Below, piece after piece: positions 1 through 32,000 of a stretch of 32,000 bases of DNA. The translations under genes and the position numbers were made by a program. Source of the stretch: Candidatus Harpocratesius repetitus (GTDB lineage: Archaea > Asgardarchaeota > Lokiarchaeia > Sigyniarchaeales > Promethearchaeaceae); the NCBI GenBank assembly GCA_021498095.1, contig JAIZWK010000001.1, forward strand, positions 3,720,001-3,752,000, given 5' to 3'. Below the pieces are notes generated by a model, which did not search any database, was not told the DNA's origin, and worked only from the letters and a program-made list of their open reading frames with translations. How positions within the stretch are numbered: the first letter of the stretch is position 1; the number at the start of each line of letters is the position of its first letter.

Positions 1-25
1 TTAATTCCTTCATTGTGATGTATAT

Positions 26-454
26 ATGAAGAATGATTTTGAAAAATTAAAGCAACGTATTGAAGAACTTCAATCTAATATTGAAGATTTTTTATTCTTT
101 ATTTGTCAAATTAATGTTATCACTCGAGAATCAATAATTTTACGTGAATATCGAAAGAATATTGAATTAAATTCACCTTGGGTCACAGAAATAGAGTTTG
201 TTTCTGATTTTATTATGGAAAATGAATTTGATCTTAACCATCAAAAAGATTCTCATCTTCTTCATAAGAAATTTCTTGAAAGAATTAAAAAAAAACCTGA
301 AGAAAAAGCAGAACTTATTCAAGAATTTCTTTTATCGTTTCCAGAAATAAGTCCTGCTGATGGAAATGTACTCTTAAATTTTCTCAAAGATCTTCCAATT
401 GAAGAATTATCTGATGAATTTAAAAAAATATGCGATCTTTTTAATAAAAAATAG
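26..454 (+). CDS. Hypothetical protein, predicted all-helical, 142 aa
   Basis: ATG at 26 with an in-frame TAA upstream at 2-4, so the ORF is complete. TAG at 452-454, followed by a T-tract. Composition is typical of the real genes here. No recognisable motif. Confidence 0.7.
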   Translation: MKNDFEKLKQRIEELQSNIEDFLFFICQINVITRESIILREYRKNIELNSPWVTEIEFVSDFIMENEFDLNHQKDSHLLHKKFLERIKKKPEEKAELIQEFLLSFPEISPADGNVLLNFLKDLPIEELSDEFKKICDLFNKK

Positions 455-472
455 AATTTTAAGAGGTTCTAG

Positions 473-488
473 CAACTTTTTTATTTTT
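473..488 (+). terminator. Putative archaeal oligo-T terminator
   Basis: T-rich run (ttttttatttttga region) about 20 nt after the stop of ORF 26-454. Confidence 0.35.
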
Positions 489-510
489 GATTGAATTACC
501 ATTTTTATCT

Positions 511-568
511 TTCATTTTCCGACAATAATCAATTCTATCCAAGAATTATTTCAGTCGGCAAAAATGAA
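511..568. repeat. Imperfect inverted repeat / hairpin
   Basis: Outer arms ttcattttccgac (511-523) and gtcggcaaaaatgaa (554-568). Inner perfect stem aattct (531-536) / agaatt (542-547) with a 5-nt loop. Confidence 0.5.
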
Positions 569-610
569 CTTTAGAAAATGTAATTATGGGTCGATTTTTG
601 ACTATTTTTA

Positions 611-633
611 ATCAAATTTTAGTAGAATTTGAT
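611..633. repeat. Inverted repeat ATCAAATT-N7-AATTTGAT
   Basis: Perfect 8-bp arms read directly, in the intergenic region upstream of ORF 900. Confidence 0.5.
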
Positions 634-729
634 AAAAAAAGTTCTAAATTTCTGTTCGACAAATTTCAAATTTGGATGGAATATTGGTAAATGCGTAAAT
701 TATGCAAGATTTTTATTTTTTTATTAATC

Positions 730-744
730 TATCAAATGTTGATA
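730..744. promoter_or_regulatory. Palindrome TATCAA-N3-TTGATA, possible transcription factor site
   Basis: Perfect 6-bp dyad with a 3-nt spacer. It contains TGTTGATAA, which also occurs twice at 7968-7987. Confidence 0.3.
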
Positions 745-899
745 AAAGCTCTTAAAAAAAAGAAGAAAGATAAAATTAATTTGAAAATATAAAAAAGGTG
801 AAATCAAACAGATCCAAATTATTTTATATTCTGTGTCGTATTTTAGATTAAGAACTGGGAATCACACGAAAATTAAGGAGCATAGGATTTGATATAAAA

Positions 900-2792
900 A
901 TGGATTTTAACACATCATTGGAAAGAATGTACCAACTTTATTTAAAGATCGATCAAATGAAAAAAGTATCTCCTGGTTTTGGTGATTTTTATATAAAATA
1001 TCCGACTAAGTCGGGATTTGGCTTTTTATATATAATTCTAAGCCCACCAAATCGAAGGTATAAAGGAAAAAAAAAGGATGTTGACAAATTATTAAATAAA
1101 AGTGCCAAATCTAACAGAGTCATTGCTCCGAAAGATATTGATGAAATAATAAGATATTTATATCAAAACTTTCCAAAGATTATAAAATCTCGAAACGAAA
1201 TCCTTTCAAAAATTGAAGAAATAATTGCAGGTCTAAGATTAGAATTACATGTTTTCCATAATTTAAGGTTTCAATTTAAGGATCCAACAAAATCTGAAAT
1301 TATTGTATTTGAAAATTCTAATAACGGAGAATTTCATGCATATATCAATTTAGTTGGTATGGAAGAAAAAGGTTTAATCTTAGCTTATGAGCGCCAAATC
1401 AATTATATTCGAGAAAATTTAAAGAAAGGAATTCATCCTTTAAAACTAAAATCTCTCCCCCCATTACGTACAGGTGAAACTGATGTAGATTTTTCCAAAT
1501 CAAAATCATCTTCAAAAGCAACAAGAGAAAAACCGAAAGAAAGTGATTTAGTTCAAAAATTTAGAGAAAAAATAAAGCAAAAAAAAATTCAAGGTGAAGT
1601 TGATGAAGAACTTGCCTTTGAAACTGTAATTGATTTTAGTAATAAAGGAAGAGCGGCAATATCATTTAAAAATGAAGCAGAGATAGACAATACAAGCCAA
1701 ATTTCAGATGAAATTGCATCAAGTGATGTTATACAGAATGCTGAAACAAAAATGCTCAAAGATGCAATTAATGATGAAACTAAAATGGTAGGAAATACCA
1801 AATATTCCAATGATCAAACCGTTTCGAACCAGAATATGCATTTAAATGCAACAACACCCTCGAATATACCAATACCAACAAAACCATCACAGCCAAATCT
1901 TAGCCCAATACCTGAAAATGCCATACCAATTATTGATTCACCCCCATTTATTAATATTCCAAAACCTGCCCCACTTTCAAGAGAATCCGTAATATCAATA
2001 CCAGATAACAGAATAGAAAAAGGAGATTTAGCAAAACAAAATATTCAACTCAATCATAATAATAAAGATATACCATTCTCGATAGATTCATCTGCACCAC
2101 CACCATTGTCTCTTGAAGAAGGAGTCAAATTATCAAGCAAAATCACGTTTGATGAATATCAACAAATTCAAGAAGAAAGAGATCTTTTAAAAAATCAACT
2201 AGAACAAGTTACTGATGAATTAACAAAACAAATACAATCAAGAGACGAAAAAATTAAAGAATTGGATAAAAATCTCTCAATATTACATAATAAAAATAAA
2301 GAACTTGAAGATAAATATAATCAAATACAAAAAGAAACTCAAATAAAAATGAAAAATTTTCGAGATAAATTTCTAAAAATTCAAGAAAAAATTCAACCTT
2401 TAATTAAAGAAAACCAAGAGTTAAAGTTGAAATGGGAAAAAGAAGTCCACACTAAAAAAGTAACAGATAATATTCAATTAATTAATCAAAATCTCTCATT
2501 ACAAGAAGAAATTGACAAATTAAAAAACGTTAATGAAAAATTAATTAAGAAACTAAATGAACAAGAACAATTGATTAAGCGATTATCAGAATCGAAACAA
2601 AATCAGGAAATATCCAAAAATAAAAATGAAAATATTCAGAATGATCAAGAAAAAAAAGAAACAGCTCAAATATTAAAAAATGCACTTATGAATTCACTTC
2701 AAGAAAAACAAAAGCAACTTCAACATCAACAACAATTGGGACAAAACAATAAAGAAGTAAATAATAAAAGCAAAAAAAACAATGAAAATTAG
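900..2792 (+). CDS. Hypothetical protein: N-terminal globular domain, Pro-rich linker, long C-terminal coiled coil (630 aa)
   Basis: 1.9-kb ORF with AAGGAG upstream. Pro-rich segment PSNIPIPTKPSQPNLSPIP...SSAPPPL at about 1857-2107, then a heptad-like E/K/Q/L-rich region to the end. Confidence 0.85.
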   Translation: MDFNTSLERMYQLYLKIDQMKKVSPGFGDFYIKYPTKSGFGFLYIILSPPNRRYKGKKKDVDKLLNKSAKSNRVIAPKDIDEIIRYLYQNFPKIIKSRNEILSKIEEIIAGLRLELHVFHNLRFQFKDPTKSEIIVFENSNNGEFHAYINLVGMEEKGLILAYERQINYIRENLKKGIHPLKLKSLPPLRTGETDVDFSKSKSSSKATREKPKESDLVQKFREKIKQKKIQGEVDEELAFETVIDFSNKGRAAISFKNEAEIDNTSQISDEIASSDVIQNAETKMLKDAINDETKMVGNTKYSNDQTVSNQNMHLNATTPSNIPIPTKPSQPNLSPIPENAIPIIDSPPFINIPKPAPLSRESVISIPDNRIEKGDLAKQNIQLNHNNKDIPFSIDSSAPPPLSLEEGVKLSSKITFDEYQQIQEERDLLKNQLEQVTDELTKQIQSRDEKIKELDKNLSILHNKNKELEDKYNQIQKETQIKMKNFRDKFLKIQEKIQPLIKENQELKLKWEKEVHTKKVTDNIQLINQNLSLQEEIDKLKNVNEKLIKKLNEQEQLIKRLSESKQNQEISKNKNENIQNDQEKKETAQILKNALMNSLQEKQKQLQHQQQLGQNNKEVNNKSKKNNEN

Positions 2793-4075
2793 TTAATATC
2801 TTGCAGTAATTTTACTTTAACCTTCAGTTTTTCTGAAAGAGATTCTAATTCATCTTTCGATTTCTCAGGTGAAAATAGTAGAATATGTTCTTGTCCAAAT
2901 TCATCTAACTCAGAACAATAAGCATTAAATTTGTTCACTTGAAGATTAAAACATTCTGGTTTTTTTATATATTGTTTGATAAAATTATAAATACTCTTTA
3001 TCATCGGGATAATTATATTTACAGAAAAAACTGGTAAATCTGAAGTAGAAATTTCAAGCAAAATTTTATTATTTTGAATTACAATAACCCCAATTTTTTC
3101 CTTTTTAGTTAATTCTCCATTAATAGCATTACGAATTTGGTTTGCTCTCTCAGAGATATTACTCAAAATAATTTGCATTGCTTTAAATAAGGAAGAAATA
3201 AAATTAGGTTTAATACTTGTAAAAAAAAGTAGATTTTCATTAAAATTTAAAGATTTTACTATATTATCTTTGAATTCTCCCAATCTCTCTGGATTAACCA
3301 AATCAATTTTATGACATAATATAAAAAGATGAGGTTTTTCAGAACTTGATGAGACATGATTTAATTTAAACTGAATTTTTTTAAGATGATTGATAATATC
3401 ATGTGAGTTTGTCTCCCAATAGGGAGGATCAAAAACATACACAACCAAATCACATGCATCAAACGGATCAATCTCAGAATCAAACGAATCATATAAATAA
3501 TGTTCAATTTCTTGTCCTGCTAAATCTGCGATTCCAAGATCAAGATCGAAATAATCTATCTTATAATGTACTAATCCATATGTTGGTTCCATGGGTTTAT
3601 TTAATATTTCATCTGAAGTAGCGGATTCAAAGAAAATTTTTTTAATTGAGGTTTTACCCACTCCACTAGTCCCTAAAATCAATAACTTTCGAGACAATTT
3701 ATTAGAAAAAATATCATATGCGATCTGCTTGAAATACTCATTTCGTTGTGAATAATTAAGAGAAAAAAGATGAATCCCTTGTTTGTATAATTTTTCTTTA
3801 AAAGGTGCAATTTCTGATTGCTCGTCTTCATGAAATATAACAATTAACATTGAATATCCTAATTGCACAATTTTATCTTTTGGGCAAAAACTAATGATTA
3901 TTTTTTGTTGAAAGCGTAAATCGATAATTTCCGGTTGCTTTGTTTTGGAAATAGAATGAGACATAAGTACTTTATTAACTTCATCTTTTGATAGATGTAT
4001 TGATTTCGGAAAAGATTTCCGAATAATAGTTCCCATAGTTGAATCCCATTCAGTTAATACAATTCCGATAGGCAT
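2789..4075 (-). CDS. Rag/Gtr-like small GTPase with N-terminal longin/uDENN-like domain and C-terminal roadblock-like domain
   Basis: G1 GTSGVGKTS, G2 EPT, G3 DLAGQE, G4 HKID, G5 TSI; HKxD and TSI are Gtr1/RagA-type signatures. N-terminus GIVLTEWDSTMGTII..SFP fits a longin/uDENN start. The C-terminal ~110 aa has an alpha-beta-beta-alpha-beta-beta-beta-alpha roadblock pattern. Confidence 0.85.
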   Translation of the reverse strand: MPIGIVLTEWDSTMGTIIRKSFPKSIHLSKDEVNKVLMSHSISKTKQPEIIDLRFQQKIIISFCPKDKIVQLGYSMLIVIFHEDEQSEIAPFKEKLYKQGIHLFSLNYSQRNEYFKQIAYDIFSNKLSRKLLILGTSGVGKTSIKKIFFESATSDEILNKPMEPTYGLVHYKIDYFDLDLGIADLAGQEIEHYLYDSFDSEIDPFDACDLVVYVFDPPYWETNSHDIINHLKKIQFKLNHVSSSSEKPHLFILCHKIDLVNPERLGEFKDNIVKSLNFNENLLFFTSIKPNFISSLFKAMQIILSNISERANQIRNAINGELTKKEKIGVIVIQNNKILLEISTSDLPVFSVNIIIPMIKSIYNFIKQYIKKPECFNLQVNKFNAYCSELDEFGQEHILLFSPEKSKDELESLSEKLKVKVKLLQDIN

Positions 4076-4224
4076 CTTTCAAAATCGCTCTTTTCTTTTT
4101 GATCAAATATAGGAAAAATGAGCATAAATAATATTACATTTAAAATTCTTCTAAGATATAAAAAGAATTGTAAAATTGATATAAATGAAAAATTAATCTT
4201 ATTAATATTATTTCCAAAAAGAGA

Positions 4225-4731
4225 TTACCATAAAGAATCTGCAATATATTGAAACATTTCAACAATATTTTCACCAGTTTTTGCAGAAGTTGCAAAAACT
4301 TTTACATTATATTCAGATTCTAATTCTTTAACTACTTTTGATTCTTCTTCACTATTTAAGAGATCAATTTTATTCAAAGCTATTAAAAATGGAACATCTT
4401 TACCTGCATGTTTTCGAATATCCCCAATCCAAGGTTTGATGAAATCTGGAGTAATTCTATTATAATCTACGACAATTATGACAAAATTGCTATAGGATAA
4501 GTATTGTGAACGCATAGTTTCAAAACTTTTTTGTGATGCCAAATCCCATATTTGAACAATTAATTCATTTTTTTCTTTTTCACTCTTTTTTATAAAAGTA
4601 TACTCATAAAAATCAACGCCCAATGTCACTAAATAGGAATTTGAGAATGTTCCTTTGGTGAAACGGACAACAACTGAAGTTTTGCCCACTCCATCACTGC
4701 CAAGTAAGCAAATTTTTTTTTGAATTCTCAT
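4225..4731 (-). CDS. Rab-like small GTPase (168 aa)
   Basis: KKICLLGSDGVGKTS (G1), YLVTLGVDF (Rab effector-like G2), IWDLASQ (G3 variant), NKID (G4), SAKTGENI (G5). No C-terminal cysteine. Confidence 0.92.
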   Translation of the reverse strand: MRIQKKICLLGSDGVGKTSVVVRFTKGTFSNSYLVTLGVDFYEYTFIKKSEKEKNELIVQIWDLASQKSFETMRSQYLSYSNFVIIVVDYNRITPDFIKPWIGDIRKHAGKDVPFLIALNKIDLLNSEEESKVVKELESEYNVKVFATSAKTGENIVEMFQYIADSLW

Positions 4732-4748
4732 GATTAAATTTCATTCTC

Positions 4749-6230
4749 CTATACTATGGGAAGTAGTTCAATTTGTGGAAATCCTTTATCATAAATTGTC
4801 TTCATTGCAAACAAACTTGAGTTTCGAGGTTTTATGGAAAAAATCATTATAGTTCCGTGCCGTTCAATTACTTTTATATGTGTTGAAGCAATATAACTCA
4901 AATCTGCTGTTAATGTAGAATATTTTTCTAATTCATTTTTTTCATTTTTTGATGAGTTAATAATACCCAATTCAATAACATTTGAATTCCTTATTAACTT
5001 TAAGTGTTTATCAAAAAGTCCAATAGTTTTATTGAAATCTACCATGAATTGAAGATTATCATATGAAATACCAGCAAACACAGGTTGAAATTTGGAAATA
5101 CTTGAGAGTTTGGAATATGTATCAAAGAAAATTTCATTAAAGTTTTCATCGTCCACCTGACGAATATAAGGTCGAATTTCTTTTCTATCAGATATTTGAT
5201 TTTGAAGAATTTTCATATACTTGCTGATTCGATCTGTAGGTAAATAAAGAAACAATCTTTTTTTATCAAGTAGATCACTATTTATTCCATCGGATGCGCG
5301 AATTATGGCTCCACGTCCATTTTGAATAAATTGACAAAGTAGACCGATAAAAATCGAAGAAATAGAAGAAATTGGAACACTTGATTCCACTTCAAGTAAA
5401 TTAAATGTTCCAGGTCGTAATCCACCTCCATAAATTTCATCAAGTGCACGATTTCCTGTCGAAAAGAGATCTTCTTTATCAGTAGATGGTTCATACTGTG
5501 CAATATTAGTTAATTTCTCTTTTTTAAAGGGAGGTAAATATCTAAATTTATTCTGATAAAGTGTATAAGCATATTGTTTCTGTTTTCTTTCTACAGCACG
5601 AATTTTATTTATTTCTACTGTTCGAAATGTACGTCCTCCTATTTCACCATCACGTAAAGTAACAATTCCATCAACAATATAATCAAGAAATCCGTGTGTG
5701 TCTGATTCTGCGATTAATATTAATTTAGAATTACTTTGTCGTATAAATTCGGTAAAAAGAGTTTCCACTTGATCATTTTGATTACGCCCAGGCCCGATAA
5801 TCGCATCCCATGAATCAATAACAATTATTGGATTTTCATATTGAGCAACTTTCTCATAAATTATTTTTAAAAATTCAGGAATAGTCTGAAATCGAATTGT
5901 TTGCATTAAATGCTCTTTCATTTGGCTACCTTTAGGATCCTGCGTTGGAGGTATATAAGTTCGCGTTGCATCCAGAATATTTTCTGGAGCTAAACGATCC
6001 CTAAGCCAAGGAAACTGAGAATAAAGAGAAGAAGGAGCTACTCGAGTACTCAAATAAACAGGAGTAAATTCCTTAAAAAAAGATAATAAAGACATGGCAA
6101 AAGTTGTCTTTCCTACACCAGCACGACCTTTAAGAAGAAGATTATATCCTGTATCCTTCAATTTGAAGGCCGAAACAATTTCTGGAGGGATTAAAATATC
6201 ATCCTTATTTTTTTTCACTTTTTTTCCCAT
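4749..6230 (-). CDS. KaiC/RAD55-superfamily ATPase, GvpD P-loop-like, with an active N-terminal and a degenerate C-terminal RecA domain
   Basis: GYNLLLKGRAGVGKTT (Walker A), YLSTRV, LYSQFPWL, IVIDSWD (Walker B), DGIVTL, INKIRA. The second domain begins FSTGNRALDEIYGGGLRPG but has no Walker A. ATG at 6230 preferred; the track start at 6245 is GTG. Confidence 0.85.
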   Translation of the reverse strand: MGKKVKKNKDDILIPPEIVSAFKLKDTGYNLLLKGRAGVGKTTFAMSLLSFFKEFTPVYLSTRVAPSSLYSQFPWLRDRLAPENILDATRTYIPPTQDPKGSQMKEHLMQTIRFQTIPEFLKIIYEKVAQYENPIIVIDSWDAIIGPGRNQNDQVETLFTEFIRQSNSKLILIAESDTHGFLDYIVDGIVTLRDGEIGGRTFRTVEINKIRAVERKQKQYAYTLYQNKFRYLPPFKKEKLTNIAQYEPSTDKEDLFSTGNRALDEIYGGGLRPGTFNLLEVESSVPISSISSIFIGLLCQFIQNGRGAIIRASDGINSDLLDKKRLFLYLPTDRISKYMKILQNQISDRKEIRPYIRQVDDENFNEIFFDTYSKLSSISKFQPVFAGISYDNLQFMVDFNKTIGLFDKHLKLIRNSNVIELGIINSSKNEKNELEKYSTLTADLSYIASTHIKVIERHGTIMIFSIKPRNSSLFAMKTIYDKGFPQIELLPIV

Positions 6231-6446
6231 ATCTTGATCAATCACAACTGTAATGATTAATTAATCAACCCGCTACCCTATAAAATTTTCTTCTTTTCGT
6301 TAACAATTCAATTGTAATTAACGCATTTTTGATCTATTCACTAAATAATACTTTGATCTCTCCTAATAGTTTAAATATAGAACTACAAAGAACATGTATT
6401 TTTTAATTGTACAAAAATTTAATTCTAACTGTAATTTTATTTAAAT

Positions 6447-7910
6447 ATGCAATCGAATGAAAATTCCCTCGATTATGATTTCGATCTCACACCGATTTTT
6501 CGTCCAAAAAGTACAGTGATTATAGGATTATCTAGTCGTAATCCAGATCACCCAGGAAATGCAATGTTTTCAAAAAATCTTATTGAAATGAAGACAAAAA
6601 CATATGGAATTACACCTCGTGCCAATGAAATAGATGGCCATAAAGTTTATCAATCTTTAGACAAATTACCAGAAGTTCCAGATTTAGCGGTTGTAGCAGT
6701 TAGCGCAAGACATACATTACAAGTAATCAAAGAAATTGCGGAATTTGGCGTGAAAGGTGCAGTAATCATTGGAGGGGGTTTTGCAGAAATAGGAAAGGAA
6801 GGAAAAAAGAAGCAAGATGAATTAGTTAAATTTTGTATCGATAAAGGAATGCCTTTTATCGGACCAAATTGTATTGGAGTATACAGTCCTCCAATTGTCG
6901 ATACATTTTTCCTGCCTTCAGAAAGGCTTGTAAAACCAAAACAAGGAAATGTTGCAGTAATTAGTCAAAGTGGAGGTGTTTTGATCGATCAATTCTTTAT
7001 AAACTGTAAAGAGCGCGATATTGGAATTAGCACTGCAGTTTCTATCGGTAACAAAGCAATGGTAAATGAAGCTATGTTACTGAAATATTTTGAGAAAGAT
7101 CCAAACACTGATGTAATCGCTTTTTATTTAGAAGGATTTCATCCAGGTGATGGAAGGAAATTTTGTGAAACTGCCCGCTTATCTAGAAAAGATGTTGTAG
7201 TTTATTCAGGTGGAATTTCAAGTGCTGGAAAAATTGCAGCGGGATCTCATACCGGTTCTCTTGCAGCAGATGGAAGTATTATGAAAGGAGCATATAAACA
7301 ATTTAGTGTTATAAATCCAACAACTGAACAATATCTGACAAACACTTTGAAAACCTATTCAATGCTTGCAAATCCCTTTAGAAAATACTCAACTATGTCA
7401 ATACATCGTGATAAAATTGCCGTTTTATCCGTTTCTGGAGGGCATGGTGTAATTTGTGCAGATATTATGGACAAATATGGTCTTAAACTCACTAAATTTA
7501 CAGATAAACAAAAAGAAGACATCAGTTTCCTTTTAAATCCAGTAGCATCGCGCATTGCGGGATTAAATAACCCAATTGATATTACAGGGTCAGGTACTGA
7601 TGATGATATAGTCAATATATTAGAATACTTACTAAATGCACCAAATGTCGAAATGATATTCACTTTATTAGTTCCACAAGTTCCCCAACTTTCAATGCGA
7701 TTAGGTCGCTCTATCATGCAGATAGGCAATAAATATCGAAAACCTATAATTGCGTACGTTCCTTGGACCCCAAAATATGATTTAATTCGTGATGCTTTGG
7801 AAATGCACTATATTCCGTGCGGTCATACAATTGAAGAAACCGTTGAGATGGGAACCGCGTTAATTTTAAAGGGTGAAGGCGGAATACGTAAAAAAATGAG
7901 CACTCTGTGA
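6447..7910 (+). CDS. acdA: ADP-forming acetate/acyl-CoA ligase alpha subunit (CoA-binding plus succinyl-CoA-ligase-like domains)
   Basis: IFRPKSTVIIG CoA-binding start, PDLAVVAV, IGPNCIG, VAVISQSGG, AVSIGNKA, phospho-His motif AAGSHTGSLA, LNNPIDITG. No ATP-grasp domain is fused. Confidence 0.85.
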   Translation: MQSNENSLDYDFDLTPIFRPKSTVIIGLSSRNPDHPGNAMFSKNLIEMKTKTYGITPRANEIDGHKVYQSLDKLPEVPDLAVVAVSARHTLQVIKEIAEFGVKGAVIIGGGFAEIGKEGKKKQDELVKFCIDKGMPFIGPNCIGVYSPPIVDTFFLPSERLVKPKQGNVAVISQSGGVLIDQFFINCKERDIGISTAVSIGNKAMVNEAMLLKYFEKDPNTDVIAFYLEGFHPGDGRKFCETARLSRKDVVVYSGGISSAGKIAAGSHTGSLAADGSIMKGAYKQFSVINPTTEQYLTNTLKTYSMLANPFRKYSTMSIHRDKIAVLSVSGGHGVICADIMDKYGLKLTKFTDKQKEDISFLLNPVASRIAGLNNPIDITGSGTDDDIVNILEYLLNAPNVEMIFTLLVPQVPQLSMRLGRSIMQIGNKYRKPIIAYVPWTPKYDLIRDALEMHYIPCGHTIEETVEMGTALILKGEGGIRKKMSTL

Positions 7911-7932
7911 TAAAAATAAGAAATTTTCTCAC

Positions 7933-7950
7933 TATATTATTTATATTATT
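7933..7950. repeat. Tandem duplication TATATTATT x2
   Basis: Read directly at 7933-7941 and 7942-7950. Confidence 0.7.
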
Positions 7951-7967
7951 CTTTTTTTCTTGCTAAC

Positions 7968-7987
7968 TGTTGATAAGTGTTGATAAG
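7968..7987. repeat. Perfect direct repeat TGTTGATAAG x2, candidate operator
   Basis: Read directly at 7968-7977 and 7978-7987, about 65 nt upstream of the GTPase-wHTH gene. Confidence 0.75.
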
Positions 7988-8051
7988 TTTTAATTAAAGA
8001 AGATCAAAAGTTATACCAAAGAATTTAGCAATAACTCACATCTTTTTATTG

Positions 8052-9563
8052 ATGGTAAAGAAAATAGTGTTAGTAGGATCGAGCTCAGCTGGAAAATCCA
8101 CACTGAGAAAATGGTTTTTCGAAGGGGAAAATATCTTTAAATTATTGGAAAATCCATTAGAGCCGACAATTAGTTATGAAAACAAATCTTACCGTTTCAT
8201 TCAAGAATTATATGTGTTCGATTTAGCCGGTCAAGAAGTAGATAGATGGTTTGGGAATCAGCAAGAAATTTTTGATGAAAGTGAAGTAATTATTAATGTT
8301 ATTGATGCTCGTAGCGCTCCAAAAATAATTACAGATTACATTACAAAAGCATTACCATTACAATCTAGCCGAGTGAAAGATGCGGATATCTTTTTTCTAA
8401 TTCATAAAGTTGATCTTATTGATACATTTCAGCAGGATAAAATAACCAAGGCTTTAAACGAACTAAAACGCAAAATAAATGAACAAGAAGGTGTTAGTTT
8501 TAAATGGTATTTTACCTCTATAAAACCATCCTATTTAGTTAGCACAATAAATGCTTTCGCAGATATTTTTAAAATATCAGGTCTTGATCGAGAAGCAAAA
8601 TTGAATATTAAATTGGTTCGCCTGAATACTGAGTTATTCCAAACACTTTCTGAGAAACACGAAGTTTCGATGGAAAATTTATCATTATTGCTAAAAGGAA
8701 CTTATTCTAAAATACAAAGCTTGGTCACATCTTATAAAGATTCAGGATTATTAGAAACAAAAGAAAAAAATGGAGTAATATTTGTTTCATTGACGAAAAG
8801 GGGAGAATCCTATTATGAACAAGTTATTAAAAGTATTGAATTGTTGTTTAAAGAAGAATTACATGAAAAGATTTCAGAAGAAGTGCCTTTTGAAGAAAAA
8901 ATTCAAATACCTTCTTATTGGATTTATGGAATTATGATTAGTGACTCAAATGGAAGAACATTATTAATTGCAGAAACATCAGATAACAGTTTGAAATCAA
9001 TATTAAATCGAGCAAATAACCCACAATTCGATCTTGAGTTAATTCCGATGTTTTTGAATGCAATGTCAAAATTTGCTGAAGAAATAAATGTTAAAAATTT
9101 ATCTAGTTTTCAAATTCAAGGCGGAAATTTACAAATGTCTTCATTATCTCGAGGAAATATAACATTTACTGTATTTTCAAATCCAGAATTTAAAATAGAA
9201 TTGGTTCAAGATGAAATAACTGCAATTTTTGACGAATTCTTTAATAATAATTTAAAATATATTAATGAATTTGAAAAATCAGGAAATGCTACTCCTTTTA
9301 TGGAATTTATTCCTGAAATTAGGGAAAAGATAGAATTAGTCATTAAGAATTACGTTAAAATTTTAAAAGAAATCTCATATTTCAGTTTTGATGAAGTAAA
9401 ACGGTTATATGATGAACTTTCTCATGTAAATGAAGATAAATTAACACTAGAAGAACAATTAAAGATAAAATCGCTAAAAGTCAAATTACTAGAAACTATA
9501 TTAAAAGAAAATGCTAAAGAATTTCTTGCAATAGAAGAAGATATACGTTCATGTATCAAATAA
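8052..9563 (+). CDS. Rag/Gtr-like GTPase fused to a MarR-like winged HTH and a longin domain
   Basis: G1 GSSSAGKST, G2 EPT, G3 DLAGQE, G4 HKVD, G5 TSI. Central LFQTL..VSMENLSLLL..SKIQSLV..SGLLE...VSLTKRGE fits a wHTH. C-terminal YGIMISDSNGRTLL..LIPMFLNAMSKFAEEI..PFMEF fits a longin. ATG at 8052 follows the TTG at 8049. Confidence 0.85.
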   Translation: MVKKIVLVGSSSAGKSTLRKWFFEGENIFKLLENPLEPTISYENKSYRFIQELYVFDLAGQEVDRWFGNQQEIFDESEVIINVIDARSAPKIITDYITKALPLQSSRVKDADIFFLIHKVDLIDTFQQDKITKALNELKRKINEQEGVSFKWYFTSIKPSYLVSTINAFADIFKISGLDREAKLNIKLVRLNTELFQTLSEKHEVSMENLSLLLKGTYSKIQSLVTSYKDSGLLETKEKNGVIFVSLTKRGESYYEQVIKSIELLFKEELHEKISEEVPFEEKIQIPSYWIYGIMISDSNGRTLLIAETSDNSLKSILNRANNPQFDLELIPMFLNAMSKFAEEINVKNLSSFQIQGGNLQMSSLSRGNITFTVFSNPEFKIELVQDEITAIFDEFFNNNLKYINEFEKSGNATPFMEFIPEIREKIELVIKNYVKILKEISYFSFDEVKRLYDELSHVNEDKLTLEEQLKIKSLKVKLLETILKENAKEFLAIEEDIRSCIK

Positions 9564-9761
9564 AGAATAGAAAAATAATTTCAATTTGATCTTTGATTTG
9601 GATGTCTATAACAATCATTCTTTTAAGTCCAGTAAAATTTGAAGCAGATTCTTTTTTTTCAGCCACAGTTAATAGAATTCTATCAGAATAGAATGATGGA
9701 ATTTTTATTGATGGCAGACTTTTAATCATTAGTTAAACTAAAAAAAAAGAAGGGAAAATAA

Positions 9762-10793
9762 TTGGTCCTTAAGCGCGCAACTCAAAAAACTGAAATACAA
9801 TCGCAGATCTCATCTAAATATAAGATAATCGTTGAAGGAATCCATAAAACATACTTGTTAGGTACCACTGCAGTCCCCGCATTAAGGGGAGTTGATCTAA
9901 AAATTAAACCTGGTGAATTTGTAGGTTTAATGGGTCCATCGGGGTGTGGCAAAACAACACTTTTAAATCTAATTGGGGGTCTTGATTATCCTACTCGAGG
10001 AAAAATATACTTAGATAATCAAGATATGTCAAGATTAGATGAAAATCAACTTGCAGATTTACGTCGAGACAAAATAGGTTATGTCTTTCAATTCTATAAC
10101 CTTCTCCCTCTGTTAACTGCTTTAGAAAATGTAATGATACCCCTTCATTTTCAAGGTAGATTATCAAAACGTGCAAGAAAACGAAAAGCAATGGAATTAT
10201 TAAAACTTGTAAAACTTGATGATCGCGCTGATCACACACCCTCTGAATTATCTGGTGGAGAACAACAAAGAGTTGCAATTGCCCGTGCATTTGCTAATGA
10301 TCCATCCATAGTATTACTTGATGAACCAACAGGTGATTTAGATTCGAAAACTGGAATTGAAATATTGAATTTATTACGAGATCTGAACAGAAAAGGTGCC
10401 ACTTTTATTGCAGCAACCCATGATGCAGCGGTTTCTGAATATTGCTCCAGAGTAGTACACTTAAGAGACGGAAAGATAATTACAGGATTAGAAATCTCTG
10501 GTCTGAAGGAAACTCCTGAAATGCGTGAAGCGCGATTAAAGCTTCAAGCTCAATATAAAGAAATGTGTGAAAATAAGATTTTATCAATAGTTAGAGAACA
10601 AATACAACAGCAAAAGTATGAAATCCGATTGGCTTTTATAAAAGAGCAAATTGATGATGAAATCATTACTAATTTACCATTGCATTTTGATGATTTAGTT
10701 GAAGAATTAATTGAACGTAAAGAATTTAACGGTCAAGTTAAAAGTGGTGTTATTTATATACAAAATCCTCAACAAGGATCTGATATCGTTTAG
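9762..10793 (+). CDS. ABC transporter ATP-binding protein, LolD/MacB/SalX family, with a ~100-aa C-terminal PCI-like winged-helix extension
   Basis: Walker A GPSGCGKTT, Q-loop GYVFQFYNLL, signature LSGGEQQR, Walker B LLDEPTGDLD, H-loop ATHD. TTG start. Confidence 0.93.
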   Translation: MVLKRATQKTEIQSQISSKYKIIVEGIHKTYLLGTTAVPALRGVDLKIKPGEFVGLMGPSGCGKTTLLNLIGGLDYPTRGKIYLDNQDMSRLDENQLADLRRDKIGYVFQFYNLLPLLTALENVMIPLHFQGRLSKRARKRKAMELLKLVKLDDRADHTPSELSGGEQQRVAIARAFANDPSIVLLDEPTGDLDSKTGIEILNLLRDLNRKGATFIAATHDAAVSEYCSRVVHLRDGKIITGLEISGLKETPEMREARLKLQAQYKEMCENKILSIVREQIQQQKYEIRLAFIKEQIDDEIITNLPLHFDDLVEELIERKEFNGQVKSGVIYIQNPQQGSDIV

Positions 10794-10835
10794 TACTTTA
10801 AGAAGATTTACTTCAAGGAGATTGAAATAGCATCA

Positions 10836-13703
10836 ATGAATACATTTCTTTGGACTTATGCAATTAAAGATTTATTTCGTCAGAAAACCCGAACTTTATT
10901 CGGTATTTTGGGGATAACTGTAAGTTTACTTCTATTAACTTCTGTTTCTATTATCACAGACTCAGTCTCTTATAATTTTATTGACTTTCTTACACTCGAT
11001 GCTGGAACACAGGATATGGTTCTTTCAAAAAGACCAATTTCCACTAATGATGAAAATTTTACAGGATATTTTGATTTTCGAGAAATAATTCCAAAAATTC
11101 ATAATGCAACTAATGAAATAGGGAATATAGTTCCTAGAGGATATTTTAGAAGTGAGATTTTTAACGGAAATGAAACAATGGTGTCAAATCAAAACAAGAT
11201 GTGGATATGCGCAATAGATATTGCTTTAGAAGAAGAAATAAAATTTGGTTCATTTCAAAATTTGAATAATAACCTAAATATTTCAAATGGTTTACCTGTT
11301 AATCAATGTATAGTTTCTGAAAGTTATGCTAGAACAAATCAACTTAATATAGGAGAAAAAATCCATCTTTTCGTTAAACCATTAAACTCAACAATAAACC
11401 TTACTATTGCAAGCACATATGGTCAAAAATTGAAATTTCCTATCGACGAAGAACCTGAAATCATAGTAGATCTCACTTGGTGGGGAAACATTGCAGATTT
11501 ATTTAATAATAATTCTAATTTTGCTGAAAATAATACATGGAATTATAAAGTTAATAGATTACTACTCAAACTCAGTGATGCTGAAGGAGTGTATGATGTT
11601 CGCAATGTTAAAGGAACAGAGAGTTATATTGCTCAGATAGGTGCAAAAATCTTAACAGAATTAGGATTAGATTCGTGGAAAATGGATTATCCAAAATTAG
11701 AGTTATTGTTTGTATCTGAATTTTTAACTTTAACTATGAATATTTTATTTATCACCATTGGAATTATTTCTATGCTTATTTCAGGTATTTTAATTAATGC
11801 GATTCTTTCAACTTCTGTAGAAGAGAGAATTAAGGAGTTTGGAATAAATAGAGTACTTGGTGCACGAAAAACATATAATCTGAAATTAATCTTAATTCAA
11901 AGTTCATTTATTTCGTTTAGTGGAACAACTTTAGGAATTATTTTAGCCGCTTTAGCAATAAGATATATTGGAATACCATTTGGAGAAAGATTGCTGGTTG
12001 AAAATGGGATTTATACTTCAATTGCCTTTTTTATAGATCCAATGACAATCATTTCCTCTTATCTTATAGGTGTAGGAGTCTCAATGGTTGTCTCTATTTC
12101 TCCAGCATTAAAAGTTATGCGAATGAAAATTGTCGAAAGTATTAATCCATATAGAACATCTGATGAAGTATACCATATGGAAAAAGAAGGAAGTGCCAAT
12201 GTCCGCCTTATAATTATTGGAATTATATTGGCTGCAAATGCTGGGTTCATCTACTTCTTGCTTCCGCGAATAATTATTTCTTTTCAATTCGGAATTCTTG
12301 CCTCAGTTTTAATTATCACCATGATGGTATTCCTAATCGGCGTTTCAGTAATGGCAATCGGATTTATGCCGATATTAATTCGATTACTTGTGAAGATATT
12401 TGAAACATTTAATCAAAAACTGATGAATATTGTAAGAATCACAGTTCACAGATATCAACGTCGCAATTTGTCGACAAGTATCATGTTTGTACTCTCTTTT
12501 TCCTTTATAATTTTTACAACAAGTATGGTTCAAATCCAGATTAAACAAGTAGGTGGTTTAATTCAATATGAAGAAGGTTCAGATTTAGTCCTTCGACCAG
12601 ATAGCTATGATTTAAGAGCACCAACAGTAGCAATCACAGAAAAATTATTGCAAATAGATGGAATTGAGCGGGTTTCTTCAGTAATTGCAAGTGTAAACGA
12701 TTTAGAAGACATATATTCTGAAGAAAATAAAGATTTTGAAATCACCCTAGGGGATTATATTAACTTTCAATCTACTGAAGTAAGGATGTATGCAGTAGAT
12801 GAAAATTATATCGATACAGTTTATCAAAATTATATCATATTTACAGAAGGAAATAAAGAGTCGGCATTTAATGCTCTTTACAATACTTCTGAAATAGGAG
12901 TTATAATTTCTGCTTCAATAGCTTCAAGTCTCAGAATTCATTTAGGAGATATTGCAAGATTAACAATCACTAGAGGCACGGAAGAAGAACCATTTCTTTG
13001 CAGAATTGTTGGAGTTGCAAAGTCCATGCCCGGGATGCAATCACGCTTCAGTGAAAGCGGAATTGGTGCAGCTTTTAGAGCCGGTGGTGTTTTGATATCC
13101 CCAGAGCACTATACAGAATGCATGAACATTCCTGGTGGAAATGATGCATTTTTAGATAAAATCTTTATTAAAGTAAAATCAGGTTATGATCCTTTAAATG
13201 TTGCATCCAATATTGAATCTAAATTAAAAAATAATTATAAAATAGAAGTGGATGTTACCTCTCAAGGAATTAATGAAGCAGAGCAAGCATTTTTAGTTGT
13301 CAAATATTTATTTCTAGCAATTTTAATTGGAACTGTACTAATTGCATTATTTGGATTAATCAGTTCATCATATTCATCTATCTTAGAAAGAAAGCGAGAA
13401 ATTGGAATTTTACGAACATTAGGTCTTCATGGTCGAGAAATTGAACACTTATTCTTATTAGAAAACTTAATACTACTATTATCAAGCTCAACTTCAGGAG
13501 GTATTATCGGATATTTAATGGCGCTTGGTTTGAGTGAAAATATGACCCTTTTTATCCGAAGTCCGCGAATTATTGCCGTGCCATGGGATATTATCTTGAT
13601 TGTTTATTCAGTATCACTAGTTACTTTATTTATTGGAATGAGATGGTTAATGCGCAAATTAAGAAAGCAAAATCTAATAGAGATATTTAGAGAAACATTA
13701 TAA
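10836..13703 (+). CDS. ABC permease, FtsX/MacB (SalY/LolE-like) family, tandem two-module type (permease A)
   Basis: N-terminal RQKTRTLFGILGI before TM1, a large extracytoplasmic domain, SVEERIKEFGINRVLG and ILERKREIGILRTLG FtsX motifs, and many hydrophobic helices. Confidence 0.92.
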   Translation: MNTFLWTYAIKDLFRQKTRTLFGILGITVSLLLLTSVSIITDSVSYNFIDFLTLDAGTQDMVLSKRPISTNDENFTGYFDFREIIPKIHNATNEIGNIVPRGYFRSEIFNGNETMVSNQNKMWICAIDIALEEEIKFGSFQNLNNNLNISNGLPVNQCIVSESYARTNQLNIGEKIHLFVKPLNSTINLTIASTYGQKLKFPIDEEPEIIVDLTWWGNIADLFNNNSNFAENNTWNYKVNRLLLKLSDAEGVYDVRNVKGTESYIAQIGAKILTELGLDSWKMDYPKLELLFVSEFLTLTMNILFITIGIISMLISGILINAILSTSVEERIKEFGINRVLGARKTYNLKLILIQSSFISFSGTTLGIILAALAIRYIGIPFGERLLVENGIYTSIAFFIDPMTIISSYLIGVGVSMVVSISPALKVMRMKIVESINPYRTSDEVYHMEKEGSANVRLIIIGIILAANAGFIYFLLPRIIISFQFGILASVLIITMMVFLIGVSVMAIGFMPILIRLLVKIFETFNQKLMNIVRITVHRYQRRNLSTSIMFVLSFSFIIFTTSMVQIQIKQVGGLIQYEEGSDLVLRPDSYDLRAPTVAITEKLLQIDGIERVSSVIASVNDLEDIYSEENKDFEITLGDYINFQSTEVRMYAVDENYIDTVYQNYIIFTEGNKESAFNALYNTSEIGVIISASIASSLRIHLGDIARLTITRGTEEEPFLCRIVGVAKSMPGMQSRFSESGIGAAFRAGGVLISPEHYTECMNIPGGNDAFLDKIFIKVKSGYDPLNVASNIESKLKNNYKIEVDVTSQGINEAEQAFLVVKYLFLAILIGTVLIALFGLISSSYSSILERKREIGILRTLGLHGREIEHLFLLENLILLLSSSTSGGIIGYLMALGLSENMTLFIRSPRIIAVPWDIILIVYSVSLVTLFIGMRWLMRKLRKQNLIEIFRETL

Positions 13704-13798
13704 AATAGTTAATAATTAGGAGGCGTGAGAAAATTACTATAAAAAGAAAATTTAAAATACTTTTGCATGAGTTTTTTATTCAAAAAAACCGAAAAAGC

Positions 13799-16700
13799 AT
13801 GAAACAAAGATTAATATTGACTATTCTATTATTCTGCTTTCTTTCACCTTCAATTTTACTTAGTTTTCAAAATAATTTTATTAAAATAAGATTAGAAAAT
13901 AATAATAATAATAAAACCAAACCATCAATTTTTTCTCCAATTTCATCTGACATATCTGGAAATGAATTATATGCAGAGCAAATTAAGTTTAATATTGGTG
14001 GATCTCACAATTTAATTCAACAATCTTATTGTACTAATGACACCAACGCACTAGATGGAATTGATTTATCAGATCCTGCATTTTCTGAAGCTGCATTTTT
14101 TTTAACTCTATCGAATGGAATTATCCCTGAAATCAATCCTTATCCAATTAACAACAAGAATCCGAATTATATACCCATTTCTATGAATTACTTCAAGTTT
14201 TATCTATATTTTGAAGGAGGAAGTATTTCGAAAAATATATCCACCCAACAAGATAGAATATTAGAAATTCTTAAAAATAGACTTAAAATAGATTTTCTCC
14301 TTTTAAATAAAACTGAAGATCCTAATAAGGGATATTTATATGAATATTATGGTTTGACACCAGAATGGAGTAATTATTTTGATTTAACTTTATCAAATGT
14401 ACCTCAAGATGGATATTGGAAAACACTAGATTATGACCGAATTCTCTCAAATTCCTATTTAGATACACATTATATTCAAAGTTCATTACTTTACTTGAAG
14501 AAATTTGATTTTTTAAAGAATGGTATAAATTCAATGATTTATGATCAGATTAAATTATCATTTGATCTCTCTCCTCTACAGAGCAGTAATTCACTATTTA
14601 ATGTAGCATCTTTTCAAAATACCAATGCTGATTCAAATGATCAATCAAATACAAATTCAAGCGAGAAATCCTATATTAATAGAACAAATAATTTAATTTT
14701 CTTTTCTGTACAATATGAAGGAATTGAAAATTCTGAAATACAACAAAAATCTCACATTTATCATTTCAATCTTTTTGAAGCGTTAAATTTTAATGGTTCT
14801 GAAATTTCAATATCTTCTAAATGTTATAATTCTCCAGACGGAATATCATTAAGTAAAATCGATATTGGGTTAATATTTGGAGAAGTTACTAAAATGGAAC
14901 CAGATATTTTTCCATTCAATACAGCGAGCTTCGACCAGATTGAAAATCTTCTCTATATGTTTAATGAAGATGCAGATTTTTCGTTTTTTGATGATTACAG
15001 TTTCAAAGTCAAATGGATTACAAAAAATTCGTTAACCATGTTATCAACTGTTCCTGTAAATTATAAAAATAGTTCAGATTATGTAAATTTCTTAGAATTA
15101 CTTATGGATTTTCCAGAACTGGCATCATTACTTAATATTTCAATGGATGTTTCGGGAGGTTTTGGATTTGGATTATCTGGCAGTTATATTGCTCCAATTG
15201 AAGAGCTTTCATTCGATTATATCATTGCTCCAGTTGAACCATCTCTTGAAATTAGGAAAGAGATTAAATCAGGCAAACCAACAAATGTTTTAGATGCAAA
15301 CAATAGTCCAACAATAGATGTCGTTGTAAGTAATCCAAATAACTTCTCAGTTTGGGGAAAAGAACTTAATTTAACTGCATTAGGAATTACAAACAATCCA
15401 ACAGCAAAATTAACTATTTTAGGTTTAGATCAAAATATGTTTGAATTAATGGGTTATAACAGTGATTTAATTGTTAATATTTTAGAATCTCTAGGTTATA
15501 CCATTGAAGATCTCTTTCATCAAGACAATCCGCGCTTTTTTATGTTGGATTTGAACAATACAGGAAACTATAATACGCTTTATCCAAATCTTCTAGATCT
15601 AAATGTTAATAGATTATTTCCTTACAGTCCTGAATTTACTCAACTTCTTATCGATAATGCAGATGCATTTGGTAGAATTGCATTGAACCCACAGATTTGG
15701 AATTCTTCAGAAAGTATCTTCAATCCAGAGAATTGGAAATTAGACCCAGGTGAAAACTTCTCAATTACAATAAATAGTGGTCTTTTAAATGTGAGCGATA
15801 AATATGCTAAGATTCAAGGATTCTCATTAAATACTCGATCACCTCATGAACCAATTATTGCAATAGGTCAAGAAAATATAGAAACTTCAGCCAATAATAC
15901 ATTTTTTCCAAATGATGATTTATTCTGGGAAATTTCTTCTGAATACTACGGAAATACATACCAGATTCAACAATATCTTTTTTTTAATAATAATACAAAA
16001 ATTCTTCATATTAATAATAATACAATAAGTCTGGATGCGATTTTTCTAAATTTAATTGCAAAGAGTAGCAATCAAGATACAAGTTTCCAAATTGAAATCT
16101 ACAATCATGATTATACAGGAGAAAACAGAGATGGATTTCAATCAATTTTAAGTGGAACTATAGGTAATGAAATGACTCAGATTAATTTAACACTATCAAA
16201 TAATGACTACAATTTAAGCAATTTCTGGGATAAAAATCAGAATATGGATATTTTGTTCAGAATTACATATGAAAATAATGAACCCTTCAACTTCTATCTT
16301 GATTTTATTCAAGTAGAATTTCAAGATCGTATAAATCAAAGAATTTTTCATAATCAATCTCAAATACTTTATTGTTCATCATATGGAAATAATCAGTACT
16401 TCAGTAAATCGAACTCAATTACATTAATGACTTCTCAAAGTGCAATTATATCAATATCAAGCCAAATTTCATTAATAGATAATAAATCTTCACTGTATTT
16501 GTATAACGTATCCTTAGAAAATATTGGAACACTTCCTGCATATAATATTACGGTAAAATTGCTCCAGATGGGCAGAATTCCGAATTTACTTAATCATACA
16601 CTAATACAAATTGCAAATAAAACAACATTTCAAAGTATTGCTGGAAATTATTCTTTAACAGAAGGAATTTTATCATTTTCATATAGAAATTTAACAAACC

Positions 16701-17791
16701 AGCAGAAAATTCAAAATATTTCATTGTTATTTTATCTTCCAAATAGTATTATTTTTCCTTCACTAAATGTAAGTTGGAATAACGAAATTCAATTTAATGA
16801 AACAAATACTCAAATGAATGCAATTTCATATCAAGATTTCCTTTCATTCCCTTTAGATTATAATAAATCGAGAAATTATAATCCACTATATCAATTATTA
16901 ATCGAATATCTCAATCCAGATGATTCTAGTTATTATAAAATAAATCAGAATGTTTCTATATTTATTCGTATTTCTAACTTAAATTCAGAGTCGATTTTTG
17001 GAATAGATCTTCAATTTAGCAAATCTTTTGAAGGATGGCAATATTTGAACCAATCAGATCATATTTATATAAATGAATTAAGTTATAATCAATCTAAAAC
17101 GATTGAATTAATCTTTTTTAAGATAAATACTCGTGGATATTTGCTCCCTTCAGCATTCCAAATTCATTGTGAAGAGAATAGTTTATTACAAGTATTTTTA
17201 CCGCCACCTCTTTTACTAGGTCATTTTGAGGTAGAATTAACTAAAGCAATTTCCCAAGATGTGTTAATAACAGGGGATTATATTGAAATTACAATAAATA
17301 TTAAGAATTCAGGAACAATTCCTTTATCGGATGTAATTATTGATGATGCGGATTCATATTTTGCAGGAGCATTTATCTTATATGAAGGTATAACACTTCA
17401 AGAAATTAGTTTTCTTGACATAAATCAAACCTTTGAATTTCATTATTCGCTTAGAGCTTTACATTCAAAGGGTTCTTATAGTATACGTCCTGCAGAAATA
17501 TCATATTTCTTCGGATCTTTATATTACGTTTATAGTAATTCGATTTTAGTTAAAATTCAAGAGCCTTATATATTGATAGTAGCAAAAATTATCAGTCCGA
17601 TATTAGTAGGTGGATTAGCGTTATTTTTAACATATAAGTATAAAATTCATTATTCAAAAGAAGATTTTGAATATCAACGCCGTGAAAGTTTGTTATTTGG
17701 TCAATCATTAAGAGAATCTTCATGGCATCGAAAGAATCTAACAGAATTTTTCAATGAGCAAATGGAAAAAGGTGGAAAAAAAAATGAGTAA
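13799..17791 (+). CDS. Large membrane-anchored cell-surface glycoprotein with C-terminal DUF11/CARDB/BatD-like Ig domains
   Basis: Signal-like MKQRLILTILLFCFLSPSILL from ATG 13799 (track start 13763 is TTG). Many N-x-S/T sequons. VELTKAISQDVLITGDYIEITINIKNSG is a DUF11-type motif. TM helix at about 17570-17640, then a ~50-aa charged tail. Confidence 0.85.
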   Translation: MKQRLILTILLFCFLSPSILLSFQNNFIKIRLENNNNNKTKPSIFSPISSDISGNELYAEQIKFNIGGSHNLIQQSYCTNDTNALDGIDLSDPAFSEAAFFLTLSNGIIPEINPYPINNKNPNYIPISMNYFKFYLYFEGGSISKNISTQQDRILEILKNRLKIDFLLLNKTEDPNKGYLYEYYGLTPEWSNYFDLTLSNVPQDGYWKTLDYDRILSNSYLDTHYIQSSLLYLKKFDFLKNGINSMIYDQIKLSFDLSPLQSSNSLFNVASFQNTNADSNDQSNTNSSEKSYINRTNNLIFFSVQYEGIENSEIQQKSHIYHFNLFEALNFNGSEISISSKCYNSPDGISLSKIDIGLIFGEVTKMEPDIFPFNTASFDQIENLLYMFNEDADFSFFDDYSFKVKWITKNSLTMLSTVPVNYKNSSDYVNFLELLMDFPELASLLNISMDVSGGFGFGLSGSYIAPIEELSFDYIIAPVEPSLEIRKEIKSGKPTNVLDANNSPTIDVVVSNPNNFSVWGKELNLTALGITNNPTAKLTILGLDQNMFELMGYNSDLIVNILESLGYTIEDLFHQDNPRFFMLDLNNTGNYNTLYPNLLDLNVNRLFPYSPEFTQLLIDNADAFGRIALNPQIWNSSESIFNPENWKLDPGENFSITINSGLLNVSDKYAKIQGFSLNTRSPHEPIIAIGQENIETSANNTFFPNDDLFWEISSEYYGNTYQIQQYLFFNNNTKILHINNNTISLDAIFLNLIAKSSNQDTSFQIEIYNHDYTGENRDGFQSILSGTIGNEMTQINLTLSNNDYNLSNFWDKNQNMDILFRITYENNEPFNFYLDFIQVEFQDRINQRIFHNQSQILYCSSYGNNQYFSKSNSITLMTSQSAIISISSQISLIDNKSSLYLYNVSLENIGTLPAYNITVKLLQMGRIPNLLNHTLIQIANKTTFQSIAGNYSLTEGILSFSYRNLTNQQKIQNISLLFYLPNSIIFPSLNVSWNNEIQFNETNTQMNAISYQDFLSFPLDYNKSRNYNPLYQLLIEYLNPDDSSYYKINQNVSIFIRISNLNSESIFGIDLQFSKSFEGWQYLNQSDHIYINELSYNQSKTIELIFFKINTRGYLLPSAFQIHCEENSLLQVFLPPPLLLGHFEVELTKAISQDVLITGDYIEITINIKNSGTIPLSDVIIDDADSYFAGAFILYEGITLQEISFLDINQTFEFHYSLRALHSKGSYSIRPAEISYFFGSLYYVYSNSILVKIQEPYILIVAKIISPILVGGLALFLTYKYKIHYSKEDFEYQRRESLLFGQSLRESSWHRKNLTEFFNEQMEKGGKKNE

Positions 17792-20700
17792 ACAATACTA
17801 TACTAAAAAATTCTCTTATTTTCTTTTTATCTCTTTAATTCTTCTTTCTAGTACCTTATTAGCAAATAATCCAGTTAGTTTTATAAATTCACAACATATT
17901 CAAGAAAAAACTAATACAATTAATAAATTGATATCTAGGAACGACAACAACATCAAAAACGTTCAAATTAAAAGTGCTTCAAATCCATTCGATAATAAAA
18001 CACATAGATTTTTATTTTTATATTCAAATCCAATTACAATAGATGATAATGTAACATTATTTAACCTTTTCACTTCTCTAGGAGGAATTATTAAAGAAGA
18101 ACCTTGGAACCACATTAATGGATTTTCAGGAACAATAAACAATTCACAAGAATACCTGGGTTCCTTTATAGCCTCTTTTCCTCCAGTGGATTATTTTGAA
18201 GATCCAATAGCAGAAATTCAAATGAATTCAATTCAAGATCAGATTAACTACTACCCAGAAATATACAATATGAATAATTTTAGCATTAAAGGAACTTCCA
18301 ACGCATCGATAGCGATAATTGATACTGGTGTTGATATTTCCCATCCATTTTTTAATAATTCTTATCAAGATGAAAATTTTTCAAAGAAAATTATTGGATG
18401 GACAGATGGAATTTCCAATTTCAGTCAACCTTATGATGATAATGGGCATGGAACTGCAATGAGTGCTATTATTGGGGGGAGTAATAATGTTTCAGCTATG
18501 TCCAATCATTCGAATAATGAATTTTACCTTACTAAAACTGCATCCATTAATCATGAAGAATATTTCTATCCACATTATCTTTCTGAAGGATGGTATGATA
18601 TTAAATTAGGATCTTTTGAAATGGATGAAAATGCATTAGATATTCTTAATATTACCGCAAATCTGACCATATTTTCACCTATGCTTGAATATAGGTTAAG
18701 ATTGTATAGAAATGGAAATATTATTAATGAAACTTCCAGTATTCCATTAGAATTAACATGGGACACTTCAGGATTTTTCGATACTTCCAAAAAACCAGGA
18801 GTTTATGATATTGTTTTTTCTTATCATAAAAATCTTGAACAGAATCCACAATTTTCGATACAAATTCAAGCATTATTTACTCCTAAAGAATATCCTAGTG
18901 ATACAAGCGAATATTCTGGTTTAGCACCAGAAACACATATTTCAATGATAAAAGAATTGAATTCTTCAGGTAAAGGATATATCTCAGATATAATTTCTGG
19001 ATTAGAACATGTTATCACTAAAATTCAATCAAAGCATATAATAACTCTCCTACTTTCAATCGCAACGATAGAGATTCCTTCAAGTTTGGAGAACCCGTTC
19101 AAACAACTAATTGATGAAATTATAAAAAAAGGTTGTATGGTTATTTTTGCAGCTGGAAATTTCGGAATATCAAATAAATTAAACGCAATGGCACTTAATG
19201 ATAAAGCTTTAGTTATAGGAGCGACCAATGATCAAGATCAACTAACCTATTATAGTTCTCAAGCTGATGATAATAAGAACAATCGTATGCCTGATCTATT
19301 AGCCCCAGGAGGTAGTTTATTAGTCAATCATCAAATGGTAATTACTGCAGATTCGAATATGGGAGATAATAATAACCAAACAAAAGATTTAATAAAAAAT
19401 GATTTATCTGGTTTTACCGGAACTTCAATTTCAGCAGCAGTTGTAGCGGGAATTTACAATTTAATTGTTGATTATTTAGGCGGATGGAATTATTGGAATT
19501 CAGGAATAAATGCTACCTTAGAAGCTTTGAAAATAAAAAATTACCTTTTAATGACAGCTTCAGAGACAAACCAAGCCCGCGAAGATAATCCTTTCACACC
19601 ATATGATGAATCTACAAATAGTCCTATAGTAAATAGAGGTCAAAAAGATAGATTTGAGGGTTATGGTAGAATGAATCCAGAAGCAGTATTTAATATGCTC
19701 CAAAATAGCATTGATTTAAACCATAATTACCAGATAGAACTTACTGCATCAAATAGTGATCCATTCTCGCAGCACGTTTTTGCACTTAATGTTTCACTTG
19801 AAAAGGACCAAATTTATCTTTTTAATTTGACAAATGATGAAGGAATTTTTTCAAATTTTGATATAGATATGTATTTATACAATAAAGATTGTTCATTCTC
19901 AGGAGAGCCGATTTTAGAAGCATCTTCGACGCAAGCGGGCAGTTCAGATGAAATTATTTATTTTACTAATCTAAATGCCAGCGATACTTTTTACTTAGTT
20001 ATTAAGGCTTTATCAGGTTCTGGTTCATGTTCATTACAAGTCACGAAAGTAAATTTGACAAATGCTCCAGCATTAAACAATCCAAAAGTGAATATTGATT
20101 CAGAACTAAATTACAATGATACATTAGACACTTACCGATTTGAAGTTAATTACACACAAGATGATAATGTTCCAGCGACTTTAATTGATATAATCTTTCC
20201 TTCTTTGTCTAAAAATTATTCATTAATTCAATCTGTTGAAGGAGACACTAATTATGAAAATGGTGCGATTTATTATGTTGAAGTTAAATTTCAGAATCCT
20301 GGAAATTATTCATATTACTATTTTGCCAGAACAGGAAATTTATCCATCTATTATTTGAAAAACAATTCTCAATCTCTAATTATCAATCCAATTCATCATT
20401 TTGTTGGCAATAATTTCACCACAGTGCATAATTCAGACATCAATCTCTGGGATTTTGATCAAGATTCAAAAAATATTTACTTAAATAATAAAATGAATGA
20501 ATATAGAATAGGATGGCAAAAAATTAGTATTCCACAATTATATGAAAACCGATATTTACGCACTCAAGAAGACAACTGGTCTGCTTGGTATTTTGGAATT
20601 GCTAATCCTAACAATTTATATTCAAGCCCCATCCTAATTGATCAAACTCCTTTATATACTTATGAAAATATATCAGGAACTTATGATTTATATTCTCCGA

Positions 20701-22712
20701 TTATCTTTTTAGAAAGCAATAATAATGAATCATTTTCTCCAATTCTTTCTTTAGGAATGAGATTAAGTATTAACGAAGGTGATTCTTTAACCTTAGAAAT
20801 CAATCCAAATCGATCAAATTGGAAATTATTAGATTCTTGGACATATAATCAATTCGATTGGAGTATGCTTCATTATAATCTTTCTGAATACAAAGGGAAT
20901 TATGTCCAAATTAGATTGCGAATTGTAGCAAGTTCTAATAAATGGATTTACAAAAAGGGTGTTCTTTTAGATCATTTTTCAGTATCTATGAAAAATAACA
21001 GTAATTCTCACGAACCTATGTTAAGTGCTGCTTTTTCACCCGAAAATCAAGAAATTCCTCTTTATCAATCTACAAATGGAACAGATTTTGAAAATATTCA
21101 ATTTACAATAGGTTACTGGGATGAAGATGGAAATCTACCAGAAATAATATTATTAGAAATTAATCACCAAAATTATACATTGTTCAATCAACAAGGTATT
21201 TGGGAAACAGGTAGTTTTACAAATTCATCTGAAAATGAGATTATTTATTCAGCATTCCTTTCATGTGTAGATTTTTCAAATACAACCTTCAGGTTTCATG
21301 CATTTGATTCAAAATTCAGTGTTTCTACTAACTGGTTTGAATTAAAGGATTTACAAAAAGCTTCAAGCCAACAATTTCCAATTGATAATCCAATTGAAGA
21401 AAAAACAGCATTGATTGGAGGATATCCATCTAATCAATCGTTTTCATCTTGGAATGACCAAATAGCAGGTTGGCATCAAATAAAGAACTTGAATAATTCA
21501 TATCAACCTAAAGAATGGTACTCTGGTGCAGGAGATTATTTAGGCTATGGCCATAATTATAAATCAAGTCTATATTCACCTGTTCTTAATATAAATGCAA
21601 GTCATGAAGTTTATCTTTTTCTAACACATAGATTAAGATTTGATAGTGATGGAAATGATGGAAATGATTTTGCTGAAATATTAATTTCAGACAATTACGG
21701 AAAATCTTGGAATTCATTAATGAAATTTAATGAAGAAACGGTTGGTTTAGATTTTAAATCTATTGCCATCGATATTACTAATTATAATTTTAAGAATGTG
21801 ATTCTTCAATTCTATTTCTCAACGGATAATTCAGGAGATCCGATACAATATACAGGGTGGAGAATCAGAGAAATTTCTATTAACATTAATATATCAAAAG
21901 ATTATATCAAACCAAATCTTATTTTAGACGGATTTTCTGATAGAGATACAATTAGTGGAATTTTTAACTTTACTGTGTTTATTCAAGATGATTCTCCCAT
22001 TGATTTTTCTCGAACTGAAATGTGGATCGACAATCATCGAATTGATGTAATGATTAATAGAAATAACACAATTTCAGTTTTAATAGATACCTTAAAATAT
22101 GATAATGGATATCCTTTAGAAATCATACTGGTAGTTTATGATATAGAAGGAAACCGTGAATTTGAAAAAATTACATTATTTGTTTATAATCCTCCGAGTC
22201 CATTATCAATTATTTTATATAGCTTTACAGCAGTTTTTGGAGCCATTGTACTTGGAAAATTTGTTTATTCTCAGATTAAAATTCAGAAATTGAAGAAAGA
22301 AGGAAAATATGTTAGAAAACCTAACTTCTTCGAGCGCCGTCAACAAGTTAAATTTGAAGCAGAACAAATTCGAGAAGAAGCGCGTTTAATCTTAAATAAT
22401 TTGGATAAAGAATGGGAAAAAGCACAACCAATAAAGTTATATTGTAAAAAATGTAAACGACTCTATTTAGGAGAAGAATTTGAATTATTCTGTCCACATT
22501 GTCAAGCAGCAACACTTTATGTAGCAAAATATTGCCCTGCATGTAAAATATGGAATTATTTTGATGACGATAACCCGAATAGTAAGTGTAAAAAATGTGA
22601 TCTTATACTTCTTAAAGATTTTGATAAAGCTAAAGAATTTGTTATTACCAGTCAATCTGAAGGAATATTTGAAGATATACATGAACCAAGAGTGGAGGAG
22701 AGAGAAACATGA
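17784..22712 (+). CDS. Membrane-anchored S8 subtilisin-like serine protease with multiple beta-sandwich domains and a cytoplasmic double zinc ribbon
   Basis: Signal peptide and I9-like prodomain. Catalytic Asp IAIIDTGVD (18321), His DDNGHGT (18447), oxyanion Asn FAAGNFG, Ser FTGTSISAAVVAG (19425). TM helix at about 22200-22275. Cys motifs CKKC, CPHC, CPAC, CKKC at 22443-22598. ATG 17784 overlaps the upstream stop and follows GGTGGA. Confidence 0.92.
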   Translation: MSKQYYTKKFSYFLFISLILLSSTLLANNPVSFINSQHIQEKTNTINKLISRNDNNIKNVQIKSASNPFDNKTHRFLFLYSNPITIDDNVTLFNLFTSLGGIIKEEPWNHINGFSGTINNSQEYLGSFIASFPPVDYFEDPIAEIQMNSIQDQINYYPEIYNMNNFSIKGTSNASIAIIDTGVDISHPFFNNSYQDENFSKKIIGWTDGISNFSQPYDDNGHGTAMSAIIGGSNNVSAMSNHSNNEFYLTKTASINHEEYFYPHYLSEGWYDIKLGSFEMDENALDILNITANLTIFSPMLEYRLRLYRNGNIINETSSIPLELTWDTSGFFDTSKKPGVYDIVFSYHKNLEQNPQFSIQIQALFTPKEYPSDTSEYSGLAPETHISMIKELNSSGKGYISDIISGLEHVITKIQSKHIITLLLSIATIEIPSSLENPFKQLIDEIIKKGCMVIFAAGNFGISNKLNAMALNDKALVIGATNDQDQLTYYSSQADDNKNNRMPDLLAPGGSLLVNHQMVITADSNMGDNNNQTKDLIKNDLSGFTGTSISAAVVAGIYNLIVDYLGGWNYWNSGINATLEALKIKNYLLMTASETNQAREDNPFTPYDESTNSPIVNRGQKDRFEGYGRMNPEAVFNMLQNSIDLNHNYQIELTASNSDPFSQHVFALNVSLEKDQIYLFNLTNDEGIFSNFDIDMYLYNKDCSFSGEPILEASSTQAGSSDEIIYFTNLNASDTFYLVIKALSGSGSCSLQVTKVNLTNAPALNNPKVNIDSELNYNDTLDTYRFEVNYTQDDNVPATLIDIIFPSLSKNYSLIQSVEGDTNYENGAIYYVEVKFQNPGNYSYYYFARTGNLSIYYLKNNSQSLIINPIHHFVGNNFTTVHNSDINLWDFDQDSKNIYLNNKMNEYRIGWQKISIPQLYENRYLRTQEDNWSAWYFGIANPNNLYSSPILIDQTPLYTYENISGTYDLYSPIIFLESNNNESFSPILSLGMRLSINEGDSLTLEINPNRSNWKLLDSWTYNQFDWSMLHYNLSEYKGNYVQIRLRIVASSNKWIYKKGVLLDHFSVSMKNNSNSHEPMLSAAFSPENQEIPLYQSTNGTDFENIQFTIGYWDEDGNLPEIILLEINHQNYTLFNQQGIWETGSFTNSSENEIIYSAFLSCVDFSNTTFRFHAFDSKFSVSTNWFELKDLQKASSQQFPIDNPIEEKTALIGGYPSNQSFSSWNDQIAGWHQIKNLNNSYQPKEWYSGAGDYLGYGHNYKSSLYSPVLNINASHEVYLFLTHRLRFDSDGNDGNDFAEILISDNYGKSWNSLMKFNEETVGLDFKSIAIDITNYNFKNVILQFYFSTDNSGDPIQYTGWRIREISININISKDYIKPNLILDGFSDRDTISGIFNFTVFIQDDSPIDFSRTEMWIDNHRIDVMINRNNTISVLIDTLKYDNGYPLEIILVVYDIEGNREFEKITLFVYNPPSPLSIILYSFTAVFGAIVLGKFVYSQIKIQKLKKEGKYVRKPNFFERRQQVKFEAEQIREEARLILNNLDKEWEKAQPIKLYCKKCKRLYLGEEFELFCPHCQAATLYVAKYCPACKIWNYFDDDNPNSKCKKCDLILLKDFDKAKEFVITSQSEGIFEDIHEPRVEERET

Positions 22713-25633
22713 ACTTAATTAAGTATACTTTTCATGATCTTAAAAAACAAAAAGTAAAAACCATTTTTGGAATATCAGGTGTTTTAGTTAGTATATTTTT
22801 ATTAACTGTAGTTGGTACTTTATCTGATTCTTTGAGTTTTTCTTATTTGGATCAAGCTACAAGCGAGTCTGGTTCCGCAGATATTTCAATTACGAAAATT
22901 ACAACCCAAGATTTTAACTATAATCCATATTTTGACGAATCCATCATATCAGAAAAATTAGAAGGATCAATTCCTGAAATTGACTCATTTTTCCCCCGAA
23001 TTTGGAATATAATGCAAGTAGAAAAATATGATGAAATAATAAATCTAAATGTCAGAAAATCAATAATTGCTTATGGAATTAATAGTACTTTAGAACAAAA
23101 TAGTGGCGAAATGGGAAATCTTTGGCTGTGTGAAAATGATCCAGATTATACACGCACTGAAAAGACATTTACAGGCCCGATACGTGATGATTTTTGTGTT
23201 CTATCGAGAGGAGCTGCAAGACTATATCATGCACATGAAGGAGATGAAATCACAGTAAAATTTGGTAGCACCGAAAAAACTTTTATTATTCAAGCAGTTG
23301 TAGAACAAGAGTTACGATTTTCAAGAATAGAATCAACTTTAATTATTTTTGAATTGCAAGTTGCTCAAGATTTAATGAATCAAGAAGGAAAAATTAATTC
23401 TATACAAGCAACAATAAAAGATCCCCAAAATTTTTATGATACTCGAAATATCGGTGCGAGTTTAAGTAAACTTAGAATTATTGCAGAAAAAGTTCAAATT
23501 ATCATGGGATTTGATTATCAAGTTTCCCTTCCAAAAATGGAACAAGTTGAAAATATTGAACAGCAATCAACAATGATGACAATAACCTTCTATTTTATTA
23601 CGGCATTCTCGATGCTTATTACAGGTATTCTGATAAACTCGATTTTAACAACTTCTGTCGAGGAGCGAATCAGGGAGTTTGGAATACTGCAAGTTGTCGG
23701 CGGAAAACGATCTTTTTCATTCAAAATGGTTTTACTATCAGGATTCTTTATAGCGATCACAGGAACAGCCATTGGAACGTTTTTAGGTGCAGTTGTGGCA
23801 CCTCCCGTATTAAATTGGATCTTTGAATATTTTGATATATGGATCATTCCTATGAAATTCTTAATACTACCTCGCACAATCATTCGTTCACTTTTAATAG
23901 GTATAATTATCACAAGTATAATTGCTGTATTTCCTGCGTTCCGAGCAAGTAGATTGATTATTGCAAATGCAATAAATCCTGCTCGAAAAAATGATACTGG
24001 AGAAAAATATAGATTGAAAAAGGAAGGTTCAGCAAATTTAAAACTAATAGGTATCGGATTTGGTATTGCTCTAGCTGGAATTTTTATCTTTCTGGTTATC
24101 CCTCGGTTATTATCTGGTTCTGGTGGAATTAACTTAACGAATTATGTTTTTATGATTGTACTTCTTTTAATTTTAATTGGATTAGTATTAGCAACAATTG
24201 GATTTGTTCCGATTCTGGAAAGACTTATCGGACTTTTAATTAAACCCATGATTTCAAGATATTATCCAATATATAGAATAAATCTAATTCGTTATCGACG
24301 TCGCAATACTGGAAATATCTTAATGTTTGCATTAACATTTGCATTTATTTTCTTTATATCATCAGTTCTTGAAATGAGTACTGCAAATAATTCAATGTTT
24401 TTTGAATTTCAATATGGTTCAGATTTGGTAATGTCAAATACTGGAACAATTGAAGATGACAATGCAATTACAATGCAACTATTTTATGAATTACAAGAAT
24501 TACCAGGTATACGAAGTGCTGCACCACTGTACTCTAACAGCCCAATTGATTTTGCAAAGATTACCTCTGCGATTTTTAATATTGGTCAAGAAGGAGTAGA
24601 TGATATTTTAAGTTTCAGTGATCTTTTTGGAACTATCCCAAAACTCACATCTTTTGCGGGAGATTTGGGAGATTATCACAATTACTACTGCAATATTTTC
24701 GGTATTGATGAAAATTTTTACAATACAATAGATAGGAGTATGCTTTTATGGGATATGGATGGAAATAATGATTTAATTGAACAAGTTGTTCAATCCACAA
24801 AAAAATGTATTATTGGGAAAAGTTTAGCAGATGGTCTTGGAATATCTTCTTTGCCAGCTCAAATTAAAATTTCAATCTTGGAATCTGAAAATGATAATCC
24901 TGATCGTGGAAATATTACTGTTTTTGAAGTAATCGGAGTTTCTAAAGGTATACCTGGAATATGGAATTTTCGCTCAAGTGAAGCAAACTTAAATATGGCA
25001 CCAGGTGTTCTCATAAGTGCTGCAGATTACTGCGAAATCATGAACTGGGGCGATCCTACAGACCCAAATACAATATTGGATAAAATTTTAATTAATGTGG
25101 TTGATAATGATTATCAAAGCGTAAAAGATATTCAAAATTATGTAAAAAATTATTTTTCTGATGATTATAAATTTATCTTAGACGAGCCTGAAACATTGAT
25201 AAGATTTATGGATAATGCAAATACGACATCAAATATCGTGATGCAAGTAATTCTCTTCTTCAGCATCGTCGTCAGTCTTTTTGGATTAATTTCATCAATG
25301 TATTCAACAATAATTGAAAGAATGTTTGAAATTGGTATTTTACGGGCAATGGGAATGAAACCTTATGAAGTGAGGATTATGTTAATGGCTGAAGCAGTAA
25401 CTATTATGATATCTTCTGGAAGTTTAGGGGCAATCATTGGCTGGTTTATCGCTTATTTACTGCAAACAAATGTGGCGATATTAACAGAATTACCTGTTGT
25501 AACAGCGATTAGTATAGGAACTTTAATATCGACTTTTGCAGTATCTATAGGTATAAGCATTATTGGAATGTTTTTTATTACTCGAAAAGTTCATAAAATG
25601 AATATTATGGAAGTTTTAAGACATACGTTTTAA
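22709..25633 (+). CDS. ABC permease, FtsX/MacB family, tandem two-module type (permease B)
   Basis: KQKVKTIFGISGV, SVEERIREFGILQVVG, IIERMFEIGILRAMG; clear paralogue of 10836-13703. ATGA overlap with the protease stop. Confidence 0.92.
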   Translation: MNLIKYTFHDLKKQKVKTIFGISGVLVSIFLLTVVGTLSDSLSFSYLDQATSESGSADISITKITTQDFNYNPYFDESIISEKLEGSIPEIDSFFPRIWNIMQVEKYDEIINLNVRKSIIAYGINSTLEQNSGEMGNLWLCENDPDYTRTEKTFTGPIRDDFCVLSRGAARLYHAHEGDEITVKFGSTEKTFIIQAVVEQELRFSRIESTLIIFELQVAQDLMNQEGKINSIQATIKDPQNFYDTRNIGASLSKLRIIAEKVQIIMGFDYQVSLPKMEQVENIEQQSTMMTITFYFITAFSMLITGILINSILTTSVEERIREFGILQVVGGKRSFSFKMVLLSGFFIAITGTAIGTFLGAVVAPPVLNWIFEYFDIWIIPMKFLILPRTIIRSLLIGIIITSIIAVFPAFRASRLIIANAINPARKNDTGEKYRLKKEGSANLKLIGIGFGIALAGIFIFLVIPRLLSGSGGINLTNYVFMIVLLLILIGLVLATIGFVPILERLIGLLIKPMISRYYPIYRINLIRYRRRNTGNILMFALTFAFIFFISSVLEMSTANNSMFFEFQYGSDLVMSNTGTIEDDNAITMQLFYELQELPGIRSAAPLYSNSPIDFAKITSAIFNIGQEGVDDILSFSDLFGTIPKLTSFAGDLGDYHNYYCNIFGIDENFYNTIDRSMLLWDMDGNNDLIEQVVQSTKKCIIGKSLADGLGISSLPAQIKISILESENDNPDRGNITVFEVIGVSKGIPGIWNFRSSEANLNMAPGVLISAADYCEIMNWGDPTDPNTILDKILINVVDNDYQSVKDIQNYVKNYFSDDYKFILDEPETLIRFMDNANTTSNIVMQVILFFSIVVSLFGLISSMYSTIIERMFEIGILRAMGMKPYEVRIMLMAEAVTIMISSGSLGAIIGWFIAYLLQTNVAILTELPVVTAISIGTLISTFAVSIGISIIGMFFITRKVHKMNIMEVLRHTF

Positions 25634-25644
25634 GAAAGTAATTA

Positions 25645-25672
25645 TTTATTTTGTTTTGTTTTTTTTTTTTTT
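25645..25672 (+). terminator. Oligo-T terminator of the ABC/protease operon
   Basis: T-rich stretch ending in a run of 14 T at 25659-25672, just after the TAA at 25631-25633 in a convergent intergenic gap. Confidence 0.6.
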
Positions 25673-25686
25673 AATCTAAATCTTAA

Positions 25687-26574
25687 TCAATCAACATTTT
25701 CAGCTTCTAAATCAAAATCTTCTTCTTCGTATTGTTCTTCACTTATTTCCTTATTTTTACGTCGAAATAAGCGATGACTTGGTTTGTAAAGATTACGTGA
25801 ATCAAGCTTATTCGCGATAAGAATTTTCTGTTCTAATATGGAGTACTTTAAGAACAGATTGTTTTTCCAAACAACTTGGAGCGATTGATCAAAAGGATCG
25901 AGTAAAGCATAAGAATAGCGTAATTCATCGTGGTTCTTTCCTCCAACACGAATAAGTTTATCAATACAGACAATCAATCCACAATCGGTTTGCATGAAAT
26001 TTGAATAATGAAAATGTCCAAACAACATTAAAGGAGGACAGATACGATCATAATAGTCTCTTATCATAGGAGAGCCAGTTTTTGATAACTTCTGGTGAGT
26101 TTTAAAATGTAGGGTGTCATCTAACAACCCATACGCAGGACGGTGAGAAAAAATCATATCAAATCCATCCTTTTCACTAAATTCTGGATGTCTTGCTTTA
26201 TTATCTGTTTCTTCACCCCTATATTGATAATCAATGGGTAATACTTTCCAACCATTTAACAAAAAAGGTTCTTGATCTTTCATTAAATGCATTTTAGGAA
26301 AATTCCACCAATCATCGGGTTGAGTTAAATCTTCATTTCCGCGAATATGAAAAAGAGGAAATGGAAATTTCTCAAAATATGTCAAATCATGCCATTCGTT
26401 TTTGACTTGAGTTTTCAATTCAGGATTAAAGTTTCTCCCAGACCAAAAATCACCTAAATGAACTGCAAAATCTATATCTTCTTTTTCATTCATCATGTGA
26501 AAGAAATCAGTCATTTCTGGAATTTTTGCATGAACGTCACTAATAATTAAGATCTTGCCTATTTTTTCTCCCAT
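25687..26574 (-). CDS. Calcineurin-like metallophosphoesterase
   Basis: Motifs ISDVH, HLGDF, RGNED, SHRPAYG and GHFH appear in the expected order, plus an acidic C-terminal tail. ATG 26574 (MGEKIGKILII) preferred over 26622. Confidence 0.85.
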   Translation of the reverse strand: MGEKIGKILIISDVHAKIPEMTDFFHMMNEKEDIDFAVHLGDFWSGRNFNPELKTQVKNEWHDLTYFEKFPFPLFHIRGNEDLTQPDDWWNFPKMHLMKDQEPFLLNGWKVLPIDYQYRGEETDNKARHPEFSEKDGFDMIFSHRPAYGLLDDTLHFKTHQKLSKTGSPMIRDYYDRICPPLMLFGHFHYSNFMQTDCGLIVCIDKLIRVGGKNHDELRYSYALLDPFDQSLQVVWKNNLFLKYSILEQKILIANKLDSRNLYKPSHRLFRRKNKEISEEQYEEEDFDLEAENVD

Positions 26575-26725
26575 TTTGGTCACAGCGAATATTGTGTGTT
26601 GGATGATTAATAAATTTTTCATTCAAAGTAGATGATATAAATGAAAATTTAAGCGTATTCTATACAATGTAAGAAATAGCGATCCTAAATAAGGGTAAGG
26701 GTTAGGAAAGCCAAGTATGAAAGAT

Positions 26726-27412
26726 CTACAAATACGGAAGATATAATTGAACCCATAAAATAGAATTAAAAGTACCGTGAGCAATAATTGATGTAATCAA
26801 ATCTCCTTTCTGAAACAAAGTAATTCCACCCAATAAAAGCCCAAAAGTAAAGTAATATGACCAGAATGTGAGAAATGTCGCCCATGGAACAATTCCTGGA
26901 AAAACATGGTAAATCATAAAAAACCCACTACTAAGAATTAATGCCCAGAATTTTGATTTATGACCAATTTCCTTTAAAATTACACCACGATAACAAAATT
27001 CTTCAGAAAGTGCAACAGTCATATACATCAACGCGACTCCAACAACAATTATAGCCCAAATTAAAAAAGGATTTGGAGGTGGAGGAGGGGGAGTTGTGTT
27101 TACAGAACCAGTGGTGGCTGCATGATAAAAATCTTCACCTTTTAACTGAATAATGATCTTCTTTATAGTTTTTGCCATAAAACTACCAATATAATAAAAT
27201 AAAACACCTAAAGTAACACCAGAAAGGACATCAACCACCCTTAATTTCCAAGATCTATGTAGACGTTCGTTAGGAATAATTCGATGGCGAAATTCATACT
27301 TTAAGTTTTTCTTTTGAAATTTAAAAACGAGCATAGGAATTAGAATAAAAAGAAGTTCAATAATACAGAAAATGAAAAATGAGAACACATTTTGAGCTAA
27401 ATCTAATCCCAT
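26726..27412 (-). CDS. CPBP (CAAX protease / Abi) family intramembrane metalloprotease
   Basis: SEEFCYRG (EExxxR), FMIYH and IIAHGTFN (HxxxN) motifs in a multi-pass membrane protein. Confidence 0.9.
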   Translation of the reverse strand: MGLDLAQNVFSFFIFCIIELLFILIPMLVFKFQKKNLKYEFRHRIIPNERLHRSWKLRVVDVLSGVTLGVLFYYIGSFMAKTIKKIIIQLKGEDFYHAATTGSVNTTPPPPPPNPFLIWAIIVVGVALMYMTVALSEEFCYRGVILKEIGHKSKFWALILSSGFFMIYHVFPGIVPWATFLTFWSYYFTFGLLLGGITLFQKGDLITSIIAHGTFNSILWVQLYLPYL

Positions 27413-27420
27413 AATATAAA

Positions 27421-28476
27421 TTAATTGTTTTCAATTTTAAAAATTTGAGGATTTGAAGAAATATCTTGTTGTTCTTGCATTCGATTAAGGATTACATCTC
27501 GATCTTTAAATCCAGCGGGTCCTGGTTGTTCAATTAAAAAAGATGAAGCAGCAGAGGCAATTTTTGCACATTGGAACATTGTTTCTTGGGTTAAATTATT
27601 ATCGTTTGAATAAAAATTAACAAGCTCTGACAACAAAACAGCCATAAAACAATCACCAGCACCCGTTTCGTCTATACATTTAGTTGGACGATAAGCACCA
27701 AATGAAATCATAGGATTATCAGCATGTTTATAAATAAATCCTTCTTGACCTAATGTTGTAAAAACGTGAATACCCAAGTTTGCTAGTTTTTGAGTTGCAT
27801 TTTGGACGGAAGATTCTTGTGTTAAATACATGGCTTCTTCACCGCTTGCTTTTAAAATAAACCGATCTTTCAAAAGTTTTAGAATGGGTTCAAGTTTTTC
27901 ATATACAGAATAACAATCTTTGCTAATTACATATCCATTTTCATCAAAATCACGAATGATGCCTTGAATATCCAAACCAATTATTATTTTTTGAAGTTGT
28001 TTATGATTTGCAATAATTTCCAATGTTTTTAGTGATATCTCGCCAGCAATTGGAGTTAAATGAATTGCGCGTGCACCAAATATAGATTGAGGAAAATCTT
28101 TAATTGTTATCTCGGGAGCTTTATGTCGAAGCCGTAATTTCCGGTTAGAACCTTCATATTTTAATTCGTAGGATGTAGTAAAGGTGCCTTGTTGTATTTG
28201 AATTCCTGAAATATCAATACCCTTGGATTTAAATGGTAAAAGTAAAGATCGATCGAAATCTTTTCCTACTTTTGATATGATAGCAATCTGAGAATTGGGT
28301 TTATAATAAACTGCTGCTAAACTTCCATATGTTACTCCCCCACCCAAACTGCGTTTTAACTTTTTATTTGAACTACTTTTATTATTATGATGCTTGTAAT
28401 GGCTGTGATGGTTATGTGAAATAAAATCAAAAGCAAAATGACCGATAAAAACTATGTCAAGACGATTTTTTATCAT
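27421..28476 (-). CDS. PfkB/ribokinase family carbohydrate kinase
   Basis: VFIGHFAFD, LGGGVTYGSLAA, SKVGKDF, LKASGEEA, TTLGQEG and the anion-hole motif IDETGAGDCF. Confidence 0.9.
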   Translation of the reverse strand: MIKNRLDIVFIGHFAFDFISHNHHSHYKHHNNKSSSNKKLKRSLGGGVTYGSLAAVYYKPNSQIAIISKVGKDFDRSLLLPFKSKGIDISGIQIQQGTFTTSYELKYEGSNRKLRLRHKAPEITIKDFPQSIFGARAIHLTPIAGEISLKTLEIIANHKQLQKIIIGLDIQGIIRDFDENGYVISKDCYSVYEKLEPILKLLKDRFILKASGEEAMYLTQESSVQNATQKLANLGIHVFTTLGQEGFIYKHADNPMISFGAYRPTKCIDETGAGDCFMAVLLSELVNFYSNDNNLTQETMFQCAKIASAASSFLIEQPGPAGFKDRDVILNRMQEQQDISSNPQIFKIENN

Positions 28477-28554
28477 GTACCGAGAAAAAAGAAAGCATAA
28501 ACATTAAAATTTGCGTTCCCCCTACAATATAAATAAGAAGAAGGTGTTAAACAC

Positions 28555-29481
28555 ATGGTTCTTATCAGACAACCCTCAGCTGCAGGTCAATTTTATGCTC
28601 GTTTTAAAAAAGAATTATTAAATTCAATCAAAAAATGCTTCAATGATAAATATTTCGGACCAGGTAGTGCGTTAACTGTTGGTAACTCGCCAAAAGATCA
28701 ACAAAGAAAAGTGATTGGAGCTATTTGCCCTCATGCAGGTTATGTATATAGTGGTCCAGCCGCTGCGTTTTCATATCAAGCAGTATTTAAAGAAAGATTA
28801 CCAGATACGATCATTATTTTAGGAACTCAACATACTGGTTATTATAAAATTGCTACTATGAAACAAGGAAAATGGAAAACTCCTTTAGGTTCAATTGCAA
28901 TTGATAATGAATTAGTGAATGATCTATTAGGATCGGACTCAGAAATAATTGAAGATGACGCTGCATTCAATGGATTTCCCCACGGACGGGAACATAATAT
29001 TGAAGTCCAAATCCCATTTATTCAATACGCGGCTCTTTTGGCTAAAAGGGAAGTTAAGATAGTTCCAATTAAAATAGGAAATATGAATCCTATTATTTTA
29101 GAAAAAGTTGGGGAAACAATCGCAAAAGCAATTCAGAAAAATAACTCAAAGGATATTGCAATAATTGCATCGTCTGATATGACTCATTATCAACCAAGAT
29201 CTCCATTAACACCAAAAAAGGAAATAGATGAAGTTCAAGTAGAACGTGATCGAAAAGTAATTTCAGCATTTGAAAAATTTGATTGGGACGAAACTTACAA
29301 ATATGCAAAACAGACAACTGTATGTGGTCCACAAACCATTTTCACTCTTATGATAACTGCTAGTAAATTGGGTTACACTCAAGCAACAGCATTGAAGTAT
29401 TATAACAGTTTCCAAAAAATGGGTGAACATTCACCTTGTGATTATAGTGTAGGATATTTTTCAGGAATAATTGAAAAATAA
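28555..29481 (+). CDS. amrB: MEMO1 family protein / AmmeMemoRadiSam system protein B
   Basis: IRQPSAAGQFY, PHAGYVYSG, W+TPLG, REHNIEVQIPF, ASSDMTHY and VCGP motifs. Confidence 0.92.
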   Translation: MVLIRQPSAAGQFYARFKKELLNSIKKCFNDKYFGPGSALTVGNSPKDQQRKVIGAICPHAGYVYSGPAAAFSYQAVFKERLPDTIIILGTQHTGYYKIATMKQGKWKTPLGSIAIDNELVNDLLGSDSEIIEDDAAFNGFPHGREHNIEVQIPFIQYAALLAKREVKIVPIKIGNMNPIILEKVGETIAKAIQKNNSKDIAIIASSDMTHYQPRSPLTPKKEIDEVQVERDRKVISAFEKFDWDETYKYAKQTTVCGPQTIFTLMITASKLGYTQATALKYYNSFQKMGEHSPCDYSVGYFSGIIEK

Positions 29482-29588
29482 TGTAATTATTAAGATTTCA
29501 AAAAATCAAGATTATTCGAGTAATATTTCATTTTTTATTCTTTTTACCTTAATTGAGACAAGAAGAAGAATATTCTCTTTTTTATTAA

Positions 29589-30392
29589 CTATTTTTGATG
29601 ATATGAAGGAGGAAGAGTATAATAATGCAGTTTATTATTTTGCCAATCACGAATTATTAGTTTTTGAACTTCTACTTCGTTTACTCGCCCACCTGATTTC
29701 AATCGACCATATCTTTTCCCAATTTTTTCAATTAACTCATCTATTCCATCATCATCTTTTAATTGGATCTTGTATGTTCGCTCAAATTGTTCCCTCTTAA
29801 TTAATGTATAAATTGATTCAACGACAGCCAAAGGATCTTCTAATTTATCTGCAATCATGCAAGATTTAATAGCCATTTCCATTTCATTTGTCTCATCGAT
29901 GGGAATAACACCAGGAGTATCAATTAAGTATATTTTATTTGTTAATTTGATTTTTTTTATCACTCGTGTATAGCCTGCGCGATTTGAAACTCCAACTTTC
30001 TTTTTACCTCTCGTAAGTGCTTCTATTAACGATGATTTTCCTGTATTTGGATATCCAACAATCAATATATTTGTATTAGAACGAATCACTGTTCTTCGAA
30101 AATATTTTTCCAGTTCTATAATTCCCCTATTAAATCGGGCGCTTACTGCAAAAATTTTGTAACCTTGAGTTTTAAAAAACCGTTTCCATTCTTGCATCAC
30201 AGATTTTGGAATTATATCTGCTTTATTCATAATCAGATATATTTCTATTTCTGGGCGATTTTGTTTAACAAAATCTTCGATCATACGATTGTGAGTTCCA
30301 AGAGGATTGCGCGCATCAAGGACTTCTAAAATAATATCTGTTTCTTGAATTACGGTATTAAAAATATCTTTCCAATGTTTTTCGGTTCTCAT
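29589..30392 (-). CDS. Circularly permuted ribosome-biogenesis GTPase (RbgA/YlqF / Nog2-Nug1 family)
   Basis: DIILEVLDARNP, then G4 NKAD, G5 AVSA, G1 GYPNTGKSS, G2 T and G3 DTPG in permuted order. Confidence 0.92.
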   Translation of the reverse strand: MRTEKHWKDIFNTVIQETDIILEVLDARNPLGTHNRMIEDFVKQNRPEIEIYLIMNKADIIPKSVMQEWKRFFKTQGYKIFAVSARFNRGIIELEKYFRRTVIRSNTNILIVGYPNTGKSSLIEALTRGKKKVGVSNRAGYTRVIKKIKLTNKIYLIDTPGVIPIDETNEMEMAIKSCMIADKLEDPLAVVESIYTLIKREQFERTYKIQLKDDDGIDELIEKIGKRYGRLKSGGRVNEVEVQKLIIRDWQNNKLHYYTLPPSYHQK

Positions 30393-30483
30393 TTTAAAAG
30401 CATTTTTTTTAATTTTTTTTTATTTGTTTTTTAAACATGAATAGATAAGCATGTAGAGACTAAATGTAAATTGATTATTAGTG

Positions 30484-31101
30484 CTAATGATTAACCAATT
30501 GAAATCTGGCGCGATTATGTATAGAACGATAGCGAAGTTCAAAAAATTCGAACAAATGATAACCTAATGCTAAGATGTATCCAAAAATAAAATACCAAAA
30601 ATCTGGAGTTATTAAAGTGATAGATAAGATCATACTGACTCCTGCAAGAATTTCAGCGAATTGACACCAAAATGAATTAAAGTATCGCTTAACAAAAAAC
30701 CATTTATGATCAACTTCTTGAGCCATTAATTCTGGAACCCTATCTAATTCATCCCTGGCTAAAAGTAAACGTGGACCAATTATATGTCCTGAGAAAAATA
30801 AATTCGTTCCCCAGTCAAATAAATCTGCACCTACATGTAATATTGCTACAATTCCACAAGCAATAATCCAAAATTTAGCAAATGCAAATCCAATTAGCAA
30901 TACCAATATTGAAAAATAAATTGAATGGGTAAAAAACATACGATGATTCTTTTGAGAAGACCAGATTAAGTAAACTATATCAAAATCAGAAATAACAGAA
31001 AAGAAGACAATTACCCCATATTGCCACCAAACCAGAGGAACAAACAATGATATTAATGATGTAAATATAATTCCTATAGCATAATGAAATGAAAGATGCA
31101 T
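30484..31101 (-). CDS. Membrane-bound metal-dependent hydrolase (YdjM/DUF457-like)
   Basis: H near the N-terminus (MHLSFH), SVISDFD, HRMFFTHS and LHVGADLFD motifs among hydrophobic helices. ATG 31101 preferred because the track start (31209) overlaps the divergent gene. Confidence 0.75.
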   Translation of the reverse strand: MHLSFHYAIGIIFTSLISLFVPLVWWQYGVIVFFSVISDFDIVYLIWSSQKNHRMFFTHSIYFSILVLLIGFAFAKFWIIACGIVAILHVGADLFDWGTNLFFSGHIIGPRLLLARDELDRVPELMAQEVDHKWFFVKRYFNSFWCQFAEILAGVSMILSITLITPDFWYFIFGYILALGYHLFEFFELRYRSIHNRARFQLVNH

Positions 31102-31134
31102 TAAGGTAAAAAAGCTCATTAAGGTAAAAAAACT
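31099..31134. repeat. 18-bp tandem duplication (17/18 identical) over the hydrolase start codon
   Basis: cattaaggtaaaaaagct (31099-31116) and cattaaggtaaaaaaact (31117-31134). Confidence 0.8.
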
Positions 31135-31153
31135 AATTAATTTGAAACATTCA

Positions 31154-32000
31154 ATGGAATTTGAACAATTTTTAAAAGAAATCCAAGCAGATAGTAGAGA
31201 TCGTATCAAACAACTTCATCATTTCGCTAAAAAAGTTTGGCGAGATCGTAAATTCACACCAATAGATATACAAAATAAATGCATTGAAGCGTGGGATGAT
31301 TTAGCTAGCAACATGGATTGTAAAATAATCCCTTTAATAAAAATTGATGAAGATCGTCCTGTTTCTAATCTAATTTTTGGTTCAGGAAGTTTCTCAACAG
31401 GAAAATTCCAAATAGAACAATATCTGAAAATTCAAAAACTAGTCTCAAATTCCCCAATTTCTCTTCAAGGTATAGTAAGTAATAAATCAGAAGAACATAA
31501 CTGTAACGCTCAAAAAATTGCAAACGAATTTCAAATTCCTTTAGTTCTGTTAGATTTTGAAGACTGGTACCATGAATTTATTGATAAAATGGAAAAAAAT
31601 CCAATTAGGGCAACCCGATATTGGTATCCACCAAATTCAGAGCAAAAACCTTCTTTATCCGAACTATCACGCAGATTTAAGATTCGACAACAAGAATTTC
31701 ATCATTTTCTTGGGGAACAAATTGAATCAAGAATACCTTCCCCTACAGATATTGTTAGTGCTCGTGGTTATAATTTTCAATTTTGCAGCCAGATATTCCA
31801 TCATCAAAGAAATAATCTTCCACATATCAATGATACTCATCCTGCAGACCTCTCATTTCTCGATCCAGAGACACATGAAAAACTATACGCTGGCTGGCAG
31901 GCGGGAGCAGTTCAAACCATGATCGATGATAATATCCATGAAATTTATCGTGGAAGTCTTATTGAAGTTGGGTACATGGATTCTATCTCTCAAATTTCCG
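31154..32000 (+). CDS. Divergent PurN-like formyltransferase (GAR transformylase fold), 3'-truncated by the window edge
   Basis: My own translation from ATG 31154 stays open to the end: MEFEQFLKEI...NLIFGSGSFST...GIVSNK...NAQKIANEFQIP...TDIVSARGY...INDTHPADLS...YAGWQAGAV...GSLIEVGYMD. This follows the PurN order SGxGS / VvSN / A..gIP / DlivlAGy / NiHPslLP. Absent from the supplied track because it has no stop. Confidence 0.75.
   Translation, partial: MEFEQFLKEIQADSRDRIKQLHHFAKKVWRDRKFTPIDIQNKCIEAWDDLASNMDCKIIPLIKIDEDRPVSNLIFGSGSFSTGKFQIEQYLKIQKLVSNSPISLQGIVSNKSEEHNCNAQKIANEFQIPLVLLDFEDWYHEFIDKMEKNPIRATRYWYPPNSEQKPSLSELSRRFKIRQQEFHHFLGEQIESRIPSPTDIVSARGYNFQFCSQIFHHQRNNLPHINDTHPADLSFLDPETHEKLYAGWQAGAVQTMIDDNIHEIYRGSLIEVGYMDSISQIS

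Follow-up and report, generated by a model that had tools for sequence, protein, structure and literature searches.

A conserved longin-Rag-roadblock protein of a Lokiarchaeial Asgard archaeon, with a C9orf72-type motif in its longin domain

Rag GTPases and longin-domain GAPs form the core of amino-acid sensing in eukaryotes. A gene found in a 32,000-nucleotide stretch of the genome of Candidatus Harpocratesius repetitus (contig JAIZWK010000001.1; hereafter the window) joins a Rag-type GTPase and a regulator-like longin domain in a single chain. A recent survey (Traffic 2025, PMC12290439) asks explicitly whether the GP-motif longins of Asgard archaea work with Rag/Gtr or with Arf-related GTPases.

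The gene is a complete coding sequence of 428 amino acids lying on the minus strand at 2789-4075, stop codon included, as the list of open reading frames, the translation and the full-length homologues all indicate. The interval given by the preliminary description therefore holds one gene in one frame, and the plus strand across it is packed with stops. All of the motif strings quoted earlier (HKID, TSI and the N-terminus MPIGIVLTEWDSTMG...SFP) were found again when the DNA was re-translated. Because a frame of 428 codons in DNA of 26% G+C has full-length homologues at identities between 81% and about 25%, the sequence comparison allows a chance ORF to be dismissed. The homologues belong to Promethearchaeota/Harpocratesius, and about 40 clusters (at the 50% identity level) have the same three-domain order of longin, Rag GTPase and roadblock (LGR). 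Altogether, it is strongly supported that the gene is real, conserved and that of a Lokiarchaeial (Harpocratesius-like) Asgard archaeon. The order of domains previously proposed, a longin/uDENN-type domain followed by a Rag G domain and a roadblock, was borne out by a Pfam match to Gtr1_RagA and by the topologies of both flanking domains in the AlphaFold2 model of the full protein (pLDDT 82), and we hold this anatomy and family assignment with high confidence.

The G domain, residues 129-305 (3161-3691, minus strand), was identified through Pfam, a phmmer search of the PDB and VIA structure comparison. Pfam Gtr1_RagA (PF04670) was matched with 64.4 bits over residues 130-344, the cut-off being 22 bits, as against 22.7 bits for Arf and 20.2 bits for Ras; the same family was matched by 31 of 31 LGR family members, with a best E of 1.7e-29. 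The best PDB matches of the protein were Gtr1 and RagA, and the VIA Z-scores of the G domain were higher for RagD (18.4) and RagC (17.6) than for Arl (about 16), which places the domain with Gtr1/RagA and not with Arf/Rab, as had been suggested from the letters alone. All of the motifs from G1 to G5 are intact. The P-loop GTSGVGKTS (G1, residues 135-143, 3647-3673) has G135, G140 and K141 invariant in the family; EPTYG was read from the DNA at residues 163-167; the DLAGQE of G3 and switch II (residues 184-189, 3509-3526) has D184, G187 and Q188 invariant, Gln188 being at the catalytic position; the Rag-type HKxD of G4 is HKID (residues 255-258, 3302-3313), with K256 and D258 invariant and H255 nearly so; and G5 is TSI (residues 286-288, 3212-3220), with S287 invariant, all on the minus strand.

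Contiguous with the G domain in the predicted model is a C-terminal roadblock domain, residues 309-427 (2795-3151, minus strand), whose topology of alpha-beta-beta-alpha-beta-beta-beta-alpha is equivalent to that of the Rag/Gtr C-terminal domain. The G domain and tail of the model superimposed on Rag/Gtr chains with Z of 19-21 over 263-282 residues, and these alignments extended to residues 422-428 of the model. In the Pfam search, residues 300-428 gave no significant match. The whole LGR protein is small and soluble-looking, and thus suited to biochemistry.

The N-terminal domain, residues 1-124 (3704-4075, minus strand), has the topology beta-beta-alpha-beta-beta-beta-alpha-alpha in the model of the full protein, and when modelled alone by AlphaFold2 it reached a pLDDT of 93 and a pTM of 0.88. 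Among solved structures, its best matches in VIA/Foldseek comparison of the predicted model were chains of NPRL2 size in six GATOR1 entries (Z 10.8-12.8), followed by Npr2/3 of the SEA complex (11.2), Lst4 (10.7), DENND1A/B (10.2-10.4), C9orf72 (9.6-9.8) and FLCN (9.2), while general longins (AP sigma, SNARE, TRAPP) scored about 8-9 and roadblocks at most 8.3. The ESM Atlas gave similar neighbours, namely NPR2 (TM 0.75-0.76), C9orf72 (TM 0.75) and also DENND11. The domain is therefore a longin of the NPRL2/C9orf72/uDENN type, and the regulator classes named in the preliminary description (NPRL2, C9orf72, FLCN) are indeed among its closest solved structures. Since no significant Pfam match was obtained for residues 1-128 or for any of 43 N-domains scanned singly, and a PDB search with the N-domain profile returned no match, its typing as a GAP-like longin depends on predicted structure together with a short motif, and its likeness to the eukaryotic GAP longins is, as modelled, a structural one. 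An analogy with SRX-SRbeta was considered as well and dropped, the SRX chains being low among the matches (Z 7.8-8.7). Where whole proteins agree at about 50% of positions, identity reaches 57% in the longin and 57-61% in the G domain, against 27-31% in the roadblock; being as well conserved as the G domain, the longin is functionally constrained.

The short motif is W10-D11-x3-G15-T16 (4028-4048, minus strand), located in the beta1-beta2 turn. Column counts over 43 sequences gave the family form W-D-x3-G-(P/S/T), with W in 40, D in 37 and G in 39 of them, and with position 16 occupied by P in 16, S in 14 and T in five; W10, D11, G15 and P23 are invariant or nearly so. A G-P motif at this turn of longins was defined by PMC12290439, human C9orf72 having W33-D34 and G38-P39, and the spacing in the LGR family is identical, even though the residue after G15 is here Thr rather than Pro and G-P occurs in only 16 of the 43 members. 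The structural register fits this spacing, residue 23/24 of the C9orf72 chains being aligned to residue 1 of the model. In C9orf72 the motif sits in the catalytic pocket, away from the dimer interface (PMC12290439).

The second site of interest is the beta4-beta5 loop SFCPKDKIVQLGYS (3851-3892, minus strand), which holds the arginine finger in longins of the FLCN/SMCR8 type. Column counts over the 43 sequences found no conserved Arg in this loop; K occupies position 66 in 24 of them, and position 68 has K in 20 and R in seven. The present protein has K66 and K68. A conserved arginine finger is what makes NPRL2, FLCN and SMCR8 catalytic. Having no such finger, the LGR longin is, by the known rules, probably not a self-contained GAP, and the idea of a GTPase fused to its own GAP is not supported. 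The same genome does encode a stand-alone longin with an ARG motif just before beta5 (L047:619-1125), about 7 kb from the LGR gene; a profile comparison between it and the N-domain aligned 18 columns only, with a probability of 0.4, too little to argue for a particular kinship of the two.

Two candidate partners can be named from conserved gene order. Directly upstream of the LGR gene, on the same strand, lies a Rab/Ras-like small GTPase of 168 amino acids (4225-4731; Pfam Ras, 106 bits), preceded at a distance of 17 nt by the first gene of the co-directional row, a KaiC/GvpD-like P-loop ATPase of 498 amino acids (4749-6245; GvpD_P-loop, 68 bits; KaiC, 45 bits). The row KaiC-like ATPase, Rab-like GTPase, LGR is kept in L001-L005, L007, L022/L044 and L032, over a range of LGR identity from 81% to about 32%, and belongs to that family of LGR genes alone, being absent beside the LGR-like genes of the sister family. 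The spacer before the LGR gene measures 149 nt, and because it holds T-runs and a TATA-like stretch, the LGR gene could possibly be transcribed separately from the row; a promoter/terminator scan found no more sites than in shuffled sequences, but its patterns are those of bacterial sigma-70, which makes it uninformative for an archaeon.

The other candidate is a second Rag-like GTPase, a Rag-wHTH-longin paralogue of 504 amino acids on the plus strand (8049-9563; Gtr1_RagA, 60.7 bits), with an N-terminal G domain and a long C-terminal part. Among 27 loci that lie outside the family of the present gene, almost all of them in the sister family, 24 encode a full-length homologue of this protein directly downstream of the LGR-like gene, within about 10 nt. 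Within the own family, the two Rag-like genes share one neighbourhood, about 4 kb apart here, on opposite strands and with other genes in between, and a paralogous pair of the two types is linked in another genome too (L045). Because the backbone of a quick maximum-likelihood tree (50 rows) is unresolved, with two-domain G-R forms interleaved, the LGR-like genes paired with the 504-aa type in the sister family are, judged by sequence, better termed closest relatives than proven orthologues. A convergent neighbour of 630 amino acids gave neither a Pfam family nor a usable ESM Atlas lead.

Our best explanation, which we regard as slightly more likely than not when taken as a whole, is that the LGR protein works as a Rag-like switch that dimerises with its linked paralogue and whose longin is regulatory. 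It would alternate between GTP and GDP within a Rag-like dimer, the roadblock tail acting as the platform of dimerisation as in Gtr1-Gtr2 and RagA-RagC, and its likeliest partner would be the Rag-wHTH-longin paralogue at 8049-9563, since the two gene families travel together, as members of one operon in the sister family and, in the present genome, at a distance of about 4 kb. The longin at the N-terminus would offer a docking or regulatory face instead of a GAP activity; it may contact the G domain of the partner or of the upstream Rab-like GTPase, or it may recruit an arginine-finger longin in trans, and either route would tune the nucleotide state. Taken separately, the regulatory and non-catalytic role of the longin appears to us evenly poised, and the dimer with the 504-aa paralogue is a tentative proposal, in which our confidence is somewhat lower still. 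A complex prediction of these two proteins, run without controls, gave ipSAE of 0.17 and 0.20 against a mark of 0.32, and counts neither for nor against the pair. Tran et al. (2024, PMC10933270) predicted Rag-like heterodimers and dimers mediated by longin and roadblock domains for MK-D1 proteins of these architectures. On the other hand, since the PDB titles describe Loki Rag-like proteins as monomeric (8zla, 9m28) or homotetrameric (8yl2), a heterodimer in the Rag style should not be assumed. A bolder version, in which the LGR protein and the Rag-wHTH-longin paralogue are the archaeal counterpart of RagA-RagC, and the longin is a C9orf72-like half-GAP in cis that an arginine-finger longin, e.g., the stand-alone longin encoded at a distance of about 7 kb, completes in trans, seems to us improbable; if true, it would mean that the Rag/longin-GAP partnership of GATOR1, FLCN-FNIP and C9orf72-SMCR8 arose in a fused archaeal module predating TOR.

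Among the competing explanations, the closest to the original idea is an intramolecular one, in which the longin folds onto its own G domain and supplies the catalytic residues, like a GATOR1-RagA or FLCN-RagC in a single chain. In its fold class and in the turn at G15 the domain agrees with the GAP longins, and K66 and K68 place basic residues in the very loop of the arginine finger; nevertheless, that loop is without a conserved arginine, and the linker between longin and G domain is only about four residues long and joined to beta1 of the G domain in the AlphaFold2 model. In Ras-like folds, the start of beta1 lies away from the nucleotide pocket, and the known longin GAPs all work as longin heterodimers; we consider such an auto-GAP very improbable. 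A rather unlikely but more serious competitor is a self-contained homodimeric switch, held together by longin-longin and roadblock-roadblock pairing and in no need of a neighbouring Rag, in which the longin would be mainly a second dimerisation module. A Loki longin domain has been crystallised as a dimer (8yqg), the Loki homotetramer (8yl2) is of the same tenor, and the account of Tran et al. can be counted in its support, roadblock and longin domains being described as dimerising generally (PMC10933270). What the homodimer leaves unexplained is the conserved adjacency to the 504-aa Rag-like family, as well as the surface conservation of W-D-x3-G, a motif that in C9orf72 belongs to the catalytic pocket and not to the dimer interface (PMC12290439).

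It may also be asked whether the LGR protein is instead a GAP, GEF or effector of the 168-aa Rab-like GTPase, its longin and roadblock forming a platform of the MglB or Mon1-Ccz1 kind and the KaiC-like ATPase being a third component. The conservation of the row from 81% to about 32% LGR identity speaks for this, and pairs of longin and roadblock domains are known small-GTPase platforms (PMC10933270). Yet the row is limited to the own family and missing in the sister family, the 149-nt spacer permits separate transcription, and a pure regulator would not need the fully intact G domain of the LGR protein; we hold this explanation to be doubtful at best.

The LGR architecture itself has already been published, and what is added here is incremental. 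Longin-GTPase-roadblock Rag-like proteins were described in MK-D1 (Promethearchaeum syntrophicum) by Tran et al. (2024, PMC10933270; supplementary examples WP_147663355.1 and WP_147663503.1), and the present gene falls within their definition, i.e., a longin, a Rag-like G domain and a roadblock in one Asgard chain, as predicted by the model. Longin-Rag fusions had been described by Liu et al. (2020/21), whose work on Asgard archaea also turned up no TOR kinase-domain homologue. Thus, of the Rosetta-stone fusion put forward at the outset, the joining of a longin to a Rag GTPase stands and its novelty does not, and the suggested bearing on the origin of TORC1 nutrient sensing is speculation. New are the C9orf72-type motif in the N-domain and the typing of this longin as C9orf72-like but without an arginine finger, the conserved linkage to the Rag-wHTH-longin paralogue, the two sharing one operon in the sister family, and the row of KaiC-like ATPase, Rab-like GTPase and LGR in the own family. 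That a conserved protein covalently joins a longin of this kind to a Rag-type GTPase counts as circumstantial evidence that the partners of the Asgard GP-motif longins include Rag-like GTPases.

Compared with known systems, the nearest relatives in architecture are the LGR proteins of MK-D1, which have the same domain order, come from the same class, Lokiarchaeia, and have the same kind of G domain on the Rag/Arf borderline; they represent another species and another paralogue, their domains were typed just as 'longin' and 'RB', and the sections of PMC10933270 cited here report neither a C9orf72-like W-D-x3-G motif nor a linkage to a Rag-wHTH-longin gene. The stand-alone longins of Asgard archaea (125-140 amino acids) begin with the same W-D-x3-G-P, and the one of the own genome (G000:C1:2146506-2146865) is clearly homologous to the N-domain (BLASTP E 5e-12). 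Of 400 genomes from the phylum, 298 were matched by the N-domain profile, many of them through such small proteins; the stand-alone longins differ in being single-domain and not fused to a GTPase, and at none of 20 loci checked did a W-D-x3-G-P stand-alone longin adjoin a Rag-like gene. Some of them adjoin proteins of 525-680 amino acids with a weak GTPase-like stretch.

With C9orf72 of the C9orf72-SMCR8 GAP complex, the N-domain shares the longin fold, the W-D-x3-G spacing and likewise the want of an arginine finger of its own, while homology was undetectable at the sequence level in Pfam and PDB searches; the LGR longin is not trailed by a DENN region, has Thr at the Pro position, and is not known to have an SMCR8-like partner. 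To NPRL2 of GATOR1 and Npr2 of SEACIT it is similar over 120-123 of 127 residues (rmsd 2.6-3.0), but the LGR protein is without the conserved finger-loop arginine and the NPRL2 C-terminal domain, and no DEPDC5-like or NPRL3-like partners are known. With the Rab GEFs of uDENN-DENN-dDENN organisation, only the uDENN-like fold is common (Z 10.2-10.4 to DENND1A/B, as above); no DENN family was matched in Pfam, and what follows the longin, residues 129-428, is G domain plus roadblock, with no DENN or NPRL2-type C-terminal region. Finally, the eukaryotic Rag/Gtr proteins (RagA-D, Gtr1/Gtr2; PF04670) are without an N-terminal longin, are only 16-22% identical to the LGR protein, and are obligate heterodimers that signal to TORC1 from Ragulator/EGO; what unites them with the LGR protein is a G domain with HKxD and TSI that passes directly into a roadblock domain.

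In the present study, the LGR gene, encoding the longin-GTPase-roadblock Rag-like protein, was found to occupy positions 2789-4075 on the minus strand as a single open frame of 428 codons (ORF list and translation), with stops throughout the plus strand of the same interval. Because the G+C content of the window is only 26-33%, such a frame is unlikely to have arisen by chance; the window (3,720,001-3,752,000) lies within a single contig of 4.36 Mb. All LGR strings quoted in the preliminary description were recovered upon re-translating the DNA, which confirmed that observation: the N-terminus reads MPIGIVLTEWDSTMG...SFP, followed on the same minus strand by the P-loop GTSGVGKTS (residues 135-143), EPTYG (163-167), DLAGQE (184-189), HKID (255-258), and TSI (286-288). 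The closest protein, named 'Candidatus Harpocratesius sp.' at NCBI, shares 81% identity, further matches come from Promethearchaeota, which points to a Lokiarchaeial Asgard genome, and the homologues remain full-length down to about 25% identity. An exhaustive profile search at E<=1e-30 yielded 111 representatives. All three LGR domains are covered by about 40 of these, while about 40 match residues ~128-420 only and thus represent the plain Rag-like form of G domain plus roadblock. Additionally, the source genome itself holds about 14 strong Gtr1_RagA-type genes.

The assignment of the G domain (residues 129-305) to the Rag type was upheld by both sequence and structure. Pfam scored LGR at 64.4 bits for Gtr1_RagA (cut-off 22; residues 130-344) versus 22.7 for Arf and 20.2 for Ras, and within the family alignment Gtr1_RagA was matched by 31 of 31 sequences (best E 1.7e-29) and Arf by 23 of 31 (best E 3.5e-11). 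Likewise, Gtr1 and RagA came out on top of the PDB sequence search, and in a Foldseek search with the full-length AlphaFold2 model (11-sequence alignment, pLDDT 82, pTM 0.65) the top 39 matches were without exception Rag/Gtr chains or crystal structures of Loki Rag-like proteins. Rag/Gtr chains aligned by VIA-align at Z 19-21 over 263-282 residues; with isolated G domains, RagD reached Z 18.4 and RagC 17.6, as compared to about 16 for Arl proteins. The G domain is intact, the nucleotide-binding residues G135, G140, K141, T165, D184, G187, Q188, K256, D258, and S287 being invariant in the family. Taken together, the Pfam and structural matches and these invariant residues identify LGR as a Rag/Gtr-type GTPase that is very probably active; in Asgard archaea, the Rag-like class is structurally near Arf as well (Tran et al. 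2024, PMC10933270). The roadblock-like C-terminal domain proposed earlier was also found, as an alpha-beta-beta-alpha-beta-beta-beta-alpha domain at residues 309-427 of the model; since the Rag/Gtr alignments reach model residues 422-428, this tail is of the Rag type.

For the N-domain (residues 1-124), Pfam scans and a PDB profile search gave no match. Folded alone from a 43-sequence alignment, it yielded a confident model (pLDDT 93, pTM 0.88) with the element order beta-beta-alpha-beta-beta-beta-alpha-alpha, which is that of longins and not that of roadblocks. When this model was ranked in an all-against-representatives search of solved structures, chain B of a GATOR1 entry, inferred from chain length and chain order to be NPRL2, came first (Z 12.7, rmsd 2.6, 122 of 127 residues), followed by the crystallised Loki longin domain 8yqg (Z 11.8), a SEA-complex chain (Z 11.2), Lst4 (Z 10.2), a C9orf72-SMCR8 chain (Z 9.8), DENND1A (Z 9.5), FLCN/FNIP2 chains (Z 9.2), AP sigma, SNARE, and TRAPP longins (Z about 8-9), and roadblocks at Z 8.3 or less. 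Rescoring of the Foldseek-listed structures gave the same picture, with NPRL2-size chains of six GATOR1 entries at Z 10.8-12.8, and only three Foldseek matches, all of them GATOR1 chains, fell below E 1e-3. An ESM Atlas shape search listed Asgard hypotheticals first and then, from eukaryotes, NPR2 (TM 0.76), C9orf72 (0.75), and DENND11 (0.72). The fold-alone model and the structural searches therefore support the earlier longin/uDENN call for the predicted N-domain.

The N-domain is homologous to abundant stand-alone Asgard longins of 125-140 aa with the same start (BLASTP E 5e-12 against one from its own genome), and its profile found matches in 298 of 400 genomes of the phylum. Stand-alone 125-aa longins opening with W-D-x3-G-P were seen in the source genome (G000:C1:2146506-2146865; L048:495-869, minus strand) and at the compared loci L049, L051, and L054. 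In class-level relatives, 125-aa longins lie directly 3' of 525-666-aa proteins with a weak central GTPase-like stretch, and the source genome has such an ORF (at least 599 aa) about 2.3 kb from its own 125-aa longin.

Across the 43 N-domains, conservation is highest at M1, W10 (40/43), D11 (37/43), G15 (39/43), and P23 (43/43), while position 16 holds P in 16 sequences, S in 14, and T in 5. Human C9orf72 has W33-D34, which is essential, and at its beta1-beta2 turn G38-P39, the 'GP motif', which marks the GAP longins C9orf72, SMCR8, FLCN, and NPRL2 and is absent from other longins (Traffic 2025 survey, PMC12290439). The W-D-x3-G-P spacing of the N-domain is that of human C9orf72, although the protein studied here carries T at the proline position. 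Furthermore, in four PDB entries the alignment pairs residue 23/24 of the C9orf72 chain with model residue 1, which would place W10, D11, and G15 on W33, D34, and G38; this register, the alignments being reported by their end-points only, is consistent with the motif match rather than a proof of it. The beta4-beta5 loop reads PKDKIVQLG, with K at position 66 in 24 of 43 and K or R at position 68 in 20 and 7 of 43, respectively; no arginine finger is conserved there across the 43 N-domains. With the G-turn motif and no conserved arginine finger, the N-domain is similar to C9orf72, the partner that lacks the finger in a longin GAP. Among orthologues with an overall identity of about 50%, this C9orf72/NPRL2-type longin is conserved as strongly as the G domain (57% and 57-61%), and the roadblock tail far less (27-31%).

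Upstream of LGR, and likewise on the minus strand, lie a 498-aa KaiC/GvpD-like ATPase gene (4749-6245) and, after a 17-nt gap, a 168-aa Rab/Ras-like GTPase gene (4225-4731), the latter separated from LGR by 149 nt. This spacer (4076-4224) bears oligo-T runs directly after the Rab-like stop and a TTTATAT stretch roughly 75 nt ahead of the LGR start codon; LGR may have a promoter of its own, although DNA of 26% G+C does not allow this to be judged by eye. An acetyl-CoA-synthetase-like gene and the gene of a second Rag-like GTPase (504 aa; 8049-9563, plus strand) diverge from this row, and the latter is followed by a co-directional plus-strand cluster (9762-25633) in which Pfam recognised an ABC ATPase, two FtsX/MacB-type permeases of about 960 aa, a 1342-aa protein with a TRAP-beta-like stretch, and a 1652-aa subtilase. 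Convergent on LGR, with 3' ends overlapping by 4 nt, is the gene of a 630-aa protein (900-2792, plus strand) without Pfam family or ESM Atlas lead; it is preceded by a 142-aa gene (26-454), and the two are kept as neighbours in loci L001-L005, L007, and L044. The gene order around LGR was found again in contigs whose LGR proteins share 81%, 51%, and 50% identity, and in two more genomes of the same family. The KaiC-like and Rab-like pair precedes LGR in all examined own-family loci and in L007, where the Rab-like gene still adjoins LGR at 32% LGR identity.

The sister family of the same order shows a different and more informative arrangement: there, the next gene after the best LGR-like gene encodes a full-length homologue of the 504-aa Rag-like protein, and the two are at most about 10 nt apart or overlap. 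Loci outside the own family, which stem almost exclusively from the sister family, show this adjacency in 24 of 27 cases; one of the three others is truncated by the end of its contig. Six 10-kb loci from five genera bear it out. The sister-family homologues (501-560 aa) lie directly 3' of the LGR-like genes (L038-L043), with one on each side in L041, and in another own-family genome (L045) a paralogous LGR gene is preceded, 2 kb upstream, by a co-oriented 504-type gene. Linkage between the longin-Rag-roadblock protein and the Rag protein with a long C-terminal region is thus conserved throughout the order. The tree did not settle whether the LGR genes of the two families are strict orthologues.

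Under the reading we favour, LGR would be a nucleotide switch that dimerises in the manner of Rag proteins, its most likely partner being the linked 504-aa paralogue. LGR might instead form a self-contained homodimer, as AF2 predicts for similar MK-D1 proteins, or serve as a platform regulating the upstream Rab-like GTPase. The further alternative, that the fused longin makes LGR an intramolecular auto-GAP, meets the missing finger: by known rules the N-domain cannot be called a self-sufficient GAP. In the favoured dimer, the longin would rather provide a docking or regulatory face than a complete GAP. On geometric grounds, the 4-residue linker into beta1 suggests that the longin lies near the G-domain base, beside the roadblock tail. 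A stand-alone 169-aa longin about 7 kb from LGR (G000:C1:3715118-3715627; L047:619-1128, plus strand) has a G-P turn and A-R-G before beta5, the FLCN/SMCR8-type arginine-finger signature, and is conceivable as a trans partner of the finger-less N-domain.

The longin, Rag, and roadblock make-up given in the preliminary description was thus confirmed, and its interpretation as a Rosetta-stone fusion finds partial support. The LGR finding is real but not new in kind, since the survey of 74 MK-D1 small GTPases by Tran et al. 2024 already carries sequences labelled '-LGR' in its supplement (PMC10933270), longin-Rag fusions were reported by Liu et al. 2020/21, and Loki Rag-like (8yl2, 8zla, 9m28) and longin (8yqg) structures are already in the PDB. 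To these known systems the present analysis adds a motif of C9orf72 type in the N-domain, the absence of a conserved arginine finger from it, the finding that the longin is under strong constraint, and two conserved patterns of gene order, which lead to named candidate partners open to testing.

Follow-up and report, generated by a model that had tools for sequence, protein, structure and literature searches.

We analyzed a window of 32,000 nucleotides (the whole stretch of DNA considered here) from the genome of Candidatus Harpocratesius repetitus and studied a gene for a Rag-like GTPase of the GXLX class together with its neighbors, a conserved operon downstream and a divergent GTPase cluster on the opposite strand. 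The features are as follows.

2789-4075, minus strand: longin-G-roadblock (LGR) Rag-like GTPase, in the divergent cluster 2789..6245 (Pfam)
4225-4731, minus strand: Ras/Rab-like GTPase, same cluster (Pfam)
4749-6245, minus strand: GvpD/KaiC-like ATPase, same cluster (Pfam)
8052..9563, plus strand: GXLX-class Rag-like GTPase gene, 503 aa plus stop (open reading frame and translation, full-length homologues)
8052..8579, plus strand: Gtr1/RagA-type G domain, aa 1-176 (Pfam PF04670, PDB profile matches, alignment motifs)
8076-8102, 8220-8237, 8403-8414 and 8514-8522, plus strand: motifs G1, G3 (DLAGQE), G4 (HKVD) and G5 (TSI)
8607..8843, plus strand: MarR-like winged helix-turn-helix (wHTH), aa 186-264, with putative recognition helix 218-230 and wing 234-247 (AF2, profile search, Foldseek, VIA)
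8844..8921, plus strand: low-confidence acidic linker, aa 265-290, net charge -4 (pLDDT <50 at 267-286)
8922..9287, plus strand: longin-type domain of the longin/roadblock superfamily, aa 291-412 (AF2 topology, Foldseek)
9288..9560, plus strand: four-helix C-terminal tail, aa 413-503, with a conserved K-x-K-L-L-E motif (AF2 helices)
9652..9659, plus strand: T8 run after the GXLX stop codon, a possible archaeal termination signal (read from the sequence)
9677..9694, no strand assigned: palindrome ATTCTAT-N4-ATAGAAT
9762-10793, plus strand: ABC ATPase, first gene of the conserved operon 9762..25633 (Pfam)
10836-13703, plus strand: FtsX/MacB permease, same operon (Pfam)
13763-17791, plus strand: giant TRAP_beta-domain protein, a giant surface protein, same operon (Pfam)
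17754-22712, plus strand: S8 subtilase, same operon (Pfam)
22709-25633, plus strand: second FtsX permease, same operon (Pfam)

The open reading frame spans 8049-9563 on the plus strand, and the ATG at 8052 is its likely start, since homologues begin with MxKK. A sequence search at E ≤ 1e-3 returned 335 cluster representatives, ~60 of them full length, so the feature is not a chance open reading frame; homologues covering the full length show 35-92% identity. We modeled the whole protein with AF2 (pLDDT 74.5) and residues 178-418 separately (pLDDT 79). The original prediction had described a protein of four parts, a G domain, a wHTH, a longin domain and a helical tail, and all of them were found by Pfam and AF2/Foldseek. 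From N to C terminus, the order is G domain, MarR-like winged helix, flexible acidic linker, longin-type domain and four-helix tail, and this architecture is real and conserved. Foldseek searches with the whole model gave Gtr1 and RagA as the top matches, aligned over 300-430 columns; a language-model search of the atlas with residues 178-503 retrieved only a Promethearchaeota cluster, at a score of 0.79 that lies below the usable level.

Rag GTPases are the eukaryotic nutrient switch upstream of TORC1, and the motifs HKxD and TSI are their hallmarks. The G domain of the window protein has the complete Rag-type set, consisting of the P-loop GxxxxGKS/T, the switch-I Thr, DxxGQ, HKxD replacing NKxD, and TSI, and all five motifs are invariant among 23 homologues (GSSSAGKST at residues 9-17, T39, DLAGQE at 57-62, HKVD at 118-121 and TSI at 155-157). 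Pfam Gtr1_RagA (PF04670) matched residues 4-172 with 60.7 bits against a cut-off of 22, and the best PDB profile matches were RagA and Gtr1 (E ~1e-18 to 4e-18); the predicted complete Rag-like G domain at about residues 1-175 is thereby borne out. In the supplement of Tran et al. (2024; Commun Biol 7:273; PMC10933270), the RRAGA and RRAGC rows show TSI as well.

The similarity to the eukaryotic Rag/Gtr proteins (RagA-D, Gtr1/Gtr2; PF04670) covers the G domain with HKxD at G4 and TSI at G5 and extends to the presence of a longin/roadblock-superfamily domain C-terminal to it. In the window protein, however, an 80-aa wHTH and a 26-aa linker (residues 186-290) split the two domains, and the G domain is directly followed by the winged helix instead of a roadblock domain. 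The C-terminal domain, moreover, is predicted to have the longin and not the roadblock strand order, and a 90-aa helical tail has been added. Among the window open reading frames scanned with Pfam, no Ragulator- or TOR-type genes were seen. PDB entries 8yl2, 8zla and 9m28 (LokiRagO, LokiRagM) hold chains of ~290-320 aa.

The middle domain had been read as a MarR-like wHTH at about 8620-8830, and the AF2 fold, the PDB profile search and VIA agree with this, with the limits now at 8607-8843. Both the whole-protein and the 178-418 model gave the secondary structure H-b-H-H-b-b-H at residues 186-264. In the PDB, all chains matched by the family profile of the domain were of the MarR/wHTH type (best E 1.6e-4), and VIA-align produced Z scores of ~12 with an rmsd of 1.9-4 Å over 74-100 residues. 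The best 50 structural neighbors listed by VIA-align were all wHTH regulators or other DNA-binding wHTH proteins, with zero protein-binding winged helices among these 50, and the combined Foldseek and VIA matches include MarR, PadR and ArsR regulators. In comparison with the MarR family (PF01047, PF12802), the domain has the helix, strand, helix, helix, wing-hairpin fold and the LTxxG motif after the wing, but it differs in having neither the N- and C-terminal dimerization helices nor the conserved wing Asp-x-Arg and basic DNA-contact surface, and in scoring under every Pfam cut-off. Indeed, none of the Pfam wHTH families reached its cut-off on the middle domain, and the Pfam MarR HMMs matched only 3 of 23 homologues at E ≤ 1 (best E 0.073). 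The more specific claim of an LTxRG wing motif applies to the window protein, which reads LTKRG, but not to most of its relatives, which have LTEKG or LLEKG. We also considered DUF742 (PF05331) as a homologue of the wHTH and rejected it: the HMM had no match at the gene, and its sole match in the genome (E 0.14) lies elsewhere.

Prokaryotic MarR-like wHTH domains fused to signaling domains usually bind DNA. One reading of the protein is a one-component, GTP-switched transcription factor that would dimerize through its longin domain and tail, place its two wHTHs on a palindrome near either the promoter of the ABC operon or its own, and have DNA binding gated by the nucleotide state of the G domain. 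We consider this doubtful, if well within reason. The wHTH fold and the weak profile similarity argue for it, as they point to DNA-binding regulators of the MarR, PadR and ArsR types only; the Pfam MarR HMM argues against it, as a genome scan at E ≤ 1e-3 gave 18 MarR and 15 MarR_2 matches and missed the GXLX gene. Two-domain proteins combining a wHTH and a roadblock domain (HTH_24 and Robl_LC7) exist in other archaea and add to its plausibility. Such proteins, represented by a Bathyarchaeota cluster in the ESM Atlas, resemble the window protein in having a winged helix followed by a roadblock/longin-superfamily domain; they differ in being ~194 aa long, in the absence of a G domain and in belonging to another phylum, and in the structural comparison the roadblock part alone was aligned (residues 112-224 of the 178-418 model, TM 0.35).

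The charge and conservation of the wHTH speak against DNA reading. The domain is near neutral, with a net charge of -1 to +1, and a control of 14 MarR-HMM-positive segments from the same genome had a mean net charge of +4.5 (range -1 to +10), although the charge argument is weak because 4 of the 14 control segments are also at +2 or less. Comparison of the homologues revealed zero conserved basic residues in the recognition helix and wing: only the hydrophobic core and the T248/G251 motif are conserved, while the recognition-helix and wing positions vary, the position of the MarR wing Arg aligning to K, E or G within the GXLX family and the recognition helix being acidic in the sister clade. 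In several members of clade A, the clade of the window's orthologues, the first wing strand nevertheless includes a basic (K/R)TKK stretch. Of all domains, the wHTH is the least conserved, and it evolves faster than the rest of the protein, with ~30% identity to the window protein versus ~42% for the longin domain and tail. The caveat of the original prediction that the wHTH could be a protein-interaction module was well placed.

The C-terminal half is more conserved, its most conserved part being the longin-type domain. Both AF2 models show the topology b-b-a-b-b-b-a-a with no N-terminal helix, and Foldseek matched the domain to the Mon1-Ccz1 longin (5ldd_D, TM by target 0.51), zeta-COP (3tjz_C), LAMTOR and MK-D1 roadblock proteins (matched entries also including 5y3a_G, 9jq8 and 7yh1). 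On this topology and these matches, the modeled domain is a member of the longin/roadblock superfamily with a longin-type strand order. Roadblock proteins score equally well (5y3a_G 0.60, 9jq8 0.59), and the fold search alone therefore cannot separate longin from roadblock. The expected longin domain at about 8915-9340 agrees with both the topology and the Foldseek matches, within the revised limits of 8922-9287. The tail is predicted to form helices at residues 420-442, 446-457, 466-485 and 488-502 and contains the invariant residues K476, L479 and L480. Pfam and PDB searches gave no family match for the helical tail, and sequence searches of the same databases with the longin domain and tail gave nothing meaningful.

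The class had been catalogued before. Tran et al. (2024; PMC10933270) list WP_162306644.1 of MK-D1 as class "GXLX", both X parts being "domains of unknown function", and the window protein is its orthologue, the two belonging to one clade of the family tree. The MK-D1 protein DSAG12_01734, which is 42% identical to the window protein over 99% of the length, agrees in sequence with the WP_162306644.1-GXLX rows printed in the supplement of that study. The window protein thus belongs to the same family, with full-length homology and the same order of parts. What differs from the published description is that the first X is here identified as a MarR-like wHTH and that the fixed link of the clade to an ABC/surface-protein operon is documented; in the searchable literature, this assignment of the first X to a MarR-derived wHTH appears to be new. 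The earlier statement that no characterized Ras-superfamily GTPase with a built-in HTH is known has to be qualified in that the class was already on record for MK-D1, its middle domain going unnamed. The wHTH-longin module was found in 61 of 75 genomes of one Asgard order, that of Lokiarchaeum, MK-D1 and relatives, and in 0 of 226 genomes elsewhere; orthologues are present in the cultured Lokiarchaeia MK-D1 and L. ossiferum. There also seems to be a shorter form, ~290 aa long, in which the G domain ends in a wHTH-like tail: a single-sequence hhalign comparison of the wHTH profile with these GTPases was too weak, and the profile-profile version only suggestive.

The gene of clade A has, in its family, a fixed neighbor. 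In 14 distinct loci, which span 35-60% protein identity, it lies directly upstream, on the same strand, of the ABC/FtsX/giant-protein/subtilase operon, and the adjacency outlasts divergence to as little as 31-36% identity. Gaps of 90-400 nt separate the gene from the operon and feature a T-run and a palindrome as well as a TATA-like box and a Shine-Dalgarno-like motif. Every operon-linked copy falls in one clade of the family tree. For a transcription factor, this clade restriction is supportive, and the adjacency and the structure of the gaps fit two transcription units, a regulator and its target. The sequencing runs listed for 7900-11000 were all DNA, one of them probably being the source sample, and included no RNA run. 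A homologous operon with the ABC and giant-protein genes also occurs without GXLX in other families, which makes GXLX an accessory regulator and not a core subunit.

The same facts bear on the view that the wHTH is an evolutionary relic or a rigid spacer with no ligand of its own, the operon adjacency reflecting co-expression or inherited gene order. That the domain is poorly conserved in sequence outside its hydrophobic core, and that other families have a working operon but lack the gene, would fit such a view. We find it highly improbable, however, as both major clades and ~60 clusters at 50% identity have kept a well-folded wHTH, the shorter form with a wHTH-like tail seems to exist, and the adjacency persists at the lowest identities.

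In the window, the palindrome is located at the ABC promoter, 6 nt ahead of the TATA-like box at 9701-9709. Its core at 9678-9693 forms the motif M1 (TTCTAW-N4-WTAGAA), of which the 4.36-Mb genome has only two exact intergenic copies, this one included. M1 is strikingly conserved at this promoter: five clade-A loci each have a single exact copy, always at the same position. Five loci of a second family (f2) that have no adjacent GXLX gene likewise show it ahead of the operon; as M1 thus exists in lineages devoid of the gene, another factor can account for it. Furthermore, two loci with near-identical recognition helices (L036 and L057) face different palindromes, and M1 is conserved although the wHTH evolves so fast. 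Considering its presence in the f2 loci and the mismatch of L036 and L057, we ruled out M1 as support for a GXLX operator. A second palindrome type, M2 (TTTGCA-N4-TGCAAA), present at L036, L038 and L039 and, with one extra spacer base, at L063, was too loose and heterogeneous a pattern to interpret.

For the predicted GTPase-gated DNA-binding regulator speak the regulator-type wHTH and the place of the gene in front of the operon; the near-neutral charge, the low conservation of the domain, the variable recognition helix and the occurrence of M1 without the gene weaken it. We regard it as unlikely that the Rag-like GTPase is itself a transcription factor whose nucleotide-dependent wHTH-DNA binding controls the adjacent ABC/giant-protein/subtilase operon and that could, in paralogues, be the DNA-binding output of histidine-kinase/receiver islands.

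These islands, in which sister-clade paralogues lie, contain a pair of PAS/GAF histidine kinases along with a stand-alone receiver, a roadblock protein and a folliculin-like longin protein, which places the GXLX paralogues in the context of a signaling complex. L054 is the single island annotated with Pfam; its receiver lacks an output domain, and wHTH-like domains were seen there in the Rag-like GTPases alone, a pattern favorable to the transcription-factor reading. The GXLX paralogue of 12 sister-clade loci comes immediately after an LGR homologue, the distance ranging from a 17-nt overlap to 38 nt, and the two genes are, on sequence grounds, predicted to be translationally coupled. The divergent GTPase block is kept beside the GXLX gene in five loci, the window and four other clade-A loci, with the LGR gene ~4 kb away.

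The gene order suggests that the GXLX protein and the LGR GTPase (2789-4075, minus strand) could form a Rag-style heterodimer, comparable to RagA/RagC or Gtr1/Gtr2, with opposite nucleotide states as the signal; this is compatible with either role of the wHTH. Both proteins have intact Rag-type G motifs, and an operon-encoded Rag-like pair of MK-D1 was predicted to dimerize via roadblock domains (Tran et al. 2024; PMC10933270). In the same study, though, AF2 gave homodimers of longin-containing GTPases, via longin or roadblock domains. No LGR gene lies near the clade-A loci of the MK-D1 type, and gene adjacency is by itself weak evidence of binding. A joint fold prediction of GXLX residues 178-503 and the LGR protein scored 0.03 against a mark of 0.32, which we count neither for nor against the pairing. 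On balance, we think such a pairing rather improbable.

The reading that we tentatively prefer, and hold to be quite possible, is that the GXLX protein is a GTP/GDP switch acting at the protein level. Together, its longin domain and tail would serve as a platform for dimerization or partner binding, like the roadblock domain in Rag GTPases, and the G domain, with the wHTH tethered to its last helix, would form a nucleotide-sensitive head. The wHTH may have given up DNA reading for partner binding or regulation in cis, a role for which the HTH-like DUF742 GEF of actinobacterial conservons and the winged helices of ESCRT-II could serve as precedents. The output would be the control of the adjoining envelope machinery or of the histidine-kinase/receiver/GTPase networks around the paralogues. 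Counting for a protein-level switch are the near-neutral wHTH and its low conservation, the unconserved basic contacts, the occurrence of M1 without the gene and the context of signaling islands. Against it count the DNA-binding type of all 50 listed structural neighbors, the basic (K/R)TKK stretch in several clade-A members, and the location of the gene just ahead of an operon that has a TATA-like box of its own, as is typical of local transcription factors.

The conservon parallel can be made more specific. According to PMC11343762, MfpC, a DUF742 protein annotated as a DNA-binding HTH, acts experimentally as a GEF for the conservon GTPase, and a roadblock protein is the GAP of the same system. 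In the conservons (CvnA-D, MfpB-E), a small Ras-like GTPase, an HTH-like DUF742 protein and a roadblock protein travel together and are tied to a histidine kinase; the sister-clade GXLX genes similarly lie near histidine kinases, a receiver and roadblock proteins. The conservon components, however, exist as individual proteins from the MglA and MglB lineages, whereas GXLX combines the modules in a single Rag-like chain. We take the likeness as functional, with no homology implied: since the DUF742 HMM does not match the GXLX gene, we treat the parallel as an analogy only.

Asgard relatives of the Rag GTPases serve the reconstruction of how eukaryotic nutrient signaling arose. Among them, the GXLX family is a lineage-specific experiment in which a Rag-type G domain and a longin platform are joined via a bacterial-type winged helix, the genes being tied genetically to an envelope transporter/surface-protein operon or to two-component signaling islands. 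If the wHTH binds DNA, the family would provide a direct GTPase-to-gene switch, for which we know of no characterized precedent, in the closest archaeal relatives of eukaryotes. If it binds proteins, the family would be a fused and tractable analogue of the actinobacterial systems of a GTPase, an HTH-like GEF and a roadblock GAP. The orthologues in the cultured MK-D1 and L. ossiferum make the question of the wHTH experimentally accessible.

The GXLX open reading frame spans window positions 8049–9563 (+), with the ATG at 8052 as the most likely start, and encodes a protein of 503 aa. In Pfam, residues 4–172 matched the Gtr1/RagA G domain with 60.7 bits (cut-off 22), and the scores for Arf, Roc and Ras lay far below. 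We aligned 23 full-length homologues and found the G motifs invariant across them (P-loop G9–T17, T39, DLAGQE 57–62, HKxD 118–121 and TSI 155–157); among these homologues are those of Candidatus Harpocratesius (92% identity), Lokiarchaeum ossiferum (50%) and Prometheoarchaeum syntrophicum MK-D1 (DSAG12_01734, 42%). A profile search against the PDB placed RagA and Gtr1 on top (E about 4e-18) and matched positions 186–276 to MarR-family chains (E about 1e-3). The protein ends in SCIK (9549–9560), with a cysteine at –3; this ending is shared with the 92%-identical homologue only, is not conserved and is no CaaX box. An Rce1-like CPBP protease gene lies at 26726–27412 (–).

Using the 23-homologue alignment, we modeled the whole protein with AlphaFold2 (mean pLDDT 74.5) and obtained a second AlphaFold2 model for residues 178–418 (pLDDT 79).

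Parts of the AlphaFold2 model of the GXLX protein (residues; structure)
1–176; G domain
186–264; helix, strand, helix, helix, hairpin, helix unit
265–290; disordered acidic linker
291–412; b-b-a-b-b-b-a-a domain
420–502; four helices

The last helix of the G domain is joined to the 186–264 unit by about ten residues modeled with pLDDT >80. Foldseek with the whole model ranked full-length Gtr1 and RagA on top and also matched two newly deposited Lokiarchaeal Rag-like structures (8yl2, 8zla/9m28), for which a literature search found no paper. With the 178–418 model, the middle domain superposed on MarR, PadR and ArsR regulators at rmsd 1.5–4 Å across 75–95 residues, and the C-terminal domain resembled the Mon1–Ccz1 longin, zeta-COP, LAMTOR subunits and MK-D1 roadblock proteins. 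VIA-align, run against 48,161 representative chains, gave the middle domain a Z of about 12, and every one of the best 50 rows was a winged helix-turn-helix (wHTH) regulator or other DNA-binding wHTH protein. The wHTH profile by itself retrieved almost only MarR-type chains from the PDB (best E 1.6e-4), while no Pfam wHTH family scored above cut-off in any family member and sequence searches with the longin domain and tail matched nothing. As the model parts and the structural matches agree, the G domain, wHTH, longin domain and helical tail of the original prediction were correctly recognized and placed. The architecture is certain.

Among 1.84 billion cluster representatives, 335 matched at E ≤ 1e-3, about 60 of them full length (about 500 aa), with identities falling to 23%. 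Across Asgard genomes, a wHTH+longin profile matched 61 of the 75 sampled from one order and none of the 226 from other families. A maximum likelihood tree of 67 members contained a clade of 15 holding the window protein (clade A; SH-aLRT 97), a larger sister clade (SH-aLRT 98) and a small divergent group with a second copy from the window genome. Six database proteins of 330–375 aa (P0126, P0129, P0136, P0138, P0163 and P0173) span the wHTH, longin and tail part only, P0136 and P0163 beginning near the G5 motif and the final G-domain helix; all six may be paralogues that lack the G domain, or gene calls cut short.

The small GTPases of MK-D1 were catalogued by Tran et al. in 2024 (PMC10933270), whose supplementary alignment rows "WP_162306644.1-GXLX" have the same sequence as our MK-D1 orthologue. 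The label was given to three MK-D1 paralogues, G standing for GTPase, L for longin and the remaining domains being "of unknown function". The window protein, one of the Asgard Rag-like GTPases, thus belongs to a type already catalogued as GXLX. Since that work leaves the first X unnamed and a literature search combining Asgard, GTPase, winged helix and longin returned only an ESCRT-system paper, its identity as a MarR-like wHTH seems unpublished within the literature searched. New here are the naming of this middle domain and the documentation of genomic links specific to its clade.

Genes and elements around the GXLX gene in the window
2789–4075, –, LGR-type Rag-like GTPase, 428 aa (conserved divergent block)
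within 2789–6245, –, Ras/Rab-like GTPase, 168 aa (conserved divergent block)
within 2789–6245, –, GvpD/KaiC-like ATPase, 498 aa (conserved divergent block)
6447–7910, +, CoA-ligase-like gene, after the divergent block
9677–9694, 18-bp palindrome with 16-bp core M1 at 9678–9693, just upstream of a TATA-like box
9762–25633, +, ABC operon of five genes:
gene 1, +, ABC ATPase
gene 2, +, FtsX/MacB permease, 955 aa
gene 3, +, TRAP_beta-like domain protein, 1342 aa, domain near the C-terminus
gene 4, +, S8 subtilase, 1652 aa
gene 5, +, second FtsX permease

The five operon genes follow GXLX on the same strand after 198 nt, and the large proteins (13763–22712) with the two FtsX/MacB permeases resemble an FtsEX-style system that would serve large proteins outside the cell. 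In every clade-A locus fetched (14 distinct loci, among them those of L. ossiferum and MK-D1; GXLX identity 31–61%), GXLX lies directly upstream on the same strand with the same operon order and a gap of 90–400 nt. Such a position is regulator-like and favors a transcription factor acting through the wHTH. The window gap contains, in order, a T8 run, the palindrome, the TATA-like box and a Shine–Dalgarno-like GAAGGG, so that GXLX and the operon probably form two transcription units. Because the homologous operon occurs without adjacent GXLX in G310, a genome of the window's own family, and in sister families, where unrelated genes such as one for an RNase III-like protein precede it, GXLX is an accessory of the operon rather than one of its core genes. 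At one locus (L059:3681–3990), the gap carries a 15-bp AT-rich unit, AATATTTGTAAATAA-like, repeated in tandem about nine times. Small ORFs without Pfam match lie directly upstream of GXLX in Lokiarchaeum-type loci (114–117 aa; L056:9646–9999, L058:5627–5971, L060:4480–4830) and MK-D1-type loci (161–163 aa; L057:9166–9657, L061:5393–5878), with none in the window's 140-nt gap.

The core M1, TTCTAW-N4-WTAGAA, occurs exactly once per locus in the window, L058, L060, L057 and L079, always just upstream of the ABC TATA-like box and nowhere else in these 213 kb; the window genome has 15 exact copies, two of them intergenic (the second at genome position 3135297). Five loci of the sister family without GXLX (L066–L070) have the same element ahead of the ABC gene, and it thus spans two families of the order whether GXLX is adjacent or not. 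At the L036 promoter its place is taken by a TTTGCA-N4-TGCAAA type, with variants in L038, L039 and L063, yet L036 and L057 share a nearly identical recognition helix. M1 cannot therefore be assigned to GXLX, and both observations count against the transcription factor. M1 is a real conserved element and likely an operator for another regulator. TTTGCA-N4-TGCAAA itself has just two exact copies in the window genome (2648097 and 2648154), both within a single intergenic region outside the window and separated by 57 bp.

In the window, LGR is encoded 4 kb upstream of GXLX on the opposite strand, alongside the Ras-like GTPase and GvpD/KaiC-like ATPase, and this divergent block is kept beside GXLX in four more clade-A loci (L037, L056, L058 and L060). 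In 12 sister-clade loci, a homologous gene of 435–450 aa precedes the GXLX paralogue, the two overlapping by up to 17 nt or lying up to 38 nt apart. In an alignment of this family, a longin-like segment at the N-terminus is followed by an intact G domain of Rag type and then, at the C-terminus, by a roadblock-like segment, the arrangement that Tran et al. label "LGR" (PMC10933270). Judged by gene order only, GXLX–LGR heterodimerization would be a compatible addition, albeit one less likely than not. The sister-clade loci L040–L055, among them L054:628–15399, are GTPase and two-component islands with translationally coupled LGR and GXLX genes. By Pfam, L054 encodes a stand-alone receiver domain, two PAS/GAF histidine kinases, a Roadblock/LAMTOR3-like protein and, as a weak match, a folliculin-like longin protein; it also holds a coiled-coil protein and two Rag-like GTPases of about 290 aa, at 2710–3582 (–) and 12117–12995 (–). 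The only sister-clade island annotated, L054 has no other obvious DNA-binding output, a point in favor of DNA binding by GXLX. The C-terminal 110 residues of the ~290-aa GTPases are weakly wHTH-like (Pfam HTH_45 E 0.005; profile matches to wHTH regulators 2.5e-4; hhalign against the GXLX wHTH E 0.001). From these matches they look like a short G–wHTH form without longin domain or tail, which suggests that G domain and wHTH are a recurring unit. Further such GTPases with a wHTH-like C-terminus are P0079, P0127, P0135 and P0151.

A prokaryotic MarR-like wHTH carries a high prior for DNA binding, and the GXLX domain has the ancestry and fold of MarR, PadR and ArsR regulators. Its net charge is however only +1 (clade mean +1.0), against a mean of +4.5 for 14 MarR-HMM-positive segments from the same genome, 4 of which are at +2 or less. 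Neutral to acidic in charge, the recognition helix and wing have no conserved Lys/Arg, and K, E or G occupies the position of the canonical MarR wing Arg. Conservation is confined to the hydrophobic core, T248 and G251, and no other domain of the protein is as poorly conserved as the wHTH. After lowering the prior on account of the charge, the conservation and the findings on the palindrome, we regard a DNA-binding transcription factor as possible but doubtful. We give somewhat short of an even chance to a GTP switch working at the protein level, with the wHTH as a partner-binding or in-cis regulatory module, and the remaining probability falls to a relic or spacer.

Small GTPases have been linked to wHTH or receiver proteins before (Wuichet and Søgaard-Andersen, PMC4316618), and a Bathyarchaeota cluster of HTH_24 and Robl_LC7 proteins shows a wHTH–roadblock pairing outside the GXLX family too. 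In actinobacterial conservons, a small GTPase, a roadblock protein acting as its GAP and an HTH-like DUF742 protein are encoded with a histidine kinase (PMC11343762; PMC9769811, PMC13621833). The DUF742 model did not match the GXLX gene, so the parallel is one of analogy, not homology. Conservons provide a non-DNA precedent for an HTH-like domain beside a small GTPase.

Follow-up and report, generated by a model that had tools for sequence, protein, structure and literature searches.

In the window, a stretch of 32,000 nucleotides from Candidatus Harpocratesius repetitus, we found five co-directional genes on the + strand (9762-25633) that form a conserved unit of one Asgard order (Prometheoarchaeum, Lokiarchaeum and Harpocratesius) and that, with about an even chance of this reading being right, encode a conserved envelope machine made of an ATPase, two YbbP-like permeases and a scaffold, mostly together with a subtilase. 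No description of the five-gene cluster as a system was found in the literature searched. The closest named relative was Candidatus Harpocratesius sp. (90% identity).

The ORF list, the translations and the junction DNA gave the order ABC ATPase (9762-10793, TTG start, 343 aa), permease A (10836-13703, 955 aa), large anchored surface protein (13799-17791, ATG start, 1330 aa), anchored subtilase of family S8 (17784-22712, 1642 aa) and permease B (22709-25633, 974 aa), with the two large genes placed between the two permease genes. The gene of the large protein has an in-frame TTG upstream of its ATG (at 13763) and the S8 gene has an alternative ATG at 17754. The first two gaps measure 42 nt (ATPase/permease A) and 95 nt (permease A/large protein), the latter of which could leave room for an internal promoter, and the next genes overlap by 8 nt (ATGAGTAA, large-protein gene/S8 gene) and by 4 nt (ATGA, S8 gene/permease B gene). 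A T14 run (25659-25672), located in the 53-nt convergent spacer before a Metallophos gene on the minus strand, is likely an archaeal oligo-T terminator. The arrangement described in the sequence-only reading of this DNA (five genes on one strand, the two gaps, the two overlaps and the closing T14) can be read directly from the DNA.

The order of the five genes was kept in all sampled genomes of families f1-f3 (20/20), including those of the cultured P. syntrophicum MK-D1 and L. ossiferum B-35. In these families the identity between the large proteins amounts to only 25-48% despite the kept order and the short or overlapping junctions, and order and tight junctions persist at 25-30% identity where the flanks differ (L006, L007 and the f3 loci). 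Among the matches listed, the large protein adjoins S8 on the same contig and strand in ~95 genomes. The parts are also lost jointly: genera without the large protein (g13 and most of g18) gave only catalytic-domain paralog matches for S8. The earlier proposal of a single unit, which hinged on the two large genes not being absent from the ABC operons of most relatives, holds up, as both lie within the ABC cluster in every sampled f1-f3 genome. The wider neighbourhood (a KaiC-like gene, acdA and Metallophos) was syntenic in close relatives as well, indicating that conservation among the f1 genomes is partly general synteny.

We also found the core, consisting of the large protein and two permeases, without S8 in family f4, in a paralogous locus of L. 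ossiferum and in distant, rearranged metagenomic variants; the large protein was present in every variant. Since family f4, the paralogous locus and the distant variants lack it, the S8 protease, although present in most lineages, is, as judged from these sequences, an accessory part and not the core component for which it was taken at first. Conserved cytoplasmic features were found on all three non-permease proteins.

Residues 21-240 of the ATPase form a nucleotide-binding domain of the MacB/LolD/FtsE type (Pfam ABC_tran, E 3e-39), in which Walker A, Q-loop, signature, Walker B and H-loop are readable and invariant in 20 orthologs. The best NCBIfam matches were LolD (8e-69), MacB (3e-64) and FtsE (4e-63), all under the equivalog cut-offs, and also included bacteriocin and darobactin exporter ATPases. 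Orthology to FtsEX or LolCDE was not supported, with scores well under the NCBIfam cut-offs for FtsE (212.9 bits versus 264.85), FtsX (FtsX_Gpos, 20.5 versus 225), LolC and LolE (36-58 versus 362); for LolD the score was 231.5 versus 307.75. The ATPase further carries a family-specific C-terminal domain of ~100 aa (10479-10790), shared by all orthologs as well as by f4 and the paralog, and encountered a single time in a search of the genome. This domain remains where S8 is missing and also where the tail of the large protein is missing (L037), indicating that it depends on neither.

Both permeases were matched twice by Pfam FtsX (E 9e-27 and 1e-25). By hydropathy, each is a fused double FtsX unit of about 10 TM helices in a 4+2+4 layout, with ectodomains between TM1-2 and TM7-8 (aa ~43-287 and aa ~571-822 in permease A). 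As a hint of a possible Porter/Sabre fold of the ectodomains, MacB_PCD matched permease A in its second ectodomain but no other ectodomain (E 6e-9), with weak or faint matches in orthologs. The two permeases are 30% identical over their full length, identifying them as paralogs of the same topology, and are the only full-length matches of their kind in the genome. Their solved relatives are LolF, MacB, YtrF, LolC and LolE; a YbbP chain was absent from the results of a sequence search of solved structures at E 0.01. The permeases are built from 4-TM units of the FtsX type, in which a large ectodomain separates the first helix from the second, the feature by which the type VII superfamily is recognized. 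With the Pfam and NCBIfam families and the solved relatives, the sequences confirmed that permeases and ATPase belong to the MacB/FtsX (type VII) kind of ABC system, as was first proposed. The predicted topology of the permeases is that of YbbP, which has 10 TM helices (4+2+4) and ectodomains between TM1-2 and TM7-8 (PMC12646458).

The large protein consists, by hydropathy, of an N-terminal signal, an ectodomain and one C-terminal TM helix (~17561-17629, aa ~1255-1277), followed by a cytoplasmic tail (17630-17788) that is conserved in a comparison of orthologs. The orthologs, of 1280-1346 aa, were found across the order, that of MK-D1 being DSAG12_01731. The N-terminal 430 residues (13958-15238) are predicted to form a 'rib-cage' head (pLDDT 80, pTM 0.76) that folds like the lumenal LbT1 lobe of PIG-T/Gpi16, a resemblance newly found here. 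PIG-T/Gpi16 is the scaffold subunit of the eukaryotic GPI transamidase, in which it is accompanied by PIG-K (C13), GPAA1, PIG-U and PIG-S. With the predicted model as query in every fold comparison of the head, VIA gave Z-scores of 16.1 (7w72_T, 271 residues aligned at an rmsd of 4.0), 15.6 (7wld_T) and 12.7 (9ub7_E), and of 8.1 for the next unrelated fold; the best four Foldseek matches were all PIG-T (E 1e-10 to 1e-7, probability 1.00) and the top row in ESM Atlas was a Gpi16 cluster (269 residues, rmsd 4.1, predicted models on both sides). When the full model was used, its residues 19-1094 aligned to residues 26-476 of PIG-T (355 aligned, rmsd 5.6), with ~560 extra residues intervening. Pfam Gpi16 (PF04113) yielded no match up to E 10 in 25 orthologs and none in a six-frame genome search, and the likeness to PIG-T is one of predicted fold only.

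The model of the large protein (pLDDT 81) further shows three predicted beta-sandwich domains (VIA Z 9-13 per domain), which are CBM/jelly-roll-like (15800-16333), Ig/pilin-like (16346-16858) and CLIPPER/DUF11/MG-like (16880-17227), respectively; profile positions 800-1157 match DUF11/CARDB repeat proteins. A membrane-proximal, TRAP-beta-like Ig domain (17225-17467) was recognized by Pfam TRAP_beta (PF05753; 26.4 bits versus a cut-off of 22.4), which matched 25 of 25 orthologs (best E 1.7e-17), and solved TRAP-beta chains gave a weak profile match. N-X-S/T sequons were more frequent than in composition shuffles (37 versus 22, z 3.6, and 43 versus 25, z 4.0); that the large protein is a glycoprotein, as it was first called, is something we can only infer. 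The sequence-only reading regarded the large protein as a possible substrate of the protease. Given its PIG-T-like head, TRAP-beta-like stalk, conserved cytoplasmic tail and presence in every variant, it looks like a scaffold or partner more than a mere substrate.

The S8 protease (Pfam Peptidase_S8, E 2e-31) has an N-terminal signal peptide and one C-terminal TM helix (22209-22265) by hydropathy. The D-H-S triad and the oxyanion Asn were found in canonical motifs (D180, H222, N459 and S548, with codons at 18321, 18447, 19158 and 19425). In 20 orthologs S548 was invariant and D180, H222 and N459 were each kept in at least 90%; the catalytic residues were kept in 21 of 22 orthologs, in line with the original identification as a subtilase, and the protease is apparently active. 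The catalytic domain carries a ~140-aa insert between His and Asn, and as it is N-terminal and separated from the TM helix by ~830 aa of beta-rich domains, the active site may lie far from the membrane. The cytoplasmic part consists of a helix and two zinc ribbons (22443-22598; Zn_ribbon_15, E 3e-5), of which all eight Cys are invariant in orthologs.

In the envelope machine that we propose, a single ATPase would power both paralogous type VII permeases. As each permease is a pseudo-dimer fused into one chain and bears two ectodomains, two copies of the ATPase presumably attach to it. The cytoplasmic cycle of ATP binding and hydrolysis would drive movements of the ectodomains, probably with no solute being carried across the membrane, as in other type VII systems. 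The 1330-aa anchored protein would act as a constant extracytoplasmic scaffold, whose PIG-T-like head and TRAP-beta-like stalk would be roughly level with the permease ectodomains and whose TM helix and conserved tail would hold it to the membrane complex. The anchored subtilase with its zinc-ribbon tail would, in most lineages, join to give an ABC-scaffold-hydrolase assembly, whose targets may be cell-surface proteins or substrates lifted by the permeases from the membrane surface. The YbbP-like topology, the kept order, the adjacency and joint loss of the large protein and S8, the PIG-T-like head, the scaffold role of PIG-T itself, the conserved cytoplasmic features, the kept S8 catalytic residues and the S8-less core were counted in favour of this reading. 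Counted against it were the share of general synteny among f1 genomes, the likeness to PIG-T at the level of fold alone, the room for an internal promoter and the persistence of the ATPase C-terminal domain where S8 or the tail of the large protein is missing, and the reading offers no reason for two complete permeases. Conservation of the unit, protein families, topologies, catalytic residues and predicted folds are results of the analysis, and we infer the physical assembly, the mechanotransmission, the scaffold role and the substrate. An S-layer, the remodelling of which was among the functions suggested earlier, is apparently absent in relatives (PMC11284389).

There is a small but appreciable chance that the unit is instead a biogenesis or extraction system, in which the ABC modules insert, extract, release or quality-control the C-terminal anchors of the giant proteins and the large proteins are clients (cf. 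LolCDE and lipoprotein anchors). Removal of hydrophobic moieties from the outer leaflet is a known activity of the type VII ABCs LolCDE and YbbAP (PMC12646458), and the tight gene linkage and the C-terminal anchors on both large proteins would fit such a role. However, the conserved cytoplasmic tails and the zinc ribbons suggest that the anchors stay put and have partners of their own, the PIG-T-like scaffold head found in every variant is not needed by a pure client, and two paralogous permeases persist where there is only one large protein.

We consider it rather unlikely that the unit is a hydrolase or transamidase-like machine in which the permeases lift a lipid-linked or helix-anchored protein end to a scaffold-held subtilase for shedding or re-anchoring of surface proteins, which would make it an archaeal functional counterpart of YbbAP-TesA and, in a looser sense, of the GPI transamidase. 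YbbAP-TesA provides a precedent, and the PIG-T-like fold points the same way; in PIG-T the juxtamembrane part contributes to binding of the lipid substrate and has a stabilising effect on the protease PIG-K (PMC9098846), and an Asgard ancestry has moreover been claimed for GPI-transamidase components (PMC12872458). Nevertheless, the absence of S8 from f4, the paralog and the distant variants indicates that the core activity is something other than proteolysis, the catalytic domain of S8 possibly sits far from the membrane, and Pfam Gaa1, PIG-U and Gpi16 found no match in the genome.

It is quite improbable that the unit is a nutritional module of peptide-fermenting archaea, in which the subtilase digests environmental proteins, the CBM-like and Ig-containing large protein captures substrates or adheres to particles, and the ABC system supports or regulates. 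The kept S8 active-site residues, the CBM/jelly-roll-like domain and the strong expression of a peptide-type solute-binding protein in P. syntrophicum (PMC11284389) would agree with this, but importers are not found among type VII ABCs, the unit lacks a gene for a binding protein, the S8-less core is not accounted for and the cytoplasmic zinc-ribbon tail is given no role. That a SalXY/MacB-type efflux or peptide-resistance ABC system only happens to lie, by inheritance, next to two genes for surface proteins, as the exporter ATPases among the NCBIfam matches and the syntenic flanking genes of close relatives might suggest, is very improbable in view of the order and tight junctions that outlast changed flanks, the recurrence of the core at a paralogous locus and, rearranged, among distant variants, the joint loss of parts and the insertion of the large genes between the two permease genes.

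Comparison of the proposed envelope machine with known systems revealed several partial counterparts. The closest solved protein to the S8 protease is Tk-SP of Thermococcus kodakarensis (3afg), which shares the S8 domain, the D-H-S triad, the oxyanion Asn and C-terminal beta domains and differs from it in the C-terminal TM anchor, the cytoplasmic double zinc ribbon, the ~140-aa His-Asn insert and the placement in an ABC operon. TRAP-beta (SSR2) is a ~180-aa subunit (signal peptide, Ig domain, TM helix) of the Sec61-associated translocon complex, and has in common with the large protein the membrane-proximal Ig domain, after which come a TM helix and a tail. The large protein is, however, seven times longer (~1100 extra residues), and its 1330 aa and ABC operon setting do not fit TRAP-beta proper; in other Asgard families, the genes of small proteins resembling TRAP-beta do not lie beside ABC genes. 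In MK-D1 the ortholog DSAG12_01731 was called a TRAP-beta homolog (PMC11284389), and a different protein, WP_147662978.1, was used as TRAP-beta (PMC11417166, Table S1).

PIG-T is a scaffold that holds a protease beside multi-pass membrane subunits (PMC9098846), and the large protein has in common with it the predicted rib-cage N-terminal lobe and the pairing (genetic in the Asgard unit) with a protease and multi-pass membrane proteins. It may also resemble PIG-T in a type I layout, in which a beta-sandwich precedes a single C-terminal TM helix with a short tail. Unlike PIG-T, it has ~560 residues of extra domains between head and stalk and a TRAP-beta-like domain before the TM helix, and its partner is not a C13 cysteine protease but a serine protease (S8) that is dispensable in some lineages. 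The only C13 match in the genome is weak and 3.7 Mb away from the unit. With this match for C13 and none to Pfam Gaa1 or PIG-U, the partner set of PIG-T was not recovered from the genome. It would be a long shot to see in the scaffold with its likeness to PIG-T and TRAP-beta, together with the anchored protease and membrane-extracting ABC permeases, an Asgard machine that cuts or exchanges surface-protein anchors, as a prokaryotic counterpart, and possibly an evolutionary source of parts, of the eukaryotic C-terminal processing of the GPI-transamidase type.

With FtsEX (acting on EnvC-amidases, PcsB, CwlO and RipC) and LolCDE the unit shares an ATPase of the FtsE/LolD type and ectodomains as the working parts, and the control of envelope hydrolases or the membrane extraction achieved by these systems may be likened to its output; unlike them, it has permeases that are fused doubles and a host without peptidoglycan and without lipoprotein carriers. 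The closest known system is YbbAP-TesA of E. coli, a type VII ABC-hydrolase complex in which YbbP binds two YbbA and the TesA hydrolase docks on both YbbP ectodomains (2:1:1; PMC12646458; PDB 9GE6-9GE8). The statement in the sequence-only reading that no version with an embedded protease had been described is qualified by this complex, in which a type VII ABC system is already joined to a hydrolase. Both systems have a fused 10-TM permease with two ectodomains, a separate MacB-type ATPase and a nearby-encoded extracytoplasmic hydrolase, and by analogy they may follow the same mechanotransmission logic. No TesA-type SGNH gene was found in the five-gene unit; the small soluble SGNH enzyme contrasts with a 1642-aa anchored S8 protease with a zinc-ribbon tail, and the single permease with two paralogous ones. 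The Asgard unit is set further apart by an additional constant 1330-aa protein as the putative scaffold, by the extra C-terminal domain of its ATPase and by its archaeal, single-membrane host.

The five genes of the unit are all encoded on the plus strand of the closed 4.36-Mb source genome, in a window (G000:C1:3720001-3752000) that is AT-rich and carries many genes for Ras-, Rab- and Rag-like GTPases. They encode, in this order, an ATPase (9762-10793, 343 aa), permease A (10836-13703, 955 aa), a large anchored surface protein (13799-17791, 1330 aa counted from the ATG), an S8 protease or subtilase (17784-22712, 1642 aa) and permease B (22709-25633, 974 aa). The junctions described earlier were recovered when the DNA was read, namely gaps of 42 and 95 nt followed by an overlap of 8 nt and by an ATGA, and a T14 run (25659-25672) lies in the spacer ahead of a convergent gene. 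A scan of the window for bacterial-type promoters and terminators returned counts no higher than in shuffled sequence and is therefore uninformative for this archaeal host. The 95-nt spacer ahead of the large gene (13704-13798) is far longer than that of the relatives, which have 3-30 nt or an overlap, and contains, about 40 nt upstream of the ATG, an AT-rich TTTAAAATA element that may be an internal archaeal promoter. Among the public sequencing runs listed as containing this DNA there was no RNA run, the listing being made up of the probable source DNA run and of runs with small shares. Immediately upstream of the ATPase gene we found a gene for a Rag-like GTPase that includes winged-helix and longin parts (8049-9563). 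It keeps synteny with the operon at several loci of family f1 (L004, L007, L009, L010 and L012) and probably stands outside the unit, since it is missing from locus L006 and from the loci of family f3.

The arrangement is conserved throughout the order. Full-length matches to the large-protein profile were found in 12/13, 1/1 and 102/135 genomes of three families and divergent matches in all four genomes of the fourth; in the rest of the phylum the profile matched by its last domain alone, in small proteins. We fetched 20 loci spread over the families, and in all 17 belonging to f1-f3 the order ATPase-permease A-large protein-S8 protease-permease B was kept (locus L011 is cut within the protease gene by the contig end), as it was on three metagenomic contigs, with large proteins that are merely 25-48% identical among the fetched loci with this order. 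The nearest named relative of the large protein, from Candidatus Harpocratesius sp., is 90% identical. Both long-cultured species have the cluster, P. syntrophicum MK-D1 (large protein DSAG12_01731/QEE15904.1, protease QEE15903.1; genome G142) and L. ossiferum B-35 (large protein NEF87_004158; genome G137), so that it can be tested directly. When the S8 profile was run over 154 genomes of the order, a full-length protease directly adjoined the large protein, on the same contig and strand, at about 95 places among the matches listed. The exceptions were contig breaks (G149, G266, G277 and G278) and the single-contig genome G188, where partial pieces of the large protein (G188:C1:1580450-1583233, profile positions 4-940 only) and of the protease (G188:C1:3104167-3106191, positions 939-1604 only) lie 1.5 Mb apart, which could reflect decay, rearrangement or misassembly. 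In genomes without the large protein the S8 profile found catalytic-domain paralogs only, and in genus g18 the two genomes with the large protein, G170 and G174, are also the two with the protease. Because kin are not independent, this co-occurrence is to be taken as a pattern rather than a statistic.

The protease is the variable part. In the fourth family (f4; loci L025, L026 and L038 of genomes G281, G280 and G282, respectively) the order is ATPase-permease A-large protein-permease B, without a protease; this family has a higher GC content and its ATPase has a long insert in the C-terminal domain. A second, paralogous locus of L. ossiferum B-35 (L037, G137:C1:2016200-2033500, minus-strand genes at 5218-15097) encodes a permease A', an ATPase', a large-protein relative of 1059 aa and a permease B', again with no protease; this relative has neither the CBM-like domain nor the cytoplasmic tail. 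In metagenomes, distant relatives (1136-1246 aa) of the large protein likewise adjoin two permeases of about 950-1040 aa and no protease; one of the two permeases gives no Pfam match and was assigned by eye. We had considered this Pfam-less gene (about 960-1040 aa) as a protease-less S8 relative and dropped the idea, as the motifs shared, by eye, suggest a divergent double permease. From these three variants it follows that the constant core consists of the large protein and two fused permeases, and that the protease was either gained in particular lineages or lost from them.

The ATPase belongs to the MacB/LolD/FtsE clade, scoring under every equivalog cut-off, and has an additional C-terminal domain of about 100 aa that is kept in all orthologs and found at no other place in the source genome. 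Permeases A and B share 30% identity from end to end, and a search of that genome with permease B gave no full-length match besides these two (E <= 1e-5). Both consist of two FtsX units, with about ten TM helices arranged 4+2+4 and large ectodomains between TM1-2 and TM7-8. The same topology has been described for E. coli YbbP, to which two YbbA ATPases bind and whose two ectodomains bear the hydrolase TesA on top (PMC12646458).

The large protein and the protease each have an N-terminal signal and a single C-terminal TM helix, and BLASTP found no domain in common between them. The protease has the catalytic set D180/H222/N459/S548, in which an insert of some 140 aa separates His from Asn; after it come beta-rich domains totalling about 830 residues, then a TM helix, a charged helix and a pair of zinc ribbons. 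Across the order, all eight cysteines are conserved, as are the catalytic residues. In genera g2 and g7 the S8 matches of three genomes (G131:C109, G132:C2 and G143:C272) begin only at profile position 90-125 with in-frame TGA/TAA stops, and may represent a disrupted signal and pro-region or else sequencing errors. For the C-terminal domain of the ATPase, the accessory region of the protease and the large protein's tail, feature searches against Pfam and the Atlas yielded weak matches only (InhA-like MAM, E 0.06; Zn_ribbon_15), none of them usable. A complex prediction with two ATPase copies, the zinc-ribbon tail and zinc scored 0.00 and bears on a contact neither way.

AlphaFold2 models of the large protein, built on 25 orthologs, were confident both for the ectodomain (1195 residues, pLDDT 81, pTM 0.72) and for its N-terminal head (13958-15238; pLDDT 80, pTM 0.76). 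In VIA comparisons the head matched the lumenal LbT1 lobe of human PIG-T and yeast Gpi16, the scaffold of the GPI transamidase, with Z 16.1, 15.6 and 12.7 (271 residues aligned at rmsd 4.0 for the first), and the next folds were a GPI-mannosyltransferase subunit (8.1), FMO protein (6.9) and ribophorin I (5.4). The best four Foldseek matches were all PIG-T (E 1e-10 to 1e-7, the fifth at 1e-4), and the first ESM Atlas row was a Gpi16 cluster (rmsd 4.1 over 269 aligned residues). It took VIA and the isolated head to bring the signal out clearly; Foldseek with the complete ectodomain gave generic multi-Ig matches only. The models thus indicate a resemblance to PIG-T at the level of the fold, and of the fold alone, since no sequence-level Gpi16 match was found in the orthologs or the source genome, nor a Pfam match to Gaa1 or PIG-U in that genome. 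The sole Peptidase_C13 (legumain/PIG-K family) match of the source genome, a weak one (26.9 bits), is a 556-aa ORF 3.7 Mb from the window (L041, G000:C1:34814-38113, ORF 265-1935). The head is followed by a region of mixed Ig and helical character, a jelly-roll domain of CBM-like type, a pair of Ig/MG/CLIPPER-like sandwiches, a TRAP-beta-like domain, the TM helix and a conserved tail, whose conservation is strong within the family; Atlas rows named COG1470, COG1361 and CARDB offer weak leads, with scores of 0.75-0.78 and TM about 0.2. Sequons exceed the expectation from composition (z 3.6 and 4.0), and glycosylation is putative; glycoproteomics of P. syntrophicum indicated little glycosylation overall (PMC11284389).

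We favour, with middling confidence, a reading in which a single ATPase would power two YbbP-like ABC modules, both acting on extracytoplasmic partners by mechanotransmission, the large protein would serve as constant partner and scaffold, and the anchored subtilase would be a hydrolase arm of particular lineages. It is suggested by the way the core recurs, at orthologous and paralogous loci and at rearranged ones, by the precedent of YbbAP-TesA and by the scaffold role of PIG-T within its own complex (PMC9098846). That the system instead serves biogenesis or anchor extraction of the two giant proteins is unlikely. A hydrolase or transamidase-like machine acting on membrane substrates appears quite improbable, and we give little credence to a nutritional protease module. 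That the ABC and large genes merely share a neighbourhood is very improbable.

The sequence-only reading had proposed a five-gene ABC system enclosing a giant surface glycoprotein and a transmembrane subtilase; the unit is confirmed and its interpretation borne out in part only. The cluster is best described as a type VII ABC system, as proposed, whose probable partners lie outside the cytoplasm; its predicted eukaryote-like scaffold fold was unexpected, and the protease placed at the centre of the proposal would be an accessory arm. A literature search found no paper describing the five-gene cluster as a system and nothing on the archaeal SalXY pairs beside S-layer-domain (COG1361/COG1470) proteins mentioned in that reading. 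Asgard cells have no wall and no regular S-layer, and their membranes bear unknown proteins thought to serve contacts, adhesion and crawling (PMC13716822, PMC11284389); the cluster is among the few large surface systems conserved order-wide in these archaea.

DSAG12_01731 has been called simply a TRAP-beta homolog (PMC11284389), and another MK-D1 protein has been taken as TRAP-beta (PMC11417166). The size of eukaryotic TRAP-beta is equalled by Asgard proteins of 190-206 aa (L033:7925-8494 and L035:7971-8588), which like those of 460-480 aa (L029-L032 and L034) match only the TRAP-beta-like domain and a TM helix; none of the small TRAP-beta-like proteins of other Asgard families adjoins ABC or FtsX-type permease genes. 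The protein annotated as Asgard 'TRAP-beta' is a giant multidomain protein whose head appears to resemble PIG-T, a second eukaryote-specific ER protein. This is relevant to the claimed Asgard ancestry of the ER protein-processing machinery. An Asgard origin has been stated for the GPI-transamidase complex, the subunits not being named in the text (PMC12872458). Compared with the known type VII ABC mechanotransmission systems, the cluster would bring them to archaea in an unusual form, with two fused permeases and anchored partners.
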